A stretch of DNA of 64,000 nucleotides, taken from Acidimicrobiia bacterium. GTDB lineage: Bacteria > Actinomycetota > Acidimicrobiia > Spongiisociales > UBA5794. Positions 1 to 64,000 of the stretch are shown here, piece after piece. The notes under the pieces were generated by a model that worked only from the letters and a program-made list of their open reading frames with translations, searched no databases and was not told where the DNA came from. The translations under genes and the position numbers were made by a program. The stretch spans positions 10,750-74,749 of the forward strand of contig JBPCTY010000123.1 in assembly GCA_051011415.1 (NCBI GenBank), read 5' to 3'. How positions within the stretch are numbered: position 1 is the stretch's first letter; the number at the start of each line of letters is the position of its first letter.

Positions 1-703
1 GCAGATCAACCAATACGGCAATGTATTCCTTGGCCAACTCAAGCCCAGCGGCAACGGTTGCTTCGTCAGAGGCCTGCTGGCCGTCCTGAACCATGCGGTA
101 ACCGTTCTCGGAGGCGCCAGCCTCGACCATTGCGATGTCGATCTCGCCATCAGCGTTCTTCTTGCCGGCGACGACAATTTCGAACACGGCTTCTTCACCC
201 TGCTCGTAGGTTGGGAACGCAATCCACTCACCATCGGTAAGGGCGAGCCGAACGGCTCCGATTGGTCCCTCGAACGGGATCGGGCTGACGGTGAGCGCAG
301 CGGAAGCGGCGTTCAATGTCACGATGTCGTGCGGGTTCTCAAGGTCTGCAGCCAGAACGGTTCCCACAATGTGGGTGTCGTGGCGGTAGCCCTCTGCGAA
401 GTTCGGGCGAAGCGGACGGTCGATCAGGCGATCCGCAAGGATTGCCTTCTCGGATGCGCGGCCTTCACGGCGAAAGAACGATCCTGGGATACGTCCAACT
501 GCGTAGGTGCGCTCTTCAACATCAACGGTGAGCGGGAAGAAGTCCACGCCATCACGGATGCTCCGCTTTGCGGTTGCGGTCACGAGGACCTCTGTGTCTC
601 CAACGCGAGCAACAACTGCTCCGTCGGAAAGTTGTGCGAGCTTTCCAGTGCTCAGCGAGATCTCTACCTCGCCTACACGCCCGCGAACGGTGGTCTCTGC
701 CAC
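1..703 (-). CDS. pnp: polynucleotide phosphorylase, N-terminal part (gene runs off the left edge)
   Basis: Minus-strand frame opens at GTG 703-701 behind an AGGAGA RBS. It reads VAETTVRGRVGEVEISLSTGKLAQLSDGAVVARVGDTEVLVTATAKRSIRDGVDFFPLTVDVEERTYAVGRIPG, a PNPase N-terminus. It lies directly downstream of rpsO. Confidence 0.9.
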   Translation of the reverse strand, partial: MAETTVRGRVGEVEISLSTGKLAQLSDGAVVARVGDTEVLVTATAKRSIRDGVDFFPLTVDVEERTYAVGRIPGSFFRREGRASEKAILADRLIDRPLRPNFAEGYRHDTHIVGTVLAADLENPHDIVTLNAASAALTVSPIPFEGPIGAVRLALTDGEWIAFPTYEQGEEAVFEIVVAGKKNADGEIDIAMVEAGASENGYRMVQDGQQASDEATVAAGLELAKEYIAVLVDL

Positions 704-827
704 TCGTTTCTCCTTTGATTGGGGAGGAGACCCAATTGGCAGTGGTCAGTGTTCGAAATGGCGGGGCCGAACAGTGGCCACTGTCAACTGGAGTGATCCT
801 CCGTTGATTCGTCGTCCAGATATGACA

Positions 828-849
828 GAAGGCGGCTGATGCCGCCTTC
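828..849 (-). terminator. perfect 9-bp stem / 4-nt loop hairpin just after the rpsO stop (rpsO terminator or pnp-leader processing hairpin)
   Basis: gaaggcggc-tgat-gccgccttc read directly, 10 nt downstream of the rpsO stop (860-862). No clean U-tract follows, so it may attenuate rather than terminate. Confidence 0.45.
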
Positions 850-859
850 AGGTCAATTG

Positions 860-1117
860 CTAGCGACGCAGTCCCAGCTTTGCAATCAGGGACCGGTAAC
901 GCTCCACATCTTGTTCTTGGAGGTACCGAAGCAGTCGCCGACGCTTACCGACCATCATGAGCAGTCCTCGTCGGCCGTGATGATCCTTTTGGTGGGTCTT
1001 CAGATGCTCGGTGAGGTGATTGATTCGCTCAGTGAGCAGCGCAACCTGAACCTCCGGGGAACCGGTGTCCGTGGCATGCGTGCCGTATTCGTCTACAACA
1101 GATTTCGTGTCGTTCAC
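860..1117 (-). CDS. rpsO: 30S ribosomal protein S15
   Basis: 85-aa ORF containing [42 protein letters not shown]. Classic rpsO-pnp pairing. Confidence 0.97.
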
Positions 1118-1195
1118 GAGGTGCTTTCCAACGCGAGTAAGTAATCGGGCGAACGCCCAACGGGCAGGTTAGCAAGAGGTCGATCTATCGCGCAC

Positions 1196-1579
1196 TCATG
1201 AGAGAACTGCTTCGACCTCGATCTCAACACGCCATACCGGGTCCAGCAGACCGGCAACCACAACCATCGTTGCCGCAGGTTCGGCGTCACCGAAGAGCTC
1301 TTTGTGCGCCATGCCAACAGCATCAGCATCTTGTGGGTCGACAATGAACATCCGGGTCCGAACCACGTCGCGCATCGTTCCACCGAGTGCCGCTATTGCC
1401 TCCTCGGCAATCTGCCCGCAGCGCATCATCTGGGCATATGCCCCAGTCGCAACAGCCTCACCGGGAAGGGGCACAGGCGCGGTGCCTGCAACCTCGATCG
1501 TGTTCCCCACCTTGACGGCACGGGCGAATCCGTACTTGTCCTCGTACGGCGATACCCCGTGATGATGTTGACGTTCCAT
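1196..1579 (-). CDS. RidA/YjgF family (reactive intermediate deaminase-like) protein
   Basis: 127 aa. Size and motifs VGNTIEVAGT, RTRMFIVD and WRVEIEVEAV fit the YjgF/RidA fold family. Confidence 0.75.
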   Translation of the reverse strand: MERQHHHGVSPYEDKYGFARAVKVGNTIEVAGTAPVPLPGEAVATGAYAQMMRCGQIAEEAIAALGGTMRDVVRTRMFIVDPQDADAVGMAHKELFGDAEPAATMVVVAGLLDPVWRVEIEVEAVLS

Positions 1580-1597
1580 GGCGCAACGGTAGCTCGA

Positions 1598-2623
1598 TTA
1601 CTCCACCAGATTCGAGGACCCGCCGCTACCCCACGCAGGCGTCGGGAGGCGTCCACCCTCCCAGTCGCATGATCGTGGTTCTTCCGACTCCTGTGAAATG
1701 CACGCGGCAACTGCGTCGTGGGTAAGGACGCTGCTGTGCGCCTCAAACGCTCTACCGACAAAGACCGGTGGATTCCACCATGAGTCCCACGCTGACGATC
1801 CACCATCCTGCACAAGGTCGTACACCCTCAGATCCTCCGGTGCGTCCACGAAGTTCGTCACGGCCGCGTCTGGATTGTTGATCACGATGGTTTCGACTCC
1901 AGATTTCCCACCCAGACCAGCTCGAACATCGACACATTGCGTGAGATCGCATTGAATGGCTTCGAAGCCCCCATTGTCAGGAATCCATGGAATCCGTTGC
2001 CCGAGCCTTTGTAGCACGCCCATCCACCCGCGAGCGATCGGCGGATCGAGCAGCGCTGCACCCTGATAGCCGTCAATTGGAGCGGTCGTGCCACGATCCA
2101 TTGCTGCGATCATCATGACACCCGCAGCTGCACCTTTGGAGTGATGGATCGAATAGATGTTGCTGTGCGTATCTGACAGACTCCGAATCAGCGCATCGAG
2201 AGCTGCCGCGGCATCCGATGTTTCAACCAGCCGAGAGCTCGTGACCGAATCAGGTCCCCCATCCACAACGCTGTAGTCGAATGCCACCACCCGGTCCTGG
2301 CTCACGCCCATCTTGGCAAGCAACACATCGAAGTCGTCCGGCGAACCTCCGTGGCCGTGCACAACCACAAAGAGCGGTTCGTTGTCGCGTGTTGTCGTGC
2401 GCCGAAGAGCGATTGTTCCCGCACCGACGATCCCAATCAGTGCCGCACCTGGGAGTCCGGGAACAGGCAGAGCCGGCATGTCACCCGGCGCAATCGGCAT
2501 CGTCGGCTCGCGGCGCACCACCGGGGTCGTTTCGAGATGCAATCCATCTCCAGGAGCACCGGTGTCGGTGGCCGGAAACGCAACCGTGGCAAGGATGAAC
2601 GTGAGAGCGAGCGAGCAGAACAT
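1598..2623 (-). CDS. secreted alpha/beta-hydrolase, lipase-like
   Basis: ORF 1598..2863 trimmed to ATG 2623, because the upstream part overlaps ribF. It has a signal-like N-terminus MFCSLALTFILATVAF, FVVVHGHGGSPDDF, and the nucleophile elbow-like IHHSKGAA. Confidence 0.55.
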   Translation of the reverse strand: MFCSLALTFILATVAFPATDTGAPGDGLHLETTPVVRREPTMPIAPGDMPALPVPGLPGAALIGIVGAGTIALRRTTTRDNEPLFVVVHGHGGSPDDFDVLLAKMGVSQDRVVAFDYSVVDGGPDSVTSSRLVETSDAAAALDALIRSLSDTHSNIYSIHHSKGAAAGVMMIAAMDRGTTAPIDGYQGAALLDPPIARGWMGVLQRLGQRIPWIPDNGGFEAIQCDLTQCVDVRAGLGGKSGVETIVINNPDAAVTNFVDAPEDLRVYDLVQDGGSSAWDSWWNPPVFVGRAFEAHSSVLTHDAVAACISQESEEPRSCDWEGGRLPTPAWGSGGSSNLVE

Positions 2624-2690
2624 CGGCTTCCCTTCAGCAAGGTCAGGAAGCGCGAGACTTACCGAAGCATCACACAGCGCTATGCCGTGC

Positions 2691-3623
2691 TCAACCCTCT
2701 TGGGTTGCGAACACCTGCTCGGCTCGTTCGATGTCAACGGCAATCTGGCTGACGAGTTCGTTGACAGAGTCGAATCGTTGCTCACTCCGAATCCGCTCGA
2801 CGAATGCAACGTGGACAGTCTTGCCGGTGAGCTGAAGGTCGTGGCCAAGGATGTGGACCTCAATGGTCTCGGCGCCTCCGCCGAACGTCGGTCTCACGCC
2901 GACATTGCAGACCCCGTTGTAGTCAATGCCGTCGACGGTTGCGACAACCGCATACACGCCGCCGGCTGGTCGGACAAAGCCGTCCGGTACCTCAACGTTG
3001 GCTGTCGGCACGCCAATAGTGCTCCCGCGACCGTCTCCCGACACGACGACCCCATCGACCGCAAACGGTCGACCCAGCATCCGAGCAGCAAGCGCCACTC
3101 CCCCGCTGGCCACTGCCGCACGGATCGAGGACGACCGGACCTGGGTCCCGTGGATCGTGAGTATGGGGGTCGAGACAAGCGAGAACCCACGGCTCTGTCC
3201 CAACAACCGAAGAGTGTCAACTGTGCCAACTGCTTCGTATCCGAATCGAAAGCCGTCACCAACGGCCACGGTCTTGGCGTTGAGCGAGTCAACAAGGAAG
3301 CGGTCTACGAAGGCTTCCGGCGAAAGCCGCATCACATCGACATCGAAGTCGATGATTGCGGTCGCATCAAGACCGGCTTCGTCAAACAGCTCAAGCCGCC
3401 GTTCGAGTGTGGTCAAAGCTGGCGGGGCGGGCGAACCCGATACGACGCCATCTGGATGGGTGGAGAAGGTCATCGCAGTGAGCTGGAGTCCCTCGTCTCC
3501 GGACGCCAGCGCGTCGAACACAGCTCTATGCCCTCGATGGACGCCATCGAAGACGCCGATCGCCACGGCACTACCTGCGGCCGGAGAGGTCCACGTTGCT
3601 GGGTCTCCTGAATACACCTTCAC
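2691..3623 (-). CDS. ribF: bifunctional riboflavin kinase / FAD synthetase
   Basis: 310 aa. Carries AIGVFDGVHRGHRAVF near the N-terminus, with a riboflavin-kinase-sized C-terminal half. 4-nt overlap with truB. Confidence 0.93.
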   Translation of the reverse strand: MKVYSGDPATWTSPAAGSAVAIGVFDGVHRGHRAVFDALASGDEGLQLTAMTFSTHPDGVVSGSPAPPALTTLERRLELFDEAGLDATAIIDFDVDVMRLSPEAFVDRFLVDSLNAKTVAVGDGFRFGYEAVGTVDTLRLLGQSRGFSLVSTPILTIHGTQVRSSSIRAAVASGGVALAARMLGRPFAVDGVVVSGDGRGSTIGVPTANVEVPDGFVRPAGGVYAVVATVDGIDYNGVCNVGVRPTFGGGAETIEVHILGHDLQLTGKTVHVAFVERIRSEQRFDSVNELVSQIAVDIERAEQVFATQEG

Positions 3624-4510
3624 GCCAAAACCACCTCTGGTTTCAAGGATCCTGCGGTGCGACGATACATGGCAATGAGATCTCCGCCACGCGACAGCAC
3701 ACAGACGAGGTCATCGTCGAGCACGTCGTCGTTGAGGGCATCGATCGGCCGACCGTTCCGCACACGCATTTCGGTTGCCTCGTCAACACGCACAGACGCC
3801 ATAGGTGGGAGCGCATCGACCGCTGGTACAAGCATCTCGGAGCCACGCGACTCGTCGAAAGCTGTAGTTGCCTCTTCGACGGAGTGCGCGTCATGAACGG
3901 AGAGACTCCCGTTTGCGATGCGACGGAGAGCAGAGAGATGAGCCCGACCTCCGAGGGCTCTGGCGATGTCGTCGGCCAGGGTTCGCACGTACGTTCCCGT
4001 TGAGCACTCGACTCGGAAGGTCACCTCTGGGTAGTCCGACGGAGCGAAGTCGACCAGTTCAAGCGAATCGATTGTCACAGGCCTCGCCTCTCTCTCCACG
4101 ACCTTGCCCTCGCGCGCGAGTTCATAGAGACGTTTGCCTTCAACCTTCCGTGCGGAGACCATCGGGGGAACCTGAAGGATGTCGCCTTCAAAACGTTCCA
4201 TGGCTGCCCTGGTCGACTCCTCGTCGACAGGCATTGGGTCGCGAGAGAGCACCGCTCCATCGGCATCGAGGGAGTCCGTTGCGACACCGAACTGGGCCGT
4301 TGCGAGGTATTGCTTTCGGGCGCCCTGGACGAAGCGCAGCAACCTTGTCGCTTTGCCCATGCCAAGAACAAGCAGACCGGTCGCCATCGGGTCGAGAGTG
4401 CCCGCATGGCCGACCTTGCCCCCTGCATGGCGCCTCACTTTTGCGACGACGTCATGCGATGTCCAGCCCTGCTCCTTGTCGATAAGCAGAAAGCCGAACA
4501 AGTCGCTCAC
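3620..4510 (-). CDS. truB: tRNA pseudouridine(55) synthase
   Basis: 296 aa. Carries GWTSHDVVAKVRR and the catalytic-Asp motif GHAGTLDPMATGLLVL. Confidence 0.95.
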   Translation of the reverse strand: MSDLFGFLLIDKEQGWTSHDVVAKVRRHAGGKVGHAGTLDPMATGLLVLGMGKATRLLRFVQGARKQYLATAQFGVATDSLDADGAVLSRDPMPVDEESTRAAMERFEGDILQVPPMVSARKVEGKRLYELAREGKVVEREARPVTIDSLELVDFAPSDYPEVTFRVECSTGTYVRTLADDIARALGGRAHLSALRRIANGSLSVHDAHSVEEATTAFDESRGSEMLVPAVDALPPMASVRVDEATEMRVRNGRPIDALNDDVLDDDLVCVLSRGGDLIAMYRRTAGSLKPEVVLA

Positions 4511-5472
4511 GGGAGCTGTGCAACCACGTGCTCAATAACTACATCAACTGGATCAGAGGAGGTGAATCCGGCAGCATTGTGATGTCCGCCACCGCCGAAA
4601 CTGCTCGCGATTGCCGCGACGTTGACGCGACCACGTGATCGAAGCGAGCCCTTGACGACGCCAGCCTCCTTCACTTTGAGCAGGCATGCCACATCGGACT
4701 CTCGTGCGAGTCGCACCAGATCGATGAGTCCGTCTGCCTCGTGGTACTCGAGCCCAGACGCTTCAAGATCCTCTGGAAGCACCATCGACCACACAAACTG
4801 GTGGTCCTCATCGAGGACGGCTCGACCGAGCACGCGTGCGACGAGAGTGAAGTAGCCGAACGGAGCTTCCTCGAACAACCGTTGACTGATGACATCGGGC
4901 TCGACCCCTGCTGCGATCAGGTCGCCGGCGATCGTGTGAGTTGTTTGAGTGGTATTGGAGTACTGGAACCGACCGGTGTCAGTCACAACGCCTGTGTAGA
5001 GCGCTGCTGCGATCTCGGGGGTGAGCGGCCAGTCCAGGAGCAGCAAGATTTCGTGGACGAGTTCGGTCGTGGCCGCGGCGCTCGCATCCACAAGGACCAC
5101 GTCCCCCCACGATCCGTCGGACAGGTGGTGGTCAATAACGACAAGTGAGTCGGCCGACTCCATCTTTCCAACGAGTTCGCCGACGCGTTCGGGAACGGAT
5201 GTGTCCACGGCTACGGCAACGTCGAGGTCTGCGGGAAAGTCCGCTGGCGACACCAGAACAGACGTGTCAAGGAAGGACATCTCCTCCGGAACTACGAAAG
5301 GCTCGGCGAAGGATGCGAACGCTGTCTTCCCCGCGTTGCGTGCGGCGAGGGCCAGAGCGACCATGGATCCCAGCGCATCTCCGTCTGGTCCGACGTGTCC
5401 GACAACGCCGATGGTTTGTGCACCGGAGAGTGCGGCTGCAACAGCCTCGGCGCTTCCAAGACGTGCGGTCAT
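4507..5472 (-). CDS. nrnA: DHH/DHHA1 phosphoesterase (NrnA/CnpB-type nanoRNase)
   Basis: 321 aa. Carries GHVGPDGDALGS, VVIDHH and a C-terminal GGGH motif. Sits between rbfA and truB, as in actinobacteria. Confidence 0.85.
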   Translation of the reverse strand: MTARLGSAEAVAAALSGAQTIGVVGHVGPDGDALGSMVALALAARNAGKTAFASFAEPFVVPEEMSFLDTSVLVSPADFPADLDVAVAVDTSVPERVGELVGKMESADSLVVIDHHLSDGSWGDVVLVDASAAATTELVHEILLLLDWPLTPEIAAALYTGVVTDTGRFQYSNTTQTTHTIAGDLIAAGVEPDVISQRLFEEAPFGYFTLVARVLGRAVLDEDHQFVWSMVLPEDLEASGLEYHEADGLIDLVRLARESDVACLLKVKEAGVVKGSLRSRGRVNVAAIASSFGGGGHHNAAGFTSSDPVDVVIEHVVAQLP

Positions 5473-5855
5473 GCGTGCGCCCCCTCATCGGGTTGCACGT
5501 CGCCGTCTTCGTCTGCCATTTCGGTCAGGATCTGCGAGATACGGATCCCTTCGTCGATCGACGGATCAACCTCGAAAGTGAGTTTTGGGGTGTATCGAAG
5601 GCGAGTCTCCTGACCGAGCGCAGACTGCAATCGCGGCGTTGACCTGCGGAGTGCCTCTGCAGTGTCCTTCTGCTCCTCCTCTGTTCCAAGTACGGAGTAG
5701 TAGATGACAGCGTGTCGTAGATCCGGTGAGGTCTCAGCACCAGTGATCGTCAGAAAGCCGATTCGGGGATCCTTGAGATCGAGCACTGCCTCAGCAATGA
5801 CCTCGCGGACAAGCTCATTGACCTTGCGCATGCGAGGGCTCTTCTGACGTGCCAT
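5469..5855 (-). CDS. rbfA: ribosome-binding factor A
   Basis: 128 aa. Carries RKVNELVREVIAEAV...DPRIGFLTITGAETSPDLRHAVIYYSV. Lies downstream of infB. Confidence 0.93.
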   Translation of the reverse strand: MARQKSPRMRKVNELVREVIAEAVLDLKDPRIGFLTITGAETSPDLRHAVIYYSVLGTEEEQKDTAEALRRSTPRLQSALGQETRLRYTPKLTFEVDPSIDEGIRISQILTEMADEDGDVQPDEGAHA

Positions 5856-5907
5856 GTCATCTCCCGGCGGAAGCGGTCGAACGGTAGCTCAACAGCAGGC
5901 CCGCGGT

Positions 5908-8034
5908 CTAGGTCCTTGCGATCTCGTTGACCTCGTACGACTCGATCGTGTCGCCCTCTTTGATGTCTCTGAAGTTTGCGAGACCGATACCGCACTCGAA
6001 GCCGGTTGCAACGGTCTGTACATCGTCCTTGAAACGACGCAGCGAGACGATCGTGCCGTCGTAGATGACGACGCCGTCGCGCACGAGCCGAGCCCGGGCG
6101 TTTCGATTGATCGAGCCCTCTGTCACATACGATCCGGCAACAAGACCCAGACGCGGTGCCCTGAAGACCTGACGGACCTCTGCCACACCGAGGAACGTCT
6201 CGACCTCTTCTGGGGTGAGTTCGCCCACCAGGAGCGACTCGATGTCGTCGAGGAGCTCGTAGATGATCGAGAAGGTACGAATGTCAATGCCCGATTCCTT
6301 TGCTGCAGATCGCGCTGCCGCATCGGGACGGGCGTTGAACCCATAGATGATTGCGCCGGAAGCCTCAGCAAGCGTGACATCGTTTGCGGTGATTCCACCG
6401 ACGCCGTTGTGAACGATGGTGACAAAACCGTCGTCGCGGCTGATCTTCGCAGCAGTCTCCTTGATGGCCTCGAGTGATCCGTGCGTGTCGGTCTTGACGA
6501 TGATCCTCAGCTCTGAGTGATCCTGCGTTCGGAGCTGTTCAATAAGCATCCCGAGGCGATCCGTCGCCGATGGAACAGTGAGCTCATGCGCACGAATCTC
6601 GTCCGTCTTGGCCTGAGCCATCTTGCGAGCAGCACGCTCATTCTTCGTGACCTCGAACATGTCGCCGGCGGTGGGAACATCATCCCAACCCATCACGACA
6701 ACCGGGGTGCTCGGTCCGGCCTCGGTGAGTGGGTTGCCCGCATCGTCAAAAAGCGCACGAACTCGACCGGGCACTGGCCCGGCGACGATTGCATCGCCCT
6801 TCTTCAAAGTTCCGCGCTGCACAACCGTTGTTGCAACGGGGCCGCGGCCGACCTCGAGCTGCGCCTCAATGACGGTCCCAATTGCGGGCGCCTTCGGATT
6901 GGCCTTGAGCTCTTCGACCTCAGCGACAAGCGAAATCATCTCGAGTAGGTCGTCGATATTTGTCCCGGCAAGTGCCGAGATCTCGATTGCTGGCACATCG
7001 CCACCGAGCTCTTCAACAACAATCTCGTGCTGAGTGAGCGCGGCACGGACTGCGTACGGGTCAGCCGCTTCAAGGTCCATCTTGTTGATTGCGATGATGA
7101 TCGGAACCTCAGCCGCCTTTGCGTGGCTGATTGCTTCCACCGTCTGGGGCATGACCGAGTCATCCGCCGCAACAACGATGATCGCGATGTCCGTGACGTC
7201 TGCGCCTCTCGCTCGGAGTGCCGTAAACGCCTCGTGACCCGGCGTGTCGATGAAGGTGATCCTCGACCCGTTGTGCTCAACTTGGTACGCACCAATGTGT
7301 TGTGTGATGCGTCCGGCTTCGCCGGCGATGACGTTGGCGCTACGGATTGTGTCCAGAAGCTGTGTCTTGCCGTGGTCGACGTGTCCCATGACCGTGACGA
7401 CCGGGGGTCGTTCGATCATCGACTCCGGAGCGTCTTCGTACTCGATGAGGTGCCGTTGCCTGCCCTCGTCCTCCGGCTCCTCATCGGATTCGGCGACGAG
7501 AATCTCCCAGCCAAGCTCTTTACCGAGCGGCTCGATGGCGGCGACTGGAATCTCGCCTCCACCGGGGACCATCTCGCCCATGAACATGAGCGTCTTGACG
7601 ATGTCAGCGGTCCGTATCTGCACCATGCGCGCAAGCTCGTGGACCGTAATGCCTGGCTCGACGAGCAGGACCTTTTCCTCGTCATCGCCTTCATCAGCGT
7701 CGTCATCGTCCGCTTCGCCGTCAACCGCTTCTTCTGCTGCCTCCGACGCTTCCGCCACTTCCTCTTCGGCGTCGGTCTCTCCCGCGGCTTCAACGTCCTC
7801 CGCTGCCGTCTCCGACTCCGGTTCTGGGTCGGGTTCGACACCCACCTCGGTGGCAGGCTCTGTGGTTGTCTTCGTCGTGTCCTCGTAGGACATTCTGACC
7901 AACGCTGCAGCCTCTTCGTCGAGACCCGACGAGGCTGTCTTGACCTCGATACCTAGCTCTTGGGCACGTGCGAGCACGTCCTTGGACTCACGGTCCAGGT
8001 CACGTGCCAATTCGTATACGCGTACTTTCGCCAC
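5908..8034 (-). CDS. infB: translation initiation factor IF-2
   Basis: 708 aa. Starts [13 protein letters not shown], with G-domain motifs [18 protein letters not shown] and NKMD. The N-terminal linker is strongly acidic. Confidence 0.97.
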
Positions 8035-8062
8035 GCTTACCTCCGCGCCTCAGCGCTACCGA

Positions 8063-9331
8063 TCACTCGTTGGTGTCGGCTTCTTCTTCTGTGTCCTCGG
8101 AAACGTCGGCGTCGGCTTCAGCGTCGGCATCCTCGGTTGGTTGTTCCTCATCTGCATCTTCAGCGACTGCCTCGTCGGCAGCTTCGGCCTCAGGTTCAGC
8201 GTCCGCTTCAGCCTCTGGCTCGTCAGCATCCGGCTGTGAAGCCTCTGCTTCTGGCTCTGTTGGCTCGGAAGCGGTTTCGGCTTCAGCCGAAGCGGCTTCG
8301 CCGGCACCATCGCCCTCTTCTACCGTTTCGAACTCAACGTTCTCGTCGTCTTCCTCATCAAGCCCAAGTTCTTGTGACTCGGAGCGAATGTCGATCCGAT
8401 ATCCGGATAGACGAGCGGCGAGGCGAGCGTTCTGACCCTCCTTGCCGATGGCCAATGACAGCTGATGATCAGGGACGATCACAACTGCGGTCTGCTCTTC
8501 CTCATCGATCTGCACGTCTTGAACCCTGGCTGGACTCAGTGCTTCGGCGATGAAGGCCTTGGAGTCGTCATCCCACTCGACGATGTCGACCTTTTCGCCC
8601 TTCAGCTCGTTGACGACTTGACGCACGCGTGAACCTCTGGCACCGACACATGCACCGACGGGATCAACGTTTGGATCGTTGGATGCCACGGCAATCTTTG
8701 TCCGGTGACCGGCTTCCCTGGCGATGGCCTTGATCTCGATGTCGCCGTCGACAAGCTCGGGGACCTCAAGCTCGAACAGCGCCCTGATGAAGTCAGGATG
8801 GCTACGAGATACGACGATCTGCGGGCCCTTGCCTTCACCGCGGACCTCGAGGATCCATGCTTTGACACGGTTTCCCCGCTCCAGGCGCTCATAAGGAATC
8901 TTCTCCGAGCCAGGCAGAATCGCCTCGGCGTCTCCAAGATCAACGATGGAATAGCGATGGTCCGATTGCTGGATGATGCCAGTGATGAGATCGCCCTCAC
9001 GCCCTTCATAGAGGTCAAAGACTTGCTCTCGCTTCGCATCACGAAGACGTTGGAGGATCACCTGCTTGGCGGTCGTTGCGGCAATACGTCCAAAGTCGTC
9101 AGGGGTGTCTTCCCACTCATCGATGACGTTGCCCTCTTCATCGAGCTCCTGGCCGTAGACGCTGATCTCACCGGTATCTGCATCGATCGTGACACGGGCT
9201 TCTTCGGCGGCTCCCGGCGTCCGCTTGTAGGCAGACACGAGCGCATTCGCGAGGGCCTCGAGAATGGTGTCGCGTGGAACCCCCTTCTCGCGTTCGAGCA
9301 ATTCGAGCGCATCCATCAGGTTGTAGTCCAT
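8063..9331 (-). CDS. nusA: transcription termination/antitermination factor NusA with acidic C-terminal tail
   Basis: 422 aa. Starts MDALELLEREKGVPRDTILEAL, followed by S1 and two KH regions (IGACVGARGSRV, LAIGKEGQNARLA). The last ~100 aa are Glu/Asp/Ala low complexity. Confidence 0.95.
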   Translation of the reverse strand: MDYNLMDALELLEREKGVPRDTILEALANALVSAYKRTPGAAEEARVTIDADTGEISVYGQELDEEGNVIDEWEDTPDDFGRIAATTAKQVILQRLRDAKREQVFDLYEGREGDLITGIIQQSDHRYSIVDLGDAEAILPGSEKIPYERLERGNRVKAWILEVRGEGKGPQIVVSRSHPDFIRALFELEVPELVDGDIEIKAIAREAGHRTKIAVASNDPNVDPVGACVGARGSRVRQVVNELKGEKVDIVEWDDDSKAFIAEALSPARVQDVQIDEEEQTAVVIVPDHQLSLAIGKEGQNARLAARLSGYRIDIRSESQELGLDEEDDENVEFETVEEGDGAGEAASAEAETASEPTEPEAEASQPDADEPEAEADAEPEAEAADEAVAEDADEEQPTEDADAEADADVSEDTEEEADTNE

Positions 9332-9339
9332 GGTGTCTC

Positions 9340-9819
9340 CTACGAGCTAGTGGCGGTCTTCTCGCCCTTTTCCCATACGAAGATCGTCTTTGCAGAAGCG
9401 ACATCTCCGTAGGAAATCGGACGGTCAGTACCGTCGATGGTGAGGGTGAATTCGTCTGAGTCTGCGGCCTTCAAGATGCCGCGGTGGTTCTTGGTTCCAT
9501 CGATCTCGGCGAACGTCTTGACCTTGACGTCGCGACCAATCGATTTCTCGTAATGGCGTGGCCTGCTGAGTTTGCGTTCGAGGCCTGGTGAGGAAACTTC
9601 AAGTGTGTATGAGCCTTTGAACGGATCGTCCTCATCGATGAGACGGCTGATCCCTCGGGACAGGTCTGCGATCACGTCCACTCCAAGCGTGTCATCTGCA
9701 TCGATTGTGACGCGCACGATCTGGCCACCGCCGAGGACCTCGACATCGTCGAGCTCCACGCCTTCGGCCGATACGTACGGATCAATGCGATCCCACAGCT
9801 TTTCAGCGACGCTTGCCAC
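9340..9819 (-). CDS. rimP: ribosome maturation factor RimP
   Basis: ORF 9340..9924 trimmed to the in-frame GTG at 9819, preceded by AAGGAG. Carries YTLEVSSPGLERKL. Sits upstream of nusA. Confidence 0.85.
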   Translation of the reverse strand: MASVAEKLWDRIDPYVSAEGVELDDVEVLGGGQIVRVTIDADDTLGVDVIADLSRGISRLIDEDDPFKGSYTLEVSSPGLERKLSRPRHYEKSIGRDVKVKTFAEIDGTKNHRGILKAADSDEFTLTIDGTDRPISYGDVASAKTIFVWEKGEKTATSS

Positions 9820-9946
9820 CGTGCTCCTTACACACCAATAGAGAGCTCTGCCCAAACAAAGAGGCGGGCCACGGCCCACCTCTGCAGAGATCTCGGTTCG
9901 TTGCAGCGGAGTATACCAGTCCACCGTGGTGGTGGACTTTCCCGGG

Positions 9947-11650
9947 TCAGGCAGTGATGAGTGAAGTGATTTCGGCCAGAGCTTCCGCTAGGGCAACGTC
10001 TTTGCTGTCGCCCGACCGCCGTTCGACCACCTCGCAGTTGCCCTCTTTGACTCCGCGGGGACCGATCGTCACCCGGTATGGGATACCAATGAGTTCAGCG
10101 TCGTTGAACTTGACGCCTGGTCGTTCGTCCCTGTCATCGAGGAGGACCTCTATCCCTGCCTCGTTGAGCGCCTCATAGAGTTCCTCGGCGGCGGCTGCCG
10201 TCGCCTGGTCGTCAGGTCGCACAACGGTGATGATGACCGTAAATGGTGCGATCTCAGCCGGCCACAGGATGCCCTTGTCATCGTGGTTCGACTCGATGGA
10301 CGCAGCCATGTTCCGTTCAACACCGATTCCGTAGGAACCCATGACGATTGGGACCGCCTTGCCGTTCTCGTCAAGAACGCTCACACCGAGAGGGCCCGCA
10401 TAGAACGTGCCGAGCTTGAAGATGTGCCCAACTTCGATCGCAGCAAAGACGCTGAGAGCATGTCCACACACCACGCATAGCTCACCATCAGTGACCGTCC
10501 GCAGGTCGAGCCACTCGTTCACCTCGATATCCCTCTCGACATCCACGTTCCGGACGTGCTTGTCGTTGATGTTCGCTCCAGTGGTCAGCGACGAACGTCC
10601 CTGAAGCGCAACATCGGCATAGATGGGCACATCGGAGACCCCGACAGCACCCAAGCTCCCAGCATCCGCACCAAGCAACGCCTTGATCTCGTCCGCTTGT
10701 GCAGGACGGGCTTCGGCGGCCTTTGTCCCGTCGAGCAGTTTTTGATCCTGGAGAGCGTGATCGCCCCGCATGAGCACAAGCGCCGGTGACCCGTCAAGCA
10801 TGTACACAAGCGTCTTGATCTGTCGGTCAGCCGCGGCGCCACCGTCAAACGTCTCGAGATCGGCGATCGTGCGTACTCCTGGCGTGTCGAACTGCTCGAT
10901 ATCCAGTGAACTGGCGGGATCCTCGACATCTGCGAGTGCCGACGCTGCAGCTTCAACGTTGGCCGAATAGTCACAGTTCTCACAATGGGCCACGAGATCC
11001 TCACCGATCTCGCTCCGCATCATGAACTCGGTCGACTCCTTGCCTCCCATGGCACCGGATGATGCTTGCACCGGGACCACGGACATGCCGAGACGATCGA
11101 ATATGCGGAGGTATGCACGGAAGTGGTTCTCGAACTGGACGTCGAGACCATCGAAGTCGATATCGAACGAGTACGAGTCCTTCATCGTGAACTCTCGCAC
11201 CCGCAGGAGGCCCGACTTTGGCCGTGGTTCATCCCTGTACTTCGTCTGAATGTGGTACCACATCTGTGGAAGCTGCTTGTACGACGTCAGCTCGGTCGAG
11301 ACCGTCGCAAAGATTTCCTCATGGGTCGGGCTCAGAATGACCGGTGAGCCCTTGTTGTCGTCGAACGCCATGATGATGTCGGCCATCGTGTCAATGCGCC
11401 CTGTCTTCTCCCAGATCGATCGAGGATGGAGCTGTGGCAACAGGAATTCCTGGCCGTTGATAGCGTTCATCTCTTCGCGGATGATGCCCATCACCTTCTC
11501 CCTGACTCGCTGGCCAAGGGGCAGCATCGAGTACACACCGGCCATGAGTTGGCGCATGTAGCCACCTCTGACAAGGAGCTTGTGGCTCACGGCTTCGGCG
11601 TCGGTTGGATCGTCGCGAAGGGTGGGGATGAACGCTTGGGACCAGCGCAC
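9947..11650 (-). CDS. proS: proline--tRNA ligase
   Basis: ORF 9947..11809 trimmed to GTG 11650 (VRWSQAFIPTLRDDP, the usual ProRS N-terminus). Longer starts would run into ispG. Confidence 0.93.
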   Translation of the reverse strand: MRWSQAFIPTLRDDPTDAEAVSHKLLVRGGYMRQLMAGVYSMLPLGQRVREKVMGIIREEMNAINGQEFLLPQLHPRSIWEKTGRIDTMADIIMAFDDNKGSPVILSPTHEEIFATVSTELTSYKQLPQMWYHIQTKYRDEPRPKSGLLRVREFTMKDSYSFDIDFDGLDVQFENHFRAYLRIFDRLGMSVVPVQASSGAMGGKESTEFMMRSEIGEDLVAHCENCDYSANVEAAASALADVEDPASSLDIEQFDTPGVRTIADLETFDGGAAADRQIKTLVYMLDGSPALVLMRGDHALQDQKLLDGTKAAEARPAQADEIKALLGADAGSLGAVGVSDVPIYADVALQGRSSLTTGANINDKHVRNVDVERDIEVNEWLDLRTVTDGELCVVCGHALSVFAAIEVGHIFKLGTFYAGPLGVSVLDENGKAVPIVMGSYGIGVERNMAASIESNHDDKGILWPAEIAPFTVIITVVRPDDQATAAAAEELYEALNEAGIEVLLDDRDERPGVKFNDAELIGIPYRVTIGPRGVKEGNCEVVERRSGDSKDVALAEALAEITSLITA

Positions 11651-11702
11651 GATTGCTCCTGGGGCTTTGGGTGATTGAGCGGCGAGGATAGCGCCGGAAT
11701 CG

Positions 11703-12920
11703 TCAGTCGATCGATCCGTCGACGACCTCGGCGACCGCCGCACGTCGTTCCTCGGTGCGATTCGCATCGCCTTGCAGGGACAGCAGCTCGATTCGTTCCT
11801 CAGCTGCAAGATCGGCAGCCGTCACGTCCGCGGCCGCGAGCCGGGCTTCCATTCCCTCAGCATCGAGGAGTTTTGCTTCACGAACCAGTGCGTCAACCAT
11901 CTCATCTTCGGGGACGACCCGGACAACCTCACCTTTGATGAATAGATGGCCCCTACCCCTACCAGCTGCAAGCCCGAGATCAGCCTCCCGAGCCTCGCCA
12001 GGTCCGTTCACGACGCACCCCATGACTGCAACCTGAATCGGCAACCCAAGCTCCTCGAGCCTGTCGTTCGCTTCGGATGCCACGGCGATGACGTCGACCT
12101 CGGCCCTGCCGCATGAGGGGCAGGCAATCAGGTCAAGCCCGGTTCTGTCGCGCAGACCGAGGTACTCGAGCAGGCTTCTTCCGGCTTTTGCTTCCTCGAC
12201 CGGATCAGCCGTCAGCGAGAAGCGGATCGTGTCGCCGATGCCTTCGTTGAGCAGTGTCGCGATTCCAGCCACAGACTTGATGAGACCACCAGGCGGAGGC
12301 CCGGCTTCGGTGACTCCGAGGTGGAGCGGATAGTCGGTGGTTTCGGAAAGCAGCCGGTAGCTCTCAACCATGAGGGGGACGTTCGAGTGTTTGACGGAGA
12401 TCTTCACGTCGTGAAAGTCCACGTCGTCGAAATACCGGACCTCGAGCATGGCTGACTCCACGAGAGCTTCAGGAACAGGTCCGCCGTGCTTTTCAAGGAG
12501 ATCCTTGTCCAACGATCCGGCGTTCACACCGATGCGGATCGGAATCCCTGCGTCCTTGGCTGCTGTGGCAACCTCCTTGATGTGCGTCTCGTTGCGGATG
12601 TTGCCCGGGTTCAGCCGAAGTGCCGACACGCCAGCCTCGATTGCCGCCAGCGCGAGCTTGTACTGGAAGTGAATGTCGGCGACGATCGGCACAGGAGATC
12701 GCGGCATCATTTCCGCGAGGGCCTGGGCGGCCTCAACTGTGTTGCAGGTGACGCGGACGATGTCCGCACCGGATCCGGCGAGGGCGTAGATCTGTGCAAG
12801 GGTCCCGTCGACGTCGGCTGTCTTCGTCGTGGTCATCGATTGCACCGAGACAGGTGCGCCGCCGCCAACGGCGACATCGCCCACATGAAGTTCTCGTGTC
12901 AGTCTTCGCTCGATCGCCAT
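11703..12920 (-). CDS. ispG: 4-hydroxy-3-methylbut-2-en-1-yl diphosphate synthase (MEP pathway)
   Basis: 405 aa. Carries VGGGAPVSVQSMTTT, CPSCGR and GCVVNGPGE, which are the Fe-S ligand motifs. Confidence 0.95.
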   Translation of the reverse strand: MAIERRLTRELHVGDVAVGGGAPVSVQSMTTTKTADVDGTLAQIYALAGSGADIVRVTCNTVEAAQALAEMMPRSPVPIVADIHFQYKLALAAIEAGVSALRLNPGNIRNETHIKEVATAAKDAGIPIRIGVNAGSLDKDLLEKHGGPVPEALVESAMLEVRYFDDVDFHDVKISVKHSNVPLMVESYRLLSETTDYPLHLGVTEAGPPPGGLIKSVAGIATLLNEGIGDTIRFSLTADPVEEAKAGRSLLEYLGLRDRTGLDLIACPSCGRAEVDVIAVASEANDRLEELGLPIQVAVMGCVVNGPGEAREADLGLAAGRGRGHLFIKGEVVRVVPEDEMVDALVREAKLLDAEGMEARLAAADVTAADLAAEERIELLSLQGDANRTEERRAAVAEVVDGSID

Positions 12921-12979
12921 GGCTACAGGGTACCGCTACTCATTGGAGAGGTCGGCTTCGGGCATCAGCACGCGCGGCG

Positions 12980-14140
12980 CTACAACGGTTTGAAGATGTC
13001 GAGATAGATACCGATCAGCCCAAGGCTCACAAGGAAAATGAAGACTGCCGCTGCAACGGGGATGAGTTTTTGCACGTTGGGCACTCTTCCGGTGACCTTC
13101 TCGTAGGTTGCGACAGCGAAGTGACCACCGTCGAGTGGGTACAGCGGAACGAAGTTCAGGACACCGACGAAGATGTTGACCAGGGCAAGAAGCTGCAGTG
13201 TTGATTCGGCGGGTCCAGCGATTCGAACAAGGCCGACCGGACTGATTGGACGCACCGTCTCAAGAATCTCGTCATCGCCGCCAAAGAGGGATGCGATCAG
13301 CTTCGGGAACCCAATGATCATCTGCCACAGGCCGTTGACGCTGTTGACCACACCCTCCCAGAACTGTGAGAACGCGATTGGGATCATGCTCACAATGCTT
13401 TGGCCTTCGCGCGCCGCCTGCGGCGTCACGCCAAAGAACCCTGCCTCGTAGGTGACTTGGTTGCCGTCCTCATCGAGCACGTACTCACCGTCTTCAATCT
13501 CAGGCTTTTCGATCGTCACAAGCGTTGCGGTGAGATCGAGCGGCGCATCGTCCCTCAGCACACCGATCACAACAGTGTTTCCACCGTTGGCCTCGGCAAA
13601 CTCAGAGAACTCGTCCCACGTGGAGATGGCGGCTCCGTCTGCCGACACAATCACATCGTCGACTTCCGTTCCTGCCTGCGCCGCTGGTGCTGGCACGGTC
13701 TCCTCAGTGTTTGGAACGAACTCGGACACAGCGGCGACCGCGGTGGTCCGTACGGCGGTACCGTCATCGTCGATCTGAACCGTGCCCCAAATAACGCCGA
13801 CAAACCACAGCAGAAAGATGGCGACCACAAAGTGGCTTGCGATGCCGGCAAGCACTACCACGGACTTCTTCCAATACGGGGCGTTCCGGTAGGTGCGCTC
13901 CTCTTCGTCTGGTTCGACCTCTTCAAACGGGTTCATCCCGATGATGCGCACGTACCCACCGAATGGGATGGCCTTGATCCCGTATTCGGTTTCACCCTTG
14001 GTGATTGACCAGAGCCGAGGCCCGAAGCCGAAGAACGCCTCTGTCGCCTTCATCCCGAAGGCCTTGGCCGCGATGAAGTGGCCTCCCTCGTGGATGATGA
14101 TCATCAGCACGACGCCGACGATCATGATGAGCGCACCCAT
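12980..14140 (-). CDS. rseP: M50 site-2 zinc metalloprotease (RseP/Rip1 type) with PDZ region
   Basis: 386 aa. Carries HEGGH in the first TM helix (IIHEGGHFIAAKAFG), a C-terminal NFVPLYPLDGGH motif, and multiple TM segments. Confidence 0.9.
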   Translation of the reverse strand: MGALIMIVGVVLMIIIHEGGHFIAAKAFGMKATEAFFGFGPRLWSITKGETEYGIKAIPFGGYVRIIGMNPFEEVEPDEEERTYRNAPYWKKSVVVLAGIASHFVVAIFLLWFVGVIWGTVQIDDDGTAVRTTAVAAVSEFVPNTEETVPAPAAQAGTEVDDVIVSADGAAISTWDEFSEFAEANGGNTVVIGVLRDDAPLDLTATLVTIEKPEIEDGEYVLDEDGNQVTYEAGFFGVTPQAAREGQSIVSMIPIAFSQFWEGVVNSVNGLWQMIIGFPKLIASLFGGDDEILETVRPISPVGLVRIAGPAESTLQLLALVNIFVGVLNFVPLYPLDGGHFAVATYEKVTGRVPNVQKLIPVAAAVFIFLVSLGLIGIYLDIFKPL

Positions 14141-14203
14141 GTAGCAGTCCCCTTGTGCTGGCTTGGTGTCCTGGCTGACCGGTAACGCTACCGACGCAAG
14201 GCG

Positions 14204-15379
14204 TCAACCACCGCGGATTCGCTCACACGATTGCCGCGCCTGGTCCCGGGACCACCGATCTGCCCCACGCACATCCTCGATCGTCTCGGGTTCGAACACT
14301 TCGTGATCGTCGAGGACTCCCCCAACGACATCCGGGATCGCGACAAACGGAATGTCACCGGACAAAAAGGCCTGCACCGCCACCTCGTCTGCTGCGTTGA
14401 GTACCGCGGTCGCGGTCCCGCCCGCTCGTCCTGCCGCATAGCCAAGGTCGAGGCACGGGAACGCAATGCGGTCAGGGGCTTCAAACGTGAGATCAGCGCC
14501 GATCAGATCCAGCGGAGGATGGTCGCCTTCGATGCGATCAGGAGCCGTAAGCGCGTACTGAATCGGCTTCCGCATGTCGGGGAGACCGACTTCAGCCTTG
14601 ACTACGCCATCAGTAAACTCCACCAGGCTGTGCACGATGCTCTGCGGGTGCACCACGACATCGATGTTGTCGTACGGAATGTCAAACAGATAGTGCGCCT
14701 CGATCACCTCGAACGCCTTGTTCATCAAGGTCGCCGAGTCGGTCGTGATACGTGGGCCCATCGACCACGTTGGATGGTCCAGGGCAGCTTCAACAGTTAC
14801 TCCGGCCAGCTGCTTCTGGCTGAAGCCTCGGAATGGCCCTCCGGAGGCTGTGAGAACCAAGCGAGCGACCGAGCTTGGGCTTTCACCTGTGATGCATTGC
14901 CAGATCGCTGAGTGTTCCGAGTCGACCGGTATCAACTCTCCATCGCCGGTTTCAAGGGCACGGCGAACCAGAGGGCCACCGGCAACAAGGCTCTCCTTGT
15001 TCGCAAGAGCGAGTCGATTACCTGCATACAGCGCTGACAGCGATGCGGCGAGGCCAGCGGCACCGACGACGCCATTGACAACGGTGGAGTCCTTCGTTGC
15101 TGCGACCTCGGTTATCGCACCCTGACCAACATGGAATCTGTCCCCGAGCCGCGATTGGAATTCGTCGACGCGTTCACCCGGATCAACCACGCACACGATC
15201 GCATCGGGATGGGCGTCTGCTTGTGCGAGAAGGGTGTCCGATGCCGTACGGGCAGCGAGCGCCACAACGGGTGCGCCGATACGTGTCGCGACGTCGAGTG
15301 TCTGTCGCCCAATCGAACCGGACGCTCCAAGAACGACGAGGGGGTTCAGAGGATGCCTGCCCAAAGGAAAATCGCCCAC
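14204..15379 (-). CDS. dxr: 1-deoxy-D-xylulose-5-phosphate reductoisomerase
   Basis: The 621-aa longest ORF is an artefactual upstream extension into cdsA. The real protein begins near VGDFPLGRHPLNPLVVLGASGSIGRQTLDV. Candidate starts are GTG 15379 or TTG 15364, so the start is uncertain. Confidence 0.88.
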   Translation of the reverse strand: MGDFPLGRHPLNPLVVLGASGSIGRQTLDVATRIGAPVVALAARTASDTLLAQADAHPDAIVCVVDPGERVDEFQSRLGDRFHVGQGAITEVAATKDSTVVNGVVGAAGLAASLSALYAGNRLALANKESLVAGGPLVRRALETGDGELIPVDSEHSAIWQCITGESPSSVARLVLTASGGPFRGFSQKQLAGVTVEAALDHPTWSMGPRITTDSATLMNKAFEVIEAHYLFDIPYDNIDVVVHPQSIVHSLVEFTDGVVKAEVGLPDMRKPIQYALTAPDRIEGDHPPLDLIGADLTFEAPDRIAFPCLDLGYAAGRAGGTATAVLNAADEVAVQAFLSGDIPFVAIPDVVGGVLDDHEVFEPETIEDVRGADRWSRDQARQSCERIRGG

Positions 15380-17178
15380 GCTGCCGGGATCACGAACAAC
15401 AGCGCATCGATCCGGTCGAGAAACCCGCCGTGTCCGGGCAGGATCGACCCCATGTCCTTGAGATCGAGAGATCTCTTTGCAGCAGACACCGCAAGGTCGC
15501 CGAGCGGTCCAAGAACCGCAACAGCGACGCCAAGCGCGAGGCCAGACGTCAACTCGAACGGTGGGAAGAAATGGAGGGATGCGCCAATTGCGAGGGCAAC
15601 GACGATGCCGCCAACCAGGCCTTCGATCGTCTTCTTGGGTGATATCCATGGCGCAAGCGGGTGGCGGCCCAACGATCGGCCGACGAAGTACTGGGCAATA
15701 TCCATTGCAGCCACGGTTACGACAACGCCCAGGACGAGCGGTCGGTATTCGTCGGACACCGCAATCAGCATCGCATACGCACCGAGCCCGACCCACACCA
15801 TGACGGTGACAGTGAGCGCAAGATTCGCCATGGGGTCCCGCTTCCCCGGCACGACGGCGTAGTACAGCAACAGCACAGTGGTGATTAGCACAAAGGAGAT
15901 CGGGATCGCGATGGCACCCCAGACAAAGGCTCCCACGGTTGCGCCGACGATCCCGATGAACCCGAAGAGCCCGATCGGATGGCGGCCCGTTCGTGCCAGG
16001 GCCGTGTAGAACTCGCCTGCGGCAATAACGAAGACGACCGTCGCAAGCGCCAAGAGCGCAGGCTGCCACAGGAGGCTCGCCACAAGCGCAATGATCAGCA
16101 CGATCGCGGTGATGACCCTGGCAACAAGATCCCCGCCGCGACGAGCGCGCACCTTGCTGTGACCCTCAGCTTCAACGACATCGTCGAAGCCAACGACGGT
16201 TGACTCGAGTCCAGGGATTGGTGCCGCGAGGGCTACCTGCTCGGTGTCCTCGTCGTCGGCATCAGCAATGGCGGCGGCGAGTCCTTGATGTTCCTTGGTT
16301 GCGGTTTGGAGGTAGTCCTCCTGCGTCATGTCGAATGACGATCCACCACCAGCGGATTCTGCCGCTTGATCGTCGGCCGGTGGGTCGGCGGAATCGTCCT
16401 CATCCGCATCCTGGTCCCATAGATCGCCAAACGATGAAGATGCCGCAGCAGCTCCAGCAGCCGCAGCGGGAAACTCGATCACTTCAAGCTCACCGGTGTC
16501 GTCTTCTTCACCCAACTCGTCCTCAGCGGAGCCGTCACCAGTGCCTATGACCGGAATCTCTCCGGTGTGTTCCTCTGAGGACGCATCATCAGAGGGTTCG
16601 TCGTCTGAGGACGCATCGTCTGAGGACGCATCGTCCGAGGATTCATCGTCTGAGGACGCATCATCAGAAGGTTCGTCGTCTGACGGTTCGTCATCAGTTG
16701 CATCGTCATCAACGGCATCGGCATCGGCGGCTGCATCAGTAGCAACCGGATCAGTCGGAGCGTCCTCAACGTCCACCGCCTCCATCTCCACGACAGCATC
16801 GGGGTCATCAAGCGAACCCGGGGTCTCGGCATCATCGAGTGCCTCTGGTGTGTCGTTCGTTACCGATGCAGACACGACGTCAGCGGCAGCGACGATCGGC
16901 ACCTCTTCGGTATCGGGATGACCGCCACCGTCGAACTCGAACGCATCGACGGTCGTTGCGGGGGCAACAACTTCAATCTCTCCGGTCTCATCCCCGTCGT
17001 CAAAGTCGGGGGCAGGTGTCGATGGCTCGCCCTGAGTAAAGGCCATCCAGTCGGAAATCTCTTCCTCTGGGTCGTCGGAATCCAACTCGGCATACGGGTC
17101 GGTGTCCGGACCGGGCTCTTCATCGAGCCAGTCGTCGAAGCCTCCCGAAGAGCCGCCCTTGTTGTCGTCACCGGCCAT
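15346..17178 (-). CDS. cdsA: phosphatidate cytidylyltransferase with ~340-aa polyacidic N-terminal extension
   Basis: The C-terminal ~270 aa form a multi-TM CdsA core ending in GHGGFLDRIDALLF. The ATG at 17178 is 5 nt after the frr stop. No stop codon separates the acidic region from the core. Confidence 0.8.
   Translation of the reverse strand: MAGDDNKGGSSGGFDDWLDEEPGPDTDPYAELDSDDPEEEISDWMAFTQGEPSTPAPDFDDGDETGEIEVVAPATTVDAFEFDGGGHPDTEEVPIVAAADVVSASVTNDTPEALDDAETPGSLDDPDAVVEMEAVDVEDAPTDPVATDAAADADAVDDDATDDEPSDDEPSDDASSDDESSDDASSDDASSDDEPSDDASSEEHTGEIPVIGTGDGSAEDELGEEDDTGELEVIEFPAAAAGAAAASSSFGDLWDQDADEDDSADPPADDQAAESAGGGSSFDMTQEDYLQTATKEHQGLAAAIADADDEDTEQVALAAPIPGLESTVVGFDDVVEAEGHSKVRARRGGDLVARVITAIVLIIALVASLLWQPALLALATVVFVIAAGEFYTALARTGRHPIGLFGFIGIVGATVGAFVWGAIAIPISFVLITTVLLLYYAVVPGKRDPMANLALTVTVMVWVGLGAYAMLIAVSDEYRPLVLGVVVTVAAMDIAQYFVGRSLGRHPLAPWISPKKTIEGLVGGIVVALAIGASLHFFPPFELTSGLALGVAVAVLGPLGDLAVSAAKRSLDLKDMGSILPGHGGFLDRIDALLFVIPAAWAIFLWAGIL
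16571..16720. repeat. 10 tandem units of a 15-nt repeat inside cdsA (consensus tcgtctgaggacgca)
   Basis: Read directly. Units at 16601-16615, 16616-16630 and 16646-16660 are identical and the others are diverged. On the minus strand they encode (S/P)SDD(A/E) pentapeptides. Confidence 0.9.
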
Positions 17179-17183
17179 CCGGG

Positions 17184-17729
17184 TTACACCTCGAGGAGCT
17201 CTTCTTCCTTGCGGGCAAGGGCGTCGTCGATCGAGGCAGTGTGCTTGTCGGTGAGTTCCTGCAGTTCCTTCTCAGCACGGTGGATGTCGTCCTCAGACAC
17301 ATCCTCGGCCTCGATGGCGTCCTTCGCATGCCTTCGAACGTTGCGAACAGAAACCTTTCCTTCCTCTGCGAGGCGATGCACAACCTTGATGAGGTCCTTC
17401 CTTCGCTCCTCGGTGAGCGTCGGGAAGGCAAGTCGAATCACGTTGCCATCATTCGAGGGGTTGAGACCGAGGTCGGCTTCCTGGATGCCTCTTTCGATCG
17501 CAGGTATCGAGCTCTTGTCGTAGGGCTGGACGACGAGCAGTCTGGCTTCAGGGACAGAGAAGCTTGCAAGCTGCTGCAGCGGTGTTTGTGTCCCGTAGTA
17601 GTCGACGGTGACCCGATTCAGTAGCCCTGCGTTTGCACGGCCTGTCCGCACGGTCGAAAACTCGTGGATCGTGTGCTCGACCGCCTGGTCCATTTTTTGA
17701 TTTGCGTCGTCCAACAACTCGTTGATCAT
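17184..17729 (-). CDS. frr: ribosome recycling factor
   Basis: 181 aa. Carries [21 protein letters not shown] and [13 protein letters not shown]. Confidence 0.96.
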
Positions 17730-18448
17730 GCGTTCCTCCCCGCGTCCACCACGGTTCCGACAGGTTCACCACGCACAGCACGGGAGATATTCCCTGGAGT
17801 CGTCATGTTGAACACACGGATCGGTAGATCGTTCTCCATGCACATCGTAATGGCGGTTGTATCCATCACCCCGAGTTGCTCGGCAATCGCATGCATGTAG
17901 TCGAGCTCCGCAAGGAGCTCGGCATCGGGGTCCGTTGCCGGATCGGCGGTGAAGATGCCCTCGACCTTCGTTGCCTTGAGGACCGCATCCGCTCCGATCT
18001 CTGCAGCACGAAGCGCAGCGGTTGTGTCGGTGGTGAAGAACGGGTTGCCGGTGCCGGCCGCAAAAATGACGGCTCGTCCCTTTTCGAGATGCCTGATGGC
18101 GCGAAGCCGAATGTACGGCTCGGCGACTTCTTGGATGGTGAGTGCGGTCTGCACACGACACTCTGCGCCGGCCCGCTCGAGGGCATCACGCAACGCAAGC
18201 GCGTTGATGACAGTTGCGAGCATGCCCATGTAATCGGCGTTCGCCCTGTCCATGCCTGCGGCCGCTTCGCTGAGACCGCGAAAGATGTTGCCACCGCCAA
18301 CGACAATCGCCACCTCATAGCCTTCGGCTACGACGGTGGCGATCTCAGTTGCCGTTTGGTCAACCGTCGCCGGATCAATGCCGTATCCCGTCTCAGCGTT
18401 TGCGAACGCTTCGCCCGAGAGTTTCAGTACGACCCGGCGTGGTGACAT
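17726..18448 (-). CDS. pyrH: UMP kinase
   Basis: 240 aa. Carries [20 protein letters not shown] and a [11 protein letters not shown]-like motif. Confidence 0.96.
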
Positions 18449-18451
18449 ATG

Positions 18452-19066
18452 TCAGTTCTCCCCGATTTCAACCCGTGCCATCTTCGACACGGAGATGTTC
18501 TCCCCCATCTTTACAGCTAGCTGCTGCACCAGTTCTCCGACCGTTCCCTCGAATTTGTCCGAGCGGACGAACACCTGGTCCAGGAGGACGTTCTCCTTGT
18601 AGAACGATCCGATCCTACCTTCGACGATTCTGTCGATGATCTCGTCGGGTTTGCCCTCGTTGCGCGCCTGCGCCGCGATCAGCTCCTGCTCTTTGACAAG
18701 AACTGCCTCCGGCACCTCGTCACGAGTGATCCATGAAGGGCGAGCGGCTGCAGCATGCATCGCAAGATCATTTGCAGTCTCGATGAACTCGTCGCTCTTG
18801 GCGACAAAGTCAGTCTCGGATGCGAGCCCGATGAGGACTCCGATGACAGGGCGGCCAGATTGGTTGTGCATATAGACGCCAACGACGCCTTCACCCTGGC
18901 TGCGGTCCGATCGCTTGGCCGCGGCAGCGATTCCCTGCTCACGCAAGTAGTCGGCAGCCTTGTCCATGTCGCCACCGGTCTCCGTGAGGGCCTTCTTGGC
19001 ATCCATCATCCCGGCACCGGTCGACTGGCGCAGCGTCTGTACGTCCTTGGCGGTGAAGTCAGCCAA
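18452..19066 (-). CDS. tsf: elongation factor Ts (short form, ~204 aa)
   Basis: ORF trimmed to TTG 19066, preceded by AAGGAG that overlaps the rpsB stop. Starts (L)ADFTAKDVQTLRQSTGAGMMDAKKAL, a canonical EF-Ts N-terminus. Confidence 0.9.
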   Translation of the reverse strand: MADFTAKDVQTLRQSTGAGMMDAKKALTETGGDMDKAADYLREQGIAAAAKRSDRSQGEGVVGVYMHNQSGRPVIGVLIGLASETDFVAKSDEFIETANDLAMHAAAARPSWITRDEVPEAVLVKEQELIAAQARNEGKPDEIIDRIVEGRIGSFYKENVLLDQVFVRSDKFEGTVGELVQQLAVKMGENISVSKMARVEIGEN

Positions 19067-19070
19067 TTCC

Positions 19071-19805
19071 CTACTCCTTTGCGTCCGCAGAGTCAGAAGG
19101 CTTGTCCTTGCGCTTGGCGTCTGCGATCTCCCTACCGGCGATGCATCCGTCAGCAACAACACCTGCGATGAGTTGTCCGGCGCGAATCGCATCGTCATTA
19201 CCCGGAATCACGAAGTCGACAACATCCGGGTCGCAGTTCGTGTCGACGAGTGCGATCACGGGAATCGACAGTCGGTTCGCTTCTGCGACAGCAATGTGCT
19301 CGGCGTTGACGTCGATGATGAACACGGCATCTGGTGGGCGACGAAGGTCGCGCACTCCACCGAGAACCGCCTGGAGCTTGACCAACTCACGGCGCAGGCG
19401 GAGACGTTCCTTCTTTGGGAGCGACTCCATCTCACCACTTGACTCCATCTGCTCAAGTTCAAGCATGTAGAGGATCCGCTTGTGGATCGTTTGGAAGTTG
19501 GTGAGCATTCCGCCGAGCCAACGATGGTTGACGTATGGCATACCCGCTCGGTTTGCGGCTTCCTCGATTGCGCCCTGCGCCTGCTTCTTCGTGCCGACGA
19601 ACAGCACGGAACCGCCGGTTGCGGCGATGTCGCGGGCAATCACATAGGACTGCTCAGCAGCCTCAAGTGTTTGACGAAGATCGAGAATATGGATCCCATT
19701 GCGCTCCGAAAAGATGAACGGACGCATCTTTGGGTTCCATCGTGCGGTCTGATGACCGAAATGAACGCCAGCTTCAAGTAGCTCGCGCATGGCAACAACA
19801 GCCAT
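19071..19805 (-). CDS. rpsB: 30S ribosomal protein S2
   Basis: ORF trimmed to ATG 19805, behind a GGAGAAA RBS. Starts [27 protein letters not shown]. Confidence 0.96.
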
Positions 19806-19967
19806 GTGTATTTCTCCTTGTTTCGGGTTGGTTCTTCCGGTTAGCCCTTTGAGCCCCCGAACGCCCAAAACGAGCGCACCACATGGGGATTGCGGCAACC
19901 GTGTGTGATTAGCGACAAGTGTAGGGCGGTTGGCACCGAGCCGTCAGCGTCACTGCTGCCGGGTCTA

Positions 19968-20741
19968 CTACTTGTACGCCGGTTCGATGAATCGGTTGCG
20001 AAGACTCATCACAGCCTTGGTGTGGATCTGACAGATCCGCGACTCGGTCACATTCAGGACATTGCCGATCTCGGCGAGCGTCAGCCCCTCGTAGTAGTAC
20101 AAGGTCAGGACCAGACGCTCACGATCAGGTAATCGATTGATGGAGTCTGCGAGGAGGTACCTCGTCTCCTCCTTCTCGTAGCTGCCGGACGGATCGATGG
20201 CCGTCTTGTCGGCGATCATCTCGCTCATCGCCCCGGACTCGCGCTCGGAAGGGTTCAGTAACTCGTCGAGCGCAACGAAGCCAAGATTTGCGATCTCTCC
20301 GAGATAGTCCCGCAGCGAGTCCACCGGTACGTCCATGGCTTCTGCGACCTCGACCTCCGTCGGGGTCCTTTGGAGACGGTGCTCAAGCTCAGCCATCGTG
20401 CGCTGGATCTCTCTGGCGCGCGACCGCACCGAACGAGGCACCCAATCGAGTGCACGCAACTCGTCAAGAATCGCACCCTTGATCCGGCTGACCGCATACG
20501 TCTCAAACTTATATCCGCGCTCTGGTTCGAACTTATCGACGGCGTCGATGAGTCCAAAGGTGCCAAAGGAGATCAGATCGGACTGATCGACGTTCTTCGG
20601 CAAGCCTGCGCCGACGCGGCCAGCTACGAACTTCACCAACGGAGAAAAGTGGATGATCAGGCCTTCGCGAGCAGCCTCATCTCCCGTGGACTTGTAGGAG
20701 TCCCAGAGTTCGTTGAGAAATTCGGGGGCCGGTTCAGGCAC
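19968..20741 (-). CDS. whiG: FliA/WhiG-family (sigma-28 type) RNA polymerase sigma factor
   Basis: 257 aa. Region 2 is [42 protein letters not shown] and region 4 is [24 protein letters not shown]. Confidence 0.85.
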
Positions 20742-21612
20742 GTGGGTGGCTTCTCTCGTAGGTCTCGGTCATGTGCGTTCGGGTGACGGCAGTGTAGATC
20801 TGTGTTGTCGCCAGCTCGGCATGTCCGAGCAAATCCTGGACAGAGCGTAGGTCAGCTCCGTTCTCGAGAAGGTGAGTTGCGAAGGAATGACGCATCGCAT
20901 GAGGAAACGAACCGACTCGCAATTGCACCACCCTGCGGATCCCTCTGGTGCCAAGCGGGCCGCCACGAACCCCAACAAAGAGCGCATTCCCAGCCGAAGG
21001 GTGTGCAAGGAGAGGACGTGCGTTGGTGACGTATGCGTCAAGCGCGGCCTCGGCCTTTCGGGGAACCGGCACGGACCGCTCCTTTGAACCCTTGCCCTTC
21101 ACAACGAGGAACCTGGTGCGTCGCACATCGTCCACGGTCAGCGACGCCAACTCCGAGACGCGCAGCCCACAGCCGTACAAGGTCTCGATGATCGCGCGAT
21201 CCCTGAGGCCCTCGGGCGTCGTTGCGTCGATGCCATCAAGCATCTTTGACAGCGACACAGCTGGCACAGCCTTCGGAAGGGTTCGTGGCTTCTTGGGCTG
21301 AGCGACACCGATCGCAGGATTGGCGTCGATCACTCCTCGCCTGGCGGCATCGCTGAGAAACGAGCGGACGGCCGAGACTCTTCGTGACACCGTCGATGCT
21401 GCATACCCACGGGTAGAGAGGCTTGCGGTGTAGCGCCGCACGACGACCCTGTCGATGTCCTCGACGTTCTGGGTCCCGTACCGATCTGCGAAGTCAACGA
21501 ATCCCGAGAGATCTCGCTCGTACGCATCCAGAGTGTGAGTTGACAGCCCTCGGTCAACTCTGGCGCGGCGGAGGTACTCCGCGGCTGCGTCAGCTATTGG
21601 GGTTCCCGGCAT
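20734..21612 (-). CDS. xerC: tyrosine recombinase XerC/XerD
   Basis: 292 aa. Carries the catalytic-region motifs [36 protein letters not shown]. Confidence 0.9.
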
Positions 21613-21675
21613 CGCACCATGGTACGGCGGCAGACCGCTGCGTCAATGATGCATGCGACCTACCGGTTCGGCCGT

Positions 21676-21918
21676 CTAGATCTGGCCCAGTTTGACGGCC
21701 AGTTCGGCGTCGCTTGGTTCGGTGAGATGTGTGCCGTCGCCAAAGACAACAACCGGAACGCTCGTGCGCCCGCCGTTGTACTCCTTGACCTTGTCGATAG
21801 CTTCCGGAACTGCTTCGACATCGACGTAGTCATATGCAACGTCATGCTGATCGAGGTAGGACCGTGCGGCCCGGCAGTCCTTGCAGTGACCGTTTCCGAA
21901 GAGAGTGATGTCAGCCAT
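21676..21918 (-). CDS. glutaredoxin-like (NrdH/mycoredoxin-type) small thiol-disulfide protein
   Basis: 80 aa. Has a CKDC redox motif near the N-terminus (LFGNGHCKDCRAARSYL) and TSVPVVVF, giving a thioredoxin-fold pattern. Confidence 0.75.
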   Translation of the reverse strand: MADITLFGNGHCKDCRAARSYLDQHDVAYDYVDVEAVPEAIDKVKEYNGGRTSVPVVVFGDGTHLTEPSDAELAVKLGQI

Positions 21919-22174
21919 GGGTGTCCTTTGGCGGTTGGAGTTGTCGAGTGCGAGGCGAGCCTAGGAAGAAGACTCAGTTACGCCGTCTGGTGTGGCGAGC
22001 CGTGTCCTGGCGACACAACGATTTTGCACAATCATGCACAGCGCGCTTCACTATGCGGAACGACGTTCCATCCAGCGGTACAAGTGGATGCGGAGTCGTC
22101 AGAAGCTGTGAACACGACCGCGGGTGCAACGGGCTCGCCGAACCGCGGTCCCTACGGGCAAGGATGGTGAGGAC

Positions 22175-23416
22175 ATGCGTCCACACGTCGAACTGATCCA
22201 CGAGGACGACTACGTCTGGCACACGGCTGAACTCCCGCAGGGGGAAGGCCGCGCCGCCGAGCGCCGCCTCTCGGTCGATGAGGAGGATGGCTCGTCTTCA
22301 CTTCGTATCGGCTTCCAAACCGACTGGGGCCGTGGTCCGGGCATCCACCATGCCAATACCGAGTACCACGTCCTCGAGGGCGAGATGGACTACGGCGGCC
22401 GAAAGGTTGGCAAGGGTGCATACCTCTACGTCCCTAGGGGCGTGCCTGCCGACTACCTGAAGTTCTCCGAGGGAACAAAGATCCTCCATTACCGCGAGTA
22501 CGGCGACGCTGGCTTCGACCGCACGGATTCGGCAGACGCCAAGCCGTGGGACGATGCCCGCGAAGAGGTCATCCTCATCGATACCGAGGCAATGGAATGG
22601 ATGGATGTCCCCAATCCTGGACCGATGCCGGGTCTCATGATCAAGTACCTCCACGTAGACCCCGATACCGGCTTCTATACCCGGCTCGTGCACGCTCGTG
22701 AGGGATGGGCTGACCATCGGCTCGCACATCACCCGTGTTACGAGGAGGCGTACACCACGCAGGGGCACATGGAGTACAACTTCGGGACGCTCGACCTCGG
22801 CACGTACTTCTTCCGTCCGGCCCGCGTGAAGCACGGCCACTTCACCACGATGGAGGGCGGCGCAACATGGCTGCTGCGTTCCGACGGTGAACTCCTTAAC
22901 TGGTACACCCAGAACGAGTGGGTCAGGTACGGCGGTGAAGGTGTGAACTACGGCCCCGACGGCGGCCGCATGACGTGGTCCTACTCCTCGCACGACCTCG
23001 CTGGCGGCACGACCTGGCGTTCAGAGAACGATCAGGAGGATCTGCTCACGGCTCTGAAGTTCCAGACCGATCAGGGCCTCCCCGATGCACCCTACGTCCA
23101 GCACGGCACCGGTGCGGACCGTTCCAAAATCGCAATCATGATCGCGATGGACGCCATGCGCCTCAACGGCGGTCACGGTGACCACGATCACGACGACGAC
23201 CACAGCCACGATCACGACGATCTACCGTCGTCAGAGGAGTTGGGCTGGCAGGATCCGTCGTCGATCGAACACCCCGAGGAGCGCACCGATGCAAAGAGGC
23301 ACGACTGGGGAGCCGGTCGTGTCCACGAGGACGGTGACCGCATCCCCATGCCGATCCTCTCCAGCATTCCAGTCCGCTCGCGAAGCCGCGGTCGCTGGGA
23401 TGGCGACGGCATGTAG
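22175..23416 (+). CDS. bicupin-like protein with His/Asp-rich C-terminal segment
   Basis: ORF 22124..23416 trimmed to ATG 22175, behind AAGGATGGTGAGGA. It has two cupin-like metal motifs (GIHHANTEYHVLEGEMDYGG and HHPCYEEAYTTQGHMEYNFG) and then GGHGDHDHDDDHSHDHDD. Confidence 0.55.
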   Translation: MRPHVELIHEDDYVWHTAELPQGEGRAAERRLSVDEEDGSSSLRIGFQTDWGRGPGIHHANTEYHVLEGEMDYGGRKVGKGAYLYVPRGVPADYLKFSEGTKILHYREYGDAGFDRTDSADAKPWDDAREEVILIDTEAMEWMDVPNPGPMPGLMIKYLHVDPDTGFYTRLVHAREGWADHRLAHHPCYEEAYTTQGHMEYNFGTLDLGTYFFRPARVKHGHFTTMEGGATWLLRSDGELLNWYTQNEWVRYGGEGVNYGPDGGRMTWSYSSHDLAGGTTWRSENDQEDLLTALKFQTDQGLPDAPYVQHGTGADRSKIAIMIAMDAMRLNGGHGDHDHDDDHSHDHDDLPSSEELGWQDPSSIEHPEERTDAKRHDWGAGRVHEDGDRIPMPILSSIPVRSRSRGRWDGDGM

Positions 23417-23446
23417 CCACCCGTAGCACTGCCCGCCTCGAAACAG

Positions 23447-24307
23447 TCACGTAGGCGGTAGTGATACGAGTGGTGTCACGAGCGAGAGCACCATTCGCAG
23501 ATCATCTGCACCAAAAACCGGAAACGCACCATCGCGAATGAGCCGGTTCGTACCGACCGATGCCGGTCGGTCGACATCGGCAGGAGTGGCGTATACCGGC
23601 GTTCCCGCCTCGAGCGCGATACGCGCCGTGATCAGCGCACCCCCCGTCTCGCCAGCTTCGACCACGAGCACGACATCCGCCAACCCAACGATGATCCGGT
23701 TTCGGGTGGGGAATCGCCAGCCATCTGGTCTGGTCCCGGGGGGAAACTCAGATACCACGGCACCTCCCGTGTCGAGAATGCGGTCGTGCAAGTGTGCGTG
23801 CTGCCGCGGATAGATCACATCGATCCCCGAACCAAGCACCGACACGCAGTGTCCATTGCTTTCCACCGCACCTGACTGTGCGGCATGATCGATTCCTTTG
23901 GCGAGCCCGCTCACCACTGTCCAACCCTCGGCGGCTGCAACCATGCCGTAGGCGGAAGCAAGATCCGTTCCATACGCGGTACAGGTTCTCGTCCCGACAA
24001 TCGCAATCGACGGTCCAGTTCGTGGCGAACCCTTCGCAAACAGCCACCTTGGCGCAGTGCTGCTGGCGGCAAGTCGCGATGGGAAGGATTCGGGCCCATC
24101 AAGGAAGTCGATCCTCCTGCGGGCAAGTTGGTTTCGTCTCTGATCTGCCGAGACCGAGACGGCATCTCGCACCGATTCTGAGGCCTTCGCACTCCCACAA
24201 CGGATAGCCGTAACAGCAGCCTCCGGTGTCTGCCAACGATTCATCAAGGTGTCAACTCTGTTGGGTGAGAGGCCACCAAAGGCAAGCCGCAGAAGGCCAT
24301 CACTCAT
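23447..24307 (-). CDS. dprA: DNA processing/protecting protein DprA (short form, no C-terminal winged helix)
   Basis: 286 aa. Rossmann-like core IAIVGTRTCTAYG...VVSGLAKGIDHAAQSGA...VLGSGIDVIYP. ATGA overlap with comM. Confidence 0.88.
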   Translation of the reverse strand: MSDGLLRLAFGGLSPNRVDTLMNRWQTPEAAVTAIRCGSAKASESVRDAVSVSADQRRNQLARRRIDFLDGPESFPSRLAASSTAPRWLFAKGSPRTGPSIAIVGTRTCTAYGTDLASAYGMVAAAEGWTVVSGLAKGIDHAAQSGAVESNGHCVSVLGSGIDVIYPRQHAHLHDRILDTGGAVVSEFPPGTRPDGWRFPTRNRIIVGLADVVLVVEAGETGGALITARIALEAGTPVYATPADVDRPASVGTNRLIRDGAFPVFGADDLRMVLSLVTPLVSLPPT

Positions 24308-25773
24308 CGCATACCCGTTCTCAGATCGACAGCTTCCAGAACATGAACCTCATCGATGCGCTCGGATGCATCAAGGTCCGCAATCGTCCTAGCACACCGT
24401 CGTACACGGTCCCAACCCCGGCCTGTCATCAGGTTGGCGTCGTAGGCGACAGAAAGGGCCCGTGTCGCACGTGCAGTGAGATCGAGGGCGCTGAGCTGGT
24501 CACCAGAGAGATGCCGGTTCATCGTTCCCCGCTTCATTTGGATGCTTCTTGCGGCAAGCACCCTGCGCCGCACGAGAGCAGACGATTCCCCCAGATCTCC
24601 CGAGAGCTCACCGGCGCGGAGCCTGTCAACAGTGACGCGGATGTCGAAACGGTCCATGAGCGGCCCTGACAGCCGCAGGCGATACCGGTCCTTTTGGGAC
24701 TCCGTGCAACGGCATGGTGTTCGCTGATCATCGCGAAATCCGCAAGGGCATGGGTTCGTGGCGCCGACGACCTGGATGTTTGCCGGAAAGAGGATTGACT
24801 CGGATGCTCGTGCGATCATCACGGTCCCCTCTTCAATCGGCTGCCGTAGCGCATCCAGAGTCGATGGTGAGAATTCGCCAAGCTCGTCGAGAAAGAGGAC
24901 CCCGTGGTGGGCCCTTGTGACTTCACCCGGCCGTGGCACACCAACTCCGCCACCAACCAATGCAGCTGTTGAGGACGAGTGGTGCGGCGCTCTGAATGGC
25001 GGATCAACGTGCACCATCGGGAACGCTCCGGCTGCCGAGGCGATGAGTGCAACCTCCGTGGCCTGTTCAGGCGTGAGACGTGGAAGGATCGAGGGCAGGC
25101 ATCTCGCGAGCAGCGTCTTTCCCGAACCAGGCGATCCATTGAGCAGGATGTGGTGTCCGCCAGCTGCTGCAACCTCCATTGCGCGTCGGGCCTTGGGCTG
25201 TCCGCGCACGATCGCAAGGTCGTGGCTCTGTGGAGCTGACATAGCGGTTGGCTCCACGCCCCGAGCCTGGCGAGTGCCCTGGGCAACACCGACCGCCTCG
25301 CCGAGCAGCCGCACACCCTGAATGTGTTTCGCACGTTCGCTCGAGGCATTGCTATCGACCGATGCCAGGCACTTCTTTCCTTCAGACCGTGCGACCTCGA
25401 CCGCCGCGAGCACTCCCGTGACCCCCTTGACGACACCATCGAGAGAGAGTTCACCGACACAGACGTACTCGGAAAGATCCAGCGCACCTTCTTCGGTTGC
25501 ACCGATGATGCTGAGAGCAATGGGCAGGTCATAGGTCGATCCAACCTTTGGGATGTCTGCCGGACTGAGTGAGACCACAACGCGACCTAGCGGAAAGGTG
25601 AATCCTTGGCGCTTGATCGCAGCACGCACTCGATCTCGCGACTCTCGGACGACGGCGTCTGGGAGACCGACGATCGAGAACGATGTCTTTGCGGAAGGAC
25701 TCACCGATGCTTCGACGGTGACGGGTCGGGGATCCACGCCGACCATCGCACTGGATGTGACGGATGAATACAT
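24304..25773 (-). CDS. comM: YifB/ComM family Mg-chelatase-like AAA+ ATPase
   Basis: 489 aa. Has a Lon-protease-like N-domain (YDLPIALSIIG), Walker A LNGSPGSGKT and Walker B VLFLDELGEF. Confidence 0.9.
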   Translation of the reverse strand: MYSSVTSSAMVGVDPRPVTVEASVSPSAKTSFSIVGLPDAVVRESRDRVRAAIKRQGFTFPLGRVVVSLSPADIPKVGSTYDLPIALSIIGATEEGALDLSEYVCVGELSLDGVVKGVTGVLAAVEVARSEGKKCLASVDSNASSERAKHIQGVRLLGEAVGVAQGTRQARGVEPTAMSAPQSHDLAIVRGQPKARRAMEVAAAGGHHILLNGSPGSGKTLLARCLPSILPRLTPEQATEVALIASAAGAFPMVHVDPPFRAPHHSSSTAALVGGGVGVPRPGEVTRAHHGVLFLDELGEFSPSTLDALRQPIEEGTVMIARASESILFPANIQVVGATNPCPCGFRDDQRTPCRCTESQKDRYRLRLSGPLMDRFDIRVTVDRLRAGELSGDLGESSALVRRRVLAARSIQMKRGTMNRHLSGDQLSALDLTARATRALSVAYDANLMTGRGWDRVRRCARTIADLDASERIDEVHVLEAVDLRTGMR

Positions 25774-25825
25774 GACTCGAACCTATGCCGTGGGTGTGAC
25801 ACGCACGGACCGGTACGGTGGACGG

Positions 25826-26089
25826 ATGCAATGGTGGACGGTTGTCGGAGTGATTCTTGTGCTGGTGGTGGTGGCTGGCGTGGTCCACCTCGCGCTCACC
25901 TTTGCCAACCGGCGTGGATGGGTGTGGTACCGAAACAAGGACCGGCCGCCACCGCGATCACTCGGGATGCTTGAAGAGGTCTACCAACCGTCGATCGAGC
26001 ACGTCATAGACGCTGAAGCGAAGGACGACTCAGAGGCCGACCACGAGGCATCCGGCGATCCCGAAGAGCCCGGACAGACCGACGCCTAG
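25826..26089 (+). CDS. small single-pass membrane protein with acidic tail (DUF6191-like)
   Basis: ORF 25553..26089 trimmed to ATG 25826, because the upstream part overlaps comM. It has a TM helix WWTVVGVILVLVVVAGVVHLAL and then LEEVYQPSIEHVIDAEAKDDSEADHEASGDPEEPG. Confidence 0.5.
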   Translation: MQWWTVVGVILVLVVVAGVVHLALTFANRRGWVWYRNKDRPPPRSLGMLEEVYQPSIEHVIDAEAKDDSEADHEASGDPEEPGQTDA

Positions 26090-26156
26090 CGGGGCAATCC
26101 ACGATTCTGGGGTGGTCTGCTCGTAGAATCCTGTCATCTATCCGTGGGAGGATGTC

Positions 26157-26447
26157 ATGGCAGACGAGAGTGGTCTCGGAGATCTCTTCGATTTGACCTT
26201 CACGAAGTATGTAACACCGACGGTGATCAGGATCGTCTACATCCTGGTGATTGTATTCACAGCCTTGTGGTGGATCATTGGTGCCATTGCGACCTTCGCA
26301 AACAGCATCGGTGCAGGACTCGGGTTCCTGATCTTCGGAACCCTCGGTGCGCTGATCGGTCTCCTCTTGTGGCGTGTGCTGCTCGAGGTAACGATGGTCA
26401 TCTTCCGAATCAAGGAAAACACGGACAACCTGAACCCAGGGTCCTGA
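26157..26447 (+). CDS. DUF4282-like small membrane protein
   Basis: 96 aa. Carries FDLTFTKYVTPTVIRIVYIL, two TM helices, and RVLLEVTMVIFRIKENT, the pattern I associate with DUF4282. RBS GGGAGGA. Confidence 0.65.
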   Translation: MADESGLGDLFDLTFTKYVTPTVIRIVYILVIVFTALWWIIGAIATFANSIGAGLGFLIFGTLGALIGLLLWRVLLEVTMVIFRIKENTDNLNPGS

Positions 26448-26462
26448 ACCAAGAAACTCCGA

Positions 26463-27254
26463 CTAGCGCCCCTCGAACTTCGGGGGGCGCTTTTCGATGA
26501 ACGCAGCGGCACCTTCGATCAGGTCCTCCGACGACAACAACACGCCTTGTGCCTGCTCCTCAAACGCCAACGCCTGCTCAAAGGTCATCGTCGACGACCG
26601 GTCGAGCGCACGTTTCACGAACGCCTGAGCCAACGGAGCACCAGCAGCGAGCTCAACCGCGACTTGCGATGCCCGCAGCGCAAGGTTCTCTGGTGAAACT
26701 GTTTCGGTGACAAGCCCGATCTCGAGCGCCTCATCCGCCTCGACAATCCGTCCTGTGAGCGCAAGCTCGCGCGCTCGAGTTGCACCCACGAGGCGCGGCA
26801 GCAGCCATGTACCGCCCAGATCCATTGTGAGCCCACGTTTGACGAATATCTCAGCGAATCGTGCGCGTGTCGACGCAATCACAAAGTCGCAGCCGATTGC
26901 GATGTTCATGCCTGCGCCAACCGCCACGCCGTCAACCGCTGCGATCGTCGGCTTCGACAGCCGATGCAACGCGCTGGCAACGCGATTCGTCTTTCGCATG
27001 CGAGCAGCGTTGTCCGCAGCGGATGGAACGTCTGGCCGCGCCTTGTTCATGTCGGCGCCGGCGCAGAAGTTCTCACCGTCGCCGGTGAGGATCATGACAC
27101 GCTGGTCAGACGCCCCGAACTCCTCGAACGCATCTGCGAGGTCCGTCCAGGCATCGGGAGGCACCGCATTCATTCGACCTGGGTTCGACATCGTGATCGT
27201 TCGGACAGATCCGGCGTCGCTAGCTGATACAAAGGAAGGTGGTGCGTCAGTCAT
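26463..27254 (-). CDS. enoyl-CoA hydratase/isomerase (crotonase) family protein
   Basis: ORF trimmed to ATG 27254 (MTDAPPSFV). Carries ILTGDGENFCAGADM and AVDGVAVGAGMNIAIGCDF, the crotonase oxyanion-hole motifs. Confidence 0.88.
   Translation of the reverse strand: MTDAPPSFVSASDAGSVRTITMSNPGRMNAVPPDAWTDLADAFEEFGASDQRVMILTGDGENFCAGADMNKARPDVPSAADNAARMRKTNRVASALHRLSKPTIAAVDGVAVGAGMNIAIGCDFVIASTRARFAEIFVKRGLTMDLGGTWLLPRLVGATRARELALTGRIVEADEALEIGLVTETVSPENLALRASQVAVELAAGAPLAQAFVKRALDRSSTMTFEQALAFEEQAQGVLLSSEDLIEGAAAFIEKRPPKFEGR
26466..26495 (+). terminator. intrinsic terminator for the DUF4282 gene, embedded in the 3' end of convergent echA-like gene
   Basis: gcgcccctcg-aactt-cggggggcgc forms a 10-bp stem with one G-U pair and is followed by TTTTC. 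It starts 18 nt after the plus-strand stop codon. Confidence 0.6.
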
Positions 27255-27293
27255 TGCCCCGATCGTACCTGCCCTCGAACCTATCCTCCCGCC

Positions 27294-27524
27294 ATGCCCG
27301 AATCGCTTCTGACCCACGACGACACACCGTTCGGCTCCGAACTGGTGAAGCCGATCCAGCCCTATCAGGCACGCAAGAGCTACGTATGCCCCGGTTGCGA
27401 GAGCATCATCGAGGTTGGCGTCGGTCACGTGGTGGTCGTTCCCACGGAAGCCCCGGATCTCCGAAGACACTGGCATCGCGGATGCTGGCACAAGGAACGA
27501 AGACGCCGCGGTAGCCAGAACTAG
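27294..27524 (+). CDS. conserved small zinc-ribbon-like protein
   Basis: 76 aa. Carries YVCPGCESIIEVGVGHVVVVP ... RRHWHRGCWHKE, i.e. CxxC plus an H/C cluster, and a basic tail. Confidence 0.6.
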   Translation: MPESLLTHDDTPFGSELVKPIQPYQARKSYVCPGCESIIEVGVGHVVVVPTEAPDLRRHWHRGCWHKERRRRGSQN

Positions 27525-27550
27525 GGACCTCTCCATTGCGGTGCGCTCAG

Positions 27551-27883
27551 CTAGGTAACCCCCTGGAGCCACCGCATCTCAGCTCCCCACGGGCCAAGCC
27601 GAACGGCTACAACATCGATGCGACTGATCCGCACATTCCCGTACATGTCAGCGGCGCGGAGCAGGTTATTGATCTTTGCATCATCGAATGCGAGCAGTGG
27701 ATCTGCACCGGTTGATGTTGTCTTCACCTCGACTGCGATTACCCGTCGATGGTCTGCGACGACGACATCGATCTCATCCTTCCCGACACGAAGGTTGCGT
27801 TCAAGAATCCGGAGACCGCGCTGTAGAAGCATGCGGCACGCCAGATCTTCTCCTACGGCACCTACCCGAGTTCGACGGTTCAT
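27551..27883 (-). CDS. yraN: YraN family (UPF0102) endonuclease-like protein
   Basis: ORF trimmed to ATG 27883. Carries GEDLACRMLLQRGLRILERNLRVGKDEIDVVV...AVEVKT, a PD-(D/E)xK-like pattern. Confidence 0.85.
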   Translation of the reverse strand: MNRRTRVGAVGEDLACRMLLQRGLRILERNLRVGKDEIDVVVADHRRVIAVEVKTTSTGADPLLAFDDAKINNLLRAADMYGNVRISRIDVVAVRLGPWGAEMRWLQGVT

Positions 27884-27932
27884 CGTCCCAACGTATGGCA
27901 CGGCGACGACACATCGGGTTCGACCAGAGTCG

Positions 27933-28595
27933 CTAGAGGCCGCCCCAGCGGCTCGGAGGCCAGATGATGACAAACGCCTTGCCGACGACGTCATCCACCG
28001 GAATCGGGCCAAAGAACCGCGAATCCTGACTGGCAGCCCGGTTGTCGCCCATGACAAAGAGTGAATCCGGCGGAACCAGAACAGGGCCAAACGGAGGGGT
28101 CGTCAGACCAGGCGATTTCACGTAGGGCTCATCGAGAGCAACTCCGTTGACATACACCCGGCCGTCGATTCCCTCGACGCGGTCGCCTGGGAGGCCGATG
28201 ACACGCTTGATGAATTCCGAACGAGGGGTCGCAAGACCGACAGATTCCAGAAGGTTCCGGAATGCAGAGTCGACAATTGACTCGTCTGGTTGCTCAAACC
28301 CGCCTCTTGGGTCGTCAAACACGACAACATCGCCACTCGAAATGTCAGAGAACGAGTAGACGAACTTGTTCACGAGCACTCGGTCATTGATGTGCAGCGT
28401 GTTCTCCATCGAGGAGGACGGGATGTAGAACGCCTGGAAAAGGAACGTCTTGATGACGATCGCCACAAGAAGCGCGACTGCAATCAGGAGTGGAAGCTCG
28501 ACCCAGAACGGCAGCTGCTTGCGCTTTTGCTTGCCGGTTTGCGGCGGTTCCTCCGGTGGTACCACCGGCTCCATGTCAGATTCTGGGGAAGTCAC
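27933..28595 (-). CDS. lepB: signal peptidase I
   Basis: 220 aa. Has a TM anchor, the catalytic SSSMENTL box, and GDNRAASQDSR. Confidence 0.93.
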   Translation of the reverse strand: MTSPESDMEPVVPPEEPPQTGKQKRKQLPFWVELPLLIAVALLVAIVIKTFLFQAFYIPSSSMENTLHINDRVLVNKFVYSFSDISSGDVVVFDDPRGGFEQPDESIVDSAFRNLLESVGLATPRSEFIKRVIGLPGDRVEGIDGRVYVNGVALDEPYVKSPGLTTPPFGPVLVPPDSLFVMGDNRAASQDSRFFGPIPVDDVVGKAFVIIWPPSRWGGL

Positions 28596-28611
28596 GACAG
28601 AACCCTACCCA

Positions 28612-29166
28612 TCACATGGAGAACCCAGCATCGGGCGACGGCACGTAGCTACGGCCACCGAGGTAGTCGTGCCACAGCATGCGGGCAGCGGTACTGCGAT
28701 GTGGGGACCACTCCGCCGCCAGGTTGTCGGCATCGTCCTTCGATGGCACGACACCCTCGTACAGGTTTCGGCCCATCGACACGTACAACGCTCGATCACC
28801 CGTTGGCCATATGTCGGTTGAACCAAGTGAGAACAGCTGAAAGCAGGCAGCGGTCCAGGGTCCGATGCCACGGACCGCAAGAAGTGCCGCCCCCGGCTCC
28901 GGGATCGATGCAAGCGCCTCGGGGTCGAAATCGCCGGAAAGGATGAGCTCACCGACACCGCGGACGTAGCCAGCCTTCTGACGGGAGAAACCATCCGCCC
29001 GCAGTTCTGCGTCGGTCGATGCCAGCACAGCTTCGGGTGTTACTTCGCCGGTGCGGGTCTCCAGCTTGCGGAACGCAGCGTTCGCAGACGCAAGCGACAC
29101 TTGTTGCTCAAGTATCAGACGGACGAGCGTGTCGAAACTGGGTTGACGCACCCAAAGTGGTGGCAC
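28612..29166 (-). CDS. DNA-3-methyladenine glycosylase II-like (HhH-GPD, AlkA type)
   Basis: 184 aa. Carries LILEQQVSLASANA, the HhH motif VRGIGPWTAACF, and TGDRAL with the catalytic Asp. Confidence 0.8.
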   Translation of the reverse strand: MPPLWVRQPSFDTLVRLILEQQVSLASANAAFRKLETRTGEVTPEAVLASTDAELRADGFSRQKAGYVRGVGELILSGDFDPEALASIPEPGAALLAVRGIGPWTAACFQLFSLGSTDIWPTGDRALYVSMGRNLYEGVVPSKDDADNLAAEWSPHRSTAARMLWHDYLGGRSYVPSPDAGFSM

Positions 29167-29246
29167 GCCGTTTCTCGCAAGGAGTGCAGCAAACAGGGAG
29201 TGAGCTGCAGCGAGATCGTTCGTCTCGCCTGCAAGTTCGTCGGGAG

Positions 29247-29594
29247 TTACTCCCGCTTCTCCTTGATCCGTGTGGCCTTGCCAACGCGATCACGCAGGTA
29301 GTAGAGCTTCGCCCTACGGACGTCACCACGGCGGATGACCTCGATTTCCTGGATGATTGGCGAGTGCACGGGGAAGATTCGCTCGACGCCGACGCCGAAG
29401 CTCAGCTTTCGCACGGTGAAGGTTGCTCTGGCTCCAGAGCCTCCGCTGCGGGCGATCACAACGCCCTCGAAGACCTGAACTCGCTCACGGCCGCCCTCGA
29501 TAACGCGGACATGCACACGCACGGAATCACCGGATGCAAAATCCGGGATGTCGTCGCGCAGCTGCGCAGCCTCGATCTGTTCGATCGTATTCAC
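29247..29594 (-). CDS. rplS: 50S ribosomal protein L19
   Basis: ORF trimmed to GTG 29594, behind GGAGG. Carries [44 protein letters not shown]. Confidence 0.95.
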
Positions 29595-29667
29595 GGGACC
29601 CTCCGACACATCTGTTGAGGTGGATTCCGGGAGTGTAGAGGACGATGCTTTGTAACCGCCCCACCCG

Positions 29668-30327
29668 TCAACCGAGATCGGGCCGACGATCAGCAGTGCG
29701 CTGTTTACGTTGCTCCGCACGCCATTCGGCGATCCGTCCGTGATCTCCCGACAGCAGGACCTCTGGCACTTCCCATCCCCTGAACGACGCAGGACGTGTG
29801 TATTGCGGTTCCTCGAGCTCAGGTCCTCTGAAGCTCTCATGCTCAGTTGAGTCAGGGTTCCCGACGACCCCCGGCAACAGCCGTGTGACTCCCTCGATGA
29901 CCGCCGCAGCCGCGACCTCTCCCCCGAGGAGCACGAAGTCTCCGAGAGAGACCTCCTCGTCTATGAAGTGGTCGACGACACGTTCGTCGATTCCTTCATA
30001 CCGTCCGCACACCAGGGTGAGGACACCATGAGTAGCCAGCCGATCGAGCGCTGCTTGGTCGAGCGGTGCACCTGCCGGTGTGAAGAACACGCGATGCGTA
30101 TCCGCAAGGGGTTCGAGAGTCTCGGCGAGAGGTTCGACCATCATCACCATTCCGGCACCCCCGCCGTACGGCGCATCGTCGACCTGTCGGTGCACGCCGG
30201 TCGCATGATCCCTGGGATCATGGAACGAGACAGTCAGGGTGCCATCGGCAATCGCCCTACCGACGAGCGATACGCGAAGCGGTGATTCGAAGAACTCCGG
30301 AAAGAGCGTGACGATGTTGATGTGCAT
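29668..30327 (-). CDS. trmD: tRNA (guanine37-N1)-methyltransferase
   Basis: 219 aa. Starts [17 protein letters not shown] and carries [11 protein letters not shown] and [11 protein letters not shown]. Confidence 0.96.
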
Positions 30328-30329
30328 TG

Positions 30330-30920
30330 TCAGGCTGGTGCAAGTGCCGCAATAAGGATCTTTGCGGTCTCGTCGGCGATGTCGGACACGTCGCCCGCTG
30401 GGTCCGGCGAATCCATGACGACCTTGCCACCCGTCATCATGATCTGCTCCATCATGCGCCCGGCGAGGCGGGGCGGGATTGGTCTGAACAGACCCTGCTC
30501 CACTCCGCTGCGGTAAATCGCGGCGAACTCGTGGGCAATGCCGCCGTGGGCATCGGCGATGTCGCGTTGGGCATCTGGCGACAGGCGCGGCACCTCGGTG
30601 TGGAGGATCAAGCCCAAGTGGTCGGTCCCGACGAATCTGACCATTTCGGCAGTCAGCTGGAAGAGCCGCTCGTCTGGAGGTAGCTGGTCGTCAACCGACT
30701 CGAGGATCTCCCGAGTCAGCGGTGGCAGGTCACGACGAACGAGTGCGATCAGGATGTCTTCTTTTGAGGAGAAATGCTCGTAGAACGTGGTGCGGCCCAT
30801 ACCTACCGCAGCGGTGATGTCTGCATGTGACATCTGGCCATACCCGAGCTCAGCGATGAGCTGTTTGGCTGCGTCAAGCATCGCATCGTGCGTTTCCGCT
30901 GTGGCTGTTCTCGTGGGCAT
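30330..30920 (-). CDS. TetR/AcrR family transcriptional regulator
   Basis: 196 aa. N-terminal HTH is MLDAAKQLIAELGYGQMSHADITAAVGMGRTTFYEHFSSKEDIL. Its stop codon lies 2 nt from the trmD start codon. Confidence 0.9.
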   Translation of the reverse strand: MPTRTATAETHDAMLDAAKQLIAELGYGQMSHADITAAVGMGRTTFYEHFSSKEDILIALVRRDLPPLTREILESVDDQLPPDERLFQLTAEMVRFVGTDHLGLILHTEVPRLSPDAQRDIADAHGGIAHEFAAIYRSGVEQGLFRPIPPRLAGRMMEQIMMTGGKVVMDSPDPAGDVSDIADETAKILIAALAPA

Positions 30921-30987
30921 CCTGCAAGGCTACCGCACGGTCGATTTCCGACTCCGTGTCGGCGTCCTCCATCGGTACCTTGCACCG

Positions 30988-31923
30988 ATGCTCCGCATCA
31001 GGCTCGCTTCCATGGTTTCGCTCGCCGCAATGGTCCTCGCTGCCTGTGGGTCGGCGGCGACAACGCCCAGCACGACCGTTGCCGCTGATGACGCACGAGC
31101 CACCGCAGATGGCGTCGTTGTGGCTATTGAGGACACATCGCGGATCGTTTCGCTGAACGGAGATCTCACAGAAATCATCTTTGCCCTTGGTGCGGGCGAT
31201 CGAGTCGTCGGAGTGGACCTCACAACGACCTTCCCTCCCGATGCAGTCACGCTTCCGGATGTCGGGCTCGGGCGAGACCTCAACGCTGAGCAGGTCATCG
31301 GTCTTGAACCGACGCTCGTCATCGGAGATGAGCAGGTGCAACCAGAGGCTGCGATCGACCAGATAAGACGTGCGGGGATACCTGTGATCATTCTGCCGAC
31401 GGTTGTCGCCCTCGAGGGCGTACCGCGAAAGATCCACAACGTCGGCACCATCCTTGGGCTCGACGATGAGGCCCACACCCTCGCACTCCAGGTGCAGTCC
31501 GAGATCGACGAGGCTGTCGCACTCGCTTCGCAGGCGACTTCGACGCCGCGGGTCGCCTACATGTACGTTCGGGGACCAGAGACCTTGCTTCTGTTCGGAA
31601 ACGGCATGCCAACACACTTCCTCATCGAGGCTGCCAACGCCGTCGACGCGGCGGGAGAGGTCGGTGTGCTTTTCGCTGAGGACCTGAGTGCAGAACGGTT
31701 GGTGACCGCAAGCCCCGAGATACTGCTCACACCGACCGCTGGTTTCGACATCATCGGGGGCTTGGAGCCATTTCTTGCGCTGCCAGGCGTTGCGGACACG
31801 CCTGCAGGAGCCAACCGCCGGGTGATCGCATACGACGAAGCGCTGCTTCTCGGCATGGGCCCCAGGGTGGGAGCGGCGCTACGTCAACTTGTGATTGACC
31901 TTCATCCAGAGATCGACGGCTAG
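30988..31923 (+). CDS. hmuT: hemin-type ABC transporter substrate-binding lipoprotein (class III periplasmic binding protein)
   Basis: ORF trimmed to ATG 30988. Has a lipobox signal MLRIRLASMVSLAAMVLAAC, and IVSLNGDLTEIIFALGAGDRVVGVD...VGLGRDLNAEQVIGLEPTLVI resembles HmuT/ChuT. Confidence 0.7.
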   Translation: MLRIRLASMVSLAAMVLAACGSAATTPSTTVAADDARATADGVVVAIEDTSRIVSLNGDLTEIIFALGAGDRVVGVDLTTTFPPDAVTLPDVGLGRDLNAEQVIGLEPTLVIGDEQVQPEAAIDQIRRAGIPVIILPTVVALEGVPRKIHNVGTILGLDDEAHTLALQVQSEIDEAVALASQATSTPRVAYMYVRGPETLLLFGNGMPTHFLIEAANAVDAAGEVGVLFAEDLSAERLVTASPEILLTPTAGFDIIGGLEPFLALPGVADTPAGANRRVIAYDEALLLGMGPRVGAALRQLVIDLHPEIDG

Positions 31924-32943
31924 ATGCTTGCCAACCGATCACCCTGGGTTGTGGCTGTCGTCGGTGCAGCGGCAATCGCGGTGGTTGGACTTGTTGCAGC
32001 CGGCGTTGGAAGCATTGCGATCAGTCCGATCGACACGTTGAAGGTTCTTGCTGATCACATGCTGCCGGTCGACATCGAAACATCGCCCGTTGCAGATCCG
32101 ATCATCTGGAACATCCGGCTCCCCCGCATCGCCGCAGCAATCGGCGCTGGTCTTGGCCTCGGACTATCCGGTGTTGCCCTTCAGGGTTTGTTCCGAAACC
32201 CCGTGGCTGATCCACACCTCACCGGCATTTCGTCAGTTGCTTCGATCGGTGTGCTGATCGGGCTACTGCTCGGCTGGTCCCTGTGGGGTCCGGTGGGGGG
32301 TGTGATCGGAGGAGCGGTTGCGGGTGGCATCGGGTCGCTGTTCGTACGAGTCCTCGCCAGAGGTGGAGGAGCTGACTCCTCGCGCCTGATCCTCGTCGGG
32401 CTCGGGTTCGGGATGGCAGTCACGGCAATCGTCGCAACCGCTTCGATCGCGATCCGAGACCCAAGGGTTCCCGATGTCGAGTTCTGGTTCGTTGGAGGGC
32501 TTTCCGGGGCAACGTGGGGAACGGCACTATGGGCGACAACTATTGCGATGCTCGCCCTGGCTGCGTCTCTCCCGGCTGCAAGGTCTCTCGACGTCATGAG
32601 CCTCGGTGACACAGCAGCCAAGAATGTCGGTGTGGATATCAATCGAGTCGTCCCGTTCACGCTGCTGGTGACGGGGCTGGCGGTTGGTGCGGCCGTCGGA
32701 GCATCCGGAGTTGTCGCATTCGTAGGACTCGTTGGGGCATACGTTGCGCGGTGGCTTGTTGGCCCGCATCACAAGCGGCTGCTCATCGGAGGAGCAGTAG
32801 CCGGAGCGGTGTTTCTTGTGACCAGCGATGCGATTGGTCGGTTGATAGGCGGCCGGTTTGACGTACCGGTCGGGCTCGTCACGGCGGCGATCGGTGGTCC
32901 GTTCCTGGTGTGGCTCGTAGCAACGAAGAGGCTGACCCGATGA
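31924..32943 (+). CDS. hmuU: FecCD-family iron/hemin ABC permease
   Basis: 339 aa. Polytopic, with IWNIRLPRIAAAIGAGLGLGLSG and a C-terminal GGPFLVWL motif typical of FecCD/BtuC permeases. Confidence 0.8.
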   Translation: MLANRSPWVVAVVGAAAIAVVGLVAAGVGSIAISPIDTLKVLADHMLPVDIETSPVADPIIWNIRLPRIAAAIGAGLGLGLSGVALQGLFRNPVADPHLTGISSVASIGVLIGLLLGWSLWGPVGGVIGGAVAGGIGSLFVRVLARGGGADSSRLILVGLGFGMAVTAIVATASIAIRDPRVPDVEFWFVGGLSGATWGTALWATTIAMLALAASLPAARSLDVMSLGDTAAKNVGVDINRVVPFTLLVTGLAVGAAVGASGVVAFVGLVGAYVARWLVGPHHKRLLIGGAVAGAVFLVTSDAIGRLIGGRFDVPVGLVTAAIGGPFLVWLVATKRLTR

Positions 32944-33689
32944 GTACGTGCGTCGTCTCTAGCCTTGGCTTCGCCTACGGGGAGTATCCCGTGCTTGGAG
33001 ATGTCTCGTTCTCGGCGGACCCAGGCGAACTCGTCTGCATTGTCGGACCGAATGGTTCTGGCAAGACGACCCTCCTCCACTGCCTCGCTGGCGAGGCTGA
33101 GCCCGTGAGCGGTCAGGTTCTGCTCGACGGGCAAGTGCCGCGAAGCCTTCCGCCGGGAGATAGGGCCGGGTTGCGCTCGTTCCTTGAGCAAACGGACCGA
33201 ACCGACGTCGCCTTCCCGGTGCGCACGGTTGTCGGCTTTGGAACTTTTGCGACCGGAATGCAAACAGCCGATCCGATCGTGGACGAAGCCATGCGTGCCG
33301 TGGAGGTCGATACGATCGCCGATCGACTCACTTCTTCCCTTTCGGGTGGGGAGCGGCGACGTGTGTCTGTCGCCCGCGCCCTGGCACAGCAGGCTCCGGT
33401 GATGATCCTCGACGAACCAACGGACAGCCTCGATCTTGCGCACGGCGACATGGTCATGCGTGAAGCCAGTGCATACGCCGCCGACAGGCGCCTTGTCATC
33501 GCGTCATCCCACGATTTGAACCTCGCCGCAAAGCATGCAGACAAGGTGCTCGTTCTGCACGAAGGGAGCGTTACTGCTTTCGGTGCACCGTCAACGGTGC
33601 TCACAGGCGAGTTGCTCTCCCACGTGTATCGGTGCGAGGTACGGGTGATGCCACACCCCGATGACGGACGGCCACTGATCTTCCTGTAG
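32940..33689 (+). CDS. hmuV: iron/hemin ABC transporter ATP-binding protein
   Basis: ATG 32940 forms an ATGA overlap with the permease stop. Carries Walker A GPNGSGKTT, signature LSGGERRR and Walker B VMILDEP. Confidence 0.85.
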   Translation: MSTCVVSSLGFAYGEYPVLGDVSFSADPGELVCIVGPNGSGKTTLLHCLAGEAEPVSGQVLLDGQVPRSLPPGDRAGLRSFLEQTDRTDVAFPVRTVVGFGTFATGMQTADPIVDEAMRAVEVDTIADRLTSSLSGGERRRVSVARALAQQAPVMILDEPTDSLDLAHGDMVMREASAYAADRRLVIASSHDLNLAAKHADKVLVLHEGSVTAFGAPSTVLTGELLSHVYRCEVRVMPHPDDGRPLIFL

Positions 33690-33711
33690 CCACCCTTCTC
33701 GCAGTCTGCAC

Positions 33712-35583
33712 CTACTCGACGACGATGCCCGATTCGATCGGGTCGTACACGGTGTTGCGACGAACCGGTTGACGGTCGAGGTCGAGGATGAGTTCTCGGA
33801 AGCTCACGGCGGTCACCTCTGTGCCGTGTGAGGCCCCCGCTGCTCGTGAAATCGATTCGTCCATGAGCGTGCCACCAACGTCGTTGCAGCCCGAACGCAA
33901 GAGCCCATCAGCACCCTGCAGCCCAAGCTTCACCCAAGAAGCCTGGATATTGTCGATCAAACCAATAAATGCAAGCCGTGCGACGGCATGGACCAGGATG
34001 ACTTCGTCCCACGTGGGCCCGGGGCGTGACTTGCCTCGAAGCCAGAGAGGCGCCCCCATGTGGACAAACGGAAGCGGTACAAACTCGGTGAAACCGCCGG
34101 TGCGTCGCTGGATGTCCTTGAGAACTTCGATGTGGTTTGCCCAGGAGCGAGGTCCGTCCACATGACCAAACATCATTGTGGATGTCGTGCGCAGACCGAC
34201 GTCGTGTGCGGTGAGCATGACCTCAGCCCACTGGCTTGTCCGAATCTTGTCCGGACACAGCGTGAGCCGCACATCATCATCCAAGATCTCCGCAGCGGTC
34301 CCAGGGAGTGTGCCAAGGCCTGCATCCTTGAGTTCGATCAGCAAGTCGCGAATGGTTCGACCTGAGGTCTCGGCTCCCTGCCAGATCTCAAGCGGTGTGA
34401 AGCCGTGGATGTGCATGCCAGGAACCGCGTTCTTCACGCTCTTCACCACATCGACGTAGAAGTCCCCTGTGAAGTCCGGATGGATCCCCCCTTGCAGGCA
34501 GACCTCTGTAGCCCCACGGTCCCACGCCTCGGCGGATCGCTCGGCCACCTCATCGATCGTCATCAGATATGGCTCGCCGCGAAGGTCGAGAGAACGAGGG
34601 CCCTTGGAGAATGCGCAGAAACCGCACTTGAAATAGCACTGGTTCGTGTAGTTGATGTTGCGATTGACGACGAACGTGACGTCGTCGCCGACCGTCGCCC
34701 TCCGGACGATGTCAGCAGCATCTGCGATTGCTTCGACGTCTGCTCCGTGCGCCCCGAACAGCACCTCAACCTCTTCACGGCTGGGGGCGGTTCCGGCAAT
34801 CGCTCGTTCAAGGATGGGCCGTATGGATGGCGAAGCATCGCTGTGCGTCGCGGGATCCGAATCACGCCACATCGTGTCGGTCCACTGCGCAGAGGTCCTC
34901 ACCTCTGAGTTCGGCGGATCCATGTCCCTTCCCGGGGCCCAGATATCACGCGGTCTGGCCCAACCCGAACCATCGATCTGATTGAGGTATGCGGAAAGTG
35001 CACCGCCATCGAGACTGGCCGACGCAGTGTCGAAGTCGATCCCGAGCGGAAACGCGGTTCTCTCTGCAAGCTGAACGTCACCAAGGGCATCGCGAAGCTC
35101 ACCGATCAGGTCGGTATCCCAGTCTCGGAGGACAAGGTCAGCTGCCCCGTTATCGACGGCTGCAAGTGCGTCTGCAACTGTGTCCACCATTGTTGACACC
35201 TTCGTATCAAGGCCGGGGAGATCGACCATCGAGACGGCTGCTGCGACGCTGCTCCGACCCGTGCGGAGATACGCGGCTCGCGTGAACGCGACAGCATCGA
35301 TGACATCCATGGGAGTGCCGTCGTCGGTGATGGTGATTCTCCATCCAGCAACTCCCCCACTACTGAGTTTTCCTACGGCGGCTGGAGTTACCGCGTACGC
35401 GGGCGCTTCGACGCTGTGGTCGCCTGAGACAATCATCAGACCACCCTTGAGCGCTCCCTCGACATCATCAGGGGTCGGTGAGGCGACCTCAACGGCGAGG
35501 GTGCCCTCCTTGCGCCGAGTCGATGCCCAAATCTCGTTCACCGTGTCGGCAGGTCTGAGCTGAAGGAACGTGATCTGCTTCAT
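33712..35583 (-). CDS. cofH: FO synthase subunit 2 (CofH, radical SAM) with ~250-aa N-terminal extension
   Basis: 623 aa. Carries VGDDVTFVVNRNINYTNQCYFKCGFCAF (CxxxCxxC) and a C-terminal half typical of the CofH/FbiC C-domain (GGFTEFVPLPFVH, NDVGGTLMDESISRAAG). I do not recognise the first ~250 aa. Confidence 0.85.
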   Translation of the reverse strand: MKQITFLQLRPADTVNEIWASTRRKEGTLAVEVASPTPDDVEGALKGGLMIVSGDHSVEAPAYAVTPAAVGKLSSGGVAGWRITITDDGTPMDVIDAVAFTRAAYLRTGRSSVAAAVSMVDLPGLDTKVSTMVDTVADALAAVDNGAADLVLRDWDTDLIGELRDALGDVQLAERTAFPLGIDFDTASASLDGGALSAYLNQIDGSGWARPRDIWAPGRDMDPPNSEVRTSAQWTDTMWRDSDPATHSDASPSIRPILERAIAGTAPSREEVEVLFGAHGADVEAIADAADIVRRATVGDDVTFVVNRNINYTNQCYFKCGFCAFSKGPRSLDLRGEPYLMTIDEVAERSAEAWDRGATEVCLQGGIHPDFTGDFYVDVVKSVKNAVPGMHIHGFTPLEIWQGAETSGRTIRDLLIELKDAGLGTLPGTAAEILDDDVRLTLCPDKIRTSQWAEVMLTAHDVGLRTTSTMMFGHVDGPRSWANHIEVLKDIQRRTGGFTEFVPLPFVHMGAPLWLRGKSRPGPTWDEVILVHAVARLAFIGLIDNIQASWVKLGLQGADGLLRSGCNDVGGTLMDESISRAAGASHGTEVTAVSFRELILDLDRQPVRRNTVYDPIESGIVVE

Positions 35584-36716
35584 GTCGGCACCGTCTCCGG
35601 AATGTCTGCATACCCACGCGCATCACTGCGATCCAGGAGATCTGGGCGCATATTCGGGTCAATCCACTTCTCGCTGAGATACTCGGGGTACACGGGGAGT
35701 CGAGGCACCAATGAGAATCCCTGCGATTCCGTCACGGACCTGAGCGTGTCGAGGTGCGGCCAGGGAGCCTCTGGGTTCACCCAGTCGATCGTCACGGGGC
35801 TCACACCACCCCAGTCATTGATCCCCGCGTCGAGGTACACGCCGAAGTCCTCTGTGAGATTTGGAGGAACCTGGATGTTGGCCTCCGGTCCGAGGATCCA
35901 CCGAGCCGCAGCGACAACCTTCACAAAGTAGGAGATCTCGGGCTCGGGCGCATTCCGCATTCTTGTGTGGATCTTCGCCCTGAAGTTCTGGATGATGAAC
36001 TCTTGGATATGGCCGGATTCCGTTGCGAGGTCTGCCAGCGCAAACAGGCTGTCGACGACCTCATCTGGAGTCTCCCCGATGCCGACGAGGATTCCGCTCG
36101 TAAACGGAACGTTGAGGTCACCTGCCGCCCGAATCGTCGCGACGCGCACGTCGGGATCCTTGTCCGGACAGTTGTGATGCGGCATCCCTGGTTCGAGAAG
36201 CCTGGGTGAGATGTTCTCCAGCATCAGACCCATTGATGGGCTCACCGGACGCAGCAGCGCAATGTCTTCATGCGTCAGGTTGCCTGGGTTTGCGTGCGGG
36301 AAGAGCCCGGTTTCGCTCCTGATCAACTCCGCCATCTCTGCGACGTAGTCGATCGTCGTCGCGCAGCCCTGTGCGTCGAGGAATTGTTGGGCCTGGGGCC
36401 ACTTGTCTTCTGGTTTATCTCCCAGGGTCAACAGGGCTTCCGTGCAATCGAAGGTGTCGCCCGCACGCACGATGGCCAGTACGTCTTCGGGCGAAAGGTA
36501 CTCCCCACCTCCGCCGGGCGGTTTGACGAACGTGCAATACGTGCAGGTGTCCCTGCACAGTGTCGTGATCGGAACGAACACCTTGCGCGAGTATGTGATG
36601 GTCCGTCCGTGGGCCTCGTCCCGAAGCCGCGCAGCCTCGGCCATGAGCGGGGCGGCATCGCGCGCACCCGTCAGGAACTCAATGGCAAGCCCGCGGTCGG
36701 GTGAGGGAAATGGCAT
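35580..36716 (-). CDS. cofG: FO synthase subunit 1 (CofG, radical SAM)
   Basis: 378 aa. Carries TYSRKVFVPITTLCRDTCTYCTF and GHIQEFIIQNFRAK, as in the CofG/FbiC N-domain. ATGA overlap with cofH. Confidence 0.88.
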   Translation of the reverse strand: MPFPSPDRGLAIEFLTGARDAAPLMAEAARLRDEAHGRTITYSRKVFVPITTLCRDTCTYCTFVKPPGGGGEYLSPEDVLAIVRAGDTFDCTEALLTLGDKPEDKWPQAQQFLDAQGCATTIDYVAEMAELIRSETGLFPHANPGNLTHEDIALLRPVSPSMGLMLENISPRLLEPGMPHHNCPDKDPDVRVATIRAAGDLNVPFTSGILVGIGETPDEVVDSLFALADLATESGHIQEFIIQNFRAKIHTRMRNAPEPEISYFVKVVAAARWILGPEANIQVPPNLTEDFGVYLDAGINDWGGVSPVTIDWVNPEAPWPHLDTLRSVTESQGFSLVPRLPVYPEYLSEKWIDPNMRPDLLDRSDARGYADIPETVPT

Positions 36717-36766
36717 GCGGAGAAGCTATCACTTGTAGGAATCCTCGGTGACGCGGTCACACGTCG

Positions 36767-38161
36767 TTAGGTCGAGGCGACCTCGGTCGGTAGCCCCTCG
36801 GCGTCGGGAATCTCGGTCTCAAGATTCCGCAACGGGCCATACAGATATGCGAGGCCGCTCATCACAATGGTGTAAACGCCGATCGCCGCAAACATCGCCG
36901 CATATCCTGCTCTCTCGCCAGTGCCGAACAGACCCTGCGCCCACTCACCCAGGTCGCTGTCGCCGGACAGCAGGGGCACGAACACCTTGTCCGCGAGCGG
37001 ACCGGCAATTGCGAGCGCCAGCGGTTGGGTTCCTTGTGCGATGAGGGACCGCACACCAAACACACGACCCTGCACATCTGGTTCGACCTTTGACATCCAA
37101 ATCGATTGGCTCATGGCAGTTGCAATCGGCACGACAAACATCCCGATCCAAAGTGTTCCAACGATGACGACGATCCACGTAGAGAAACCAATGACCAGCA
37201 GCATCGCTCCCAGAACCACCGTGGACAGCATGATGCCTGCGACCCTTCGGGAGGTGACCTTGCGCGCAGACGCCACGATCGATCCAACCAGCATGCCGGT
37301 GGCACCGAGTGACAGCACCGTCCCCATCGTCGCCTCGGACGCCCACGACAACATGTAGGCGATGAACACTGGCGAGATCAGCCCGAAGGTGAGGTTGAGC
37401 ATCGCAAAGAAGATCAGCAAGGCGAACAACCCGTGCCGGTGCCACAGGTACGTGAATCCGAACGCCGACTCCTTCCAGATGCTGCCCTTGGACGCCTCGC
37501 CCACTTCGGACTTCGGGGGCTTTGGAAATCGCACGATGGCCAGCGTGAAAACTGCAAAGAGGAATGTGGCCACATCGACGGCAAGCAAGGTTGCCACGCC
37601 ACCGAACGCGATGAGCACGCCACCGAGAAACGGGGCCACGAGTTGCCCGGCTGCTTCGGCCATCTGGACCATGCCTGAGGCCTGGGAATAGCGCTCCTTG
37701 GGCACCAGCATCGTGGTTGCGGCTTGGTAAGCCGGCCACTGGAACGCCTGGAACGCGCTGGCGAAGGCTCCGACGACAACCAGCACACCGAGTGAAGCGG
37801 TGCCGGTCATGAACGCGACAACGATGACCAGTGTGCCGACACCCGTCAGCGCGTCCGCTCCGAGCATGACCCAGCGTCGGTCCCAGCGGTCGACATAGGC
37901 ACCCGCAATCGGCGAGAGGAGGATCCGCGGCAGCGTCGAAGCCAAGAGCATCACCGAAAGCGCTGTCACTGATCCCGTCTCGAGGAAGACCCAGACGGAC
38001 AGGCCGAACCACGTCAGCGAGCTCCCGATCAGAGAGACCAGCTGGCCGGACCAAACGATCAGGAAGGTCCGAAAATGGCCTTCATCGTTGCTGGTAGGTG
38101 CATCTGTGGCTGGAGAAATATCGGGCTCGGCCGTGTGTTGGGATTCGGTCATGACGCACAT
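36767..38161 (-). CDS. MFS transporter (EntS/DUF894-like exporter type)
   Basis: About 12 TM segments, with GAYVDRWDRRWVM after TM2. The start is uncertain: ATG 38161, ATG 38152 or TTG 38188. Confidence 0.8.
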   Translation of the reverse strand: MCVMTESQHTAEPDISPATDAPTSNDEGHFRTFLIVWSGQLVSLIGSSLTWFGLSVWVFLETGSVTALSVMLLASTLPRILLSPIAGAYVDRWDRRWVMLGADALTGVGTLVIVVAFMTGTASLGVLVVVGAFASAFQAFQWPAYQAATTMLVPKERYSQASGMVQMAEAAGQLVAPFLGGVLIAFGGVATLLAVDVATFLFAVFTLAIVRFPKPPKSEVGEASKGSIWKESAFGFTYLWHRHGLFALLIFFAMLNLTFGLISPVFIAYMLSWASEATMGTVLSLGATGMLVGSIVASARKVTSRRVAGIMLSTVVLGAMLLVIGFSTWIVVIVGTLWIGMFVVPIATAMSQSIWMSKVEPDVQGRVFGVRSLIAQGTQPLALAIAGPLADKVFVPLLSGDSDLGEWAQGLFGTGERAGYAAMFAAIGVYTIVMSGLAYLYGPLRNLETEIPDAEGLPTEVAST

Positions 38162-38162
38162 T

Positions 38163-38178
38163 GTCGGGATTTCCCGAC
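38163..38178. promoter_or_regulatory. perfect 16-bp palindrome gtcggga-tt-tcccgac in the MFS / lipoprotein divergent region
   Basis: Read directly. It has 7-bp arms and a 2-nt spacer. It lies 1 nt upstream of ATG 38161 of the MFS gene and 55 nt upstream of the lipoprotein ATG. Confidence 0.4.
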
Positions 38179-38232
38179 CATATGTCAAATCCTGAACGGA
38201 GATGATGCCTCCGCATCGGTACAGTCACCGTC

Positions 38233-39099
38233 ATGCGTTGGTGGACCGCACTCATTCTCTTGGCCCTTCTGGCTTCGGCGTGCACGCCCCAAGCCACTCC
38301 CACAACCACTTCCCCCCCGGCCAACGAGACGACGACCACCGTTGCCGCACCAGAAGGCGATCCATGCCGTTCAGGTGATCTTGCGTTTGGAACCGATGGC
38401 CTGATTGCTGCCCTCGGCGAGGAGAACCCGGATGTCACGAAGCTCTCGCAGATCCGGTGGGAGGGCTCCGCATCATGTGAGCGGCTGGTCGTCGGCTTCA
38501 CAACCGACACCGGCGCACCCGCTGCCAGGCTTGGGCTCACCGGAGTCACCATCCTCGGCTATGCCGGCATCGTTCGGATTGATCTGCCAAGCGAGATCAC
38601 CGAGAGCGCAGTCGCTGACATGTGGACCGATGCTGAGCTCGTCGATCGCACATTCGTGACCAGAGATGAAGAAGGCAACCTGCGCATTGACGTGCACATG
38701 GCTCCCGGTATCGCCATTGAGGCGCGGGCCTTCACCGCATCATCTCCCGCAAGCTTGATCATCGATGTCGCTCCACGTCCGGATCTCACTCCGCCGGTCC
38801 CGGCAGCAACGTCGGCGAGTGCGGTAATCGTTACTCCTCAGTCGGGGCCTTCGCTGTATCCCTTCACAGTGGAGGCATATGCCCCGCCCGCCCAGTTCTC
38901 GACCCACGTGCTGGTGACTTCGAATGAGGTCATCGCCTCCAGTGTCTCGGTGGCCCTCAAGGGCTACACAGATACATGGCAGTCTTTTTCCCTGCGTGTT
39001 GATGACGGGCCGAGTGGCCCAACCACGGTGTTCGTTGGAGAGATCAACAGCTCCGGTGGCCCAGCGAATGGCGCGACCGTGCTCCTGGATCTTCCGTGA
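38233..39099 (+). CDS. putative secreted lipoprotein (AMIN-like plus Ig-like/Gmad2-like regions)
   Basis: 288 aa. Has a lipobox signal MRWWTALILLALLASAC and a Thr/Pro linker. Domain resemblance is by eye only. Confidence 0.5.
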   Translation: MRWWTALILLALLASACTPQATPTTTSPPANETTTTVAAPEGDPCRSGDLAFGTDGLIAALGEENPDVTKLSQIRWEGSASCERLVVGFTTDTGAPAARLGLTGVTILGYAGIVRIDLPSEITESAVADMWTDAELVDRTFVTRDEEGNLRIDVHMAPGIAIEARAFTASSPASLIIDVAPRPDLTPPVPAATSASAVIVTPQSGPSLYPFTVEAYAPPAQFSTHVLVTSNEVIASSVSVALKGYTDTWQSFSLRVDDGPSGPTTVFVGEINSSGGPANGATVLLDLP

Positions 39100-39154
39100 G
39101 CGACCGGAACACACCACGACTAGTTTCGGTTTGTCGTTCGGGAAGGAAGACGCC

Positions 39155-41086
39155 GTGGATCGAAAACCGACATGGTTCCGTGTAGCTGATCTTGACAGCC
39201 TCGCCATAGGCGAAGTCACGGTAGTCCAAGCAGGCCATCACGCCGTCGCCTTATCCCATACAGAAGAAGGGCTCGGTGCAATCTCCAATCGGTGCCCCCA
39301 TCAAGGCGGACCCCTCGGCGAGGGCCTGATTGAGGGATGCTGGTTGACCTGCCCATGGCACGGTTGGGAGTACGACCCGAAGACCGGCGAGACACCCGGT
39401 CCGTTTGACGATGCGGTTGCCTCCTACGCAGTCGAGGAGAGGGACGACGGAATCTACGTCGCCGTCGTTGAACCCGTCGAACACCCCGATTCATTAATGA
39501 CTCAACTGGTGGACAGGCTTGTCGTCGGTGGTGTCCGCGTAGTCTTCGGAATGGTCGGACACTCAAATCTCGGATTTGCGGACGCTCTTCGCGCCGCGGA
39601 GCAACGAGGAGACCTCGCGTTCATCGGGGTCAGGCACGAAGGCGCGGCCGCGTTTGCGGCATCGTCCTATGGAAAGCTCACGGGGACGCCAGCGGTGGCG
39701 TTTGCGATCGCGGGCCCCGGAGCTACCAATCTCTACACCGGAATGTGGGACGCCAAGCTCTCCGGCACGCCCCTGCTCGCTGTCACCGGCCAGATTCCGA
39801 CACCGCAGCTTGGAACGCGAGCGTTCCAGGAGGTTCCGCTCGGAAGCGCATTGGGGCCGGTCGCCGGCTGGACAAAGCGTATGTCCGCGAGCGATGGCCC
39901 CAGAGTGGCGTCCGACATGGTCGATTTTGCCGTGAGTCAGAACGATGTTGCACATCTAGTCCTGCCTGACGATGTTCAAACTCTGCCATCGGTCATCGCA
40001 TCACCGCCTGGACCGCGTCCGCATCACAACCCTCTCCCCCTCGCTGATGCCGATACAACAGCCATTGCGCAGATGATCGACCAAGCCGAGAACCCTCTCT
40101 TTGTCGTTGGTCGAGGCGGTGCCCCCTACGCACACGAGATCCTGACGCTTGCTGAGAAGGTCGACGCAGTTATCGCGACGACCTTCCCCGCCAAAGGATG
40201 TGTAGACGAACACCACGAGCTCGCAACCGGTGTCCTGGGAAGATCAGGTACGCCGGTCTCGGCCGCAATGCAAACACGAAGCGATCTGGTCGTCGTCTTC
40301 GGCGGCGGCTTGGCTCCACATACCGGTATCTCACCAAAGCGACCGGTTGTGCGGATCGATACCAACGAGCTTGCCTCGCGTCGGAACACTTCGAACGTGA
40401 CCGTATTCGCACTGGCGGACGCAGGAGCTGCAGCTACAGCGTTACTAGACGAGGTGAGTCCCGCTAACCGCAGCGACCTTCGCTCATGGCTTGCCGACCG
40501 GAAGGCTTGGTGGGCGCAAAGGAAGACCGACAGGCGGGGACTCGACCGAGATGGCAGGCTCACCGGCGCCGGTGTGTTCCATGAACTCGAGCAACAGATA
40601 CCGCGCGATGCCGTCGTCTCGCTTGATGTCGGCAACACCACGTACTCGTTTGGTCGCTACTTCGAGGCCACAGCGCAGCGTGTCGCCATGAGTGGTTGGC
40701 TTGGCTCGATCGGATATGCGTTGCCGGGATCAATCGGCGCAGCGATGGCGTTCCCCGACCGCACGATTGTTGCCATTGCCGGGGATGGTGGTTTCGGGCA
40801 GTACGCAATGGAACTCGCAACTGTGGCGAAGTATGAGCTCAATGTGAAAGTCCTGGTTCTCGTCAACGACGAGCTTGGGAAGATCACCGCTGAACAACAG
40901 CTTGCGCAAACCCATGTTTGGGCCACTTCACTGTCGAACCCTTCATTCGCAGACATGGCATCGTCGCTCGGCATGTTCGGGCGGGCGGTCTCGACACCAC
41001 AGGAGCTAGAAGTTGGGATGGCCGACCTCTTCGCCCACGATGGGCCTGGCATGCTCGAAATCGCAAGCTCGCGGCTGCAGTACTGA
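39155..41086 (+). CDS. Rieske [2Fe-2S] domain fused to a PoxB/acetolactate-synthase-type thiamine-diphosphate enzyme
   Basis: ORF 38924..41086 trimmed to GTG 39155, behind GGAAGGAAGA. It has the Rieske boxes CPHQGGPL and CPWHGW, followed by the ThDP N-domain GPGATNLYTG and the C-terminal ThDP motif IAGDGGFGQYAMEL...VLVNDELG. Confidence 0.8.
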   Translation: MDRKPTWFRVADLDSLAIGEVTVVQAGHHAVALSHTEEGLGAISNRCPHQGGPLGEGLIEGCWLTCPWHGWEYDPKTGETPGPFDDAVASYAVEERDDGIYVAVVEPVEHPDSLMTQLVDRLVVGGVRVVFGMVGHSNLGFADALRAAEQRGDLAFIGVRHEGAAAFAASSYGKLTGTPAVAFAIAGPGATNLYTGMWDAKLSGTPLLAVTGQIPTPQLGTRAFQEVPLGSALGPVAGWTKRMSASDGPRVASDMVDFAVSQNDVAHLVLPDDVQTLPSVIASPPGPRPHHNPLPLADADTTAIAQMIDQAENPLFVVGRGGAPYAHEILTLAEKVDAVIATTFPAKGCVDEHHELATGVLGRSGTPVSAAMQTRSDLVVVFGGGLAPHTGISPKRPVVRIDTNELASRRNTSNVTVFALADAGAAATALLDEVSPANRSDLRSWLADRKAWWAQRKTDRRGLDRDGRLTGAGVFHELEQQIPRDAVVSLDVGNTTYSFGRYFEATAQRVAMSGWLGSIGYALPGSIGAAMAFPDRTIVAIAGDGGFGQYAMELATVAKYELNVKVLVLVNDELGKITAEQQLAQTHVWATSLSNPSFADMASSLGMFGRAVSTPQELEVGMADLFAHDGPGMLEIASSRLQY

Positions 41087-41094
41087 CACCGCAG

Positions 41095-44000
41095 CTACAT
41101 GTTTCGGCGGTAGCGGCCCCCCACCTCGAACAGAGCGTCTGACAACTGACCAAGTGAGCAGTGACGAGTCGCATCCATCAACGCCGCAAAAACGTTGCCG
41201 CCGTCGAGCGCCACCTGCTGGAGGGCGGTTAACGCAGCCTCGGCGTCCTTATCGGATCGTTCGTGGAGGAACGCGACATCCTCGATCAGCTGGTCCTTGT
41301 CCTCGTCATGGGAACGGATGATTTCGTCCGGGCGCATAAACGGAGAACCCTCAGGAGACAGGAACGTGTTGACGCCGATGATGGGAAGATCACCGCTGTC
41401 CTTGCTGGTTTCATACCGCATGGACTCTTCCTGGATCTTCGAACGCTGGTACATGGTCTCCATCGCTCCGAGAACACCACCGCGGTCCGTCAATCGGTCG
41501 AACTCCGCCATCACGGCTTCCTCAACAAGATCCGTGAGCTCTTCGATGATGTAGGAGCCCTGAAGCGTGTTCTCTGTCTTGTTGAGGCCAAGCTCCCGGT
41601 TGATGATCAGCTGGATCGCCAACGCACGACGCACGGATCCCTCCGTAGGTGTTGTGATCGCTTCGTCAAAGGCGTTGGTGTGGAGGCTGTTTGCGTTGTC
41701 GTAGATGGCGTAGAGAGCTTGAAGCGTCGTGCGGATGTCGTTGAATTCGATCTCTTGTGCGTGCAAGGACCGGCCAGACGTCTGGATGTGGTACTTCAGC
41801 TTCTGGGACCGCTCTCCGGCGCCATACATGTCACGCATCGACTTTGCCCAGATGCGTCGAGCAACTCTGCCGATGACGGCGTATTCAGCATCGAGACCGT
41901 TGCTGAAGAAGAAGCTGAGGTTGGGTGCGAAGCCATCGACATCCATCCCTCTCGCCCTGAAGTATTCGACGAACGTGAAGCCATTGGCGAGCGTGAACGC
42001 AAGCTGGGTGATGGGGTTCGCACCAGCCTCGGCCATGTGGTAACCCGAGATCGAGACCGAGTAGAAGTTCGTGACATCGTGATCGATGAAGTACTGCTGG
42101 ATGTCCCCCTGCATCGACAGCGCAAACTCAGTCGAAAAGATGCAGGTGTTCTGGGCCTGATCCTCTTTGAGAATGTCCGCTTGGATCGTGCCACGGACTG
42201 TTGCAAGGGTCTCGGCCTTCAGACGGTCATAGATGTCGGGAGGAAGCACGTCGACTCCGGTGACACCGAGCAGCAGGAGTCCTGTTCCGTCGTGCCCATC
42301 TGGGAGGGCTCCGTGATAGCGAGGTCTGGCCTCCGGGTTCTCCACATACCGCTGCGCAATCATCGCCTCGACTTCTTCGACCAGTCCTTCGGTGCGGATA
42401 TACCGCTCGCAGGCCTGATCGATCGCTGCGTTGAGGAAGAAGGCAAGCATCATCGGCGCAGGGCCGTTGATGGTCATGGACACCGACGTTACTGGATCCA
42501 GGAGATCGAAACCTGAGTAGAGCTTCTTGGCATCATCGAGTGTGGGAACGGAGACACCGGAGTTGCCAACCTTGCCGTAGATATCGGGGCGTAGCGCGGG
42601 ATCATTGCCGTACAAGGTGACCGAGTCGAAGGCTGTGGAGAGCCGCACAGCCGGCATGTCCTTGGCCAGGTAGTGGAACCTTCGATTCGTCTGCTCCGGA
42701 CCGCCTTCTCCAGCAAACATCCGGGTGGGATCCTCAGCCTCGCGTTTGAACGGAAACACGCCTGCGGTGAATGGGAACCGTCCAGGTAGGTTCTCCTGAC
42801 AAAGCCATCGCACGCGGTCACCCCAACCACTGATCCGTGGATGGACGACCTTCGGAAAAGTGGTACCGGACAGCGTGGTGACCTCGTTCTCCACCACGAC
42901 ATCTCTTCCTCGGACGGTGTAGGTGACCTCGGTGCCCTCGTATTCGGCCACATTGCCTTCCCACGCCTCGAGCGCTGCGGCTGTCCGATCGGACAAGCCT
43001 TCCTGCGCTCGGCTGACAATCTCAGGAGGTGCAGGCGTGTCGGTGAGAATCGAAGCTCTCTCGAGACTCTGCAGATCTGCAGCACTCCTGGCCTCAGCCT
43101 CGGTCGCAACGTTGTATGACCGCACGGTGTCGGCAATCTCAGAGAGATACCTGACACGCGAACGTGGCACGAGCGGTTCGGTAGTGGTTCGGCCAGTGCG
43201 GTGCACTGCGCGCCCGAATCGGCCATCGACACTGTCGTTGACCGCCTCGATGATCAACTCATATAGACGCTGCGTACCGTCGTCGTTGAACTGTGAGGCG
43301 ATCGTCGCCACGACGGGAAGGGATGCGTCGTCGGCGTCAAAGAGCTGGCGGTTTCGCTTGAACTGCTTACGAACGTCGCGCAGGGCGTCCTCTGCACCCC
43401 GTCGATCAGACTTGTTGATCGCAATGACCTCGGCGAAGTCGAGCATGTCGATCTTCTCAAGTTGCGTTGCGGCCCCATATTCGGGCGTCATGACGTACAC
43501 CGAGATGTTGGAGGCGTCGACGATTTCCGTGTCCGACTGACCGATGCCGGAGGTTTCGAGCAGCACAAGATCGAAACCTGCTGCCTTGACGATGGAAACC
43601 GCATCAGCAACGTACGGGGACATGGCGAGATTTGCTTGCCGTGTGGCGAGGGACCGCATGTAGGTCGCGGTGCCGCTGACCGCATTCATCCGGATCCGGT
43701 CGCCGAGAAGGGCACCGCCGGTACGGCGGCGACTCGGGTCGACAGACACAACTGCGATTTTCTTGTCCGGGAAGTCTCGACGGAATCGGAGGACGAGTTC
43801 GTCAAGAATCGAAGACTTCCCTGCTCCACCTGTCCCTGTGAATCCAACGACAGGCACCGATGTCTCGGAAGCTGCGGCCCGGAGCTCCTCAAGGAGACCA
43901 GCGCTCTCCTCGGGCTCGTTCTCTGCAAGGGTGATTGCTCGTGCGATGGCGGAGGGCTCCGCTGCGAGTACCCGTGCAGCCACATCCCCGGCGCCAAGTG

Positions 44001-44424
44001 TCTGGGTATGTGCAGCCCTTTCAAGAAGGTCATCAATCATTCCGGTGAGACCAAGGGTGCGACCGTCATCGGGTGAGTAGATCCTTGCTGCGCCTTCCGC
44101 AAGCAACGACTCGGACTCCTCCGGAAGGATCGTGCCTCCTCCCCCTCCGAACACCCTGATGTCCGAGCCACCCATCTCATCAAGGAGCTTGCGGAGATAC
44201 CGGAAGAACTCCATATGCCCGCCCTGGTAGGAAGTCACCGCAACCGCGTGCGCATCTTCCTCGATGGCTGCTTCGGCGATCTCGTATGCACTGCGATCGT
44301 GGCCGAGATGGATGACCTCAGCCCCTGCAGCCTGGAGGATGCGTCGCATGATGTTGATCGAGGCATCGTGGCCATCGAAAAGCGACGTGGCAGTGACAAC
44401 GCGCACGCGAACAGGTGAGTCCAT
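41095..44424 (-). CDS. icmF: fused isobutyryl-CoA mutase (IcmF: B12 domain - MeaB-type GTPase - mutase barrel)
   Basis: 1109 aa. Has an N-terminal B12-binding region ([13 protein letters not shown]), a P-loop [12 protein letters not shown], and a C-terminal acyl-CoA mutase substrate domain. Confidence 0.88.
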
Positions 44425-44665
44425 ACCTACAGGATAGGAGGCATCAACCGCTCGGTCCTAGGGTCTACCGGCTTCTTGCCATTTCGGCGCCCATTCGAGC
44501 CATGCAGCCGCGTTCTCCTCGGTGAAGACAAAGTTGTAGCCAAAGTTCAGCGTGTCCAGAGCTGACTCGTCCACCGTCGGAACCCATGCCTTGAGACGCT
44601 CTTCCGCTACCGGATCCTGTTCGACTGATGCGAACGTGTCATAGGCAGGTCATAGTATCGAACGT

Positions 44666-46075
44666 ATGTTCGAGAGAATCGATATTGTAGAACGAGATTC
44701 CGATCCTGGCCCGATGTTCGAGCCAGGTGGTCCGGCGATCGGTGTCGATCGACTCCAGCCGGTGACAGACGTGGCGTGCCCAGCGGTCGATCAACGGGCT
44801 CCAGATGGCATCACGGCACTCTTCGTAGATTCGGTCGATCTTGGAGGCGTCTCTGGCGCCGACGCTGTCCGGGTGCTCAAGGCCGCACAACGCCTTGCGT
44901 CGCACTATCAGGCTCGGATGTATGAGGCGATGGCCGCGATCTCCCGGAACCTCGACGAGGGAGGGGACGCCATTGAGGATCTCCTGCTCCGAGCCGAAGG
45001 CGAGATCCGGCCGGCCCTCACGTGGACGCGGCGTCGCACCGAGGAAGAGCTCGCGTTTGCCCAACGGCTGTCAAGCAGGTTGCCGCGGGTCTTCTCGGCG
45101 TTGCGTGCAGGACTCATCGATGTCCCCAAGGCAAAGGCGATGGACAGGGCAACAATTCACCTCCAGCCATCTGTCGCTCAAGCCCTGATTGAACAGGTCA
45201 TTGACGACGCTCCCGACCTCACAACGGGACAGCTATCGGGACGTCTTGGCAAGATCGTCGCCAATCACGATCCGGATGAAGCAAAGGACCGCTACCACGC
45301 GGCACACCAGGACCGGCGCGTCGTGATCGAGCGGACCGACGCTGGCACGGCCAACTTCCACGCATTCGACATCGCACCTGACGATGCCGCCTCTCTCTCC
45401 CGCCGGCTGTCGGTTCTATCGATGCAAACGTCCACACCCGATGATCCACGCAGTACAGATCAAAGGAAAGCTGACCTTGCCGTGGAGCTGATGATGGATC
45501 GTCCGCTGACACGCTTCGGCGCACCCAACAAGCACGATGGCGCATCACGATCCGGCACCGCAACGGGCCAACGCGGGTCCGGGAGCACCGTCACCCTGTA
45601 TGTCGATCTCGACACGCTCGCCGGCCTCAACGACAACTCGGCCGAGCTCGCAGGATTTGGCCCGGTGATCGCCGACATCGCAAGGAAGGTCGCTGCCGAA
45701 TCAGCCGTCGCCGAGTGGAGATACCGAGTCACCGATCCGCTGACCGGCAAGGCAGTCGCCGCCGGCACGACACGTCGCAGACCGACGGCCGCACAATGTC
45801 GGGACATCACCGACCGACACACGACATGCGTCTTCTCTGGCTGCAGAATGCCCTCCACCGAGTCGGATCTGGACCACCGCATCGAATTCGCCGAGACCGG
45901 CGTCACCGATCCCAACGACATGGCACCCCTCTGTCGGCACGATCATCGGATCAAGGGCACCCAGGGGTTCACGTATGTGCTCAACCCAGACGGAAGTGTC
46001 ACGTGGACCACTCCTCTACGCCAGCGATACACCATCCACCCTGATGGACGAACCACAGAGGGCCCGGCGCCGTAG
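44666..46075 (+). CDS. DUF222-domain HNH endonuclease (REP13E12-like family)
   Basis: 469 aa. The N-terminal DUF222-like region reads GADAVRVLKAAQRLASHYQARMYEAMAAI. The C-terminal HNH motif is CVFSGCRMPSTESDLDHRIEFAETGVTDPNDMAPLCRHDHRIK. The start may instead be the second ATGTTCGAG at 44714. Confidence 0.8.
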   Translation: MFERIDIVERDSDPGPMFEPGGPAIGVDRLQPVTDVACPAVDQRAPDGITALFVDSVDLGGVSGADAVRVLKAAQRLASHYQARMYEAMAAISRNLDEGGDAIEDLLLRAEGEIRPALTWTRRRTEEELAFAQRLSSRLPRVFSALRAGLIDVPKAKAMDRATIHLQPSVAQALIEQVIDDAPDLTTGQLSGRLGKIVANHDPDEAKDRYHAAHQDRRVVIERTDAGTANFHAFDIAPDDAASLSRRLSVLSMQTSTPDDPRSTDQRKADLAVELMMDRPLTRFGAPNKHDGASRSGTATGQRGSGSTVTLYVDLDTLAGLNDNSAELAGFGPVIADIARKVAAESAVAEWRYRVTDPLTGKAVAAGTTRRRPTAAQCRDITDRHTTCVFSGCRMPSTESDLDHRIEFAETGVTDPNDMAPLCRHDHRIKGTQGFTYVLNPDGSVTWTTPLRQRYTIHPDGRTTEGPAP

Positions 46076-46084
46076 ACCTCAGCG

Positions 46085-46603
46085 CTACTCGCTGTCGGGA
46101 ATCAACCCGTCCGGCAGATCGACAACGACTCTTCCCGACTCGACCGATGGCACGATCTCGGCAACAAACGGGATCTCAAACCGAACACCTTCGGTCGTAT
46201 CGGCAACCAGCCTGTCTTGAGCGCCACCAGCAACCACATCGACAACTGAGCCAATGGTCTCGCCGTCGACCGACTCGATCGTGGCTCCAACGATGTCCTC
46301 GGCCCACCACTCCGACTCATCCAGCTCTCGGCGTTGATGAGGCTGAATGACGAACTGCGTGCCGACGAGCGCATCCGCTGTGCTCTTGTCCGTGATCCTG
46401 TCAAAGCGGACGAGAAAGTCGCCCTGGTGAGGTCGCGCCTCGACGATCGTGAAGGTCCGCGAGGAGTCCTCACCGGTGATCATGGTCGCACCTTCGACGA
46501 AACGAACAGCAGCGTCAGAAACCATGCCGCGAACGACAACATCCCCGCCGATGCCATGCGCCCTGCGCACGTATCCGACGGGGATGTGTTGATCTGACAT
46601 CAA
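46085..46603 (-). CDS. rimM: 16S rRNA processing protein RimM
   Basis: 172 aa. Carries GYVRRAHGIGGDVVVR, with a PRC-barrel C-terminal half. Lies downstream of rpsP-khpA. Confidence 0.92.
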   Translation of the reverse strand: MMSDQHIPVGYVRRAHGIGGDVVVRGMVSDAAVRFVEGATMITGEDSSRTFTIVEARPHQGDFLVRFDRITDKSTADALVGTQFVIQPHQRRELDESEWWAEDIVGATIESVDGETIGSVVDVVAGGAQDRLVADTTEGVRFEIPFVAEIVPSVESGRVVVDLPDGLIPDSE

Positions 46604-46614
46604 GTCAGGCTGGG

Positions 46615-46866
46615 TCAGTCCAAGAAGTCGACGTCGACGGAGAGTCCCTCTTCGTCACCGGCAGCGCCTGCGACGTTGCGGATGGCACGGGCAACGCGGC
46701 CACGCTTTCCGATCACTCGGCCCATGTCGCTCTTGGCCGCACGGACCTCAGCAACAACTGCGTCATCGCCATCTGAGACAACGTTGACCTCTACGGCATC
46801 CGTGTCATCAACGATCTCTGACACGACGTAGGTCACGACCTTGTCGACGATCTCACCTTGGCTCAT
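46615..46866 (-). CDS. khpA: KH-domain RNA-binding protein (YlqC/KhpA, UPF0109)
   Basis: 83 aa. Carries the GxxG KH motif MGRVIGKRGRVARAIR. Conserved slot between rpsP and rimM. Confidence 0.9.
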   Translation of the reverse strand: MSQGEIVDKVVTYVVSEIVDDTDAVEVNVVSDGDDAVVAEVRAAKSDMGRVIGKRGRVARAIRNVAGAAGDEEGLSVDVDFLD

Positions 46867-47303
46867 GCGTCATCCTGACTGTCATCTGCGGTCTCTTCGG
46901 CTGCATCCTCGTCGGCTGAAGATTCCACTGCTGGGGCTTCCTCAACGGCGGGGGTCTCCTCGACGCTTGGTTCGGCCTTTGCCTCCGCCTTCGGCTTTGC
47001 CTCGGCAGCTGGGGCTTCAGAACCGACGGTGTGAATATCGCCCTTGGCGACGCGGAACTGCGTCCATGCGCCCGAGATTTCGAGAAGCTTCTGCGCTCTC
47101 TCCGTTGGCTGTGCTCCGGTGTTCAACCAGTGCAGGGCACGATCGTTGTCGATTTCGATCAACGAAGGGTCTTGGCGCGGGTCGTAGATTCCGAGCTGCT
47201 CGATGTACTTGCCATCGCGCGGCTTTCGGGAATCCATCACGACAACGCGGTACGTCGGCTGCTTCTTCTTGCCGAGCCGCGTAAGGCGGATCTTGACTGA
47301 CAT
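46863..47303 (-). CDS. rpsP: 30S ribosomal protein S16 with acidic/Ala-rich C-terminal tail
   Basis: 146 aa. Starts MSVKIRLTRLGKKKQPTYRVVVMDSRKPRDGKYIEQLGIYDP. Confidence 0.96.
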   Translation of the reverse strand: MSVKIRLTRLGKKKQPTYRVVVMDSRKPRDGKYIEQLGIYDPRQDPSLIEIDNDRALHWLNTGAQPTERAQKLLEISGAWTQFRVAKGDIHTVGSEAPAAEAKPKAEAKAEPSVEETPAVEEAPAVESSADEDAAEETADDSQDDA

Positions 47304-47306
47304 CGA

Positions 47307-48650
47307 TTACCTCTTCTTGGATTGCCGTGCCATGCCTGGTAGCTCGAGTCCAGGGATGGGACTCTTGCCGCCTGCCATGGCCTTCATCATCTTCTGTGCT
47401 TGCGAGAACTGTTTGAGAACGCCGTTGACGTCCTGTGGCCTTGTTCCCGACCCGGCGGCGATACGGCGCCGTCGGCTGCCATTGATCATCTTCGGGTTCT
47501 TGCGTTCATCGGGGGTCATGGACCGGATGATCGCTTCCACGCGGCCGAGTTGTTTCTCGTCCACTTGAACATTCTGCAGGGCGGAGCCTGCGCCGGGGAG
47601 CATACCAACGAGCTGCTGCAATGGCCCCATCTTCTTGATCTGCTGGAACTGCTCGAGGAAATCTTCAAGATCGAAAGAGGCGTCCATCATCTTCTTGGCA
47701 GCACGCTCTGCCTCGTCCTCGTCGTACGCCTCCTCGGCCTTCTCGATGAGCGAGAGGACGTCGCCCATGCCGAGAATCCGGTCCGCCATCCGATCCGGGT
47801 AGAACGTGTCGAGGTCGCCGATCGTCTCGCCTGTTCCGACAAACTTGACCGGAACGCCAGTGACCTCTCGTGCCGAGATCGCTGCACCACCGCGGGCATC
47901 ACCATCAATCTTGGTCATGATCAGACCGGTGAGCTCCGTGTACTCGGAGAAGCCCAGCGCCACGTTGACTGCTTCCTGACCGGTCATCGCATCAACAACC
48001 AAGAGGGTTTCGTCGGGGCTTGCGATCTTTCGAACCGTTCCGAGCTCCTTCATGAGATCGTTGTCGATCTGGAGGCGGCCAGCGGTATCGATGATGACGA
48101 CGTTCGCAGACTCGGTTCTGGCTGCCTTGAGCCCGGCTTTCACAACCTTGGTGGGTTTCGACGAACGCTCGGCATACACCGGAACATCGATCTTCTTCCC
48201 AAGCGTCTCGAGCTGCTCGATGGCCGCCGGACGCTGGAGATCGGCAGCGACAAGCATCGGTCGCTTGCCCTTCCCCTTGAGATGGTGTGCGAGCTTGGCT
48301 GCCGTCGTCGTTTTTCCTGAACCCTGAAGACCAACAACCATGATCACGAGAGGTGGCGCTGCCGGCCGAACCAGAGGAGCAGCTTCTTCACCGAGTGTGA
48401 CGATCATCTCCTCGTGGACGATCTTGATGACCTGCTGGCCAGGGGTGAGGCTCTTCGTGACCTCGACTCCAACGGCTCGCTCACGAACCCTGGCAAGGAA
48501 GGACTTGACCACGGGGAGGCTGACATCGGCTTCGAGCAGGGCAAGCCGAACCTCTCGAAGCGCGCTGTCTACGTCTTCCTCTGAGAGGCGGCCCTTGCTG
48601 CGGAGGCGATCAAACACGCCACCGAGACTGTTGGAAAGACTGTCGAACAT
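47307..48650 (-). CDS. ffh: signal recognition particle protein Ffh
   Basis: ORF trimmed to ATG 48650 (MFDSLSNSLGGVFDRLR). Carries GLQGSGKTTT, DTAGRL and TKIDGDARGG, plus a Met-rich M domain. Confidence 0.96.
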   Translation of the reverse strand: MFDSLSNSLGGVFDRLRSKGRLSEEDVDSALREVRLALLEADVSLPVVKSFLARVRERAVGVEVTKSLTPGQQVIKIVHEEMIVTLGEEAAPLVRPAAPPLVIMVVGLQGSGKTTTAAKLAHHLKGKGKRPMLVAADLQRPAAIEQLETLGKKIDVPVYAERSSKPTKVVKAGLKAARTESANVVIIDTAGRLQIDNDLMKELGTVRKIASPDETLLVVDAMTGQEAVNVALGFSEYTELTGLIMTKIDGDARGGAAISAREVTGVPVKFVGTGETIGDLDTFYPDRMADRILGMGDVLSLIEKAEEAYDEDEAERAAKKMMDASFDLEDFLEQFQQIKKMGPLQQLVGMLPGAGSALQNVQVDEKQLGRVEAIIRSMTPDERKNPKMINGSRRRRIAAGSGTRPQDVNGVLKQFSQAQKMMKAMAGGKSPIPGLELPGMARQSKKR

Positions 48651-48660
48651 CGCCTGGAGT

Positions 48661-49911
48661 CTACGGCGACTTTGCCTCGACACCTCGTGGAGGCACCCAC
48701 GACCCCATCCGAGAAACAAGCAGAATGAATGCGAGAAGCAACGCGAGAGGCGCAATGCTCAGCGCACGCCCCCACGCATCCATCTGCACATCGATCAGGA
48801 CCACGCCGACGCTCAACACCGAGCCGAGCGCAGCACACCAACCAACGATGGTCGCAGTGCGCAGAAGTCCGAGTCCGACGAGGAGTGCGGCCGCGATCAG
48901 CAGGAGCATCCAGTCGTAGGCCAGCGCCCGGGGAGCGATGAGGAGCGACGCCACAATCGCCAGGGCAGACGCCATCCGAACATCTCCGTTCGTCTGGCGT
49001 ATGCCGATGATCAGCACCGAGATCACGCCAACAATCGCCAGGCCGGCAAGGCTCGCGACCAGCCGTACGTCGTCGCCGGCGAGCAGACGGACCGCGCTCA
49101 CCAGGCTCACTTCACGCTCAGGTATCACCAGATCGTCCCCCGTCGTGAGCATTTCGAAGAATTCTGGCCACACGCCTGGTAGCCAGAGAGCTGCCAACGC
49201 CGCCAATACGACCGTCCCAGTTGCGGCCCAGACCACGACCTTCCAACGCGTTCTGAGCTCAATCAACCACCACACGACAAATCCAAGAAGCAGATGGGGT
49301 TTGAAAGCAAGCAACGCAAAGGCGCTTCCCGCCAATGGTGCGGGGCCTCGCAGCAACGCTATGACGGCGCACGCGAGGAGTGCGGCCATCAGAAAGCTGT
49401 TCTGCCCGTAGAAGATGGTCAATGCGCCGGCCAGGGTGAGCAAGCTTCCAACGACCCAGCGATCGGCAAGCGCCAGATCGAGCGCTCTGACCCCGAACCA
49501 AAGGGCCACAATGCCCGCCACAGCCCACAATGGCCACAGGACTGAGAACGGAATCCATGAGATCGGGATCATCGCAATGGCGTACCACGGTGGGTTGACG
49601 AACCGAGAGGCACCCGAGTCGACATACACAGGATGATCCTGGTTGTAGAGGTTCTCAGCGTCTCTGTCGAGAGCCAACTCGCCTGCTCCGGTGAATGCCC
49701 TGAGATCCGTGCCATAGCTCAAGTCACGCACTGGCTCACCAACCGACGATGTGTACGAAACCACGAGCGCAGGAAGCAGGGCTACGACCCCAATCGCAAG
49801 CATGACCGCAACGGAAACAAACACGGCGGCACCGTGTGCGGTCATACGACCCCAAAGGCTGGTCCGGGCTGGCGATGAGGGTTCTTGTGGCGTCATGCGG
49901 GGACCACTCAA
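48661..49911 (-). CDS. polytopic membrane protein, GT87/DUF2029-like glycosyltransferase candidate
   Basis: 416 aa with about 10 or more TM helices. Carries FVNPPWYAIAMIP and GQNSFLMAALLA motifs reminiscent of DUF2029 mannosyltransferase-like proteins. Assignment is by eye only. Confidence 0.45.
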   Translation of the reverse strand: MSGPRMTPQEPSSPARTSLWGRMTAHGAAVFVSVAVMLAIGVVALLPALVVSYTSSVGEPVRDLSYGTDLRAFTGAGELALDRDAENLYNQDHPVYVDSGASRFVNPPWYAIAMIPISWIPFSVLWPLWAVAGIVALWFGVRALDLALADRWVVGSLLTLAGALTIFYGQNSFLMAALLACAVIALLRGPAPLAGSAFALLAFKPHLLLGFVVWWLIELRTRWKVVVWAATGTVVLAALAALWLPGVWPEFFEMLTTGDDLVIPEREVSLVSAVRLLAGDDVRLVASLAGLAIVGVISVLIIGIRQTNGDVRMASALAIVASLLIAPRALAYDWMLLLIAAALLVGLGLLRTATIVGWCAALGSVLSVGVVLIDVQMDAWGRALSIAPLALLLAFILLVSRMGSWVPPRGVEAKSP

Positions 49912-49982
49912 CCAGACCCCATCCGGACAGCAGCGGCAATCGAAGACATGAACGCCCGGACCCTGCCTGATAGCCTGATCAC

Positions 49983-50600
49983 ATGAACCTCACAGTGATC
50001 GACCACCCACTTGCTCGCCACTACATGAGCGTCTTGCGCAACAAGACAACAGAACCCCAGCAGTTCCGAGCGGCCGCAAAAGGCTTGACGTACACCCTGG
50101 TGATGGAAGCGACCAAACGCCTCCCGCTTGAGGAGTATCAGATCGAAACGCCGCTCGAACCCACGACGGGGTATCGCGTTGACAATGTCGTTGCTGTTCC
50201 CGTGCTTCGGGCGGGGCTTGGCATGCTGCAGGGTGTCCTCGACACCATCCCGAACGTGAAGGTCGGATTCGCTGGTGTCGCACGTGACGAAGAAACGGCT
50301 CTACCGCAGGAGTACTACGCAAAACTCCCCGATCTCTCAGACGCCTCTGTGCTGATCTGTGAACCGATGCTCGCAACCGGAGGTTCACTCTCCTGGGCGG
50401 CTGACAAGGTCAAGTCGTCAGGAGCGACCTCGATCACCGCACTATGCGTCGTGACCGCCCCCGAAGGCGTACGTCGAATGTATGAGGACCACCCTGATGT
50501 GCGCATCGTCGCTGCTGCGCACGACCGAGAACTCAACGACCAGTTCTACATCGTGCCAGGACTTGGCGACATGGGCGATCGGCTGTTCGGCACACTGTGA
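49983..50600 (+). CDS. upp: uracil phosphoribosyltransferase
   Basis: 205 aa. Starts VIDHPLARHYMSVLRNK, with PRPP motif VLICEPMLATGGS and the C-terminal YIVPGLGDMGDRLFGT. Confidence 0.95.
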   Translation: MNLTVIDHPLARHYMSVLRNKTTEPQQFRAAAKGLTYTLVMEATKRLPLEEYQIETPLEPTTGYRVDNVVAVPVLRAGLGMLQGVLDTIPNVKVGFAGVARDEETALPQEYYAKLPDLSDASVLICEPMLATGGSLSWAADKVKSSGATSITALCVVTAPEGVRRMYEDHPDVRIVAAAHDRELNDQFYIVPGLGDMGDRLFGTL

Positions 50601-50896
50601 TGAGCACTGCGCAGCAATCTTCGGGCGACTTCGAGTCGGCTGTCCGCGCGACAATTCTGCAGATCCCAAAAGGCGACGTCTCCACCTACGGCGAGGTTGC
50701 AGCGGAGTCGGGGTTTCCGGGTGCGGCCCGCGCTGTCGGAAACGTCTTGCGAACCACGGACGGGCTTCCATGGTGGCGTGTTGTCGCATCCTCGGGCCGG
50801 CTCGTGCCCGGACTCGAAGCGGAACACAGTCAGTATCTCCGCAGCGAAGGAGTCAGAGTCGTCAATGGCCGCGTCCAGAGGGGTACCAGCCCATGA
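50597..50896 (+). CDS. atl: alkyltransferase-like (ATL) protein: MGMT DNA-binding domain without catalytic Cys
   Basis: 99 aa. Carries IPKGDVSTYGEVAAESGFPGAARAVGNVL, and LPWWRVV replaces the MGMT PCHRV motif. The start is GTG 50597 or ATG 50600, overlapping the upp stop, and the stop overlaps the deoA ATG. Confidence 0.8.
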   Translation: MMSTAQQSSGDFESAVRATILQIPKGDVSTYGEVAAESGFPGAARAVGNVLRTTDGLPWWRVVASSGRLVPGLEAEHSQYLRSEGVRVVNGRVQRGTSP

Positions 50897-52200
50897 GCTT
50901 TTCCGTGGTCGAATTGATTCGTCTGAAACGAGATGGCGACGCACTTCCTCCTGAGGCAGTGAAGTGGATCATCAGTGAGTACACGGCGAGCCGCATACCC
51001 GACTATCAGATTTCAGCGTTGCTGATGGCCATTCTGTTCAACGGGATGGAGCACTCCGAGCTCGGTCGCTGGACTGACGCCATGCTCCACTCGGGCGAAA
51101 CCCTCGACCTGAGCAGCGTGCCTCTCCCAAAGGTTGACAAGCACTCGACCGGCGGGGTCGGTGACAAGATATCCATCCCCCTTGCGCCGGTTGTCGCTGC
51201 ATGTGGTCTCGCTGTTCCAATGATTTCAGGCAGAGGCCTGGGCCACACAGGGGGGACGCTTGACAAGCTCGAAGCCATCCCAGGCTTCTCAACCGAGATC
51301 GCACCCCATGAGTTCCCAGCACAGCTCAACGACATCGGCGTCGTCATGGCCGGACAGACGGCGACACTGGTCCCCGCAGATCAGCGCCTCTACGCGCTGC
51401 GTGATGCCACGGGCACGGTTCCGTCTGTGCCGCTGATCTCTTCGTCAATCATGTCCAAGAAGCTTGCTGAGGACCTCGATGGGCTGCTTCTCGATGTGAA
51501 GGTCGGTAGTGGAGCGTTCATGAAGACAAGCGAAGAGGCCACCCATCTTGCAAAGATGATGGTCGGAATCGGTCGAGGTCGCGGAACGCCTGTGACTGCG
51601 GTCTTGACCGACATGTCCCAACCTCTGGGCCGAGCCGTCGGAAACGCAAATGAGATCACAGAGTCCGTCGCCACTCTGCGTGGGGAAGGCCCTGAGGACG
51701 TTCGAGAACTGACGCTTCGGTTCGCGGCAGAAATGATCATGTTGTCCGGCGACGCCAATCCTGAAGATGCACGCACATTGGCCGAACAAGCCGTCAGCTC
51801 TGGTGCAGCGCTCGAGCATTTCGTTCGCTTGGTTGAGCGTCAGGGCGGTGATCCCAGCTTCGTCGACGATGCATCGGTTCTCGAGTCGGCACCAAACGAA
51901 TATGTTGTCGAAACGGACCGCACTGGGTACTTGGCACGATGCGATGCGCTCTCAATTGGGAACGCAGCCGTTCGCCTCGGAGCGGGTAGGGCCACAAAAG
52001 AGTCCGAAATCGATTCAAGCGTCGGCATCATGCTCGAGGCAAAGGTTGGAGATCAAGTGGTCGCAGGAGAGCCACTCGCTCGGATCTCATATCGAGACGA
52101 AACATCGCTTGACAGCGCACTCGGTGCTCTGAGAGAGGCATGGGAGATCACCGAGGAAGAACCTGCAACCCCCGATCTGGTTATAGGAGCGATCGTATGA
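50893..52200 (+). CDS. deoA: thymidine/pyrimidine-nucleoside phosphorylase
   Basis: ORF 50482..52200 trimmed to ATG 50893 (MSFSVVELIRLKRDG). Carries VDKHSTGGVGDK and SGRGLGHTGGTLDKLE. Confidence 0.93.
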   Translation: MSFSVVELIRLKRDGDALPPEAVKWIISEYTASRIPDYQISALLMAILFNGMEHSELGRWTDAMLHSGETLDLSSVPLPKVDKHSTGGVGDKISIPLAPVVAACGLAVPMISGRGLGHTGGTLDKLEAIPGFSTEIAPHEFPAQLNDIGVVMAGQTATLVPADQRLYALRDATGTVPSVPLISSSIMSKKLAEDLDGLLLDVKVGSGAFMKTSEEATHLAKMMVGIGRGRGTPVTAVLTDMSQPLGRAVGNANEITESVATLRGEGPEDVRELTLRFAAEMIMLSGDANPEDARTLAEQAVSSGAALEHFVRLVERQGGDPSFVDDASVLESAPNEYVVETDRTGYLARCDALSIGNAAVRLGAGRATKESEIDSSVGIMLEAKVGDQVVAGEPLARISYRDETSLDSALGALREAWEITEEEPATPDLVIGAIV

Positions 52201-53027
52201 GCTACCACACCATCAGCGCGGCCGCCGCAGTCATCGCGGCACGAACGCAGCGCGAGCATCACGATGCAGCCGTTGTCCTCGGATCAGGTTTGAGCGACTA
52301 TGCCGCATCGTTGCCTGGGGCCATCGAAATGGAATACGAATCGATCCCCGGGATCCCTGTTCCCAAAGTCGTTGGTCATTCCGGCTCACTGTTCTCGGTT
52401 CCAATCAACGGAAAGTCGTTCCTCATCTTTGCCGGTCGTGTACACGCATACGAAGGCTGGGAGATGTCAGAAGTCGTCGCTGGTGTCCGCACCGCAGTCG
52501 CGTGCGGCGCTGCGCGTGTGTTGCTCACGAACGCGGCCGGAGGTGTGAATCCTGCCTACGCACCGGGGGACCTCGTCATGATCTCTGATCACCTCAACCT
52601 CGCCGGCCGCAACCCGCTTGTCGGCCAGAACGACGATCGGCTCGGCCCACGTTTCCCTGACATGTCCGAGGTGTACTCGGGCGCTATGCGGTTCGACATC
52701 AGCGCCGTATTCCGCAACAACGACCTCCCCGTCCACGAGGGTGTGTATGCGTGGTTCTCCGGCCCCACGTACGAAACACCGGCCGAGGTCCAAATGGCGA
52801 AGACACTCGGCGCCGATCTCGTCGGCATGTCGACGGTTCCCGAAGCGATCGCGGCTCGCCACATGGGCGCACAGGTCGCGGGAATCTCGCTGGTCACCAA
52901 TCTGGCCGCTGGCATCTCTGATCAGCCGCTCTCGCATGATGACGTCACTGAGACAGCAGCACTCGCAAGGGTCAAGTTCTCGACCGTGCTTGATGAGTAT
53001 CTGCCGCGAATGGCTCGCGACGTCTGA
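52197..53027 (+). CDS. punA: purine nucleoside phosphorylase (PunA type)
   Basis: ATG 52197 forms an ATGA overlap with the deoA stop. Carries VGHSGSLF, AGRVHAYEGW, GPTYETPAE and GMSTVPE. Confidence 0.9.
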   Translation: MSYHTISAAAAVIAARTQREHHDAAVVLGSGLSDYAASLPGAIEMEYESIPGIPVPKVVGHSGSLFSVPINGKSFLIFAGRVHAYEGWEMSEVVAGVRTAVACGAARVLLTNAAGGVNPAYAPGDLVMISDHLNLAGRNPLVGQNDDRLGPRFPDMSEVYSGAMRFDISAVFRNNDLPVHEGVYAWFSGPTYETPAEVQMAKTLGADLVGMSTVPEAIAARHMGAQVAGISLVTNLAAGISDQPLSHDDVTETAALARVKFSTVLDEYLPRMARDV

Positions 53028-53123
53028 CCAAGCACTCGCAGTGCTCTCACGCTGCCCTTTTTGAGTGCCTGCTCAAAGTCCGTACCATTCCGATCACAGC
53101 ATTCCCGAAGGAGCTACAACGCC

Positions 53124-53882
53124 ATGAATATTGCGGTCTGCGTCAAGCAGATTCCTGACCCAGCGACTCCTTACGAGCTCGACGGAGAAACGCACTGGGT
53201 CGTGCGCCCCGAAGACCAGGTCCTGGATGACACCGACCGGTATGGCATCGAGGTTGCACTCCAACTCGCCGAGAACAACGAGGGCACAGTCACGCTCTTC
53301 TCCATGTCCCCGTCCGGGACTCTGCAGGGCGTTCGTCAGGCACTCGCCATGGGTCCCGACAAGGCAGTTCTCATCGACGACTCGTCTCTCAAGGGATCAG
53401 ATGCCCTGGTGACCGCAACAGTTCTGGCTGCTGCCATCGAGCGCGAAGGGTTTGACCTCGTGATCGCAGGCACCGAGTCGACAGACGGCTACTCGGGCGT
53501 CGTTCCACAAATGATGTCTGAGATTCTCGACGTGCCATGCCTCAGCTTCGCCCGCAAAGTCGAAAGCGATGGTGCAACGGTCACGATCGAGCGCCAGACA
53601 TCAAGCGGCTACGACGTCGTATCGGCTGACCTTCCCGCCCTCCTCGCAGTAACGGCTGGTGTGGTCGAGCCCCGATACCCCACCTTCAAGGGAATCATGC
53701 AGGCCAAGTCGAAGCCGGTCGACACAATCACTGCCGCCGACCTCGGGGTCGACGCCTCAGTCAGTCAGGCGGTCGCAAACGTCGAGACGGTTCCCGCACG
53801 GGACGCAGGGAACATCGTCGAGGACGAGGGTGAGGCCTACGCAGAAATCGTTTCGCTCCTCGAAGAAGTGAAGGTGATCTGA
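53124..53882 (+). CDS. etfB: electron transfer flavoprotein beta subunit
   Basis: ORF trimmed to ATG 53124, behind GAAGGAG. Starts [13 protein letters not shown] and carries [17 protein letters not shown]. Confidence 0.92.
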
Positions 53883-54832
53883 TGAACGTCTGGGTATTTG
53901 CAGAAGAATCCACCGGTGCACCCTCCGAGGGCTCTCTTGAGCTTGTGAGCAAGGGACGGACACTCGGCGACGTGAGCGTTGTCTATCTGGGCGCAGCGTC
54001 AGACGAGTCGTATGCCACGCTCGGCGAGTACGGCGCAGCAGCAGTGCACCACATCGACGCCGGCGACACCCTTCCTTCAGCGGGAGTCGCAGCCGCAATG
54101 GCACAGCTCATCGATCCCCAGGGCGACGACCTGGTTCTGTTCGGATCTGGGAACAACGACAGGGATGTCGCGGGCAGGCTCGCCGTTCGGCTGACACGAC
54201 CAGTGATCTCCAATGCACTCGACGTGACCACCGAAGACGGGATTTCCGTGTCGTCAGAGATCCTTGGCGGGACCCTCGGCGTCTCCACGACACCGACCGG
54301 ACCCGGTCCGACCATCGTTGTGACACGACCCAAGGCATTCGCTGCCGAGAGCATCGGCGGCCCCGCTCCTTCTGTGTCGAACAATCCCATGCCTGACACC
54401 GGCCGTTCGGGTGGGGCACACATCGTCGAGCGACATGAAGAGGTGTCCGACGGACCTGACCTCGAGGCCGCAGGCGTCGTCGTCAGCGGCGGTCGAGGTC
54501 TCGGCGGACCGGAGCATTTCGCAATGATGGACGAGCTTGCGGGACTCCTCGGCGGCGCCGTCGGTGGAACCAGAGCCGTCGTCGACGCTGGGTGGGTCCC
54601 GTACTCCTACCAGGTCGGCCAGACAGGAAAGACCGTCAAGCCCGACGTCTACATCGCATGCGGCATCTCCGGTGCCATGCAGCACGTTGTTGGAATGAAG
54701 GGCTCGACAACCATCATCGCCATCAACAAAGACGCGGAGGCACCGATCTTTGGGATCGCTGATCTTGGCATCGTCGGCGATGTGCACAAGGTCGTGCCCC
54801 AGCTAATCGAGGCACTCAAAGCCAGGGGCTGA
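53882..54832 (+). CDS. etfA: electron transfer flavoprotein alpha subunit
   Basis: 316 aa. Carries the C-terminal FAD motif [29 protein letters not shown]. Its start overlaps the etfB stop. Confidence 0.93.
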
Positions 54833-54851
54833 GGATCAGCGCCGAGCGAAC

Positions 54852-55250
54852 CTACTTGAGGAACTCCGGCCCGAACGACTCGGGAAGCAGATCGGCAAGT
54901 GCCATGGTGACCGGCATTCCGTTGCCGCCGCGCATAACCACCGTTTGCACCCCGAACTCTCTCATCACCTGCCGGCAATTGCCGCAAGGGGTGCACGCAT
55001 CGCCATCGAGGCACACAACAGCAACCGTGTCAATCGACGTCGCACCGGCCGCGATCGCCGACGTGATCGCGTTCGTTTCGGCACAGACGGATGCGCCATA
55101 TGCGGCGTTTTCGATATTCGCACCAGTGACTACCACGCCATCGCCCGTGACCACGGCTGCCCCCACGCGGTACTTTGAATACGGCGAATACGACGCCTGC
55201 GCTGCGGCCACAGCCATCTCCAGAAGCTCGGAGTGATTCAACGACGTCAT
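54852..55250 (-). CDS. cdd: cytidine deaminase
   Basis: 132 aa. Carries the zinc motifs CAETNAI and [11 protein letters not shown]. Confidence 0.93.
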
Positions 55251-56278
55251 GGCGCCACGAGCGCATCGACGAACGCTGCCGGCTCAAACGGAATCAAGTC
55301 GTCCATTCCCTCTCCAACACCGATCATCTTGACCGGCACATCCAGATCCTGCTCGATCGCGATGACGACGCCGCCACGCGCTGTGCCGTCCAACTTTGTG
55401 AGAACGACACCGGTGACTCCCACCGCTTCAGTGAAGGCGTGGGCCTGGGTAAGTCCATTCTGGCCAACCGTCCCGTCGAGAACGAGCAACACTTCGTCGA
55501 TCTCGCCGCCTTCGCGTGTCAGGACTCGGACGATCTTTGAAAGCTCATCCATCAAGTTCGATTGGGAGTGCAGCCTTCCCGCGGTATCAACGATGACGAC
55601 ATCCGCCGACGATGCGACTGCCTGCTGATAAGCCTCATACGCAACCGAGGCAGGGTCTGCTCCCTGCGAACCGCGCACGACCGGCACACCCACCCTGTCC
55701 CCCCACGTCTTGAGCTGAGTATCTGCGGCGGCCCGGAATGTGTCAGCAGCGCCGAGTACAACCGACTGGCCATCGTCGGTCAGGTACTTGGCAATCTTTG
55801 CGATCGATGTCGTCTTTCCGGTTCCGTTGACACCCACAACGATCACCACGCTCGGCTGGGAAGAGACGGACAGCGCACGGTCGTCCCTGTCAAGAATCGA
55901 CTCAAGCTGCGCAATCAGCTCATTGCGAGCTTCTTCCGGTGTCTCCGGCTTTGCTTTGCGGACCGCTGCCACAACCGATTCGGCCGTTGTGGGCCCGACA
56001 TCCGCCGCGATGAGAGCGTCCTCGAGATCGGTCCAGGTCTCATCTGACAGGGTGCTTGACGAGAACACACTCTGAAGCGACGAAGCGAACGCCGAACGAG
56101 ACCGAGACAGGCGACTTCGGAGCCCAGCAGGAGCGGCTTGTTCGGTGGCCGTTTGCTCTTGGTCCGACACAGGCACACGGGTGGTCGGCGTTCGAGGCTT
56201 TGGTCGCAACGCAAACCACGCAACGACAAGAATGACGACGACCGCAAGGACCGCAAGACCAATGACAACTGGATCCAC
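55247..56278 (-). CDS. ftsY: signal recognition particle receptor FtsY
   Basis: 343 aa. Has an N-terminal TM helix and then the NG domain (GVNGTGKTT, DTAGRL, TKLDGTARGG). Confidence 0.95.
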   Translation of the reverse strand: MDPVVIGLAVLAVVVILVVAWFALRPKPRTPTTRVPVSDQEQTATEQAAPAGLRSRLSRSRSAFASSLQSVFSSSTLSDETWTDLEDALIAADVGPTTAESVVAAVRKAKPETPEEARNELIAQLESILDRDDRALSVSSQPSVVIVVGVNGTGKTTSIAKIAKYLTDDGQSVVLGAADTFRAAADTQLKTWGDRVGVPVVRGSQGADPASVAYEAYQQAVASSADVVIVDTAGRLHSQSNLMDELSKIVRVLTREGGEIDEVLLVLDGTVGQNGLTQAHAFTEAVGVTGVVLTKLDGTARGGVVIAIEQDLDVPVKMIGVGEGMDDLIPFEPAAFVDALVAP

Positions 56279-56308
56279 AACAACTCCTAGGAACTGATTG
56301 CTCGCCAG

Positions 56309-59300
56309 CTACACCGTAACTGGCGACATTCGTTTGCTGAGCACCTTCGACGACTCGCCTGGCTCCATCGTTACCCCGTACAACACATCGGCAGCTTCCA
56401 TTGTCTGCTGTTGGTGGGTGATGATGACAAGCTGCGTGTTCGTCCTCAGCGTGTCGACGAGCCGCAAGAACCTATGCAGGTTTGCATCGTCGAGCGCTGC
56501 CTCAACCTCATCGAGGACATAGAACGGGCTTGGTCTGGCTCGAAACACGGCGAACAGGAATGCGAGTGCCGCAAGGGATCGTTCGCCACCCGACAGGAGC
56601 GACAGCCTCCCGACCTTCTTCCCAGCAGGCTGCGCCTCGACCAGCACACCGGTGCTGAGCGGGTCATCTGGATCGGTCAACGACAGCCGACCAGATCCGC
56701 CCGGGAACACGAGCGAGAAGTTTTCGTGATAGAACTCGGCAATCTCGCCAAACGCCTCCTCAAAGAGGGTCACCATCTTCTCATCCAGCGCGGCAATGAC
56801 CTTCTTCACATCGTCACGAGACGATGCCAGATCGGCCATCTGTTTCTCAAGCTCCTCAACCTCCGCAGCCAGATCTCTGTGCTCCTGAGCGGCCAACGGG
56901 TTGATCGGACCCATCCGTCGGATATCGGCTTCGAGCGCCACAAGACGTTCGGCGAGATCGACATCTTCCGCGAGTTCGGGCTTCGGGGCGGCAAGTGCCT
57001 CGTCCTCATCCGCATCAACATCGCGGCGGAGTGCTTCACCCGATGCCTCCAACCGGACACGAAGCTCTGCAAGCTCAACGTCAAGCTTTGCGAGGGCATC
57101 GGCCGATGTACGTCGCTCGAGGTCAAGGCGCTCACGCGACGACTCAGCTTCAACGAGATCGGACGTTGTCGTTCCAGATTCTTCGCGCAGTGCTCGTTGG
57201 CGTTCTCGCAGGCTGTCGATGTGGGATGCGACCGTGATGATGGCTGCTTCCGCTGCACGTTCTATCGCACCCAGCCGGTCGGTGAGTTCAGCACTGGCTG
57301 GAAGCAAAGTGAGCTGTTGCAGCTCAGCGACAACGACCTCAAGCCGTTGCTCGCTGAGTCGCTTCCGCTCGGCGATGGAGGCGCGACGTGCCGCGATCGA
57401 TTCGACCGACCTTCTTGCTGCATCCCTCTGGTCAGCAACCCGCTCTCTTCGAGCGTTCAAGGCCTCCCATGCTGCCTGGCGAGCAGCCTCCTCACCCTCG
57501 AACTCAGCTACCCGGTCGCGGACTCCTTCGATCCTGACGTCCCTCGCGTCCCTCGCCTCCGCAAGGGCCGAGAGTCGCTCTTGGAGCCTTTCGCTCTCGG
57601 CATGTGATGCGGCTCGCGTGCGGTCGACCAATCCGAGCGCTTCGGTATATCCAGCAAGTTCGGCCTCGACAGATTCGAGCTGCTCCAGCGCGGACCGTTC
57701 GTCAGCTCTTGCCGCATCAAACGTCCGTTGACTTCCTGTGCGAAGACTTACGGCCTTGGCAAGTTCTGTCTCTGCCTGTTCAGCTGAGACTGACGCTGCC
57801 TCCAAGGCAGCAGGACCTGCGCCATCGGGGTGGGCGACAATCATTCCATCGACTGAGACGACATCGCCCTCAGGAGTGACGGCCGTGATCTGCGGGTTCG
57901 CCGCAACGATTTTCGCTGCTGACTTCCATCCCTCCACGAGGAGGACACCACCGAGGAACGACTCAGCAACGGTGCTGTCGGCTTTCGCTCCGAGAGCATC
58001 GACCAATCGCTCGACCCCGAATTCCTCGGCAACCGACTGAGCTATCGACGTTGCGGTGTCGGAGACAATGGCAAAGGCCACGCCGCCCGATGCTTCCGCC
58101 TTCAAACCTGCGGCGACGTCTTCAATCGCGTTGTGGGAGCTTGCGACATACGCATCGCCCCACACACCGAGTGCCGCATCGACTGCGGCAGCAAGGTGCT
58201 CAGGCACGTCGAGTGCGCCAACAACGGAACCGGAGATCCCAGACGATCCGTCGGCAATCTCCCTCGCACGCGGATCGACCAATCCTTCCATTGCCGCTTC
58301 GAGAGCTTCGACTTTTGCAACGGCTCTGGCGACGACCAGCTTTGCTTCGTCATGTTCGAGGGATCGGCTCTCCCACTCCACCTGGCGGGCTTCGCGATTC
58401 TCCTTCAACCCCGTGTAGGTGGCCTGGAATTCAGTTGTCTGCCCATCTCTCGCACGGATCAACTCGTCGAGTCTCGCGATCTCAGCAGTTTCCTCTGCGA
58501 TTCGCTCTGCGACGATTCCGAGCCTGGTCTTCACTTGCTCTTCCTCAGCGGCATCCCGTCGAGCCGATGTTTCAAGAGCACGCAAGTCGCCTCGAAGGCT
58601 GGCGATCACGCCTTCGGCTGGGAGCTGCGCCTGCTCGGCGAGGGATCGCTCCTCGTCCTCGAACTCCGCAAGCGCCGTCTCTCGCCGCTCGGCTTCGGCT
58701 ACAGCAGCGACTTCTTGCTCCGTCGTTTCGGCCACGGCCCGTGTCAGATCAGCTTCTTCGGCGCTCAGATCGTCTCGGCGCTCATCAGCTCCGTCAAGCC
58801 GTGATTGGATCGATCGGCTCCGCTCCTTGGCGACGTTGGAGATGCGTACCAGTCGCTCACGAACCGTCTCGAGCCGTGCGGCGGCGGACGTGTCCCTGTT
58901 GAGCGCCGCTCCAACCTCGCCCGCTGCAGCGCGAAGCCGCTCGAGATCATCCTTCAGCCCCTCAAGCGCTGCATCAGCGCTGTCGCGGGTTTCACGGGCA
59001 GCTTCACGTTCGATTGCTGCGGTTCTCAGACGCCCTCGGATCGAGCGAAGCTCTTCGCCCCCGAGATACAGCCGGATCGACTTGGCTTCGGCACGGACAC
59101 TGTCATATCGCTCTGCAGCGTTCGCTTGCCGCTTCAACGGACGGAGCGCCTTCTTCTGCTGGCTCAGGATGTCATTGAGTCGTTCGATGTCGTGGTCGGT
59201 GCGCTCAAGACGTCGCACTGCCCTGTCGCGCCGTCCTCGGTGCTTTGTGACACCTGCCGCTTCCTCGATGACCGCACGGTGGTCCTCTGGTCGGGCGTTG

Positions 59301-59749
59301 AGGACTTCGCCGACCTGGCCCTGGCCGACGAGGACGTGCTGCTGGCGACCAATGCCACCGTCCGATAGCAATTCCTGTATGTCGAGCAGTCGGCACGGAG
59401 CTCCGTTGAGCTCATACTCGGAGCTCCCGTCTCTGAACAGCCGCCTCGTCACGGTGATCTCAGCGAGATCCAATGGCATCAGCTGCTCGTCGTTCGCAAA
59501 GGTGAGCTGTACCTCGGCACGAGATAGCGAAGGCCGGGTTGCCGTGCCTGCAAAGACGACGTCTTCCATCTTCTCTGTGCGAAGCGACTTTGTCGCCTGC
59601 GTTCCCATGACCCAGGCGATCGCATCGAGAATGTTGGACTTGCCTGATCCGTTGGGTCCGACGACGACGTTCACACCGGTTGAGAAGTCCAACCGGGTGC
59701 GGTCGGCGAATGACTTGAACCCGCGAAGGGTCAGATGTTTGAGTTTCAC
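56309..59749 (-). CDS. smc: chromosome partition protein SMC
   Basis: 1146 aa. Has Walker A GPNGSGKSN, long coiled coils, a hinge, the signature LSGGERSL and Walker B FYVLDEVEAALD. Confidence 0.96.
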   Translation of the reverse strand: MKLKHLTLRGFKSFADRTRLDFSTGVNVVVGPNGSGKSNILDAIAWVMGTQATKSLRTEKMEDVVFAGTATRPSLSRAEVQLTFANDEQLMPLDLAEITVTRRLFRDGSSEYELNGAPCRLLDIQELLSDGGIGRQQHVLVGQGQVGEVLNARPEDHRAVIEEAAGVTKHRGRRDRAVRRLERTDHDIERLNDILSQQKKALRPLKRQANAAERYDSVRAEAKSIRLYLGGEELRSIRGRLRTAAIEREAARETRDSADAALEGLKDDLERLRAAAGEVGAALNRDTSAAARLETVRERLVRISNVAKERSRSIQSRLDGADERRDDLSAEEADLTRAVAETTEQEVAAVAEAERRETALAEFEDEERSLAEQAQLPAEGVIASLRGDLRALETSARRDAAEEEQVKTRLGIVAERIAEETAEIARLDELIRARDGQTTEFQATYTGLKENREARQVEWESRSLEHDEAKLVVARAVAKVEALEAAMEGLVDPRAREIADGSSGISGSVVGALDVPEHLAAAVDAALGVWGDAYVASSHNAIEDVAAGLKAEASGGVAFAIVSDTATSIAQSVAEEFGVERLVDALGAKADSTVAESFLGGVLLVEGWKSAAKIVAANPQITAVTPEGDVVSVDGMIVAHPDGAGPAALEAASVSAEQAETELAKAVSLRTGSQRTFDAARADERSALEQLESVEAELAGYTEALGLVDRTRAASHAESERLQERLSALAEARDARDVRIEGVRDRVAEFEGEEAARQAAWEALNARRERVADQRDAARRSVESIAARRASIAERKRLSEQRLEVVVAELQQLTLLPASAELTDRLGAIERAAEAAIITVASHIDSLRERQRALREESGTTTSDLVEAESSRERLDLERRTSADALAKLDVELAELRVRLEASGEALRRDVDADEDEALAAPKPELAEDVDLAERLVALEADIRRMGPINPLAAQEHRDLAAEVEELEKQMADLASSRDDVKKVIAALDEKMVTLFEEAFGEIAEFYHENFSLVFPGGSGRLSLTDPDDPLSTGVLVEAQPAGKKVGRLSLLSGGERSLAALAFLFAVFRARPSPFYVLDEVEAALDDANLHRFLRLVDTLRTNTQLVIITHQQQTMEAADVLYGVTMEPGESSKVLSKRMSPVTV

Positions 59750-59795
59750 GGTGTGAGAGGTTACCAGACTGAATTACACGGTTGTAAGCCATCCG

Positions 59796-60479
59796 TCAGA
59801 CACCGCGATCAAGCGCATCCTGTGCTGCTGCGATAGCTGCTGCCTTCTTTGAGCCCCCCTGCCCCGACCCTGCCTCTGCCCCATCGACAAGTGCGGTTGC
59901 AGTGAACACCACGGCGTGGTCTGGTCCACTCCGTTGGTAGGCAAATTCGAGCATCGCCGACCGTTTGGCGAGAAGCTCCTGAAGGGCCGATCGAGGGTCG
60001 GAAACAGAGTCCTGCGAAAGCCTGTCGTGAAGCAGAGGAGCCCACGCCGATCGCACAACCGTGCCCGCCGCTTCGATTCCGCCGTCGAGGTAGATCGCAG
60101 CGACCACAGCCTCAACCGCATCAGAGAGGATTGACGCACGCGCTCTCCCCCCTGCGCGCTCCTCTCCCCTACCGAGCCGCAGGCCAGCTCCAAGATGCCA
60201 ACGGTCAGCGACTCGTGCAAGGGTCGGCTCGTCAACGACGGATGCCCGGATCTTTGTCATCGCCCCTTCGGGCATGCCGGGCATCGCATCAAAAATCATG
60301 CGTGTTGTGATGAGCTCAAGCACTGCATCACCGAGAAACTCAAGACGTTCGTAGGAGACGGCGCCGTCGTTCTCCGCAACAAACGATGAATGGGTCAACG
60401 CCTCCGTGAGGAGACCATCGTCCACAAACGTGTAGTCGACCGCTGAGCCGATTCGGTCCGACGCTGCTGTTTCTGACAT
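59796..60479 (-). CDS. rnc: ribonuclease III
   Basis: 227 aa. Carries the signature ERLEFLGDAVLE plus a C-terminal dsRBD (GGSKKAAAIAAAQDAL). Confidence 0.94.
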   Translation of the reverse strand: MSETAASDRIGSAVDYTFVDDGLLTEALTHSSFVAENDGAVSYERLEFLGDAVLELITTRMIFDAMPGMPEGAMTKIRASVVDEPTLARVADRWHLGAGLRLGRGEERAGGRARASILSDAVEAVVAAIYLDGGIEAAGTVVRSAWAPLLHDRLSQDSVSDPRSALQELLAKRSAMLEFAYQRSGPDHAVVFTATALVDGAEAGSGQGGSKKAAAIAAAQDALDRGV

Positions 60480-60480
60480 G

Positions 60481-61458
60481 TCAGTGGTTGGCTGCGTCGA
60501 TGCCCGCGGCGATCCGTTCTGTGAGACCGCTGTCTACGCCCTCGGCGGCGATCTCAATCGCGTTGCGCATTGCGGTCCTCGATGACGATCCGTGGGCAAT
60601 CACGACAACGCCTTTCGTGCCAACGAGATGAGCGCCTCCGACAGTGTCAGCGCTGAGCTTCTCGCGAAGCTCCATAAACGCCGGCATGAGCGGCGGAAGG
60701 AGTTCGGCGTACTGCTCCTGCGAGAGCAGTTCGAGAATCATCGCCTGGATCGCCTTGCCAGCCCCTTCAGTTGTCTTGAGGAGCACATTGCCGGTGAACC
60801 CGTCAGTGACAATCACATCAGCAACATCGGTGGCGAGATCTCGCCCTTCAACGTTCCCTACGAAGTTGACCGCGTTGCTCTCCGACATCAACGTGAAGGC
60901 AGCGCGTTCAAGGTCGCGACCCTTGGACGGCTCTTCACCGATGTTCAACAGACCCACGGTCGGGTTCTCGTGATGGATGTACACCTGGGCAAGGGCCGCA
61001 CCCATCACTCCGAACTGAAGCAGGTGCTCTGGTTTGCACTCGATGTTTGCACCTACGTCGAGGACGACGTGGCCGGTTGGGTAGATACTTGCGATTCCAG
61101 GTCGTGCGACACCAGCCAGCCTGCCGATTCTGAATGTCGCAGCAGCCATTGCAGCGCCTGTGCTGCCGGCCGAGACGAGCGCATCCGCGTCGCCGTTTGC
61201 AACCAGATCTGCTGCCACCACGATGCTTGCATCGCGCTTGTCGCGAATCGAACGGGCAGGGTCATCGTCAAATCCGATGATCTCCGATGCATGAACAATC
61301 GGGATCTCGACATCGCGTCCATCGAGAAGCGGAGCAAGAGATGCTTCGTCGCCTACGAGGGCAACGTCGACTCCGTCCTGGCAAGCCATGACGGCGCCTT
61401 CGACGATTTCATGGGGGGCTTGGTCACCACCCATGGCATCGACGGCTATTCGTGCCAT
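60481..61458 (-). CDS. plsX: phosphate acyltransferase PlsX
   Basis: 325 aa. Starts MARIAVDAMGGDQAP and carries VTDGFTGNVLLKT. Confidence 0.94.
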   Translation of the reverse strand: MARIAVDAMGGDQAPHEIVEGAVMACQDGVDVALVGDEASLAPLLDGRDVEIPIVHASEIIGFDDDPARSIRDKRDASIVVAADLVANGDADALVSAGSTGAAMAAATFRIGRLAGVARPGIASIYPTGHVVLDVGANIECKPEHLLQFGVMGAALAQVYIHHENPTVGLLNIGEEPSKGRDLERAAFTLMSESNAVNFVGNVEGRDLATDVADVIVTDGFTGNVLLKTTEGAGKAIQAMILELLSQEQYAELLPPLMPAFMELREKLSADTVGGAHLVGTKGVVVIAHGSSSRTAMRNAIEIAAEGVDSGLTERIAAGIDAANH

Positions 61459-61464
61459 GCGGAT

Positions 61465-61641
61465 CTAGGAGACCTCGGTGACGTCGCGACCGTTGTAGGT
61501 GCCGCAGTTCTTGCAGGCGCGGTGCGGCAAATGCTTTGACCCACAGTTGGAGCACGTCGCGATCGTCGGACGAGCGACCTTCCACTGAGCCTTACGGCGT
61601 CGCGTTCGGGATCGCGACATCTTCTTTTTTGGGACAGCCAT
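61465..61641 (-). CDS. rpmF: 50S ribosomal protein L32
   Basis: ORF trimmed to ATG 61641. Starts MAVPKKKMSRSRTRRRKAQWK and carries a CxxC...CxxC zinc ribbon. Confidence 0.93.
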   Translation of the reverse strand: MAVPKKKMSRSRTRRRKAQWKVARPTIATCSNCGSKHLPHRACKNCGTYNGRDVTEVS

Positions 61642-61660
61642 CTTTCGAAACCTCTTTTGT

Positions 61661-62167
61661 TTATTCCTCGTCGTCCAGCAGGTCCTTGAGGACGGCAAAG
61701 GGCGAGCGCGACTCGCCGTCGGACTCCGAGGAGTCTGTATTCAAGTCGGTTCCTGCACTAGTCACAACTCCAGGACAGTCCGGACCACAGCTTGGTGTCA
61801 GCGGAAGCGACAACAGCACATCGTCGCGCAGCATCTGCTCGACATCGATCTCCGTGCCTTCGAGGGGGTAGCTCTCATCATCCTCATCGTTTCGGTCGAA
61901 CAGTGCGCCAACCGTCGAGGATCGATCACTGATCGTGGCGGTGAGACATCGGGAGCACGAGTCTTCGGTGGTGAAGTGCACCTTTCCGGTAACGGCGATG
62001 CCTCCGGACACGGGATGCAGCAGTAGATCGGCAACGAGGGGCGGCTCAGGCATCACCCTCGATAGCTCGATCCGCCAGTCGACCTCAGCCTCCAGCCGCT
62101 CAGCCCGTGGGGAGGCATCCCTGCCAAGCAGGTCGGCAACCGACAGAACGAACGGACTTCGATTCAC
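61661..62167 (-). CDS. yceD: YceD/DUF177 family protein
   Basis: 168 aa. Conserved slot upstream of rpmF. Carries CSRCL ... CGPDCPG cysteine pairs and an acidic C-terminus. Confidence 0.85.
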   Translation of the reverse strand: MNRSPFVLSVADLLGRDASPRAERLEAEVDWRIELSRVMPEPPLVADLLLHPVSGGIAVTGKVHFTTEDSCSRCLTATISDRSSTVGALFDRNDEDDESYPLEGTEIDVEQMLRDDVLLSLPLTPSCGPDCPGVVTSAGTDLNTDSSESDGESRSPFAVLKDLLDDEE

Positions 62168-62178
62168 GAGCGATCGGT

Positions 62179-62703
62179 CTATTCGCTGACGGGTGCTTCG
62201 GGAGCAGCGGGAAGCGTCTTGTGAAGCTCGGCTCTGGCCTCGGTTACGTAGCGATACAACTCCCCAAGAACCAACTCAGCCTCGCTGAGGTGTCGCTCCG
62301 CATAGTCCTCGGCTTCCAGGCGGATACGTCGTGCCTCGTTCTCGGCATTTCGTACCAGCGTGTTTGCTTCTTCGACCGCTTCTTGGACGACGTAGTTCTC
62401 AGACACGAGCCGTTCCGACTCGGTCTGTGCATTGGCAATGATCGACTTCGCCTTTTCGTTTGTCTTGGCGACGTAGGTCTCGCGCTCGCGCACCATCCAC
62501 CGTGCAGCCCTGAGCTCCTCTGGGAGCGCTTCAGCTGCGGCATGAAGCCGATCGAGCATCTCGTCCTGGCTCACCATCACGTTGTTTGACAGTGGAACGG
62601 CTCTGGCGTTCTCAAGTTCGGTGATCAAGTCTTCGAGCAGTTCGCCGATCTGGCCAGGAACGGGAGGCGATGGTGTCGAATGGAGATGCGGTTCTTCGGT
62701 CAT
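62179..62703 (-). CDS. coiled-coil protein of unknown function (ATPase-subunit-H/DivIVA-like annotation class)
   Basis: 174 aa. Heptad-rich and charged (ERETYVAKTNEKAKSIIANAQTESERLV ... EARRIRLEAEDYAERHL). 4-nt overlap with coaD. Confidence 0.4.
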   Translation of the reverse strand: MTEEPHLHSTPSPPVPGQIGELLEDLITELENARAVPLSNNVMVSQDEMLDRLHAAAEALPEELRAARWMVRERETYVAKTNEKAKSIIANAQTESERLVSENYVVQEAVEEANTLVRNAENEARRIRLEAEDYAERHLSEAELVLGELYRYVTEARAELHKTLPAAPEAPVSE

Positions 62704-63176
62704 TGGATGCGCTCCTTCAAAGCGTCTGCGACGACGTCGGGGACCAGTGCGTCGACCGAACCTCCGAGGCGTGCAACTTCCTTTACGAGAGACGAGGAGA
62801 GGTAACCGTACTCAGGCTTTGTGGCAACAAACAGCGACACAACATCGCCCGAAAGGTGTCGGTTCATTTGGGACATCTGGATCTCGTAGTCGAAGTCCGT
62901 AACCGCCCGAAGGCCCTTCACCACGGTCTTCGCACCAACTTCCTTGGCGAAATCAACAAGCAGACCCTGGAACGAGGCGACGCTGACATTGTCCCAGTCG
63001 GCGCAGCACTCCTCAAGCATCGCAACACGTTCGTCAGCCGTGAACAGCGAATTCTTCGATGGGTTGTAGACGACCCCAACGACCACACGGTCAAACAGTC
63101 CGGTGCAGCGTTCCACAACATCGAGATGACCCTTGGTTGGCGGGTCAAAGCTTCCGGGCACCAACGCTGTGATCAC
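62700..63176 (-). CDS. coaD: phosphopantetheine adenylyltransferase
   Basis: 158 aa. Starts ALVPGSFDPPTKGHLDVVER and carries the SSSLVKEV motif. Confidence 0.95.
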   Translation of the reverse strand: MITALVPGSFDPPTKGHLDVVERCTGLFDRVVVGVVYNPSKNSLFTADERVAMLEECCADWDNVSVASFQGLLVDFAKEVGAKTVVKGLRAVTDFDYEIQMSQMNRHLSGDVVSLFVATKPEYGYLSSSLVKEVARLGGSVDALVPDVVADALKERIQ

Positions 63177-63709
63177 GTTTGCTTCCTCTCGTACACCGTC
63201 ACGCGTGCATCACCGTACAGCCGCTCGTCAATTGAAGTGAGGAAATCGGCGGTGGGCGAGGCTGACGATTCCTGGCGGTGCAGAACCACCAGCCCATCAA
63301 CGGCAAGAACGGACTCGATACCTGCCAACACATCGAGGACCGCTCGGTCATCGTCGGCGTACGGCGGGTCGACAAACACGAGATCGAACCGCGCCGTGAG
63401 TTGTTCGAGCGCAGTTTCAACCGTCTGGCACATCAGCACTCCCCCGAGGCCGACGGCTGCAATGTTCTGCTCAATACATGCGCACGAATGCCTTCCTCGG
63501 TCAACGAAGACAGCGTCGGCGGCTCCGCGAGAAAGCGACTCGAGCCCGAGCGACCCGGAACCAGCAAAGAGATCCAGAACGTTTGCGCCGGGAAGCTTCC
63601 ACTGCAGGATGGAGAAGATCGACTCACGAGCACGGCTGGTCATTGGCCTCGTTCCCTCGCGCGGGACCTTCAGCCTTCGCCCTCTCGCCGCTCCCGCAAT
63701 GATCTGCAT
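63173..63709 (-). CDS. rsmD: 16S rRNA (guanine966-N2)-methyltransferase
   Basis: 178 aa. Starts MQIIAGAARGRRLKVP and carries TRPMTSRARESIFSIL, LDLFAGSGSLGLE and VFVDPPY. Confidence 0.92.
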   Translation of the reverse strand: MQIIAGAARGRRLKVPREGTRPMTSRARESIFSILQWKLPGANVLDLFAGSGSLGLESLSRGAADAVFVDRGRHSCACIEQNIAAVGLGGVLMCQTVETALEQLTARFDLVFVDPPYADDDRAVLDVLAGIESVLAVDGLVVLHRQESSASPTADFLTSIDERLYGDARVTVYERKQT

Positions 63710-63733
63710 CTCATCTCCCGCAACCGATCAGTT

Positions 63734-64000
63734 TCAGCTCTTGGTCAACCATTCACCGGAATCTCCAACGAACCAGTTGAACTCCTCGATCAATGCCTCG
63801 ACAAAGACAGAGTTCCTGTCATCTGTGACTGCTTCCCTTGCAACCTCAGAGGCTATGCCAATCGCCTTCGCATCTCGAAGGACATCGCCAAACCGCAGAT
63901 CGCCCGCACCGGATTGGGAAGCACCGAGCAGAGTTCCCGCTCCCCTGATTTCGAGATCGACTTCAGCCAATGCAAAACCATCGTTCGAGCCAACCATCGC
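63734..64000 (-). CDS. recG: ATP-dependent DNA helicase RecG, C-terminal end (gene continues past the right edge)
   Basis: Reads GFALAEVDLEIRGAGTLLGASQSGAGDLRFGDVLRD, a RecG C-terminal motif. The frame is open to the window edge. Confidence 0.85.
   Translation of the reverse strand, partial: AMVGSNDGFALAEVDLEIRGAGTLLGASQSGAGDLRFGDVLRDAKAIGIASEVAREAVTDDRNSVFVEALIEEFNWFVGDSGEWLTKS

Follow-up and report, generated by a model that had tools for sequence, protein, structure and literature searches.

A forward-strand gene in the 64-kb window, the whole stretch of DNA analysed here, encodes a Rieske [2Fe-2S] module followed in the same frame by a three-domain ThDP enzyme (Table 1). The 643 codons running from the GTG at 39155 to the TGA at 41084-41086 contain no internal stop, which bears out the uninterrupted frame claimed by the first-pass annotation, and all motifs quoted there (NRCPHQGGPL, CPWHGWEY, GMVGHSNLGFADAL, GPGATNLYTG and IAGDGGFGQYAMEL...VLVNDELG) were found in the product, which is identical to database protein P0001. 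Pfam places Rieske, TPP_enzyme_N, TPP_enzyme_M and TPP_enzyme_C in this order, each above its gathering score, as the proposed domain order required. The frame is open in the 5' direction as far as 38924, the extra stretch running into the upstream gene, and the start at 39155 is favoured because of the GGGAAGGAAG run ahead of it and the agreement of homologue N-termini. The 55-nt gap to a co-oriented upstream gene and the convergence on an IcmF gene (B12-binding, MeaB and MM_CoA_mutase domains) had both been described correctly, with 8 nt separating the two convergent stop codons. The upstream gene, which may be co-transcribed with the Rieske-ThDP gene, occupies this position only in the close Acidimicrobiia relatives L001, L005 and L006. 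Scanning 38000-41400 for promoters and terminators returned no terminator-like site and one promoter-like site, which lies on the minus strand, belongs to the MFS gene and is uninformative.

Table 1. Features of the Rieske-ThDP locus, with positions numbered from the first letter of the window.
Feature	Position	Strand	Remarks
Upstream gene, 288 aa, signal-peptide/lipoprotein-like	38233..39099	+	No Pfam family; 55 nt gap
Shine-Dalgarno-like GGGAAGGAAG	39139..39148	+	6-15 nt 5' of GTG; read from sequence
Rieske-ThDP fusion gene, 643 aa	39155..41086	+	Single ORF, GTG start, TGA stop
Rieske [2Fe-2S] ferredoxin module, residues 6-104	39170..39466	+	Pfam, PDB match, AF2 model
Ligand box 1, Cys47-Pro-His49	39293..39301	+	Codons TGC CCC CAT
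Ligand box 2, Cys66-Pro-Trp-His69	39350..39361	+	Codons TGC CCA TGG CAC
Linker, residues 105-114, VEPVEHPDSL	39467..39496	+	Short, conserved
PYR domain (TPP_enzyme_N), residues 115-226	39497..39832	+	Pfam
ThDP-activating Glu162	39638-39640	+	Invariant; aligns with PoxB Glu50
FQE motif, F224-Q225-E226	PYR domain end	+	Invariant in homologue alignment
Middle (nucleotide/FAD-type) domain (TPP_enzyme_M), residues 303-430	40061..40444	+	Pfam
PP domain (TPP_enzyme_C), residues 491-636	40625..41062	+	Pfam
Mg/diphosphate motif, G543-D-G-G546...N571	40781-40867	+	Invariant, PP domain
Lys576	40880-40882	+	Invariant; aligns with PoxB Phe465
C-terminus, last 7 residues past PP domain	41063..41083	+	No PoxB/POX-type tail

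Judged from its sequence, the N-terminal part corresponds to an entire soluble ferredoxin such as T4moC, CarAc or BphF, with a predicted [2Fe-2S] cluster; ferredoxins of this type shuttle single electrons from a flavoprotein to an acceptor. Pfam Rieske matches residues 6-80 (E 9.6e-16, 57.9 bits against a cut-off of 20.3) and Rieske_2 matches residues 6-102 (33.7 bits, cut-off 27). Among PDB entries, the module scores best against the Rieske ferredoxin T4moC, of whose 111 residues it covers 4-101 (E 2e-13), and next against CarAc, NDO ferredoxin and BphF; it is all-beta in the AF2 model. The ligands C47, H49, C66 and H69 align with those of T4moC and are invariant, together with the catalytic and Mg-binding residues, in 81 homologues of 46-80% identity, confirming that the Cys and His residues occupy true Rieske positions. 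Their spacing is canonical, as the first-pass annotation had it (C47-x-H49-x16-C66-x2-H69), and lies in the range of 15-17 residues expected between C-x-H and C-x-x-H, but the 17 residues it gave between the boxes were a miscount, as 11 residues lie between the quoted boxes and 16 between His49 and Cys66. Neither box (CPHQGG, CPWHG) holds the second Cys of a bc1/b6f-type disulfide, and bc1/b6f Rieske proteins match the module only at E > 0.03. The likeness to the T4moC, CarAc, BphF and NDO ferredoxins thus covers full-length similarity, the ligand pattern and the missing bc1-type disulfide, whereas those ferredoxins are free-standing proteins of ~110 aa that receive electrons from NAD(P)H-dependent flavoprotein reductases and the module described here is carried covalently on a ThDP enzyme, with no oxygenase partner evident for it.

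A short linker joins the two parts, and its residues E106, H110 and L114 hardly vary even between clades sharing 47% identity. In the AF2 model, the linker has a pLDDT of 83-93 and the whole protein a pLDDT of 89 and a pTM of 0.88, which suggests that the connection between the Rieske module and the core is fixed rather than floppy. Beyond its prior plausibility, nothing speaks for an artefact of assembly or gene calling that joined separate Rieske and ThDP genes. A few database relatives lack the Rieske part (P0061-P0067, P0072, P0131, P0144 and P0156), but their gene calls seem to be truncated or frameshifted. Of the 120 best protein clusters (NCBI, JGI, ENA, Logan), 112 have the same uninterrupted frame, as do 41 species-level genomes from ~10 phyla, every one a MAG; the junction residues E106, H110, L114, M115 and Q117 vary little or not at all between independent assemblies, and codon composition is the same on either side of the junction, with equal GC and GC3 in both halves (GC3 0.644 versus 0.650). 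Given this wide recurrence and continuous composition, the probability of an artefact is negligible and the reading can be dismissed for practical purposes. The retention of the fusion across these genomes and phyla indicates that it is under selection. The fusion is a widespread unstudied family, so far only from uncultured bacteria.

The remainder of the protein has the three-domain PYR-middle-PP ThDP fold, and both the catalytic Glu and the Mg motif GDG-x(24-27)-N(N) are present. In the middle domain, the loops G319-x-G321, V360-L-G-R-S-G365, G383 and D402 are invariant, and the flavin-side loop VLGRSG is kept as in PoxB, POX and AHAS, while the same segment is deleted in the ADP-only Oxc. 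Searched alone, the middle domain matches the FAD-binding structures of POX, GCL, CDH, PQO and AHAS, with no FAD-free or ADP-binding member among the matches. From these conserved loops and matched structures, FAD is predicted to sit in the middle domain. The literature searched contains no residue-level data on the flavin site. The aromatic residue bridging ThDP and FAD, which we take to be Phe465 in PoxB and Phe479 in L. plantarum POX, has no counterpart, since the invariant Lys576 stands at the PoxB Phe465 position. This substitution leaves room for a flavin-free, PFOR-like radical route, in which the middle domain would bind ADP or nothing and the enamine would be oxidised directly by the [2Fe-2S] cluster in two one-electron steps, possibly yielding acyl-CoA. 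As in PFOR, Rieske and rubredoxin domains are obligate one-electron carriers, which would suit such a route; the Lys in place of Phe removes the PoxB bridge from ThDP to FAD, and FAD binding is here a prediction. However, it is improbable, as the invariant VLGRSG loop is precisely what Oxc has deleted, the middle-domain matches are FAD-binding only, and the N-terminal domain would be needed within ~14 Å of the buried ThDP C2, a reach to which nothing points.

At the C-terminus, the protein ends where PoxB and POX-like representatives continue for a further 40-42 residues, and the NCBIfam PoxB/POX profiles aligned only to about position 530 of ~575. The Rieske- and rubredoxin-fused relatives all stop 0-3 residues from the same point. 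As the lipid-binding tail of ~40 residues is absent, no membrane or quinone outlet is evident, and Foldseek ranks 3eya, an activated PoxB without the tail, first by target coverage (TMt 0.90). In a neighbour-joining tree, the only type built (200 bootstraps), the ThDP core clusters with PoxB/POX-type enzymes and apart from AHAS, represented by E. coli IlvI and its relatives, in 199 of 200 replicates, and inside the PoxB/POX side the fused proteins branch as a clade of their own in all 200. Full-length members of this clade all carry an N-terminal one-electron metal-binding domain, which may be Rieske, rubredoxin (P0127 and P0129) or a chain of CDGSH, Fer4_19 and Rieske (two CDGSH domains in P0124). 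A second, separate group fused to rubredoxin (P0133, P0142 and P0146) indicates that such fusions arose at least twice, and the 40-42-residue tail is missing from all relatives with a fused metal domain. The idea of a built-in, different electron outlet, put forward at first pass, thereby gains comparative support, as the nearest core relatives hold rubredoxin or a CDGSH/Fer4_19/Rieske chain in the same N-terminal place and the whole group lacks the tail that forms the PoxB membrane/quinone outlet. The electron flow as such, the FAD occupancy and the substrate are predictions.

The same comparisons bear on a non-redox role, namely that the protein could be a carboligase or lyase in the style of AHAS, GCL or CDH, with a vestigial flavin and the Rieske part as a sensor, regulatory or structural module. 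Several FAD-containing members of the fold perform no net redox chemistry, GCL and CDH are among the middle-domain matches, the electron-transfer Phe of PoxB is replaced by Lys, and E. coli AHAS I gives the lowest full-length E-values in both the PDB sequence search and Foldseek. Set against this are the exclusion of AHAS in 199 of 200 bootstraps, the absence of an AHAS regulatory-subunit gene nearby (no ACT/ALS small-subunit gene adjoins in the window or in L001-L003) and the gain of a metal-binding domain where the PoxB outlet was lost, and the repeated N-terminal swaps for other one-electron carriers, including one four-cluster chain, fit a sensor poorly. A carboligase or lyase is therefore unlikely, and an identity as AHAS itself, raised by the top PDB E-value, was rejected in view of phylogeny and context.

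None of the curated family models reaches its cut-off, the ALS models included. The top NCBIfam match is the pyruvate oxidase model PRK08611 (310 bits against 742), and the scores for PRK06546 (243 against 893), PRK09124 (220 against 792) and TIGR02720 (242 against 638) lie similarly far under the POX/PoxB cut-offs, so that the protein could act on another substrate or even belong to another reaction class. No PDB structure searched contains a Rieske-ThDP fusion, and no paper in the literature searched describes the architecture. Thus, the earlier remark that no characterised enzyme has this architecture holds across the curated families, solved structures and literature searched.

The neighbourhood of the gene is largely lineage-specific. 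The lipoprotein-like gene, an MFS transporter, CofG/CofH and IcmF were considered as indicators of function and rejected, as their synteny is confined to L001, L005 and L006, and the Chloroflexi loci have unrelated neighbours. No candidate acceptor gene was found in the 64-kb window, where the remaining genes are housekeeping; CxxCH motifs at 14204-16165 were discarded, as they lie in a stretch by which the dxr ORF is spuriously extended. All-vs-all clustering of the neighbouring ORFs of 45 loci likewise revealed no acceptor gene conserved family-wide. The only neighbour shared across phyla is a Rieske-fused glutamate-synthase-type FMN/[3Fe-4S] gene (Rieske-GltS-type), which adjoins the Rieske-ThDP gene in 11 of the 45 loci, in three phyla, and is absent from the present window. 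Adjacent pairs lie, for example, at 4371-5981 and 6001-7941 in L018 and at 8001-9953 and 10052-11683 in L002, and this recurrence beside a second Rieske-fused flavoenzyme counts in favour of the electron-outlet reading. The other recurrent clusters turned out to be shadow ORFs, or else MFS, ABC and histidine-kinase genes of a generic kind, and the neighbours of the rubredoxin-fused relatives are redox-flavoured and non-convergent.

Based on sequence comparison, the protein may be best described as a soluble 2-oxoacid:Rieske-ferredoxin oxidoreductase of the POX/PoxB fold, in which electrons would pass from ThDP via FAD and [2Fe-2S] to an external acceptor; we put the probability of this reading at roughly 0.55. 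ThDP, activated by Glu162 and anchored through Mg by GDGG...N, would decarboxylate a small 2-oxoacid to the hydroxyalkyl-ThDP enamine, with pyruvate as the default guess for the substrate and the cofactor-binding residues intact. The middle-domain FAD, provided that the site is occupied, would then take up two electrons, as it does in POX, PoxB and PQO, and would hand them on singly and in turn to the N-terminal Rieske cluster, whose ligands are intact. From there, the Rieske module would deliver them to an external protein acceptor in place of the O2 used by POX and the membrane quinone used by PoxB, and the acyl-ThDP would leave as the acid, the acyl phosphate or acyl-CoA. The net result would be a fusion of a reductase and a ferredoxin, the reductase half being fed by a 2-oxoacid and not by NAD(P)H, and hence a functional analogue of pyruvate:ferredoxin oxidoreductase assembled from the aerobic-type cofactors FAD and [2Fe-2S]. 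The direction of flow was left open at first pass, and the Rieske part could be an electron inlet that keeps the flavin reduced or activated, or that drives a reductive reaction at ThDP; the Rieske domain of the neighbouring Rieske-GltS-type protein is most plausibly an inlet. For the ThDP enzyme, however, this is quite improbable. By a textbook-based estimate, Rieske ferredoxins and rubredoxins have potentials of about -150 to 0 mV, far too oxidising to drive a carboxylation or the reduction of an acyl group at ThDP, which would need about -500 mV or lower, and to our knowledge every characterised redox member of the ThDP fold runs oxidatively.

The proposed oxidoreductase resembles several known systems in part. 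E. coli PoxB and C. glutamicum PQO are peripheral membrane enzymes that contain ThDP and FAD and use quinone as the acceptor. The fusion protein shares with them the three-domain fold (Foldseek TMt 0.80-0.90, 28% identity in the core), the catalytic Glu, GDGG...N, FQE, the flavin-side loops and the same side of the tree with respect to AHAS. In contrast to them, it has no 40-residue C-terminal lipid-binding/autoinhibitory tail, carries an N-terminal Rieske ferredoxin, has Lys for PoxB Phe465 and scores only 220-310 bits against cut-offs of 742-893. L. plantarum POX, which likewise contains ThDP and FAD, reduces O2 to H2O2 and forms acetyl phosphate. It is the top middle-domain match (STYPAKG versus TTFPAKG) and has in common an I-x-x-E-Q motif past the Mg-binding Asn, by the POX numbering that we assume, but it is extended at the C-terminus and lacks an Fe-S domain, and the equivalent of its Phe479 is Lys in the fusion. 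The likeness to PFOR/OFOR is functional only, consisting of the proposed oxidative decarboxylation at ThDP with electrons leaving via Fe-S to a protein acceptor. Those enzymes have an unrelated architecture of POR domains and [4Fe-4S] clusters without flavin, whereas the Pfam search of the fusion protein found no POR or Fer4 domains, and PFOR feeds a low-potential ferredoxin while the potential of a Rieske ferredoxin is much higher. Finally, in reductases of the phthalate dioxygenase reductase type, a flavin splits the electrons of a two-electron donor for a covalently attached [2Fe-2S] domain, a similar logic to that proposed here, although these reductases take their electrons from NADH, have a plant-ferredoxin-type cluster and are unrelated in fold.

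It could be speculated that, in loci with both genes, the Rieske-ThDP enzyme is the donor half of a redox couple, its Rieske domain docking with that of the adjacent Rieske-GltS-type protein. Oxidative decarboxylation of a 2-oxoacid such as pyruvate would then directly drive glutamate formation from 2-oxoglutarate by reductive amination, or some related reduction, without pyridine nucleotide or free ferredoxin. On a wider scale, flavoenzymes of uncultured aerobes and anaerobes might pass electrons from protein to protein in a modular network, with N-terminal Rieske, rubredoxin or CDGSH domains as the 'plugs'. This scheme is a long shot.

As far as we know, the electron acceptor of the characterised 2-oxoacid oxidases that combine ThDP and flavin on this fold is either O2 or a membrane quinone. 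A covalently wired Fe-S outlet, if true, would be a third electron exit for such enzymes and would make the family an oxygen-compatible counterpart of PFOR on a different scaffold. As the family spans ~10 phyla but is seen in MAGs only, it also marks an annotation blind spot, with databases labelling its members 'thiamine pyrophosphate-binding protein' or 'pyruvate oxidase'. With Rieske, rubredoxin and CDGSH domains exchanged on a single core, these enzymes offer a clean natural experiment in the evolution of electron outlets, and, if the proposal works, the enzyme would offer 2-oxoacid-driven reducing power for Rieske-ferredoxin-dependent oxygenases in biocatalysis.

The ORF list of the window gives an open frame running uninterrupted from 38924 to a TGA at 41084-41086, and translation from the GTG at 39155 yields 643 residues. 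This start is preferred because a GGGAAGGAAG run lies 6-15 nt 5' of the GTG, a longer frame would overlap the upstream gene, and homologous proteins have matching N-termini. Pfam places Rieske ahead of TPP_enzyme_N, M and C, all above gathering scores, which bears out the first-pass annotation of a single ORF fusing a Rieske domain to a three-domain ThDP enzyme. Read from the codons, the ligand pattern is C47-P-H49-x16-C66-P-W-H69, so the 17 residues of spacing counted earlier were a small miscount. GC and GC3 are equal between the two halves of the gene.

Domains of the query protein, selected window features and copies of the Rieske-GltS-type gene (L-handles are loci holding relatives)
Feature	Location	Strand	Basis or description
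Rieske	residues 6-80		Pfam, E 9.6e-16, well above gathering score
Rieske_2	residues 6-102		Pfam, well above gathering score
TPP_enzyme_N	residues 115-226		Pfam, well above gathering score
TPP_enzyme_M	residues 303-430		Pfam, well above gathering score
TPP_enzyme_C	residues 491-636		Pfam, well above gathering score
Ligand box C47-P-H49	39293-39301		codons read directly
Ligand box C66-P-W-H69	39350-39361		codons read directly
dxr ORF	14204-16069	-	
cdsA ORF	15346-17178	-	overlaps dxr ORF
CofH-like and CofG-like genes	33712-36716	-	
DUF222/HNH-endonuclease gene	44666-46075	+	between icmF and rimM
Rieske-GltS-type gene	L002:10052-11683	+	N-terminal Rieske + GltS-type FMN/[3Fe-4S]
Rieske-GltS-type gene	L018:4371-5981		
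Rieske-GltS-type gene	L013:1438-3039		
Rieske-GltS-type gene	L025:8042-9658		
Rieske-GltS-type gene	L010:9002-10633		
Rieske-GltS-type gene	L054:3589-5181		
Rieske-GltS-type gene	L034:3300-4865		
Rieske-GltS-type gene	L059:1-1389	-	
Rieske-GltS-type gene	L019:4249-5805	-	
Rieske-GltS-type gene	L042:4236-5729	-	
Rieske-GltS-type gene	L053:548-2014	-	
Rieske-GltS-type gene	L069:5814-7367		stand-alone, Methanosarcinales MAG

The identical four-domain architecture (643-667 aa) recurs in 112 of the 120 best 90%-identity clusters from NCBI, JGI, ENA and Logan assemblies, while the other eight (421-590 aa) look N-terminally truncated. Scanning one genome per GTDB species gave 41 loci covering nearly the whole query (start in the first 7 residues, end at 636-643), and these answer the question of phyletic spread raised earlier: Actinomycetota (mostly Acidimicrobiia), Chloroflexota, Bacteroidota, Gemmatimonadota, Planctomycetota, Acidobacteriota, Chlorobiota, Fidelibacterota/Marinimicrobia and Alphaproteobacteria, plus one Heimdallarchaeota MAG. 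The fusion is thus no assembly artefact; an artefactual joining is vanishingly improbable. The archaeal copy, full-length and 45% identical on a 7.7-kb contig of a Candidatus Heimdallarchaeota MAG (L009), could reflect lateral transfer or a binning contaminant. The genomes carrying the 41 loci are MAGs without exception, which is probably why the protein has gone unstudied, and source annotations are generic ('thiamine pyrophosphate-binding protein', 'pyruvate oxidase', 'Rieske 2Fe-2S domain-containing protein'). No NCBIfam model reaches its cut-off on the query (best, pyruvate oxidase PRK08611, 310 vs 742 bits), no PDB chain spans both parts by sequence or structure comparison, and the literature searched for such fusions held no description; within these searches the architecture matches, as first suspected, no characterised enzyme.

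The first 113 residues align with soluble Rieske ferredoxins along their whole length, best with T4moC (E 2e-13, residues 4-101 of 111), then CarAc, NDO ferredoxin and BphF, whereas bc1/b6f Rieske proteins match only marginally and their bc1-type disulfide cysteines are absent from the query. AlphaFold2 predicts the structure with confidence (pLDDT 89.2, pTM 0.88), and the core of the model superposes on acetolactate synthase (AHAS), L. plantarum POX, C. glutamicum PQO and E. coli PoxB. The highest TM-score normalised to the target, 0.90, is reached against PoxB in its activated, C-terminally truncated form (3eya). PoxB 17-529 aligns to query 126-640 at 28% identity. Across 81 homologues (46-80% identity), the cofactor motifs are intact: invariant are the four Rieske ligands with flanks Q50-G-G-P-L-G55 and P67-W68; in the PYR part the ThDP-activating Glu162 in R160-H-E-G, the GPGATN loop and F224-Q-E226; in the middle part G319/G321, L361/R363-S-G365, G383, H389-T390 and D402; and in the PP part G543-D-G-G546, N571, K576-I577 and E580-Q581. 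Even the short linker (residues 105-114) conserves E106, H110 and L114.

Binding of FAD by the middle domain is favoured by two comparisons. The loop V360-L-G-R-S-G365 aligns with residues 250-255 of PoxB (UniProt P07003), of which 251-254 presumably contact FAD; POX and AHAS have this loop too, whereas the ADP-only oxalyl-CoA decarboxylase has lost it. Searched alone, the middle domain matches the FAD-binding POX, glyoxylate carboligase, cyclohexanedione hydrolase, PQO and AHAS I. Two further listed matches are BbmA and a cytochrome c555 entry that is spurious; BbmA aside, no FAD-free or ADP-binding member appears among the matches listed. That a carboligase stands in this list brings to mind the rival reading of a non-redox carboligase whose Rieske domain acts as a sensor, which seems unlikely. 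Against FAD, the invariant Lys576 aligns with PoxB Phe465, which we take to be the ThDP-to-FAD bridge; set beside the two comparisons for FAD, flavin-free radical chemistry resembling that of pyruvate:ferredoxin oxidoreductase is a rather improbable account.

When 1.84 billion representatives were searched exhaustively and the ThDP-core relatives scanned with Pfam, the nearest ones without Rieske proved to bear rubredoxin at the same N-terminal position (database proteins P0127 and P0129, 40-41% identity; P0133, P0142 and P0146, 32-34%) and come from anaerobes (Dehalococcoidia, Methanomicrobiales, ANME-2). In a neighbour-joining tree of ThDP cores (528 columns, 200 bootstraps), all Rieske-fused proteins, P0127 and P0129 form one clade (200/200), in which the rare untagged members resemble gene calls that were truncated or frameshifted. 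This clade joins PoxB/POX-type sequences and leaves E. coli IlvI outside (199/200), and an AHAS identity was rejected on this grouping. The second rubredoxin group (P0133, P0142, P0146) falls with unfused relatives in a separate clade (135/200); the two fused groups are sisters in only 30/200 replicates, and a metal-binding domain was therefore gained at least twice. The C-termini of all fused proteins, and that of the close unfused P0130, lie 0-3 residues from the query's own, while PoxB and POX-type representatives run 40-42 residues further, an extension that in PoxB is the lipid-binding/autoinhibitory tail. Gain of an N-terminal one-electron carrier thus accompanies an absent membrane/quinone outlet.

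Single proteins vary further. In P0124 (873 aa; single-member cluster; ENA contig of 15,969 nt), Pfam finds two CDGSH [2Fe-2S] and one Fer4_19 [4Fe-4S] domain ahead of the Rieske-ThDP unit, a chain of four predicted clusters in one polypeptide, and P0143 starts with a CDGSH-like motif. Twelve proteins of ~1000-1190 aa (P0138, P0147, P0158, P0179, P0180, P0193, P0200, P0222, P0239, P0250, P0251, P0260) match the ThDP core in at least two stretches and are apparently tandem double ThDP-enzyme modules; the MQAN(R/K)H... start common to many of them points to a family.

The best-supported reading, at a probability of roughly 0.55, makes the protein a soluble 2-oxoacid:Rieske-ferredoxin oxidoreductase. 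ThDP would decarboxylate a 2-oxoacid, FAD would accept two electrons and hand them singly to the fused [2Fe-2S] module, and this module would reduce an external protein. Observed are the intact cofactor motifs, a Rieske module of ferredoxin type, the place in the tree, the interchangeable metal-binding domains and the missing PoxB tail; FAD occupancy, the course of the electrons, the substrate and the acceptor are inferred. The reverse direction, with the Rieske domain as electron inlet, appears quite improbable. Up to the flavin, the oxidoreductase would resemble PoxB, PQO and POX, and beyond it a reductase-ferredoxin fusion. The query departs from PoxB/POX in curated score, C-terminal tail and bridging Phe, nor does it belong to AHAS. 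It is best placed among the POX-type ThDP flavoenzymes as a new subfamily still to be characterised, rather than as a categorically new system or an enzyme already known.

Near the fusion gene, the window encodes the FO synthase proteins CofH and CofG, an MFS transporter and a 288-aa protein without Pfam match, along with IcmF, a DUF222/HNH protein, RimM and Ffh. As first described, 55 nt separate the fusion gene from the co-oriented 288-aa gene, and icmF is convergent with the fusion gene. The wider window holds housekeeping genes, with no other Rieske, cytochrome or P450-type gene within its 64 kb. The gene order around the fusion gene is common only to close relatives (L001, L005, L006). 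The CofH-like protein (623 aa) has a long N-terminal extension before its radical-SAM domain, and the pair lies 2.4 kb upstream of the fusion gene on the opposite strand, as in L001. CofG/CofH form the radical-SAM FO synthase for F420, and an FrhB-type F420 flavoprotein gene lies beside the ANME-2 rubredoxin-fused relative; a link to F420 is possible, perhaps a coincidence. RimM directly follows IcmF in L001, so the DUF222/HNH gene looks like a mobile-element-type insertion here; L001 has DUF2277 and abhydrolase/guanylate-cyclase genes between fusion gene and IcmF, without counterpart in the window. The dxr and cdsA ORFs reach their Pfam domains only after N-terminal extensions of ~240 and ~350 residues; their true starts probably lie far downstream. 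CxxCH motifs lying in the dxr extension are spurious.

All-vs-all ORF clustering around 45 loci gave one recurrent cross-phylum neighbour, a ~540-aa protein in which a glutamate-synthase (GltS)-type FMN domain follows an N-terminal Rieske domain, a second uncharacterised fusion. The C-x5-C-x4-C-P [3Fe-4S] motif is retained in it, and the amidotransferase domain is missing. Its gene lies within ~2 kb of the Rieske-ThDP gene in 11 loci (Chloroflexota, Bacteroidota, Actinomycetota) and is absent from the 64-kb window. In L013, L018, L002 and L025 the two genes are immediate neighbours in the same orientation, 20-100 nt apart. A Rieske-to-Rieske couple between the two enzymes is possible. Around rubredoxin-fused relatives (loci L087-L090), the neighbours are redox-flavoured and do not converge on one partner: Dehalococcoidia genes adjoin thioredoxin-like genes and precede a peroxiredoxin gene, and the ANME-2 gene follows co-oriented NiFe-hydrogenase-like, Fer4 and FrhB/FdhB-type genes. 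Going beyond architecture and phylogeny, the family would represent a third, protein-wired outlet in a well-studied fold, with swappable Fe-S/rubredoxin modules, which would surprise a specialist and is directly testable.
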